IMG/VR virus record: IMGVR_UViG_3300027896_000022
Span: 1-17,953 of that record
Direction: 5' to 3' (one strand)
DNA length: 17,953 nucleotides
Source of the DNA: a virus
Lineage: Duplodnaviria > Heunggongvirae > Uroviricota > Caudoviricetes
Shown: one piece after another, positions 1 through 17,953 of the stretch
Layout of the letters: each line of letters opens with the position of its first letter
How positions within the stretch are numbered: position 1 is the first letter of the stretch
The notes under the pieces: model-generated
The model's input: the letters and a program-made list of their open reading frames with translations, nothing else
The model's database searches: none
Told to the model about the DNA's origin: nothing
Program-made: the position numbers and the translations under genes

Positions 1-299
1 ATACTGGCTATACAGGTTATACAGGTGCTGGTGCTTATACTGGTACCACTGGCTACACTGGTTATACTGGCTATACAGGTGCTGGTGCTTATACTGGTAC
101 CACAGGTTATACAGGTTATACTGGCTATACTGGCTATACAGGTTATACAGGTGCTGGTGCTTATACTGGTACCACTGGCTACACTGGTTATACTGGCTAT
201 ACAGGTGCTGGTGCTTATACTGGTACCACAGGTTATACAGGTTATACTGGCTACACTGGTCACACAGGTTATACAGGTTATACAGGTTATACCGGACCT
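1..299 (+). repeat. 9-bp-unit coding repeat (GGN TAY ACN) containing a perfect 126-bp tandem duplication (1-126 = 127-252)
   Basis: Read directly. The block GGTGCTGGTGCTTATACTGGTACCAC starts at 24, 78, 150 and 204 (spacings 54, 72, 54). Confidence 0.95.
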
Positions 300-626
300 G
301 CAGATCCTAAACCAAAAGTTTTATCAGCTGCTAGTTATACTACTGATACAGGAACTTCATTGAATTGTGATAACTTGAGTTTATTTATCGTTACTGCTCA
401 GGCTGGTGCTTTAAAATTTAATAATCCTGGCGGAACTCCGGCTGATGGTCAAAGACTTTGGATTGCGGTAACTGGAACGGCGGCAAGAGCATTGACTTGG
501 GACACTAAATTTGAAGCAAGTGCTGGTGCAGCTTTGCCAACTACGACCGTAACTACCGCCAGATTAGATATTGGATTTGTTTGGCGTGCTGATACGAGTA
601 TGTGGCGTTGCGTAGCAATTTCTTGA
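3..626 (+). CDS. 5'-truncated collagen-like (Gly-Tyr-Thr) fibre protein with a C-terminal globular domain
   Basis: Frame +3 is open from the window edge: [16 protein letters not shown]...[76 protein letters not shown]...WRCVAIS*. The listed ORF 360..626 is only its tail, since TTG360 is internal and in frame. The C-terminal domain resembles a common phage fibre-end module. Confidence 0.88.
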
Positions 627-655
627 GGAATATATGATTAAAATTATTTAATTTT

Positions 656-1417
656 ATGGCTTTGACAGTAAAAGCATTAGTAGTTGGTGGCGGTGGCGGT
701 GCTAATGGAGGCGTAGCCAGTGTTCGTTACGGTGATGGTGCTGGCGGTGGACGAGTTGTTTATAGGTCTGCTTATGCGGTTACAGCAGGAACTACTTATA
801 CTGTTACGGTTGGCAATGGTGGGGCAGGAGTCATTGGTGGGACTGGTGCAACGGGTTATAGTTCGGTATTCAATGATTTGACTGCAACGGGAGGTGTTGG
901 GTCACCATCATCAGCATCAGTCGGCGGTTCAAGCGGCAAAGATGTCGATGGAGTAACAACTAATTACACTGGTGGAACAGGAACAGGAGCGAATCCTGGT
1001 GGCGGTGGTGCGGGTGCTGGGGCAAATGGCAGTGATATAAACGGCGGTGCTGGATATACATGCAGTATAACTGGTTCGCCAGCAAATTATGCTGGTGGCG
1101 GTGCAGGTGCTAATAATGGTGGTTCTGGAACTCATGTAGATGGTGGTGGTGCGGGATTTAACCCCACTAATGGTACTGCTAATACAGGTGGTGGTGGTGG
1201 TGGAGGCAACAGCGGTGCGGCTGGCGGTACTGGTGGTTCAGGTATAGTTATTATTTCTTGGGTTACGGCAAATTTTCCTTCGGTAACAATTACTGGAACC
1301 GGAAATACTAAAACTGTTAGTGGCTCAGAAACTTATGCTAAGTTTATTGTAAGTGGTACTATTACTTTTGATTTTTTTTATAATAGTAATTTTTTCTATT
1401 TTTTTAATAATTATTAA
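656..1417 (+). CDS. Glycine-rich-domain phage tail/fibre-associated protein
   Basis: Motifs LVVGGGGGA, YAVTAGTTYTVTVGNGG, SSVF..LTATGG, ANTGGGGGG and GGSGIVII are typical of the phage glycine-rich domain. It follows a fibre gene. Confidence 0.8.
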   Translation: MALTVKALVVGGGGGANGGVASVRYGDGAGGGRVVYRSAYAVTAGTTYTVTVGNGGAGVIGGTGATGYSSVFNDLTATGGVGSPSSASVGGSSGKDVDGVTTNYTGGTGTGANPGGGGAGAGANGSDINGGAGYTCSITGSPANYAGGGAGANNGGSGTHVDGGGAGFNPTNGTANTGGGGGGGNSGAAGGTGGSGIVIISWVTANFPSVTITGTGNTKTVSGSETYAKFIVSGTITFDFFYNSNFFYFFNNY

Positions 1418-1446
1418 TATATTAATTAACTAATTAACTAAATTTT

Positions 1447-1671
1447 ATGAAAAATTTTTTTAAAAAATTTCTAAAATTAATAGACGGTAAAAAAACTGTT
1501 ATTTTAGGAATTTTAAGCGTTATTGTCTTGTATTTACTTCAGGTAGATTTTATTTCAGCACCTCTTGCCTATGCCTTAGAAGGTATTTTAACTGTTTTAG
1601 GTGGTGGAGCTTCCTATGCAACAAAACGTTTTGCTAATAAAGAAAATGTCGCTAAGGTAGAAGTTAAGTAA
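1447..1671 (+). CDS. Holin-like small membrane protein (2 predicted TM helices)
   Basis: 74 aa. Basic N-terminus, GKKT motif followed by hydrophobic helix VILGILSVIVLYLL, second helix LAYALEGILTVLGGGASY, basic C-terminal tail. Confidence 0.65.
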   Translation: MKNFFKKFLKLIDGKKTVILGILSVIVLYLLQVDFISAPLAYALEGILTVLGGGASYATKRFANKENVAKVEVK

Positions 1672-1672
1672 T

Positions 1673-1837
1673 ACGCATCATTCCTTTTGGGAAAATTATT
1701 TTAAGGTGTTTTGGAACATTGTTGAATTTGGTGTTAAAACAATTTTGACTTTTTGTCTAGCTGTAATCTTGACAGTAATTCTGTATGGATTAGTACTTTT
1801 ATCTTTAATAATTTTTTCAAAATTAACTTTTATGTAA
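1673..1837 (+). CDS. Putative small hydrophobic membrane protein (ACG start at 1673, or GTG at 1706)
   Basis: A stop-free frame fills the gap between 1671 and 1842: (T/M)HHSFWENYFKVFWNIVEFGVKTILTFCLAVILTVILYGLVLLSLIIFSKLTFM*. There is no upstream ATG in frame without crossing TAG1658. Not in the ORF track. Confidence 0.4.
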   Translation, partial: THHSFWENYFKVFWNIVEFGVKTILTFCLAVILTVILYGLVLLSLIIFSKLTFM

Positions 1838-1841
1838 ATCT

Positions 1842-2144
1842 ATGAGCGAGCAAGAAGTATGTAATCAACCAATCAGAGATATTGTAATAGAATTACGGAC
1901 TGAAGTTCGTAATATTCGCTATGATATCGCAGATTTAAAAAGTGGGACTACAGAAAGAATCAATACTCTTGAAAAAGATAAAGCAGATAGGGTAGTAGTA
2001 GATGCCGTGCAAAAGAAAATCGATGAAGATGTAGAAGTTAGAATTAGAAAATTAGAAAATAATGTAATTAAGATTTTTTCTTATGCTACTTTGGCTGGAG
2101 CTATAATTAGCATTCTTGCCGAATGGGGACTAAAAAAAATATGA
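1842..2144 (+). CDS. Coiled-coil protein with a C-terminal TM anchor (lysis-cassette/holin-like)
   Basis: 100 aa. Heptad-like charged helices followed by IFSYATLAGAIISILAEWGL and a KKI tail, an architecture common next to phage lysis genes. Confidence 0.6.
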   Translation: MSEQEVCNQPIRDIVIELRTEVRNIRYDIADLKSGTTERINTLEKDKADRVVVDAVQKKIDEDVEVRIRKLENNVIKIFSYATLAGAIISILAEWGLKKI

Positions 2145-2233
2145 AGATATTTAATGATTTTTATTGGATAGTAATCCTTATAGTTTGCATAGAAATGGCT
2201 GTATTCTTTTATTTTATTTCAAGAATAAATTAA
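2141..2233 (+). CDS. 30-aa single-TM peptide
   Basis: MKIFNDFYWIVILIVCIEMAVFFYFISRIN*. It starts in an ATGA overlap with the upstream stop and ends 4 nt before the next ATG. Not in the ORF track. Confidence 0.55.
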   Translation: MKIFNDFYWIVILIVCIEMAVFFYFISRIN

Positions 2234-2237
2234 ATAT

Positions 2238-3125
2238 ATGGATTGGAAACCCTTTAAAACAACCCCAAATAAGATCCAATTTATAAATGCCGGATATGGC
2301 AACGCATTTGACACTTCATTTTGCGTCACCTTTTCAATCCTGAAATGTTTGCAGACAATTTTTAATCAGATGATCAGCTTAGGTCTTATTCCACAGGCCT
2401 ACCTTGACTGGTTAAAATTGAATAATTACCTTAATAATCTTGGACAACTTGATTTTTCACCTCGTTTCACGGGGACGATGGCAGATACAACCATTTATGG
2501 AAATTCTCAGTGGAACGTTATGAATGCCATTATTGCCTATGGACTGATACCAGAAAAAACATATCCAAATCAGGCAAACAGTTGGACGGAATATGCCGAT
2601 GAGACAAAAATAACTCAAGAAATGAAAGATTTAGGGCAGGAATTCTTAAAAAGATTTCTCTTAGATTCTAAAGAGGAATCATATTTTTCTGCCTTAGACA
2701 AGTCACCTCTAGACGGTATTGTAAGATTTGCCGATGGCAATGGAATACTTTCACCTGTCGGGCCAACTAATCATGGCATAATGGTTGAAAATGATGGTGA
2801 TGATTTGACTTATGTTAATATTAGTGATTCTTATTGGCAAGAAGAAAAAAAATATGATAGAAATAAAGTTTCTTTTCTTAAATCATTTATTATAACGCCT
2901 AAAACTATGACGCCAGAACAAATAGCCGCATTTATTAAAAACAATGACTTAAAATGGGTAAGAAATAAAGACAATGGTTCATTCGGCAGAATTATGCAAG
3001 GACAATTAAAGACATTTACTACCAATGATAGGGCGGTAGACTGTTTGCTTGATGACGCAGTCAGAAAAAATGGCATTCAAATTTCAAATGTAGAATGGTT
3101 AGCTTTGCCAAAAGTTGCTTTTTAA
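2238..3125 (+). CDS. Papain-like (clan CA, C1-type) cysteine peptidase with a short C-terminal domain; candidate endolysin
   Basis: C29 in DTSFCVTFS (cf. papain CGSCWAFS), DFSPRF, YGLIPEKTYP (cf. GxxxExxYP), H179 in TNHGI (cf. NHAV), D197 in ISDSY (cf. NSW). No signal peptide. Confidence 0.75.
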   Translation: MDWKPFKTTPNKIQFINAGYGNAFDTSFCVTFSILKCLQTIFNQMISLGLIPQAYLDWLKLNNYLNNLGQLDFSPRFTGTMADTTIYGNSQWNVMNAIIAYGLIPEKTYPNQANSWTEYADETKITQEMKDLGQEFLKRFLLDSKEESYFSALDKSPLDGIVRFADGNGILSPVGPTNHGIMVENDGDDLTYVNISDSYWQEEKKYDRNKVSFLKSFIITPKTMTPEQIAAFIKNNDLKWVRNKDNGSFGRIMQGQLKTFTTNDRAVDCLLDDAVRKNGIQISNVEWLALPKVAF

Positions 3126-3144
3126 TAATGTATTTTAAAGAAAG

Positions 3145-3173
3145 AAGACAAAAACCAAAAAATATGGTATAAT
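3145..3173 (+). promoter_or_regulatory. Sigma70-type promoter with extended -10
   Basis: AAGACA (3145-3150, 4/6 match to TTGACA), 17-bp spacer, TG at 3165-3166, perfect TATAAT at 3168-3173, in the intergenic gap upstream of the tail operon. Confidence 0.75.
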
Positions 3174-3197
3174 AAGGGAAAATTGAACAATAAAAAT

Positions 3198-3473
3198 ATG
3201 TTTGGAAACAATTTAATGGCTACCATTCTTTTGGGAGGAAAAAAAATCTTTGGACAAGGATATGTTCAAACAAATTCCGTTGAAGAATTGAATATTTTTA
3301 CCCCCGGGGAAGCCACTGAAGGTGAAACGGCAGGCAGAGATGCCTTCCCCAGTGGTGATTTAATAGAAATAGTAGATATTGGAGGAAATATCTGGGATAG
3401 CAATGATGATAATGGCGGTGATATGACAGGATCAGAAAACGTTGATGGAAGTATGTCAAGTGACAGTGATTAA
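3198..3473 (+). CDS. Small acidic protein of unknown function (probable virion-associated)
   Basis: The ORF track starts at TTG3183, but ATG3198 (after AATAAAAAT) matches the start context of other genes. Hydrophobic N-terminus MFGNNLMATILLGG, then a D/E/G/S-rich tail. Confidence 0.65.
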   Translation: MFGNNLMATILLGGKKIFGQGYVQTNSVEELNIFTPGEATEGETAGRDAFPSGDLIEIVDIGGNIWDSNDDNGGDMTGSENVDGSMSSDSD

Positions 3474-3496
3474 GTTTATTAAATTTTTATAAGTTT

Positions 3497-5224
3497 ATGA
3501 GCATAAATCTTCGCGCCGACAACAGGTCTATTATAAAGGATGCAAAATATTCCTATTTAATAGATAACTATTCTTCTAATGTGTCAACTATGACTGTGGC
3601 TAATCCTGAAGGATTTTTCCATAATAGTTATATTTTAGTAGGAAATATTGGATCAGAAAATACTGAAATGTTGCAGCTTCAGAAAGTTGATCCAGTCTCT
3701 GGCGCTTTGACTTTTATAAACTTCACCGCAATGGCTGTTGGTAGTGGAATAGCTACGGCAATTATAAATAATGGCGGAACAGGATATTCATTGGGAGAGA
3801 TTTTAACTGTAGTTCAAACTGGTGGTGCAACCGGTTCTGTTCGCGTTGCTACCATTGGTGGCGGTGGTGTTATTACAAGTGTTACAGTAGACCAACCTGG
3901 TTATGGTTATTCTGTAGCCAATGGAGTGGCTACCACAGGAGGTGGAAGCAATACTGCCACTATAGATATTTTGACTTTAACCACACCGACTACTGCTACA
4001 AGCATTCTTTTTGGAACAAATCAATTTTTTATTGCCGGCCAGCCAGTAGAAGTTTTCTCACCTGCTGGTGTTAGCCGCGGGACAGGAACAGTTTTAACCA
4101 GCAGCAATGCCACAAGTTCTGTTATGACTTTATCTGGTGCAGGTATAGCTGGAACTGTTGCTGGAGACACGGTAGTTGTTAGTGATCTTACTAAATTTGC
4201 TCATTCTGAAAGCACTAAAGTAGTTGTCCTACAATATAATAAAGTTAGATTTTTTAGGACAGACACCCCAGCGGTTCCTAATGTTGCCCCATATATGGCT
4301 ATTAATGAAAATCAGGATAAGTCTATTACCCAGACAACAAAGTCAGTGATGGGAGCGGTTAGGACAACCACATATAATCAATCAGATGATCCTTCTTCTG
4401 TAACAACTGTTGATTTTACCCCGCCTATTGTTTCTACGGGTGCATTGGCATTAACTGTTCCTTTGCCAATTCAGGTTAATGATTTTTATACCACCTTTAT
4501 TGATTCTATTAATTCCACCGGTTATGGTTGGTTCTCTTTTTACAATTCAACAACTGCTTTATATTCTCCAATTTCAAATCCGATTCCTTATTCAGGATTT
4601 CCGCAAAATACAGTGAAAAAAGTGTTTGAATCTTTTAATAGTTCAATGAATACTAAAGAATTAAAGCTGATTACCTCAGAAGATCGCTTCAATTGGCTGA
4701 ATGAAGGAGTATCCTACATGGTTAATGAATTGAACATGGTTAACTATGAATATTTCGCCACCGAGGAATTGCAATTGAATTTAAAGGCTGGAATAGCAAA
4801 ATATTTATTGCCTCAGGATTTTTCAGCTCTTTTATTCATTAATGATTCAAAGGGCATAAAAATAAATGCTTATGATGCCACTTTTGCCAGGGCTAATGTG
4901 GCTTCCATAATGCAATATGCGGTTAGAGGTAAATTTATAATATTTTATCCGCCGCCGCAATTAGATGACACTGCAACTTTAGCTTATCTGAAAAGTTCAT
5001 CAGTTTTATCAAAATTAGATGATGTTATTGACTTGCCAGATAATGCTTATTATGCCATTAAAGATTTTATGCGGTTTAGGGCTTATCAAAAATTACAAAA
5101 TGCTGCCGAGTCTCAAAATTCTTTTATTTTCTTCAGCAAGATGGTAGAAAGCATGAAGATTCATGCTATAAGAAGAGATGATGGTCTTGATAGTTGGTCT
5201 ATTGCTGATACAGCTAATACTTAA
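3497..5224 (+). CDS. Head-tail adaptor-like protein with a large N-terminal modular extension
   Basis: The C-terminal ~205 aa carry WLNEG, LKAGIAKYLLPQDF, YAVRGKFIIFYPPP and DVIDLPDNAYYAIKDFMRFRAY, a pattern seen in podovirus adaptor (T7 gp11/P22 gp4-like) proteins. It lies directly before a nozzle-like gene. Confidence 0.7.
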   Translation: MSINLRADNRSIIKDAKYSYLIDNYSSNVSTMTVANPEGFFHNSYILVGNIGSENTEMLQLQKVDPVSGALTFINFTAMAVGSGIATAIINNGGTGYSLGEILTVVQTGGATGSVRVATIGGGGVITSVTVDQPGYGYSVANGVATTGGGSNTATIDILTLTTPTTATSILFGTNQFFIAGQPVEVFSPAGVSRGTGTVLTSSNATSSVMTLSGAGIAGTVAGDTVVVSDLTKFAHSESTKVVVLQYNKVRFFRTDTPAVPNVAPYMAINENQDKSITQTTKSVMGAVRTTTYNQSDDPSSVTTVDFTPPIVSTGALALTVPLPIQVNDFYTTFIDSINSTGYGWFSFYNSTTALYSPISNPIPYSGFPQNTVKKVFESFNSSMNTKELKLITSEDRFNWLNEGVSYMVNELNMVNYEYFATEELQLNLKAGIAKYLLPQDFSALLFINDSKGIKINAYDATFARANVASIMQYAVRGKFIIFYPPPQLDDTATLAYLKSSSVLSKLDDVIDLPDNAYYAIKDFMRFRAYQKLQNAAESQNSFIFFSKMVESMKIHAIRRDDGLDSWSIADTANT

Positions 5225-5229
5225 TTCTA

Positions 5230-7062
5230 ATGATTCAAAAGAATGTCACAACTAAACTTATTCAATATTTTGATGGAGTAAATGCTCTGACTGCTTCTAA
5301 TATTGCTAAACCTCAGGAATTAGTACATTCTGAAAATCTTAGATCACCAGCGATTGGAACGATAGAAAAACGGGAAGGAATGAGTGTTGTCGGAACAGCT
5401 GCTGGTGCCGCACCATTTACGGCAACTACTAATTACGGTTTGTTTTATTTTAATAATACCTTTAATAAAGGATTATATAGGGTGAGTACTGTTAGTGGAG
5501 TTACTTCAATTTATTATTTAAATAATTCAAATGTTTGGACAGCTTTAACGGGGTTAGGAACAGCTTTTACGCCTAATGATATAATTAGCACCTGTTTAGC
5601 TGAAAATAATTTATATTTTGTTAATAAGGGGATTACTTCAAGATGCATTCTTGGGTCAGATGGTACTACTGTTCAGGACTCAACTTTAGCTACTTTATCT
5701 ACCTCAAATTTAACAAATTGTCCGAAAGCAAATATCGTAAATTACTACAAAGGCCGTTTATATGTAGCAGATTATACTTATGGATCCGTTGATTATCCCA
5801 ATACTATTTTAATGTCTTCTCCGCAACTTGGAATAATATCTTTAGTAAATAATGATACAGCAGTTGGACAAACAGTTGTTCCAGTTACTGATGCTAAATA
5901 TTTTATTGTAGGAGAAACATTTGAATTTAGGAGAGGAGCAACCTCTCTTGGGACAGCAACTATTGCTAGTGTACAGGAAACAACCATAACCTTAACAGCC
6001 CCGCTTGGTTTTGCCGTGCTGGCTTCTGATGAAATGTGGGTTAATGGCACTTATTCTGGGAAAAAAGTTTTTAGATGGGTTACAAATCCTACAGAAATGG
6101 GTGTTAACGCCAAAAATTATGATTCTTTTAAAATGTCGACAACGACAGATAATAATAATGAAGCAATTACCGTAATGACCAATATTGGTAATACGATGCT
6201 TATAGCGACAGCCAGTAGCATGGCTATTTGGAACAGTTATGTTCTTCAAAATATTGACTTTGGAATTGGTTGTTGCTCTAAGAGAGCCCATGTAAAAACC
6301 AGCGGTTTTCTTTATTTCTTACATTATACTGGTATTTACGTAACGCAGGGTGCGGCACCTCAATATATTTCCAGTAAAGTTGAACCCTACATTCAAGGAG
6401 CGACAAAAAGTGGCTTAGAGAATGCTACAGCTGGAAAGAAAGGAAGAAATTTATTTTTCTGCATCGGTGATGTTACTTTAAAAAATCCTGATGGATCAAT
6501 AGATAAAATTTTAAAAGATGTTTGTCTAGAATATAGTATTACTCAGCAGAACTGGTATATTCACACGAATTGGAAAATGACAAAAATGGTTACTTATTTT
6601 TCTACTGACAATCCTGATCGTTTAGTTGGAACTTCCACCTTTACTGATGCTTCAGTTGTTGAATTATTAGCTGATGGTAAAAGTACAGATGTTTCTTCAG
6701 CTACAATAGCAACATCAGAAATTCCATTTAGGGCAGATACTCCAAATATAATGCTTGGAACATCTTTCCAATTTATTAGTTATCCTGCAGAAATTGACGT
6801 TGAGATGGAAAGAGGACAAGGAATGAAATGTTTTTGTTCTTTAGACAGGGCCGATTGGTATGAATTAGAAGGTGAGGCTGGCAAGGGATTAACCATTTTT
6901 AAAGTTACTAGCAAAGATGGTGATACGTCAAAACCGCCAAGATGCCGTAATATAAGATTGTCTTTCAGGCATAATGGAAAACAACTTTGTAAAATATCTA
7001 AAATTGCTATTCTTTCAATAATGATGCCAGAAGAAGAACAGTTTAAGGAAGACGGTAAATAA
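5230..7062 (+). CDS. Tail nozzle / DNA-stabilization protein (P22 gp10 / T7 gp12-like, beta-propeller)
   Basis: 610 aa. N-terminal FDGVN...E...SEN...G.IEKREG motif, beta-rich blades (YYKGRLYVA, GFLYFL..TGIYV), C-terminal RNIRLSF...KISKI. It follows the adaptor-like gene. Confidence 0.72.
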   Translation: MIQKNVTTKLIQYFDGVNALTASNIAKPQELVHSENLRSPAIGTIEKREGMSVVGTAAGAAPFTATTNYGLFYFNNTFNKGLYRVSTVSGVTSIYYLNNSNVWTALTGLGTAFTPNDIISTCLAENNLYFVNKGITSRCILGSDGTTVQDSTLATLSTSNLTNCPKANIVNYYKGRLYVADYTYGSVDYPNTILMSSPQLGIISLVNNDTAVGQTVVPVTDAKYFIVGETFEFRRGATSLGTATIASVQETTITLTAPLGFAVLASDEMWVNGTYSGKKVFRWVTNPTEMGVNAKNYDSFKMSTTTDNNNEAITVMTNIGNTMLIATASSMAIWNSYVLQNIDFGIGCCSKRAHVKTSGFLYFLHYTGIYVTQGAAPQYISSKVEPYIQGATKSGLENATAGKKGRNLFFCIGDVTLKNPDGSIDKILKDVCLEYSITQQNWYIHTNWKMTKMVTYFSTDNPDRLVGTSTFTDASVVELLADGKSTDVSSATIATSEIPFRADTPNIMLGTSFQFISYPAEIDVEMERGQGMKCFCSLDRADWYELEGEAGKGLTIFKVTSKDGDTSKPPRCRNIRLSFRHNGKQLCKISKIAILSIMMPEEEQFKEDGK

Positions 7063-7066
7063 AAAT

Positions 7067-8710
7067 ATGGCTGATTTAACATATGAAACTATTTCTAACC
7101 CATATAATCCTGAACTTCTTAGGACGGATTCTACTGTAGCAACAAATGATGTTCCTGATGTGTCGCAAGAAGAGGGAGGCAGAACGATAAAAAGCGGTTC
7201 TACTCTTACTGATGCTTGGATTGATACTTGGATTAAAAGTACAAATTATGAACCTAAAAAAAGAGGATTTCTTCTTGATGGTATAAAAGGTTATTTTGAA
7301 GCTGTTGATGCTTTCTTCTCTGGAACAGTCATTGCTTTAGCTGGTCAATTTGGGTCAGCTGATAATTATTGGAAAATTGGAGCCAATGGAATAACTGCGG
7401 TGGCTACTACTGGAGATGTCATGATAAATTATGGGAAGGCTGATTTCGGTCAAGATGGTGTAAATGGATTTATTTTAGGATATGATTATTCAGCTAGTGT
7501 ACCTAAATTTGAGATAGGAAGTTCAGCCATTAAAATTTTTAAATATGATGGTACTGATCTTCTGATGATTGGTGGAACCATTAAGACAAATGTGACAGGG
7601 GCCAGAGTTGAAATAACGGGTAATGATGAATATTTTTATGATGCTAGTACGGGTGGAGGCGGAACGATAGTTGGAAATACAGCTTCTATTTATTTTCTTA
7701 GAACAGATGGGGCAAATGGCACATTTCATATTCAAAAAAGAAAAAGTACAATTAGCAACGCTGGAAATGTTGTTGAATTCTTTTATGATGATATTCCTGC
7801 TGGTGGAGTAAGAAATTATATCTTTTTAGGACTTAAAGGTGATTTAGGAAGTAATGTTTCAGATTTTAAGTCTCACGTTATTGGAATAACAGCACGTGAT
7901 TTAATTCAAATTTATTCATCTTCTATTGCTAATCATCCTGGTTGGGGTACTCCAGCGGGCCCGGAAGTTGAAGTAATTGGTTCAAGTTGGGATGTTGGAC
8001 AACCGAATGCCGGAGGATCAAGACTTCTTTTATCAGGAATAGAAACAACTGTTCCGGCAGGTTGGGCGACAGGAGGATCATTTGTTGCTATTGGAGTGCA
8101 ACAACCTGCAGGTTTTAACGTTTCTCTTCTTGTTGATGATACTGCAGGATGGGCTGGAAATGATTTTTTACCACTATATTCAGGTTCTTATGACTCAGGA
8201 AATTCTGGTAATTATTGGCGAAATGTATATACAGAAGCAGTCCAGATAGTAAAAGCAGGTCATGCAACTAAATATTTGACCATGAATGGTGGTGGTGGAT
8301 TAGAAGTAAATGCTGATTTTTATGTAGGAGGTACTTTAAGCAAGGCTGCAGGAACATTCAAAATTGATCATCCCTTAAAACCAGATACGCATTATTTGCA
8401 GCATTCTTTTGCTGAATCTCCAGATATGCTTAATCTTTATAGGGGTAAAGGTGAAATAATTAACGGAGAATGCTTCATTCAAATGCCCGACTGGTTTATA
8501 CCATTGAATGGAACTAATAAATATGATTTTGATTATCAACTTACAAGTATTGGACAGCAAAATAATCTATGGGTTAAAGAAGAAATGTCTAAAAATGGCA
8601 ACGTGATATTTGCTGGAGAAAAGAATGGAAAATTTTCTTATTTAATTTCTGGAATTAGACATGATAAGTATGCTGAAGAAAATAGAATTCAGGTAGAAAA
8701 AATAAAATAA
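7067..8710 (+). CDS. Tail fibre/spike-like protein with an SKxxGxFKIDHP...ESP C-terminal domain
   Basis: Gly-rich beta-strand repeats, TGARVEI, and a P..SGSYDSG.S..YWRNVY fibre-type motif. The C-terminus LSKAAGTFKIDHPL..HYLQHSFAESPDMLNLYRG...PDWF..LN..YQLT..G is a domain recurrent at the ends of fibre/adhesin proteins. Confidence 0.7.
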   Translation: MADLTYETISNPYNPELLRTDSTVATNDVPDVSQEEGGRTIKSGSTLTDAWIDTWIKSTNYEPKKRGFLLDGIKGYFEAVDAFFSGTVIALAGQFGSADNYWKIGANGITAVATTGDVMINYGKADFGQDGVNGFILGYDYSASVPKFEIGSSAIKIFKYDGTDLLMIGGTIKTNVTGARVEITGNDEYFYDASTGGGGTIVGNTASIYFLRTDGANGTFHIQKRKSTISNAGNVVEFFYDDIPAGGVRNYIFLGLKGDLGSNVSDFKSHVIGITARDLIQIYSSSIANHPGWGTPAGPEVEVIGSSWDVGQPNAGGSRLLLSGIETTVPAGWATGGSFVAIGVQQPAGFNVSLLVDDTAGWAGNDFLPLYSGSYDSGNSGNYWRNVYTEAVQIVKAGHATKYLTMNGGGGLEVNADFYVGGTLSKAAGTFKIDHPLKPDTHYLQHSFAESPDMLNLYRGKGEIINGECFIQMPDWFIPLNGTNKYDFDYQLTSIGQQNNLWVKEEMSKNGNVIFAGEKNGKFSYLISGIRHDKYAEENRIQVEKIK

Positions 8711-8728
8711 TTAAATAATTTCAACATT

Positions 8729-8902
8729 ATGAACAATGAAGAAAAAAAAATTAATTCTACAGAAGAGCAAAATCAAAAACCTAAAATGAGACGTCTTCTC
8801 ATTGAAACTGATGGAAATAAAATTGTAATAGTAACTAATGAAATGACAGGATTATTGGAATTAAAAGCTGTTCTGACAGAATTAATAACCAATTTAAGGT
8901 AA
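8729..8902 (+). CDS. 57-aa hypothetical protein (possible fibre assembly helper)
   Basis: MNNEEKKINSTEEQNQKPKMRRLLIETDGNKIVIVTNEMTGLLELKAVLTELITNLR*. It fills the 8710-8931 gap with an AT-rich start context. Not in the ORF track; the function is a positional guess. Confidence 0.65.
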   Translation: MNNEEKKINSTEEQNQKPKMRRLLIETDGNKIVIVTNEMTGLLELKAVLTELITNLR

Positions 8903-8930
8903 TTTGTTATTAATTTTTATATAAAATCAT

Positions 8931-11402
8931 ATGCCTACCAAGCAAAGGAAACCAAGTCCGGCTGAACGCTGGGGAACATTAGTAAATGGTCGTCTTACTG
9001 ACAGACAAATTTTTGACTTGTTTGATGAGTTTGGTATGGCAAAAAGGCTTCAAACCAGAGGGGATTATGACTGGGCAAGACATAATCTGCCCAATATACC
9101 AGAAGAAATGAAGAAAATCTTAAAGATTGAATTAGATAAAGAAAATTCTGCAAGAAAGGAATCAGCTAAAGCTGTTAAAAGTGAGGGTGGCCAAGGGGGC
9201 CCAGCAACAACTACAATTTATTGGAAAGACGGCTCAACTAATGCTGTTCCAACTTCAGAGCTTTCCTATTGGCAAAATCAAGGCTGGTCAACCACTAAAC
9301 CAACTACCTCATCAGCATCTGCAGCATCTGCAGCATCTGTAGTACCTGCATCTTCCCCTACTATAACTTCTAACCCTAACCTTGCTGTTTCTGCCTCTTG
9401 GTCAACTTCACCAAGTATTTCTTTAGTTAAATTTACCAGTGATCCAAACGGAGCTGATCCAGGCGATGCTTCTACGGTTTGGTATGTCGATCATTCAACT
9501 AATACATTTAGACCTATAATGTCAATGCAGGCTTTACAGGATATGTATCCTGATGCCGCTCATTTTCAGGCTGCTATAAATTCTATAAGTGTAGTTAGTC
9601 CGCAAGAATTGCAACCAGGCGGTCAATTAGCTAATTTTACAGATCTTGGTTCAGATTATGGAATTTATGAAAAACAGCAAGCAAAAAAATTAGATTATAA
9701 TCCCATTGATATTCAGGGGGCTTATGGTAAGACTAGAAGCCAAGACGCGGATACATCCGGGTTGCAAATACTTAATAGTTTTATAAATTTTCTTAGTTCT
9801 AATAATTCAGGAATAGATAATTCTTATTTAACTAAAATTAAAAATGATCCAGCCACAATGGCTTTATATGTCAATGCCTTAGCTTATGGCGGTTATACTC
9901 CAGACGATATTTATAGTGATATAAAAAGAAAACAATTGGTTGATAGCGGAAATACTGGGTTATCCAATGTTGCTGTTATTAGTCCAAATATTTCTAAGAC
10001 TGAATATGAAAATACTACTGCCGGACAACAAGCCTCTTCTTTACCAATGCTAACCGCACCTAATCAGATAGGAAATGTCAGCAGGGAAGTTTGGAATTCA
10101 CCGGCAGCTCAACTAAATGATGATTATTATAAATTGACAGATCCTTCTTCTTATGATCCATCTTCTCAATCATTTAAAGATGCTATGGATGCTATAAAGC
10201 CTGATTTTTATGACCATGTTTTGCAGTCTTTATCAGCTCAGACTGAAGCTGATAAATCTGTAGCTGATAGCCAGTGGAAAGATTATATTGACAATCTTGA
10301 AAAAAGTTACGGTTATAGATTTAGCGATAATGCTTTAACTGCCTGGCAACAATTGGAAACTCTTCAAAAATACGCTGCAGAATATGGAATTGCTGGTTCT
10401 GGTATTGAACAAGAGCAACAAGATCAGGCATTGAGACAAACTAGAGAACAAAATAGACGTTTAGCAGAGCAAAAAGGCATTACTGAGAATACTCAAGAGG
10501 CAAATCAGGCCAGAGCGGCATATTCTTCTGATCAAATTAAAAAATTAAATGATGAAGATCAAGCTGCAGGTTTGCCTAGAGATCAATGGCGTTCTGTTAA
10601 ATGGGGTTTGGCACCAAATACGGCAACTGATCAAGCAACGTTTATTTCTAATTTTAGATCTACCCATCCTGATTTAGCTAATGTTTCTGACGCAGAAATT
10701 AAAGCTAAATATTACGATCCTATTTATGATGAAAATGGAAATTATAGAAGCACTCTTTATCAGAATCAATTTAATGCTACCTTTCAAACGACTTACGGAT
10801 ATGATCCAAATACTATCCAGTCATATGTTGATAAAGATACTAACAATACTGTTAATAGCATAGATTCTTATAAACAAAATGAGGTAGAAAAAGCAAGATT
10901 AGCGACAGAGGAAGCTCAGCAAAAAGATATAACTAAAGAGGAAAGTGGAGATTATTGGAACCCATTAAAAGGTGCTACTGGCCCCATAGATTACTCCAGA
11001 AATGCTGGTGCTACCGGTCCAATTGTTCCTCCTGCCGCACAAACTACAACACCAACCACTCCGACAGGATACACTGGAGCTTTATCTACTTTTACTCCAA
11101 AAACTGGAACATCCTATATTCCTGATGTGGCTTCAATGAAAAATTATACTAATATTTATAAAGATACTACACCAGGAAGTACCAAGCTTTATGGTACTTT
11201 AAAGACTGCAACTCCGACAGTTACTCCCACAATTACCACTCCAAAAGTAACAGTCCCTACCAATTTAACAAGTGCAGCAAAGCCTGCGACTACTTCTGTT
11301 CCTACTGGAGCTACTTTAATTTCTGGTCCTTCTGGTTTAACTGGTTTAACCGAAAAACAAATTTATCGTGATCCTAATTCTAACAAGATTTATAAATTAT
11401 AG
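8931..11402 (+). CDS. Large putative internal-virion/ejection protein 1 (823 aa)
   Basis: Long ORF downstream of the tail genes with S/T/P/A-rich linkers, a Q/E/A-rich coiled-coil (EQEQQDQALRQTREQNRRLAEQK) and small repeated modules. The function is inferred from position and composition. Confidence 0.6.
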   Translation: MPTKQRKPSPAERWGTLVNGRLTDRQIFDLFDEFGMAKRLQTRGDYDWARHNLPNIPEEMKKILKIELDKENSARKESAKAVKSEGGQGGPATTTIYWKDGSTNAVPTSELSYWQNQGWSTTKPTTSSASAASAASVVPASSPTITSNPNLAVSASWSTSPSISLVKFTSDPNGADPGDASTVWYVDHSTNTFRPIMSMQALQDMYPDAAHFQAAINSISVVSPQELQPGGQLANFTDLGSDYGIYEKQQAKKLDYNPIDIQGAYGKTRSQDADTSGLQILNSFINFLSSNNSGIDNSYLTKIKNDPATMALYVNALAYGGYTPDDIYSDIKRKQLVDSGNTGLSNVAVISPNISKTEYENTTAGQQASSLPMLTAPNQIGNVSREVWNSPAAQLNDDYYKLTDPSSYDPSSQSFKDAMDAIKPDFYDHVLQSLSAQTEADKSVADSQWKDYIDNLEKSYGYRFSDNALTAWQQLETLQKYAAEYGIAGSGIEQEQQDQALRQTREQNRRLAEQKGITENTQEANQARAAYSSDQIKKLNDEDQAAGLPRDQWRSVKWGLAPNTATDQATFISNFRSTHPDLANVSDAEIKAKYYDPIYDENGNYRSTLYQNQFNATFQTTYGYDPNTIQSYVDKDTNNTVNSIDSYKQNEVEKARLATEEAQQKDITKEESGDYWNPLKGATGPIDYSRNAGATGPIVPPAAQTTTPTTPTGYTGALSTFTPKTGTSYIPDVASMKNYTNIYKDTTPGSTKLYGTLKTATPTVTPTITTPKVTVPTNLTSAAKPATTSVPTGATLISGPSGLTGLTEKQIYRDPNSNKIYKL
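9313..9339 (+). repeat. CAGCATCTG x3 (encodes the SASAASAAS linker)
   Basis: Three perfect 9-bp copies read directly. Confidence 0.9.
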
Positions 11403-11419
11403 ACTGGTAAATAAATTCT

Positions 11420-12124
11420 ATGGATACTACAAATAATCTTCCAACAACTCTTAGGCCAGTTTTTCTTAATCCTGAAACGCAGAGTGCTTATGATGCTTCA
11501 AACCCTGTAGCAGATTATCAGCAATCTGATACTGAACCGGTTGCAGACGACGCTCAATCTGCAGATGGAACTCAAACTGATAGTTCAGGTTTTTCTCCAT
11601 ATTTATCTGCTTTTTATAAGGCTCAAAAAAATTATGTTCCAAAAACTTCAACAAATATTTCAACTCCAACTTCAACCCAAATTCCGTCTCAATTATATAA
11701 AAATCTTAACACAAAATTTAATAGTCTTGGCGCAATAACTACCGAATATGGAGATACTACAAGATATGAAAAGTTTCATCCAGGCATTGATATTGCTAAT
11801 AAAGCTGGCACTCCAATCCCAGCATTTGTCCCCGGCGTGGTTACTTCTGCCACTACAGGGCATAAACATGGAGAAAAAGGTTTTGGTAATAGCGTAGTTG
11901 TTACTGACGCTAATGGTGATAGGCATAGATACAGCCATCTCCAACAGGTTTATGTTAAAATAGGAGAACCAGTTGGTTCTGGGCAGGAGTTAGCAACTAT
12001 GGGAGATACAGGTTCTACCTATTCTCCGTCAGGAAAAGGAACTGGAACTCATTTAGATTACAGAATTGTTGATGCTTATTCTAAAGCAGTAAATCCATAT
12101 TCTTATTTAAAAAATTCTATATAA
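11420..12124 (+). CDS. M23-family metallopeptidase with a disordered N-terminal extension; putative virion-associated lysin
   Basis: H120-PGI-D124 (HxxxD), GFGNSVVV, RYSH173L, GQELATMGDTG, GTH211LD213Y (HxH site as HxD), VNPYSYL. It lies between large ejection-like genes. Confidence 0.92.
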   Translation: MDTTNNLPTTLRPVFLNPETQSAYDASNPVADYQQSDTEPVADDAQSADGTQTDSSGFSPYLSAFYKAQKNYVPKTSTNISTPTSTQIPSQLYKNLNTKFNSLGAITTEYGDTTRYEKFHPGIDIANKAGTPIPAFVPGVVTSATTGHKHGEKGFGNSVVVTDANGDRHRYSHLQQVYVKIGEPVGSGQELATMGDTGSTYSPSGKGTGTHLDYRIVDAYSKAVNPYSYLKNSI

Positions 12125-12129
12125 AATAT

Positions 12130-14715
12130 ATGCAACCTGATAAAAAAGCCAAAGTCTTTGCAATGAAATCCATAATGAACAATCCCAAGCTTTCAAAAGT
12201 CTTGAGTGATGGTTATAATTCTCCAATTGGAAGCACCAAAAGAGACCAGGCTAAATCAGTTGTTTCTATTTTAAAAAGACTTGGTTCTTCAGGCAATCCT
12301 GGAATAAATGTTTCTTTTACTCCTCCAGTTAAGCAAAATCCAAGGAAGCAAGCCTATAATGATATTTATCAAAGAGTTTATGGCAATCAAGGTGGATCCC
12401 CGGATGGTCAAGGAGGACCAACAGATAATGCTAATCCTTTTCTTTCTACTGCAAATAATCCTTTAGTACCATCGTTTATTAAAAGAGCTCCAGAACCAGC
12501 AAATAATTTTTCTTCAAAAATATCTACAACAACTTCAGCTTCTACCGCCCCAATGATTAGTGGAACTGCAGCTCCTGCTGCTCCTACCGCTTGGACAGGA
12601 ACTTCATATAAACCAGGAGAAGGAATAATTCCATTTTTAGGAAAAAACGTAATTCCATTAACTGAATACGTAACAGGAAAAACCTTAGAACAAGCAAAAA
12701 AAAATAAAGATGCTACTTTACAGGCTGTTGCCGGAGCAATTTTAGGAACTAGTGCTATTGGAGAAATGGGTTTAGGAACTTTAATGGGTACAAGCACTGG
12801 AAAACCAGTTCCTTTTGGTGAAACAAGTTCAATGCAAATTTATAATCAATTATTTCCAGCTAAAGTACCTACTGCTTTAGCTCCTTCGCCTACTTTGCCT
12901 AAAGCTCCTGGAACATCAATTGCAGCAACTACTGGGGCTACAGGCCCTGCTGTCACTGGAACTCCCGGGACAATCGTTCAAACTTCTGGCAATTCTTATA
13001 CTTACATAAATCGTGATGGAACTATTCATAAAGGTACTTTGGGTGATAATTATGTGGATAATACAACTGCTATTACCGCTGGTACAACTGGACCTGCCCC
13101 AACTGATGTAAACCTTCTTGCTGGTACTCAATATGAAAGCACTTGGGCAACTTTAACTCCTGAACAAAAAAAACAAATAGCAGATTCTCTTGGTGCAGCT
13201 CCTTCTGATACGACTGTTACCAGTACGGCAACAACTCCCGTAGATACTGGCACGGTATCAGGAACTAATCCTTTTGCCGGAACGTCATATGAATCAGCTT
13301 GGAATTCTTTACCTGATAATGTAAAACAAGCAGCCTTAACTGCTCCTACGCCTGGAGCTTTTGCAGATGCTATTATGTCCAGTCCCTCTGCTTTAGCAAC
13401 TTTAGCGCCTCAATATCTTGAAGAACTTAGAGCAATGCATCCTAGAGTTCCTGACGCTCAATTGCCATTAGCCTCTGGGCTTAATGGCCAAATTGATGAT
13501 TTAAAAAATAGATTAGCTGAAGAAAATCAATTGACAACATTAGGCAACGAATATCAGAAAATGATTACTAGTGGCAATACTCTTCAACCTGATTTAACCA
13601 GTTATATCAAAGGTCGTGATACCTATATCAAAGATGTTGATAACATGATTAATCAGGTTAAGACTAATATGGCTACTGGGATGCACGATCCAGCTACAAT
13701 GGCCGCTAATAATGGTTATATTGATTATCTTTCAGTCTTGAAAGGACGCCAGAATAATCGTTATATTGATCTTTTGCAGATGTCTGTCACTTCTCATGAC
13801 AATCAAATGAAGACAATAACTAATGCCTATAATAATGCCAAAAAGAATTATGATGACGAATTGGCGTCTGGACAGAAAATGACCACTGATAGATATAATC
13901 AAGTATATGGTGATCTTACTAATCTTTATAATCTTGTTCAAGGCGCTCCTGCTGCAGCTCAAGATGCCGAATTGAAGAAACAACAAGTATTAAATGCTCA
14001 ATATGATAATGCTAAATTAAAACTTGATCTTGGAACAACTACTACTAATGACTTCATGAAGGAGGCAATGGTTTATGATAGTCAGTTATTAGATAAAACA
14101 ACTGATACTACAACTGGAAAATCTTACAATACTTTTATGCCTGAAGTAAATTTGTACAATGAAGCTGCGGCAGCTTTAGGTTCAGGCAAAAGTGTAAATT
14201 CTTTATTGTATATCATTAGTGAAGGAATTGCTGCTGCAAAAACTACTTCTGAGGTAGAATCTGTTAAAGCAAAAATTAATTCATTTCTTGCCAGTGGAGG
14301 AGAAGCTTTATTAGCTCAATATGGATATACTCCAACTGATTCAAGCGGAAATTCTGTCCCTCTTTCTACAGTATTTGATACTGCTATGCAAGGTCCTAAA
14401 ATTACAGCCTATGAATCAGATCTTAAAATTGCCACAGTGCCTGCTCTTCAAAAACTTTTAAATTATTTAGTTAAAATTGATCCTAAAAAAATAGCAAGCA
14501 AAAAGGCTGAATATGACAAAAATGCTGCTCAATATGGGATAACAGATACTTCTTTATCTGATGCTATTTGGAATTACTATACTGGAACTGCCTTAAAGCA
14601 ATTTGGACCTTCTGCGGCAACTGTTGCAGGCAGAAAAAGCATGTTCTCATTATTAGATCCTAATAGTACTACGGGTTTTTCTGATTTGGCTAAATCATTA
14701 GCTGCTTCTAACTAA
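12130..14715 (+). CDS. Large putative internal-virion/ejection protein 2 (861 aa)
   Basis: Basic N-terminus, long T/A/P/G-rich region, internal repeat, coiled-coil segments (LNGQIDDLKNRLAEENQL; AQDAELKKQQVLNAQYDNAKLKL). The function is positional inference. Confidence 0.6.
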   Translation: MQPDKKAKVFAMKSIMNNPKLSKVLSDGYNSPIGSTKRDQAKSVVSILKRLGSSGNPGINVSFTPPVKQNPRKQAYNDIYQRVYGNQGGSPDGQGGPTDNANPFLSTANNPLVPSFIKRAPEPANNFSSKISTTTSASTAPMISGTAAPAAPTAWTGTSYKPGEGIIPFLGKNVIPLTEYVTGKTLEQAKKNKDATLQAVAGAILGTSAIGEMGLGTLMGTSTGKPVPFGETSSMQIYNQLFPAKVPTALAPSPTLPKAPGTSIAATTGATGPAVTGTPGTIVQTSGNSYTYINRDGTIHKGTLGDNYVDNTTAITAGTTGPAPTDVNLLAGTQYESTWATLTPEQKKQIADSLGAAPSDTTVTSTATTPVDTGTVSGTNPFAGTSYESAWNSLPDNVKQAALTAPTPGAFADAIMSSPSALATLAPQYLEELRAMHPRVPDAQLPLASGLNGQIDDLKNRLAEENQLTTLGNEYQKMITSGNTLQPDLTSYIKGRDTYIKDVDNMINQVKTNMATGMHDPATMAANNGYIDYLSVLKGRQNNRYIDLLQMSVTSHDNQMKTITNAYNNAKKNYDDELASGQKMTTDRYNQVYGDLTNLYNLVQGAPAAAQDAELKKQQVLNAQYDNAKLKLDLGTTTTNDFMKEAMVYDSQLLDKTTDTTTGKSYNTFMPEVNLYNEAAAALGSGKSVNSLLYIISEGIAAAKTTSEVESVKAKINSFLASGGEALLAQYGYTPTDSSGNSVPLSTVFDTAMQGPKITAYESDLKIATVPALQKLLNYLVKIDPKKIASKKAEYDKNAAQYGITDTSLSDAIWNYYTGTALKQFGPSAATVAGRKSMFSLLDPNSTTGFSDLAKSLAASN

Positions 14716-14726
14716 TTTTTGATTAT

Positions 14727-15062
14727 ATGGCTACAATTTATAAAAAACCTTTTAGTCCAATTCCTTCCTTTTTATCCGACAGGGCTAGGGCAAGGCTTGC
14801 CGCCAGAGTAAAAAATATTCCTATTAACAGTTATTCACCATTGAATCAATATTTGCCGAATAAAAGTTATAGTTCTAGCACTTACGGTTTCAACCAATAT
14901 TCACCTGTTAGCCAATATTCATCTTTAAGTAATTATAGTATTACTCCTGGAGGTTATTTACCGGGAGATTCTTCTTCTGCCCCCAGTTCTTTAACGCCAC
15001 CTACAATTTCTTCACCGTCTCAGCAAGACACTTTGCCAGATATGGCACAACCTAATTTTTAG
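14727..15062 (+). CDS. Small S/P/Y/N/Q-rich low-complexity protein
   Basis: 111 aa. It fits tightly between its neighbours with an AT-rich start context, and has a basic N-terminus plus (N/S)xYS repeats. Confidence 0.65.
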   Translation: MATIYKKPFSPIPSFLSDRARARLAARVKNIPINSYSPLNQYLPNKSYSSSTYGFNQYSPVSQYSSLSNYSITPGGYLPGDSSSAPSSLTPPTISSPSQQDTLPDMAQPNF

Positions 15063-15070
15063 ATTAATAT

Positions 15071-17953
15071 ATGGCTATAAAATACGCTGAAAATACCACT
15101 TACGGACAACCGCAAACGGCTACTTCATCTATTAATATGCCTGCTTTAATTGCGGCAGCTAAAGCCAGAGGGGCACAAACATCTCAAATACCTACAACTG
15201 CACCTACAACTGCACCTACAACACCAGCACCTCTTACGACTACTTATCCATCTTTGGCTAATTCTTTTTTAGCAAATTATAAACCGGCGGCTCCTTCGGC
15301 GCCTTTTGTGTTTAAATTAGCAAACGTTGGGCCAACAACTACACTTACTCCAGAGCAGCAACAAGCTGCAATCTTGCCATATGTTAATACTGGAATAGCT
15401 GTCAGTGATTATGCCGGCCAAGCAGTCCCTTCAGGAACAACTTTAGGACAATATCAGACAGTTACAGGAAAACCGTATAGTGAAATTACCGAACCAAGCA
15501 CTAAACCATATCTTGAAGCGGGTAAATATCTTGCACCATCTGAAGTCACGCCTGATGCTGTCTTCAAAACTCTCATGGTTCCTGGGATTACTCCCACGGA
15601 AGGTGGCCAATACTTGATGGAACCTAGCAAGCCTGGAGCAGGAATTGCTACTACCAGGGCCCCATTAAATTACAATGAAAATGCACTTATTCGTCAAGGA
15701 TTAGATCCGTCCCTATTTCAAATTGATCATATTATTCCTCTTTGGGTTGGAGGTGCAGACGACATGTCCAATAAGGAAATTTTGGATAATTATACTCATA
15801 ACATAAAATCAAAAGTTCAGGCTGTCCCCTATACTTTAATGGCTAATGGCTTAATTAGCCAAAGAGAAGCTTTAGCAATGGCCTCTGAATGGAAAACTAA
15901 AGCAAGCACATGGGGAACTGATAATATTCCAGAACCTGCAACAAGTGGACTTCTTGATGTCAAGGTAGCTCAAAATATAGCTAAGGAATGGACTAAAGCC
16001 CCAGCTGTTACTTGGAAATCATTTTTGCAAAGTCTTCCTGAGGCCGGACAACAGATTTATGGTGTTGCCGCCAATGTAGCACAAACACTTTTGCCTAAAA
16101 GTGCTAATACTGCAGCCCCAAGAGAATTTATTAAAGGTTTTGCCAGTGCTATTCCAACCTATGATTTAGCCATGCCGGAATTAGCTAAAACTGCTGATTA
16201 TGGCGACAAAACAGCTAATGTTGCTGGTAATATTTCTCATGTTCTTGGTGCAATTACTGGCAATGTAGTTACATTTAGTTGGACATACAAATTAGCTTTA
16301 CAGGCCTTATCTAAAGTTGGTATTAAATGGGCTGCTAAAGAATTAACAGGAGAAGCTTTAAAAACCGCAGGAACGGCATTAGCCGAAACAGCAGGTAAAG
16401 ATTTGTTAAAACAAACTCCTGCAGAGATTTTAGGTGCTGCGGCAAAGACAAGAGCTATAACAGCCCCGGCAGAAAGTGTATTTACAGGATTTGTTCAAGA
16501 ACCTATTACAGCTGCCAAACAAGCATTGGCAGCAAAAACTGGAACTGAGGTAGCGGGAGCTATCGGAAAAACTGGTTTTAAAACAGCTATTAAAGGTATT
16601 GCTCCTAAAATTGGATTAGCTAATGTTGCTGCCGCTACTCTTCCTAAAGCTGCTTTACAAGGAGTTATATTTAGTGGCTATAGACAGTTGCAGCAAATGC
16701 CAGTAGAAGAAAGAGCAAAAAAAGCCGCTCTTGATTTTGCTTATGGTTTAGTTGGTATAGGAAAAACTGGATATAACGTAGGAGGTTATGCAAAAATTGC
16801 GGCTCCAGCTTTTGCCATTTCTTTAATGGAAGGTCTTTCTTTTAATAATTCCTTTGCCAACGCCATGTCTTCTGCCTTAATTAATACGGGCACGATGCTT
16901 GGGATGCATGGAATGGGTAATATAGGATATGCAACTGCAATTGCTGGTGAAAAGCCAGGAGGAATATTAACTTATCAAGAACCTTCTGCGGCAGGAGTTA
17001 AAGGTATTGCTAAGGCTCAAGAAGAAGCTCATGTAAATGCGGCAGCTGTTGTTGCCAATAAATATCGGCAAGATCTTTATAGTCATGTTCAGACAGATTT
17101 AAAAACAGGTGCTTTTAAACCTGAACAAGTTAGGCCAGAATATCAACAGCATTTAACTTATGAGAATACGACTGATCCAAAAACATTGCAGGCTCAAAAC
17201 AATCTTTTAGATTCATATATCCGTTGGAAAGGGCACATGGAAGGTTGGACTCCTGATTATACCGCTCTGCAAAGAGCAAAACTTTTAGTTAGCGGCAAAG
17301 CTTTAGTGCATTTTGATATGTCTCCTCTTGCCAGAAAAAAAGCTCAATTGAATGATTGGCAATCTATTGCTCAAAAATTTATTAGAGACAAAAATCCTGA
17401 TCAACCTACTGTCCCGACAAGAGTTAAGAATTTAGCTGCTAATACCATTCTTCGAAATGGCCATGAAGAACCACCTACAGTTGAAGATACTTATCCGCTT
17501 TCTACTTCTGGCAAATTACAAGAAGAATTTATTGGTACGGGAAATAATAAAACGGTAGAAAATCAAAAAATTGTTCATAACGTTATTGATGGCGTTGATA
17601 AATATATTAAAGAAGGAGATGTTGAAGGAACCATCCCTGGAACCAAATTGCCTAATGGTCGTTATTTAGTTAATGGGTTTGCCAGTCATGAACCTGATTC
17701 GGGAAGTTATCATGTAAATGAAGGTGTTAATCCGGAAAATGCTGTTAGGATTTATGTTCCAGATTCAACACATGGCTTATCTCCTATTGGTTACATTGCT
17801 TCTGAAGGACGGATTGGAAATCCGGAAGGTTTATCGTATGAAAATAGTTTTAATGCCAATTTGGCAAAAGCATCAGGAAAGGATTTAAGTAAAATGTCAA
17901 AACAAGACATGATTAATGCCAGAATGAATAATCCTGATGTTAATAATAATCTT
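15071..17953 (+). CDS. 3'-truncated giant putative ejection/polyvalent protein (>=961 aa) with an HNH motif and a HIRAN-like motif
   Basis: ATG15071 (after GATTAATAT) begins MAIKYAENTTYGQPQ... and the frame is open to the window end (2883 nt = 961 codons). It contains IDHIIPLWVGGADDMSN...H (15722-15799). Absent from the ORF track, presumably because no stop lies in the window. Confidence 0.9.
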   Translation, partial: MAIKYAENTTYGQPQTATSSINMPALIAAAKARGAQTSQIPTTAPTTAPTTPAPLTTTYPSLANSFLANYKPAAPSAPFVFKLANVGPTTTLTPEQQQAAILPYVNTGIAVSDYAGQAVPSGTTLGQYQTVTGKPYSEITEPSTKPYLEAGKYLAPSEVTPDAVFKTLMVPGITPTEGGQYLMEPSKPGAGIATTRAPLNYNENALIRQGLDPSLFQIDHIIPLWVGGADDMSNKEILDNYTHNIKSKVQAVPYTLMANGLISQREALAMASEWKTKASTWGTDNIPEPATSGLLDVKVAQNIAKEWTKAPAVTWKSFLQSLPEAGQQIYGVAANVAQTLLPKSANTAAPREFIKGFASAIPTYDLAMPELAKTADYGDKTANVAGNISHVLGAITGNVVTFSWTYKLALQALSKVGIKWAAKELTGEALKTAGTALAETAGKDLLKQTPAEILGAAAKTRAITAPAESVFTGFVQEPITAAKQALAAKTGTEVAGAIGKTGFKTAIKGIAPKIGLANVAAATLPKAALQGVIFSGYRQLQQMPVEERAKKAALDFAYGLVGIGKTGYNVGGYAKIAAPAFAISLMEGLSFNNSFANAMSSALINTGTMLGMHGMGNIGYATAIAGEKPGGILTYQEPSAAGVKGIAKAQEEAHVNAAAVVANKYRQDLYSHVQTDLKTGAFKPEQVRPEYQQHLTYENTTDPKTLQAQNNLLDSYIRWKGHMEGWTPDYTALQRAKLLVSGKALVHFDMSPLARKKAQLNDWQSIAQKFIRDKNPDQPTVPTRVKNLAANTILRNGHEEPPTVEDTYPLSTSGKLQEEFIGTGNNKTVENQKIVHNVIDGVDKYIKEGDVEGTIPGTKLPNGRYLVNGFASHEPDSGSYHVNEGVNPENAVRIYVPDSTHGLSPIGYIASEGRIGNPEGLSYENSFNANLAKASGKDLSKMSKQDMINARMNNPDVNNNL
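15191..15222 (+). repeat. 12-bp tandem repeat CCTACAACTGCA x2.7 (PTTA linker)
   Basis: Read directly; encodes PTTAPTTAPTT. Confidence 0.85.

Follow-up and report, generated by a model that had tools for sequence, protein, structure and literature searches.

A putative papain-fold endolysin in the predicted lysis cassette of an 88-kb podovirus-like phage

We analysed a window of 17,953 nucleotides (nt), positions 1 to 17,953 of the virus record IMGVR_UViG_3300027896_000022, and propose that its positions 1447-3125 are probably the lysis cassette of an uncultured, podovirus-like freshwater phage of 88 kb, in which a 295-amino-acid (aa) protein would act as a papain-fold endolysin on peptidoglycan. 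The five tightly packed plus-strand open reading frames (ORFs) of a preliminary description of this region were all present, four encoding small hydrophobic proteins and one the signal-less 295-aa protein. In the mechanism that we propose, the cassette is flanked by the tail-fibre genes and the adaptor gene, and the 295-aa protein would be a cytoplasmic, signal-less cysteine peptidase of papain fold. It would gain access to the wall only once the small membrane proteins encoded upstream permeabilise the membrane, would most likely cut peptidoglycan at a peptide bond, in either the stem peptide or the cross-bridge, and would probably be retained on the wall by its C-terminal 73-aa domain. This active papain-fold enzyme, rather than an M23 peptidase encoded in the same window, would then serve lysis.

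Fold and catalytic residues of the 295-aa peptidase

The peptidase gene occupies 2238..3125 on the plus strand, and the catalytic domain (residues 1-222; 2238..2903) showed a papain (C1A-like) two-lobe fold in the AF2 model of the protein (pLDDT 94.6) and in structure searches. The best solved match to the model in VIA was calotropain (Z 18.4, rmsd 2.4, 176 aa). The top 24 rows were C1 enzymes throughout, with C1A rows at Z 13-18, compared with about 10 for C39 peptidases and 11.2 for the pseudomurein endoisopeptidase PeiR. Foldseek matched the model to cathepsin H with an E value of 7e-6, and when the family profile was searched against the sequences of solved structures, two chance matches were all that appeared.

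Q14, C29, H179, and D197 were invariant across 43 homologues, and the latter three were also invariant in fused multi-domain members. In the AF2 model, helix 29-47 has C29 at its N-terminus, H179 is the first residue of strand 179-186, and D197 comes directly after strand 192-196; these positions fit a predicted catalytic triad of C29 as the nucleophile, H179, and D197. These results agree with the papain-like C1 peptidase and the three residues named in the preliminary description.

Residues 1-222 share the fold of C1A peptidases such as calotropain (8JCR), falcipain-3 (3BPM), xylellain (3OIS), cathepsins, and Cwp84 (4CI7), with Z 15.6-18.4 and rmsd 2.3-2.6, and the order of the catalytic residues, with Cys heading a helix and followed by His and then a third polar residue, is the same. 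The D197-S-Y-W motif resembles N175-S-W of papain. Unlike C1A peptidases, to which its identity was 12-19%, the 295-aa protein has Asp instead of Asn as the third residue, lacks a signal peptide and a propeptide, carries an additional C-terminal domain, and occurs in a phage lysis context. Furthermore, the invariant Q14 precedes C29 by 15 residues, whereas the oxyanion Gln of papain precedes the catalytic Cys by 6, and an oxyanion-hole role of Q14 is uncertain. Hydropathy analysis indicated neither a hydrophobic segment nor a signal peptide in the 295-aa protein, and the absence of a propeptide was indicated by a fold match beginning at residue 1 and by the lack of a hydrophobic N-terminus. 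Since the protein has no hydrophobic segment, holin-dependent release would fit it.

The remaining residues, 223-295, form a 73-aa alpha/beta domain in the structure model (2904..3125 on the plus strand, including the stop codon), which reached a pLDDT of 94.1 when modelled alone. No significant match to this domain was found among solved structures, the best being EccB1 (Z 3.8), followed by PlyCB (2.9) and LysIME-EF1 (2.6), and the ESM Atlas yielded weak shape matches only (TM 0.53-0.64). PG_binding_1 occupies the position of the 73-aa domain in the fused family members P0174, P0186, and P0044; we therefore regard the domain as a candidate cell-wall-binding module.

Family distribution and domain fusions

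When clustered at 50% identity, the metagenomic family of the 295-aa protein comprises at least 2,625 clusters. Nevertheless, no Pfam model reached its cut-off on the 295-aa protein, and PF00112 matched none of 43 family members. Peptidase_C1_2 remained below threshold (E 0.011; 15 bits, with the cut-off at 22), and Peptidase_C39_2 (PF13529) gave sub-threshold matches to two of the 43 members (best E 0.0092) and none to the window protein. CHAP and NlpC/P60 were found neither in the window protein up to E = 1 nor in the other members up to E = 0.1. The window protein and two other family members were used as tblastn queries against 50,697 GenBank phage records and returned no match, so that no cultured relative or annotated homologue is at hand, and no C1-type endolysin was described in the literature searched. 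A distant family member was identified in a prophage in a Patescibacteria chromosome. The family profile matched 2 of 401 sampled Patescibacteria genomes, one of them the seed, and 0 of 401 Bacillota genomes, numbers too small for a claim of enrichment. One freshwater DNA sequencing run, perhaps of the source sample, matched, and no RNA run was listed.

The Pfam domains of 29 longer family members were surveyed for fusions. PG_binding_1 was present in six of them and Peptidase_M15_3 in two, and Phage_lysozyme, Amidase_2, SLT, and SLT_3 were found in one member each; all the extra domains were peptidoglycan-related. The papain-fold domain is thus fused at the family level, in other uncultured phages, to wall-binding and muralytic domains in a modular, endolysin-like association; the window protein itself carries an unassigned C-terminal domain only. 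In P0049, a C-terminal segment with two transmembrane segments was 47% identical (E 3e-12) to a free-standing gene downstream of P0050. The fusions to PG_binding_1, Amidase_2, Phage_lysozyme, M15_3, and SLT domains speak, at the level of sequence, for the earlier proposal that a C1-type enzyme may act on peptidoglycan as an endolysin. The preliminary description had also proposed a host with an atypical envelope and, as an alternative substrate, surface-layer proteins, to which no result points; judging by the fusions, the substrate would be ordinary murein.

Small membrane proteins and gene neighbourhoods

The first gene of the cassette (1447..1671, plus strand) encodes a 74-aa holin-like membrane protein. 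Its hydropathy profile contained a strong transmembrane segment at residues 14-41 and, less pronounced, a second hydrophobic stretch around 37-58, and its C-terminal tail is charged and rich in Lys and Glu. The protein is thus small, has at least one transmembrane segment and a charged C-terminus, and adjoins the lysin, as holins do. It gave no Pfam or PHROG match below E 0.2, no homologue other than itself among 5.8 billion proteins, and no BLASTP match to its positional counterpart in the related locus L016. The second gene (1706..1837, plus strand) encodes a 43-aa hydrophobic peptide with a GTG start. In L016, the ORF in the corresponding place encodes 69 aa, and the two align over 27 aa with 48% identity (E 1e-5); the gene is hence taken as conserved. 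Of the 43-54 aa described earlier for this peptide, only the shorter form stood, because an in-frame TAG at 1658-1660 removes any canonical upstream start for the 54-aa version.

The third gene (1842..2144, plus strand) encodes a 100-aa protein with a coiled-coil-like N-terminal region and a C-terminal transmembrane segment at residues 75-92. Its Pfam and PHROG matches to coiled-coil families were all weak, the two homologues found were without annotation, and BLASTP gave no match to its positional counterpart in L016. The fourth ORF (2123..2233, plus strand) encodes a hydrophobic peptide of 36 aa, which shortens to 30 aa if translation starts at ATG 2141. This ATG overlaps the TGA stop codon of the 100-aa gene (ATGA), in accordance with the coupled 30-aa peptide of the preliminary description, and the ORF ends 4 nt before the peptidase start. 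The first and second genes were accordingly separated by 34 nt and the second and third by 4 nt, the third and fourth overlapped, and 4 nt separated the fourth from the peptidase gene. Promoter and terminator scans gave chance-level results only.

From size, hydrophobicity, and position, we infer a multi-component holin role of the four small proteins. The 74-aa protein would be the best holin candidate, and the 43-aa, 100-aa, and 30/36-aa proteins would be candidate partners or regulators, the 100-aa protein being a candidate holin partner or regulator. In the PBSX-type cassette of Bacillus (xhlA-xhlB-xlyA), a holin and a lysin, the latter an amidase, are accompanied by a small coiled-coil protein that is anchored in the membrane at its C-terminus. 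The 100-aa protein resembles this coiled-coil protein in architecture and placement; unlike it, neither the 100-aa protein nor its analogues matched the XhlA family up to E = 1. XhlA and holin families were likewise absent up to E = 1 from the small proteins of the window and ten neighbouring ones, except for a chance-level match of Phage_holin_10 (E 0.28) to the 72-aa protein of L005. A spanin signature was also absent from the cassette, as hydropathy and visual inspection revealed no lipobox protein, and the 100-aa protein is anchored C-terminally, not N-terminally, unlike an Rz-like spanin.

Small membrane proteins were encoded within about 1.5 kb of the peptidase gene in 18 of 19 examined loci, the exception being L015, so that the expected synteny with holin-like genes was indeed observed; these neighbours are putative holins. 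In most related loci, the position of the 74-aa protein was held by a protein that measures 59-95 aa and has two or three hydrophobic segments (judged by eye for the 59-aa protein of L016). An architecture like that of the 100-aa protein adjoined the peptidase in L003, L012, and L016, the 158-aa protein of L002 had a central transmembrane segment, and a family with an N-terminal transmembrane segment and a coiled coil filled this place in eight other loci. Tiny hydrophobic ORFs overlapped the peptidase start in L003, L018, L019, L020, L025, and L027. P0174 and P0186 directly followed a giant protein and were followed by 81-aa and 95-aa proteins with multiple transmembrane segments, and in L109 the strand switched after such a gene.

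Assignment of the lysis function

The preliminary description had recognised no classical endolysin, but it had missed a 234-aa M23 peptidase (PF01551, E 1.3e-19) encoded in the same window, outside the cassette, at 11420..12124 on the plus strand. Among the ORFs of at least 50 aa in the 88-kb genome, except the 2,330-aa protein at 15071-22063, no Pfam lysin family besides M23 was identified, and the M23 peptidase is the sole rival endolysin candidate in the genome. Genes for proteins of 823 aa and 861 aa flank its gene, the giant virion RNA polymerase is encoded downstream, and no membrane protein gene adjoins that of the M23 peptidase. The N-terminal half of the M23 protein is disordered and acidic, and its PHROG matches were tape-measure, minor head, and endolysin families. 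It is probably a virion-associated entry lysin. As for the host, tblastn with the capsid protein matched mycobacteriophages over nothing more than a decoration-like C-terminal segment of 100 aa, a match with no bearing on the host, and the phage RecA, with 45-51% identity to many phyla, was uninformative.

C1-type enzymes normally cut L-peptide bonds, whereas the murein stem is largely D- or gamma-linked. This preference stands against an endolysin role, as do the location of the gene inside a structural block in this phage group, the lack of a match of the small membrane proteins to a known holin family, and the M23 peptidase, which could be the true endolysin. In that case, the papain-fold enzyme would be an accessory lysis factor that, once the holin has fired, cuts envelope proteins, for example those of the surface layer, those anchored in the wall, or tethers. 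Ordinary protein substrates are those preferred by C1 enzymes, phage papain-like clusters with wall-anchoring SLH domains exist, and M23, for its part, is a recognised catalytic domain of lysins and had the PHROG endolysin matches mentioned above. However, the M23 gene is surrounded by genes for large internal virion proteins and has none for a membrane protein close by, its disordered half resembles ejected proteins, and papain-fold members are fused to PG_binding_1 and second muralytic domains like bicatalytic endolysins; we consider this division of labour unlikely.

It is less likely still that the 295-aa peptidase is a virion-associated entry lysin or another component of the particle. 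In the SU10-like group, its gene always has the tail-fibre genes on one side and the adaptor block on the other, a position that would suggest a structural role. Yet the protein is free-standing and flanked by small membrane proteins, unrelated phages carry the gene beside holin-like genes at, or at most two genes from, the end of the late block, and the M23 protein already supplies a candidate entry lysin. A protease for phage or host proteins, in virion maturation or host takeover and with no envelope role, is very improbable, since, although the papain fold is generic and C1 peptidases also occur in some phages and giant viruses, the family fusions are all peptidoglycan-related, the linkage to membrane proteins is consistent, and the context gave no sign of capsid or scaffold processing. 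An endolysin role of the 295-aa protein is, by comparison, supported by the peptidoglycan-related fusions and the membrane-protein neighbours.

The cysteine-peptidase domains known from endolysins are CHAP (C51), NlpC/P60 (C40), Amidase_5, and Peptidase_C39_2 (PMC10318531, PMC8223927). The family of the 295-aa protein has in common with them the Cys-His-polar machinery of clan CA, the modular combination with wall-binding and second catalytic domains, and, as we infer here, release via holins. In contrast to those minimal papain-like cores of about 100-150 aa, the 295-aa protein has a full two-lobe domain of about 220 aa, and it is nearest to C1A (Z 18, versus about 10 for C39). A review of papain-like enzymes groups the families active on peptidoglycan in the NlpC/P60-CHAP cluster and apart from C1. 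PeiW, PeiP, and PeiR (C71) of methanogen viruses are likewise clan CA cysteine peptidases that serve as viral wall-cutting lysis enzymes. However, PeiR is a much weaker structural match to the model (136 aa aligned at the above Z of 11.2), and these enzymes act on a different wall polymer in archaeal hosts, whereas the domains fused in the present family bind bacterial murein.

Whether the 295-aa protein represents a major unnamed endolysin catalytic class, with a full papain fold, thousands of metagenomic clusters, absence from sequenced cultured phages, and C1-like peptidoglycan cutting used against uncultivated bacteria including Patescibacteria (CPR), seems to us evenly balanced. Endolysin catalogues based on Pfam miss the family despite its size of at least 2,625 clusters, because cataloguing goes by Pfam domain. 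If true, the proposal would explain many uncultured phages that seemingly have no endolysin. If peptidoglycan is cut, the family would provide a new catalytic class of lysis enzyme and a new scaffold for engineered lysins, and the link to a Patescibacteria prophage would offer a handle on phage lysis of uncultivated bacteria.

Organization of the cassette and its genomic setting

The phage genome, derived from a freshwater metagenome, was complete at 88,184 nt with direct terminal repeats, and the window formed its first 17,953 nt. Its capsid protein, portal, and adaptor were of the SU10 type. All genes in the window lay on the + strand, in the order of collagen-like and glycine-rich fibre proteins (3–1417), the cassette (1447–3125), a small acidic protein, the adaptor (3497–5224), large unassigned proteins, an M23 peptidase (11420–12124), and further large proteins followed by a 2,330-aa protein (15071–22063). 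An ORF listed at 25–363 (+) came from reading the collagen-like repeat gene (frame 3–626) in the wrong frame, and its "hydrophobic" translation was an artefact. The acidic 96-aa ORF between the peptidase and adaptor genes (3183–3473) was conserved in the related locus L002 (83 aa); as the common sequence starts at 'MFGNN', its real start is probably the ATG at 3198. A TG-extended TATAAT promoter-like site was observed at 3145–3173, in a promoter scan whose overall yield was at chance level.

All ORFs of the cassette named in the preliminary description were present and tightly packed. The 74-aa protein (1447–1671) had a strong hydrophobic segment (residues 14–41), a weaker one, and a charged tail, and the 43-aa peptide (1706–1837) was hydrophobic nearly throughout. 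The alternative 54-aa version of this peptide was ruled out for canonical starts because of an in-frame TAG at 1658–1660. After a spacing of 4 nt followed the 100-aa protein (1842–2144), whose long N-terminal part was polar and coiled-coil-like and whose TM segment (residues 75–92) was C-terminal, and then a hydrophobic 36-aa peptide (2123–2233), of which a 30-aa form arises from the ATG at 2141 via an ATGA start/stop overlap. Another 4 nt preceded the start of the 295-aa protein (2238–3125), which lacked a hydrophobic segment, a signal peptide, and a propeptide, in agreement with its earlier description as signal-less. Across the whole genome, a crude hydropathy measure picked out a hydrophobic stretch in 17 of 113 ORFs of at least 50 aa, several of them being wrong-frame shadows of collagen repeats; four hydrophobic ORFs lay within the 0.8-kb stretch of the cassette. 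Two more small multi-TM proteins of 107 and 117 aa, encoded at genome positions 32806–33129 and 57633–57986 with no adjoining lysin, are candidates for alternative holins or unrelated membrane proteins.

Fold and conserved residues of the 295-aa protein

A word-indexed search retrieved 50 homologues of the 295-aa protein, none of which had a name or a precomputed Pfam domain. The candidate oxyanion residue Q14 and the presumed catalytic residues C29, H179, and D197 were among the invariant positions in an alignment of 43 homologues. The AlphaFold2 model built from the homologue alignment had a pLDDT of 94.6 and a pTM of 0.80. Exhaustive comparison with 48,161 solved chains assigned residues 1–222 to the papain family, with a C1A-type fold: the matches were calotropain (Z 18.4, rmsd 2.4, 176 aa), falcipain-3 (Z 18.2), xylellain (Z 17.8), cathepsins C, X, B, and H (Z 15.6–17.1), and Cwp84 (Z 15.6), with lower scores for the more distant clan CA members PeiR (11.2), double-glycine C39 peptidases (approximately 10), and staphopain (9.9). 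Foldseek gave the same placement. In the model, C29 opened helix 29–47, H179 opened strand 179–186, and D197 followed strand 192–196, a predicted placement corresponding to the papain arrangement. The triad proposed from the sequence is consistent with the invariance of its residues, which extended to the fused members of the family, and with their position in the model.

PF00112 matched none of the 43 members, and Peptidase_C1_2 and Peptidase_C39_2 gave two sub-threshold matches each. Judged by sequence, the family lies outside the existing models and is a member of neither C1 nor C39_2. Residues 223–295 formed a separate small alpha/beta domain (pLDDT 94.1 when modelled alone), for which no solved structure matched significantly (best Z 3.8). 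Among the weak matches were PlyCB, which is wall-binding (2.9), and LysIME-EF1 in its C-terminal region (2.6), a likeness that gives a hint at most.

Domain fusions and gene neighbourhoods of the family

Among 1.84 billion cluster representatives, a profile search identified 2,625 family proteins at E ≤ 1e-3, of which 1,017 reached E ≤ 1e-30. tblastn with three different members found no match in 50,697 GenBank phage records, and a pattern search of species-representative prokaryote genomes yielded a single match; the contig concerned, 5.9 kb in length, had been binned into a Saccharibacteria MAG. From this distribution, the family seems to be one of uncultured phages.

Pfam scanning of 29 long members (E ≤ 1e-3) revealed further domains after the peptidase domain: PG_binding_1 (E 1e-7) and Amidase_2 (E 9e-29) in P0174 (510 aa), PG_binding_1 and Phage_lysozyme (E 7e-30) in P0186 (501 aa), PG_binding_1 in P0132 (507 aa) and P0044 (362 aa), SLT in P0049 (504 aa), and an SLT_3-like domain in P0166 (427 aa). 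Peptidase_M15_3 was detected in two other long members. All six Pfam families detected were peptidoglycan-related, and C29, H179, and D197 remained invariant in the fused members, whose architecture is that of modular and bicatalytic endolysins. The fusions suggest that the substrate is murein and that the bond cut differs from those of the amidase, lysozyme, or M15 partners. Taken with the predicted structure, these comparisons make it very likely that the family is a peptidoglycan-directed lysin domain.

P0049 ended in a 2-TM segment 47% identical (E 3e-12) to a separate gene downstream of P0050, tying the enzyme to this membrane protein; the segment is either a real enzyme–membrane protein fusion or the result of a lost stop codon. 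It comprised the C-terminal 62 aa of this peptidase–SLT protein (residues 443–504) and began with Met, its counterpart being the 2-TM gene at L012:7229–7417.

Synteny was surveyed in the window, L002, L003, L005, L010, L012, L013, L015–L020, L022, L023, L025, L027, the P0174/P0186 loci, and one prophage. Small membrane proteins lay within approximately 1.5 kb of the peptidase gene in 18 of these 19 loci, the exception being L015. SU10-like relatives had the order of fibre genes, a 59–76-aa protein, a single-TM coiled-coil protein, the peptidase, and an adaptor block, often with a tiny hydrophobic ORF overlapping the peptidase start. The 59–76-aa protein had two hydrophobic segments (in L016 by eye only), and those of L017 and L023 had one strong TM by the hydropathy measure. 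The 43-aa peptide of the window had a homologue at the same position in L016 (E 1e-5). A partner family of 101–156 aa, with an N-terminal TM and a coiled coil, preceded the peptidase in eight loci (L017, L018, L019, L020, L022, L023, L025, and L027), and seven of the eight proteins carried an 'NH..H.E' motif. Proteins of 65–79 aa with a 'KHHI...ER..AWHFLF' motif, HNH-like by eye only, were found inside the cassette of six loci (L003:4914–5153, L018:3502–3720, L020:3387–3587, L023:3652–3858, L025:2888–3085, and L027:893–1096); they could be mobile elements or a regulatory component. In unrelated phages, the peptidase gene lay at, or at most two genes from, the end of the late block, preceded by giant proteins of 847–1,895 aa, and a small membrane protein overlapped or followed it ahead of the replication genes, which in L109 were on the opposite strand.

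Candidate endolysins, hosts, and known lysin domains

The main rival explanation is that the M23 peptidase (11420–12124), the sole other wall enzyme found, is the endolysin. No lysin family was detected by Pfam in 97 further ORFs of at least 50 aa, outside the 2,330-aa protein; the families present were those of replication, recombination, methyltransferase, glycosyltransferase, and structural proteins. The earlier claim that no classical endolysin is recognizable thus held for these ORFs, but has to be qualified by the M23 peptidase. This protein had a 110-aa disordered acidic leader and no membrane-protein neighbour, and its gene was flanked by those of 823-aa and 861-aa proteins, just upstream of that of the 2,330-aa protein. 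These features are more in keeping with an ejected entry lysin than with an endolysin. From the comparative evidence and the predicted structure, the 295-aa gene is probably the holin-dependent endolysin of this phage.

The preliminary description had proposed a host with an atypical envelope. Nothing found supports this, and the fusions argue for ordinary murein. In the whole genome, a core Shine-Dalgarno motif (GGAG/GAGG/AGGA at −20 to −1) preceded 3 of 113 ORFs, compared with 11% of random 20-mers, and the leaders were A/T-rich, 65% of them having T at −1. Translation starts are Shine-Dalgarno-free (in the window, for example, at 656, 2238, and 7067), which is typical of Bacteroidota or CPR hosts. 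The closest genome-associated homologue was that of the Saccharibacteria MAG. Another homologue, certainly a family member though distant (hhalign probability 98.9%, E 1.4e-17; Cys, His, and Asp aligned), was encoded by a prophage in a Patescibacteria genome of 1.1 Mb, on a contig of 146.6 kb (G192:C3, about 72.6–112 kb, L113–L115; cassette L114:14193–15782). Its gene lay between those of 101-aa and 94-aa membrane proteins, beside a fibre-like gene, in the order holin-like, papain-fold peptidase, holin-like. An HK97-type portal was located approximately 16 kb from it, and SecA (E 3e-230) and aminopeptidase N approximately 20 kb away on the other side of the same contig. Patescibacteria are hence among the hosts of phages with this cassette; the family occurred in 2 of 401 Patescibacteria and 0 of 401 Bacillota genomes sampled, numbers too thin to claim more.

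Established cysteine-peptidase endolysin domains are CHAP, NlpC/P60, Amidase_5, and Peptidase_C39_2 (PMC8223927, PMC10318531), and a 2023 classification of papain-like enzymes placed all peptidoglycan-active families in the NlpC/P60–CHAP cluster and not with C1 (PMC10318531). No described C1-type endolysin was found in the literature searched. The domain in the window is proposed to work like the established ones, but is larger, with a full papain fold in the model; by sequence, it falls outside both C1 and C39_2. Whereas smaller cysteine-peptidase endolysin domains are already known, the family would add a full-papain-fold cysteine peptidase as a predicted endolysin domain.

What the first reader, a model, noticed from the sequence alone, without database searches (positions are those of the whole stretch)
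15722..15892. Cys-less HNH domain with a helical extension embedded in a structural-cluster gene
IDHIIPLWVGGADDMSNKEILDNYTHNIKSKVQ...LMANGLISQREALAMASEW has D219-H220, N234 and H243 in HNH spacing but lacks the CxxC zinc ligands. The trailing G.IS..EA..MA.EW helix recalls a bacterial HNH subfamily (DHLI.LELGG...N...K..VE...G.I.L..AQ..IA.DW). It is in frame and intact, so it looks domesticated rather than a free-standing homing endonuclease.
Basis: partly seen in the sequence, partly recalled or inferred. Interest (0 to 1): 0.7.

Follow-up and report, generated by a model that had tools for sequence, protein, structure and literature searches.

The report
Cysteine-free HNH nuclease on giant phage protein
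A real, apparently working DNA-cutting (HNH) module sits near the front of a 2,330-residue, cysteine-free protein that an uncultured freshwater phage probably injects with its DNA; the module is kept in every one of about 160 relatives, which suggests that a nuclease is a standard part of this injection machinery.

Summary
Window 15722-15892 encodes aa 218-274 of an ORF that runs from 15071 to genome position 22063 (2,330 aa).

- **Fold:** an AlphaFold model (pLDDT 83) gives a canonical beta-beta-alpha core. Its nearest solved and viral structures are nearly all HNH nucleases.
- **Sequence:** a family profile hits solved HNH domains at E 5e-6 and a classical zinc-finger HNH at E 3e-14.
- **Conservation:** D219, H220, N234, H243 (H or N) and K246 are kept in 97-100% of 158 relatives. 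This is the most conserved part of the protein.
- **Position:** the domain always lies at aa ~60-300 of giant proteins, so it is not a homing endonuclease.

- The whole protein, its upstream neighbours and 123 of 135 relatives have no cysteine at all. The missing CxxC pairs are therefore part of a wider cysteine avoidance.
- The C-terminus carries a DxDGD barrel of RNA-polymerase type, but only about a quarter of relatives have it.
- I found no report of an HNH in an ejection protein.

Most likely function: a metal-dependent DNA nickase or nuclease delivered at infection. The target is unknown and the activity untested. The scan had already noted this ORF and its polymerase on this genome, not on other DNA.

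The parts
15071..17953 (+). 5' part (aa 1-961) of a giant ORF that continues beyond the window to genome position 22063 (2,330 aa, no Cys)
15071..15106 (+). Conserved extreme N-terminal peptide (MAIKYAENTTYG; family consensus MANLPENTxYG/N). Function unknown; possibly a virion-incorporation signal.
   Evidence: invariant M1, N8, Y11; 89 of 145 match a regex
15146..15592 (+). Pro/Thr/Ala-rich, poorly conserved linker (about aa 26-174)
15593..15970 (+). Modelled HNH-like segment (aa 175-300). It is confidently folded from about aa 199.
   Evidence: A2 alignment; AF2 model, pLDDT 83.4, pTM 0.74
15671..15694 (+). Upstream helix (aa 201-208) packing on the core. It replaces the region where classical HNH proteins carry the first CxxC.
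15716..15730 (+). Beta-strand 1 (F216-H220), ending in D219 (putative metal ligand) and H220 (putative general base)
   Evidence: D219 is D in 151 and E in 7 of 158; H220 is kept in 156 of 158
15770..15787 (+). N234 (the structural Asn of HNH, kept in 158 of 158) followed by beta-strand 2 (K235-D239)
15788..15844 (+). Core alpha-helix (aa 240-258) with H243 (second metal ligand: H in 125, N in 28 of 158) and invariant K246. D239 and T242 stand where canonical HNH proteins have CxxC.
15860..15913 (+). Trailing helical extension (aa 264-281; A267 and W274 nearly invariant), shared with small exported bacterial HNH-like proteins
15971..16420 (+). Conserved post-HNH region (aa 301-450; W307, P323, P342, E352, K355, G356 invariant among 13 homologues). 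Together with the HNH domain it forms the shared core of the family.
16211..16990 (+). Ala/Gly-rich, moderately hydrophobic region (aa 381-640) with no strong classical transmembrane helix (maximum Kyte-Doolittle 1.28). A membrane-interacting role is an inference.
8931..15062 (+). Four upstream ORFs with no Cys (823 aa, the M23 peptidase of 234 aa, 861 aa, 111 aa). With the giant ORF they form the putative ejection-protein block.
   Evidence: Related loci show the same Cys-free block, with a 700-860-aa ORF always preceding the giant ORF.

Best explanation
The segment is a genuine HNH (His-Me finger, beta-beta-alpha-metal) nuclease domain with a complete catalytic set and no zinc finger. H220 would act as general base. 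D219 and H243 (Asn in some relatives) would hold one divalent metal. N234 would brace the hairpin. Invariant K246 probably contacts the DNA backbone. The flanking helices (aa 201-208 and 264-281) probably stabilise the core in place of the lost zinc site. The domain is the ancestral, most conserved module of a large family of giant, cysteine-free phage proteins encoded at the end of the tail and structural block. I infer that these proteins are packed in the capsid and ejected into the host with the DNA, like T7 gp16 or the N4 and crAss-type virion polymerases. On this reading the domain is a single-site DNA nickase or nuclease delivered at the very start of infection. Its most likely targets are host or rival DNA, or else the incoming phage DNA itself. 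What is shown: the fold, homology to HNH, conservation of the catalytic residues, fixed position in the protein, cysteine avoidance, and an RNA-polymerase-type barrel at the C-terminus. What is inferred: packaging and ejection, catalytic activity, and the target.
For: - **Fold:** AF2 model with pLDDT 83.4; strands at 216-220 and 235-239, helix at 240-258. The top structural neighbours are HNH nucleases: 4h9d Z 4.5, 5h0o Z 4.2, 8w1p Z 3.9, 5mkw Z 3.7 with rmsd 2.7 A over 62 residues. Foldseek's PDB list is headed and dominated by HNH domains. Every named entry in the BFVD list is an HNH-type or homing endonuclease or endonuclease VII; the best pairs have TM 0.49-0.52 and probability 1.0.
- **Sequence:** the family profile against PDB gives E 4.9e-6 to 1e-5 for HNH domains. 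All 26 aligned members hit PF01844. hhalign gives E 3e-14 against a canonical HNH.
- **Selection:** among 158 representatives, H220 is kept in 156, N234 in 158, K246 in 158, D219 is D or E in 158, and H243 is H or N in 153. In the whole-protein alignment, 16 of 35 invariant columns fall in aa 217-274.
- **Distribution:** 138 clusters at E<=1e-30, nearly all 1,300-2,700 aa long with the domain at aa ~60-300. All 15 relatives found through the polymerase region alone carry it.
- **Context:** the gene follows the SU10-type adaptor, tail genes and an M23 peptidase. The block has no Cys, against 0.79% genome-wide, and the same holds in 11 related loci.
- **C-terminus:** a DPBB barrel with invariant DxDGD, Z 10-12.6 against RNA-polymerase catalytic barrels.
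- **Relatives:** some add His_Phos_1 or RNase H domains, so these proteins act as carriers of nucleic-acid enzymes.
- **Concept:** injected multi-enzyme 'polyvalent proteins' were described by Iyer et al. 2017 (PMC5512222).
Against: - There is no biochemical or proteomic evidence. Virion packaging rests only on gene position, size, cysteine avoidance and analogy.
- The window's own sequence is below Pfam's curated HNH cut-off.
- The structural Z-scores (<=4.5) and Foldseek PDB E-values (>=0.3) are weak taken alone.
- I could not inspect the model's coordinates, so the active-site geometry is unchecked.
- A non-specific nuclease packed beside the phage genome would need to be kept inactive. I found no DNA-hypermodification genes among the ten replication-module ORFs scanned.
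- The neighbouring large ORFs match no known ejection protein.
- The aa 381-640 region has no strong transmembrane helix.
Confidence: 0.55

Rival explanations
1. The domain is an active nuclease, but it works on the phage's own DNA rather than the host's. While tethered in the ejection complex it would nick or cut the incoming genome. This could process a genome end, relieve torsion, or expose single-stranded template for the fused polymerase.
For: - The domain is part of a protein likely anchored at the DNA entry site, so the nearest DNA is the phage's own (inference).
- Its closest solved relatives by sequence are structure-specific or single-strand cutters (ZRANB3, Cas8f-HNH, Cas9 HNH, Gme nickase).
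- In the window's clade it is fused to an RNA-polymerase barrel.
Against: - 102 of 136 giant relatives lack the polymerase region.
- Two near-complete relative genomes have no match to it anywhere. The domain's role therefore cannot depend on that polymerase.
- No conserved target site is known.
Confidence: 0.2
2. The HNH fold has been kept as a non-catalytic DNA-binding or structural module. It might hold the leading DNA end, or form part of the conduit, without cutting.
For: - HNH folds are sometimes reused for binding (general knowledge).
- The zinc site is lost and extra helices are added.
- An active DNase would be dangerous next to the packaged genome (inference).
Against: - Residues needed only for catalysis are almost invariant across very divergent proteins: H220 in 156 of 158, D219 as D or E in 158, H243 as H or N in 153.
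- The H/N alternation at position 243 is the classic pattern of active HNH/HNN enzymes.
Confidence: 0.15
3. It is a homing-endonuclease gene or an intein-like insertion that happens to be in frame.
For: - HNH homing endonucleases are common in phage structural modules.
I did not test that note beyond one Pfam HNH_repeat hit.
Against: - The domain is present at the same N-terminal position in all 158 relatives, with no presence/absence variation.
- Pfam finds no homing-type DNA-binding modules.
- The word-indexed search found no free-standing short form.
- It is the most conserved part of the protein.
Confidence: 0.03

Closest known systems
Classical zinc-finger HNH endonucleases (Pfam PF01844; e.g. 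the 141-aa protein in Nitrosospira multiformis contig NZ_FOCT01000019, locus L041)
   Same: The core motif DHIxPLWAGGxDxxxNxQxL..H..KTK is nearly identical (49% over 37 columns; hhalign E 3e-14). The beta-beta-alpha topology is the same.
   Different: Both CxxC pairs are gone. D239 and T242 stand where the second pair would be, and a helix stands where the first would be. A helical C-terminal extension is added. The domain is embedded in a 2,330-aa protein instead of being a small free-standing protein.
Zinc-less HNH domains of Cas9/IscB and of the type I-F Cas8f-HNH fusion (PDB 8ydb, 8w1p, 9sjn), and the ZRANB3 HNH domain (5mkw)
   Same: These are the best solved matches by profile (E 5e-6 to 1e-5). 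The Cas8f-HNH pairs have rmsd 2.6-3.0 A over 52-53 aligned columns. The Cas8f-HNH stretch aligned also carries no cysteine. All are single-active-site nucleases working as one module of a larger machine.
   Different: There is no RNA-guided context. The flanking helices differ. The identity is only 19-26%.
Small exported bacterial HNH-like proteins with a C-terminal 'G.L.L.EAQ..I..DW' helix (e.g. the 176-aa ORF in a Rhodocyclales MAG, L070; also L067 and L064). Pfam and NCBIfam do not capture them above cut-off.
   Same: They share the upstream 'GLDP...(Y/F)(E/Q)(L/I)DHIIPL.LGG' stretch and the trailing helix (hhalign E 2.5e-6 to 3.4e-8 over 61-70 columns). They also lack the two CxxC pairs.
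   Different: The bacterial proteins are about 120-180 aa. L070 has a hydrophobic, signal-like N-terminus, and they keep a few cysteines. The aligned position of H243 is not His in L070. Their function is unknown.
Polyvalent (injected multi-enzyme) proteins of phages and plasmids (Iyer, Burroughs, Anand, de Souza & Aravind 2017, PMC5512222), including P1 DarB/DdrB and N4 gp50-like proteins
   Same: A giant protein in a late or structural context combines unrelated enzyme domains. Here these are HNH plus an RNA-polymerase barrel; relatives add a histidine phosphatase or RNase H.
   Different: [quoted passage not shown] HNH is mentioned only in another context. Here the DNase is an HNH and is the invariant module.
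Virion RNA polymerases that are ejected: crAss-like phi14:2 gp66 (two-barrel type), Thermus phage P23-45 gp96 (PDB 8h2m) and N4 gp50
   Same: The C-terminal region has a DPBB barrel with DxDGD. Z is 10.3 against P23-45 gp96, 10-11 against cellular RNAP catalytic barrels, and 8.1 against QDE-1. The size and gene position are similar to those of other ejected polymerases.
   Different: There is no detectable sequence similarity to any GenBank phage or PDB chain. The N4 paper (PMC13434306) and the ejection-protein review (PMC8954989) contain no occurrence of 'nuclease' or 'HNH'. Only about a quarter of the HNH-bearing giants have the polymerase at all.
T7 gp16 and similar largest ejection proteins with an N-terminal enzyme domain
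   Same: An enzyme domain sits at the N-terminal end of the largest protein of the putative ejection block, followed by a region that may interact with the membrane (analogy; PMC8954989).
   Different: In T7 the enzyme is a lytic transglycosylase acting on the cell wall. Here it is a nuclease fold, and the wall-degrading M23 peptidase is a separate gene.

Membership tests
HNH / His-Me finger nuclease superfamily | Beta-beta-alpha-metal topology | tested here: met
   AF2 model (pLDDT 83): strands at 216-220 and 235-239, helix at 240-258. The top VIA hits are HNH proteins (Z 3.7-4.5). The BFVD and PDB Foldseek lists are dominated by HNH proteins.
HNH / His-Me finger nuclease superfamily | Catalytic His at the end of strand 1, Asn before strand 2, and His/Asn metal ligand at the start of the helix | tested here: met
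   H220 is kept in 156 of 158, N234 in 158 of 158, and H243 is H in 125 and N in 28 of 158.
HNH / His-Me finger nuclease superfamily | Statistically significant sequence match to curated HNH models or solved HNH domains | tested here: met
   The window's sequence alone is below the PF01844 cut-off (14.1-17.7 bits against 21.4). The family profile gives E 4.9e-6 against ZRANB3 HNH, and hhalign gives E 3e-14 against a canonical HNH.
HNH / His-Me finger nuclease superfamily | Metal-dependent nuclease activity | not testable with these tools
   This needs a biochemical assay, wild type against H220A.
Classical zinc-finger HNH subgroup (two CxxC pairs) | Four Cys ligands binding structural zinc | tested here: not met
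   There are no Cys in the 2,330 aa. D239 and T242 align with the second CxxC.
Free-standing HNH homing endonucleases | Separate ORF, or sporadic presence among close relatives, usually with accessory DNA-binding modules | tested here: not met
   The domain is in frame at a fixed position in all relatives. The word-indexed search found no short stand-alone form. Pfam finds no accessory DNA-binding domains.
Polyvalent / injected multi-enzyme phage proteins | Two or more unrelated enzyme domains in one polypeptide, encoded in a late or structural context | tested here: met
   HNH plus a DxDGD barrel. Relatives carry His_Phos_1 or RNase H. The gene follows the adaptor, tail genes and M23 peptidase.
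Polyvalent / injected multi-enzyme phage proteins | Packaged in the virion and delivered into the host | not testable with these tools
   There is only indirect support: the block is Cys-free, and the gene's position and size fit.
Two-barrel (crAss-type / QDE-1-like) single-chain RNA polymerases | Catalytic DPBB barrel carrying DxDGD | tested here: met
   D381, D383 and D385 are invariant in alignment A3. Z is 10-12.6 against DPBB and RNAP catalytic barrels. 29 Foldseek hits at E<=1e-3 are almost all RNAP largest subunits.
Two-barrel (crAss-type / QDE-1-like) single-chain RNA polymerases | Second DPBB barrel and overall polymerase architecture | tested here: inconclusive
   The 640-residue model is poor (pLDDT 53.6). 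Only residues 278-416 matched confidently.

The most novel reading that the evidence does not exclude
A zinc-free HNH nuclease is the universal 'warhead' of a widespread, so far unrecognised class of giant cysteine-free ejection proteins in uncultured phages of about 90-100 kb. The phage would fire a DNA-cutting enzyme into the cell together with, or ahead of, its genome to attack host or rival DNA, or to process its own. That would be an infection step I found described for no ejection protein. The injected RNA polymerase would be an optional add-on to this older nuclease-bearing scaffold.
Probability: 0.3. Interest if true: 0.75.

Novelty: new variant of a known kind. Interest (0 to 1): 0.55.

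Why it matters
Proteins that phages inject with their DNA decide the first seconds of infection, yet few enzymatic activities are known for them. The known ones are cell-wall hydrolases, RNA polymerases, ADP-ribosyltransferases, methylase-helicases and ParB-like DNases.

Here an HNH nuclease module is invariant across at least 138 sequence clusters (50% identity) of giant putative ejection proteins. It is better conserved than the fused RNA polymerase. This points to a delivered nuclease activity as a core part of one injection strategy.

The finding also gives a natural example of an HNH core that works without its zinc finger, apparently because the whole protein avoids cysteine. That makes it a compact, cysteine-free nickase candidate for biochemistry. 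It also links cysteine avoidance in ejected proteins to visible remodelling of an enzyme fold.

Tried and rejected
The contigs of the homologues from the protein searches could therefore not be fetched, and I used the search for related loci instead.
- **Close relatives in IMG/VR.** A single-sequence scan found none. The alignment-based scans worked.
- **Shorter stand-alone forms.** The word-indexed search found none. The short hits (234-850 aa) all carry the domain at the usual N-terminal offset and are probably ORFs cut at contig ends. I could not verify this.
- **GenBank phages.** tblastn of the whole protein against 50,697 records gave no match.
- **Polymerase region against PDB.** Whole-protein and polymerase-region profiles found no polymerase by sequence. 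Only the fold search did.
- **NCBIfam** gave only weak Cas9/IscB-type HNH hits and nothing for the bacterial relatives.
- **ESM Atlas** gave only weak leads, scores of 0.85 or less.
- **Neighbouring ORFs.** PDB sequence searches of the 861-, 823- and 610-aa ORFs found nothing.
- **DNA modification.** A Pfam scan of ten replication-module ORFs found a SNF2 helicase, a primase-helicase, RecA, RuvC and an Mre11-like phosphoesterase, but no DNA-hypermodification enzyme that would explain self-protection. This is not exhaustive.
- **Hydropathy.** No strong classical transmembrane helix was found in aa 381-640.
- **Literature.** Searches for HNH or nuclease domains in ejection, internal virion or virion-polymerase proteins found only free-standing homing endonucleases. 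Drobysheva et al. 2021 was not available to read.
- **Sequencing runs.** There was one DNA holder (a freshwater metagenome, probably the source) and no RNA holder listed.
- **Rejected readings:** a chance motif, an intein or homing insertion, and a terminase-associated HNH. The gene is not near the packaging genes; it lies at the end of the tail and ejection block.
Full report
**What is at the coordinates.** The interval 15722-15892 lies in frame in an ORF that starts at 15071 and runs off the window. In the 88,184-bp single-contig genome it ends at 22063, giving 2,330 aa (P0002).

**Is it an HNH domain?**
- On its own, the window's sequence is sub-threshold for Pfam HNH (PF01844: 14.1 bits for the first 961 aa, 17.7 bits for the isolated domain, cut-off 21.4). 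It also gives only weak PHROG and PDB hits.
- I collected relatives: 13 giant proteins from the protein index, and 35 loci from IMG/VR and metagenomes. From these I aligned 26 domain segments (A2).
- All 26 members hit PF01844, best E 2e-6.
- The profile hits solved HNH domains: ZRANB3 4.9e-6, Cas8f-HNH about 9e-6, then EcoKMcrA, Cas9 HNH, a group II intron maturase and pyocin AP41.
- hhalign against a canonical CxxC-type HNH from a Nitrosospira contig gives E 3e-14, 49% identity over 37 columns.
- An AlphaFold2 model built on A2 (pLDDT 83.4, pTM 0.74) has strand 216-220 ending in D-H, strand 235-239 just after N234, and helix 240-258 carrying H243. This is the canonical beta-beta-alpha-metal arrangement. 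An extra helix lies before it (201-208) and two lie after it (264-272, 274-281).
- Structure searches agree, although each score is modest for so small a fold. The four best of 48,161 representative PDB chains are HNH enzymes (Gme nickase Z 4.5, phage GVE2 HNH 4.2, Cas8-HNH 3.9, ZRANB3 3.7 with rmsd 2.7 A over 62 residues).
- Foldseek's PDB list is headed by HNH domains, with E of 0.3 or more.
- In the BFVD viral list, every named entry is an HNH-type or homing endonuclease or endonuclease VII. The best pairs have TM 0.49-0.52 and probability 1.0.

**Conservation and distribution.**
- A profile search of 1.84 billion representatives found 138 clusters at E<=1e-30 and 231 at E<=1e-10.
- The 150 listed are almost all 1,300-2,700 aa long, with the domain at about aa 60-300.
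- Among 158 representatives:

| Position | Conservation (of 158) |
|---|---|
| D219 | D 151, E 7 |
| H220 | 156 |
| P223 | 157 |
| G227 | 157 |
| G228 | 158 |
| D230 | D 144, N 12 |
| N234 | 158 |
| H243 | H 125, N 28 |
| K246 | 158 |
| L256 | 157 |
| A267 | 157 |
| W274 | 154 |

- The H/N alternation at position 243 is the usual HNH/HNN variation.
- In a whole-length alignment of 13 homologues, 16 of the 35 invariant columns lie in aa 217-274, which is 2.5% of the length.
- A search seeded only with the C-terminal region (aa 1400-2100) returned 15 further giant proteins. All 15 carry the domain near the N-terminus (E 1e-27 to 1e-51).
- The domain is therefore ancestral and fixed in position. 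It is not a sporadic homing-endonuclease insertion.
- No short free-standing form was found by the word-indexed search.

**Why there is no cysteine.**
- The 2,330-aa protein contains no cysteine at all.
- Of 135 giant relatives, 123 have none; the mean is 0.0075%.
- The four ORFs upstream in the window (823 aa, M23 peptidase, 861 aa, 111 aa) also have none, against 0.79% across the genome's ORFs.
- The same Cys-free block recurs in 11 related loci.
- The alignment with the canonical HNH shows that D239 and T242 stand exactly where the second CxxC pair lies. A helix occupies the region of the first pair.
- The missing zinc ligands are therefore one instance of a block-wide avoidance of cysteine, not a peculiarity of this domain.
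- I infer, but have not shown, two things. The flanking helices compensate for the lost zinc site. The avoidance reflects passage of these proteins through the tail and the oxidising periplasm.
- Other follow-up notes of this scan describe near-Cys-free giant ejection proteins in N4-like and crAss-like phages. I saw them after making this observation and did not test them.

**The helical extension.**
A scan of species-representative genomes recovered such proteins.
- One is a 176-aa ORF in a Rhodocyclales MAG (L070) with a hydrophobic, signal-like N-terminus. Two others are L067 and L064.
- They align with the phage profile from the 'GLDP..(Y/F)(E/Q)(L/I)DHIIPL.LGG' stretch through the 'G.L.L.EAQ..I..DW' helix (hhalign E 2.5e-6, 2.7e-6 and 3.4e-8 over 61-70 columns).
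- Neither Pfam nor NCBIfam captures them above cut-off.
- The core of the phage domain is nevertheless closer to classical zinc-finger HNH proteins.

**The rest of the protein and its context.**
- The family shares aa ~150-450: the HNH domain plus a conserved region of about 130 aa. It also shares a short conserved extreme N-terminus, consensus MANLPENTxYG/N.
- Residues 381-640 are Ala/Gly-rich and moderately hydrophobic, with no strong transmembrane helix.
- Near aa 1774 there is a DxDGD motif. A six-sequence alignment of that region keeps D381, D383 and D385 invariant.
- The 640-residue model is poor overall (pLDDT 53.6). Its confident part is a double-psi beta-barrel that matches designed DPBBs (Z 12.6), the catalytic barrels of RNA polymerase largest subunits (Z 10-11), phage P23-45 gp96 (Z 10.3), the AR9 and phiKZ polymerases, and QDE-1 (Z 8.1).
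I did not resolve the second barrel.
- Only 34 of 136 giant relatives have this motif and region.
- Two near-complete relative genomes (89.5 and 102 kb) have no match to it anywhere.
- On a tree of the N-terminal 290 aa, the polymerase-bearing proteins cluster (15 changes against 38 when shuffled) but are not one clade.
- The window's protein lies in a well-supported set of 12, all of which carry the polymerase.
- Some relatives add a C-terminal histidine phosphatase or RNase H domain.
- The gene follows an SU10-type adaptor, tail genes and an M23 peptidase. In relatives it is always preceded by a 700-860-aa Cys-free ORF.
- The phage is an uncultured freshwater virus with no relative in GenBank phages by tblastn.

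**How it most likely works.**
- The catalytic set is complete and under strong purifying selection. The simplest reading is an active one-metal-ion nuclease.
- In that mechanism H220 activates water, D219 and H243 (or N) bind the metal, N234 braces the hairpin, and K246 probably contacts phosphate.
- A single HNH site cuts one strand, as in its closest solved relatives, so nicking is more likely than double-strand cutting unless the protein forms oligomers.
- Packaging and ejection of the giant protein are inferred from gene position, size, cysteine avoidance, the fused polymerase and analogy with T7 gp16, N4 gp50 and crAss-type cargo. They are not shown.
- The target is unknown. The domain is universal whereas the polymerase is optional, so its role is not tied to that polymerase.
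- I put 0.55 on a nuclease delivered at infection, most likely acting on host or rival DNA. I put 0.2 on action on the phage's own incoming DNA, 0.15 on a non-catalytic binding module, and about 0.03 on a selfish insertion.

**Comparison with what is known.**
- The domain is a member of the HNH superfamily, but not of the zinc-finger subgroup and not of the homing endonucleases.
- The protein fits the concept of injected 'polyvalent proteins' (PMC5512222). That survey found only ParB-like DNases in such proteins and stated that other DNase domains neither displace nor accompany them.
- A review of podovirus ejection proteins and the 2026 N4 ejectosome paper contain no occurrence of 'nuclease' or 'HNH'.
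- My literature searches found only free-standing HNH genes lying between internal-virion genes.
- I therefore rate it a new variant of known kinds: a zinc-less HNH used as the invariant head module of giant putative ejection proteins. The rating rests on computation alone.

**Limits.**
- I could not inspect model coordinates.
- Only the top 150 of 2,453 profile hits were visible.
- No experiment supports activity or virion location.

Noticed in passing
window 15071-15106 (aa 1-12); same position in relatives P0003-P0062: The extreme N-terminus is conserved across otherwise very divergent giant proteins (consensus MANLPENTxYG/N; M1, N8 and Y11 are invariant among 13 homologues). It is followed by a variable Pro/Thr/Ala-rich linker. 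It could be a signal for incorporation into the capsid or for docking at the portal.
   Followed up: partly
window 8931-15062 plus 15071 to genome position 22063; loci L006-L037: The whole run of large ORFs after the tail genes (823 aa, M23 peptidase of 234 aa, 861 aa, 111 aa, 2,330 aa) has no cysteine, against 0.79% genome-wide. The same holds in 11 related loci. Unlike the terminal-cysteine pattern that other notes of this scan describe for crAss-like and N4-like phages, there are no terminal cysteines here either.
   Followed up: partly
proteins P0155, P0090, P0162 (aa ~2110-2275) and P0163 (aa 2387-2545): Relatives of the polymerase-bearing clade carry an extra C-terminal histidine-phosphatase domain (His_Phos_1, E about 1e-20) or an RNase H domain (E 3e-12). 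The giant proteins therefore act as modular carriers of nucleic-acid enzymes.
   Followed up: partly
loci L007 and L008 (IMG/VR contigs of 102 and 89.5 kb, handles G002 and G001): About three quarters of the HNH-bearing giant proteins (102 of 136) lack the DxDGD polymerase region. Two near-complete genomes of such phages have no match to that polymerase profile anywhere. What fills their C-terminal ~1,000 aa is unknown; Pfam finds nothing.
   Followed up: partly
genome L001:5250-7169 (aa ~1394-2033 of the giant ORF, beyond the window): A DxDGD motif at aa 1774-1778 sits in a double-psi beta-barrel that matches RNA-polymerase catalytic barrels (Z 10-12.6).
   Followed up: partly
window 1-626 and genome 85399-88184: Both contig ends lie inside the same Gly-Tyr-Thr collagen-like repeat gene. 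The contig is therefore probably a closed or circularly permuted genome that was cut within the repeat.
   Followed up: no
loci L070:7818-8345, L067:1-363, L064:1975-2505: Small bacterial HNH-like proteins (about 120-180 aa) lack the two CxxC pairs and have a conserved C-terminal helix. L070 has a hydrophobic, signal-like N-terminus. Neither Pfam nor NCBIfam captures them above cut-off. They form an unnamed, probably exported subfamily of unknown function.
   Followed up: partly
protein P0154 (4,060 aa): One unrelated-looking giant protein matched part of the HNH-domain profile (positions 52-94) in 19 separate stretches. It is probably a repeat protein whose composition resembles the helix region. 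It was not examined further.
   Followed up: no
genome 26977-41044 (L002): The replication module holds RuvC, an Mre11-like phosphoesterase, a SNF2 helicase, a primase-DnaB helicase fusion and a RecA with a very strong Pfam match (E 6e-102). An ORF with a homing-endonuclease-associated HNH_repeat lies at 33949-34785.
   Followed up: no
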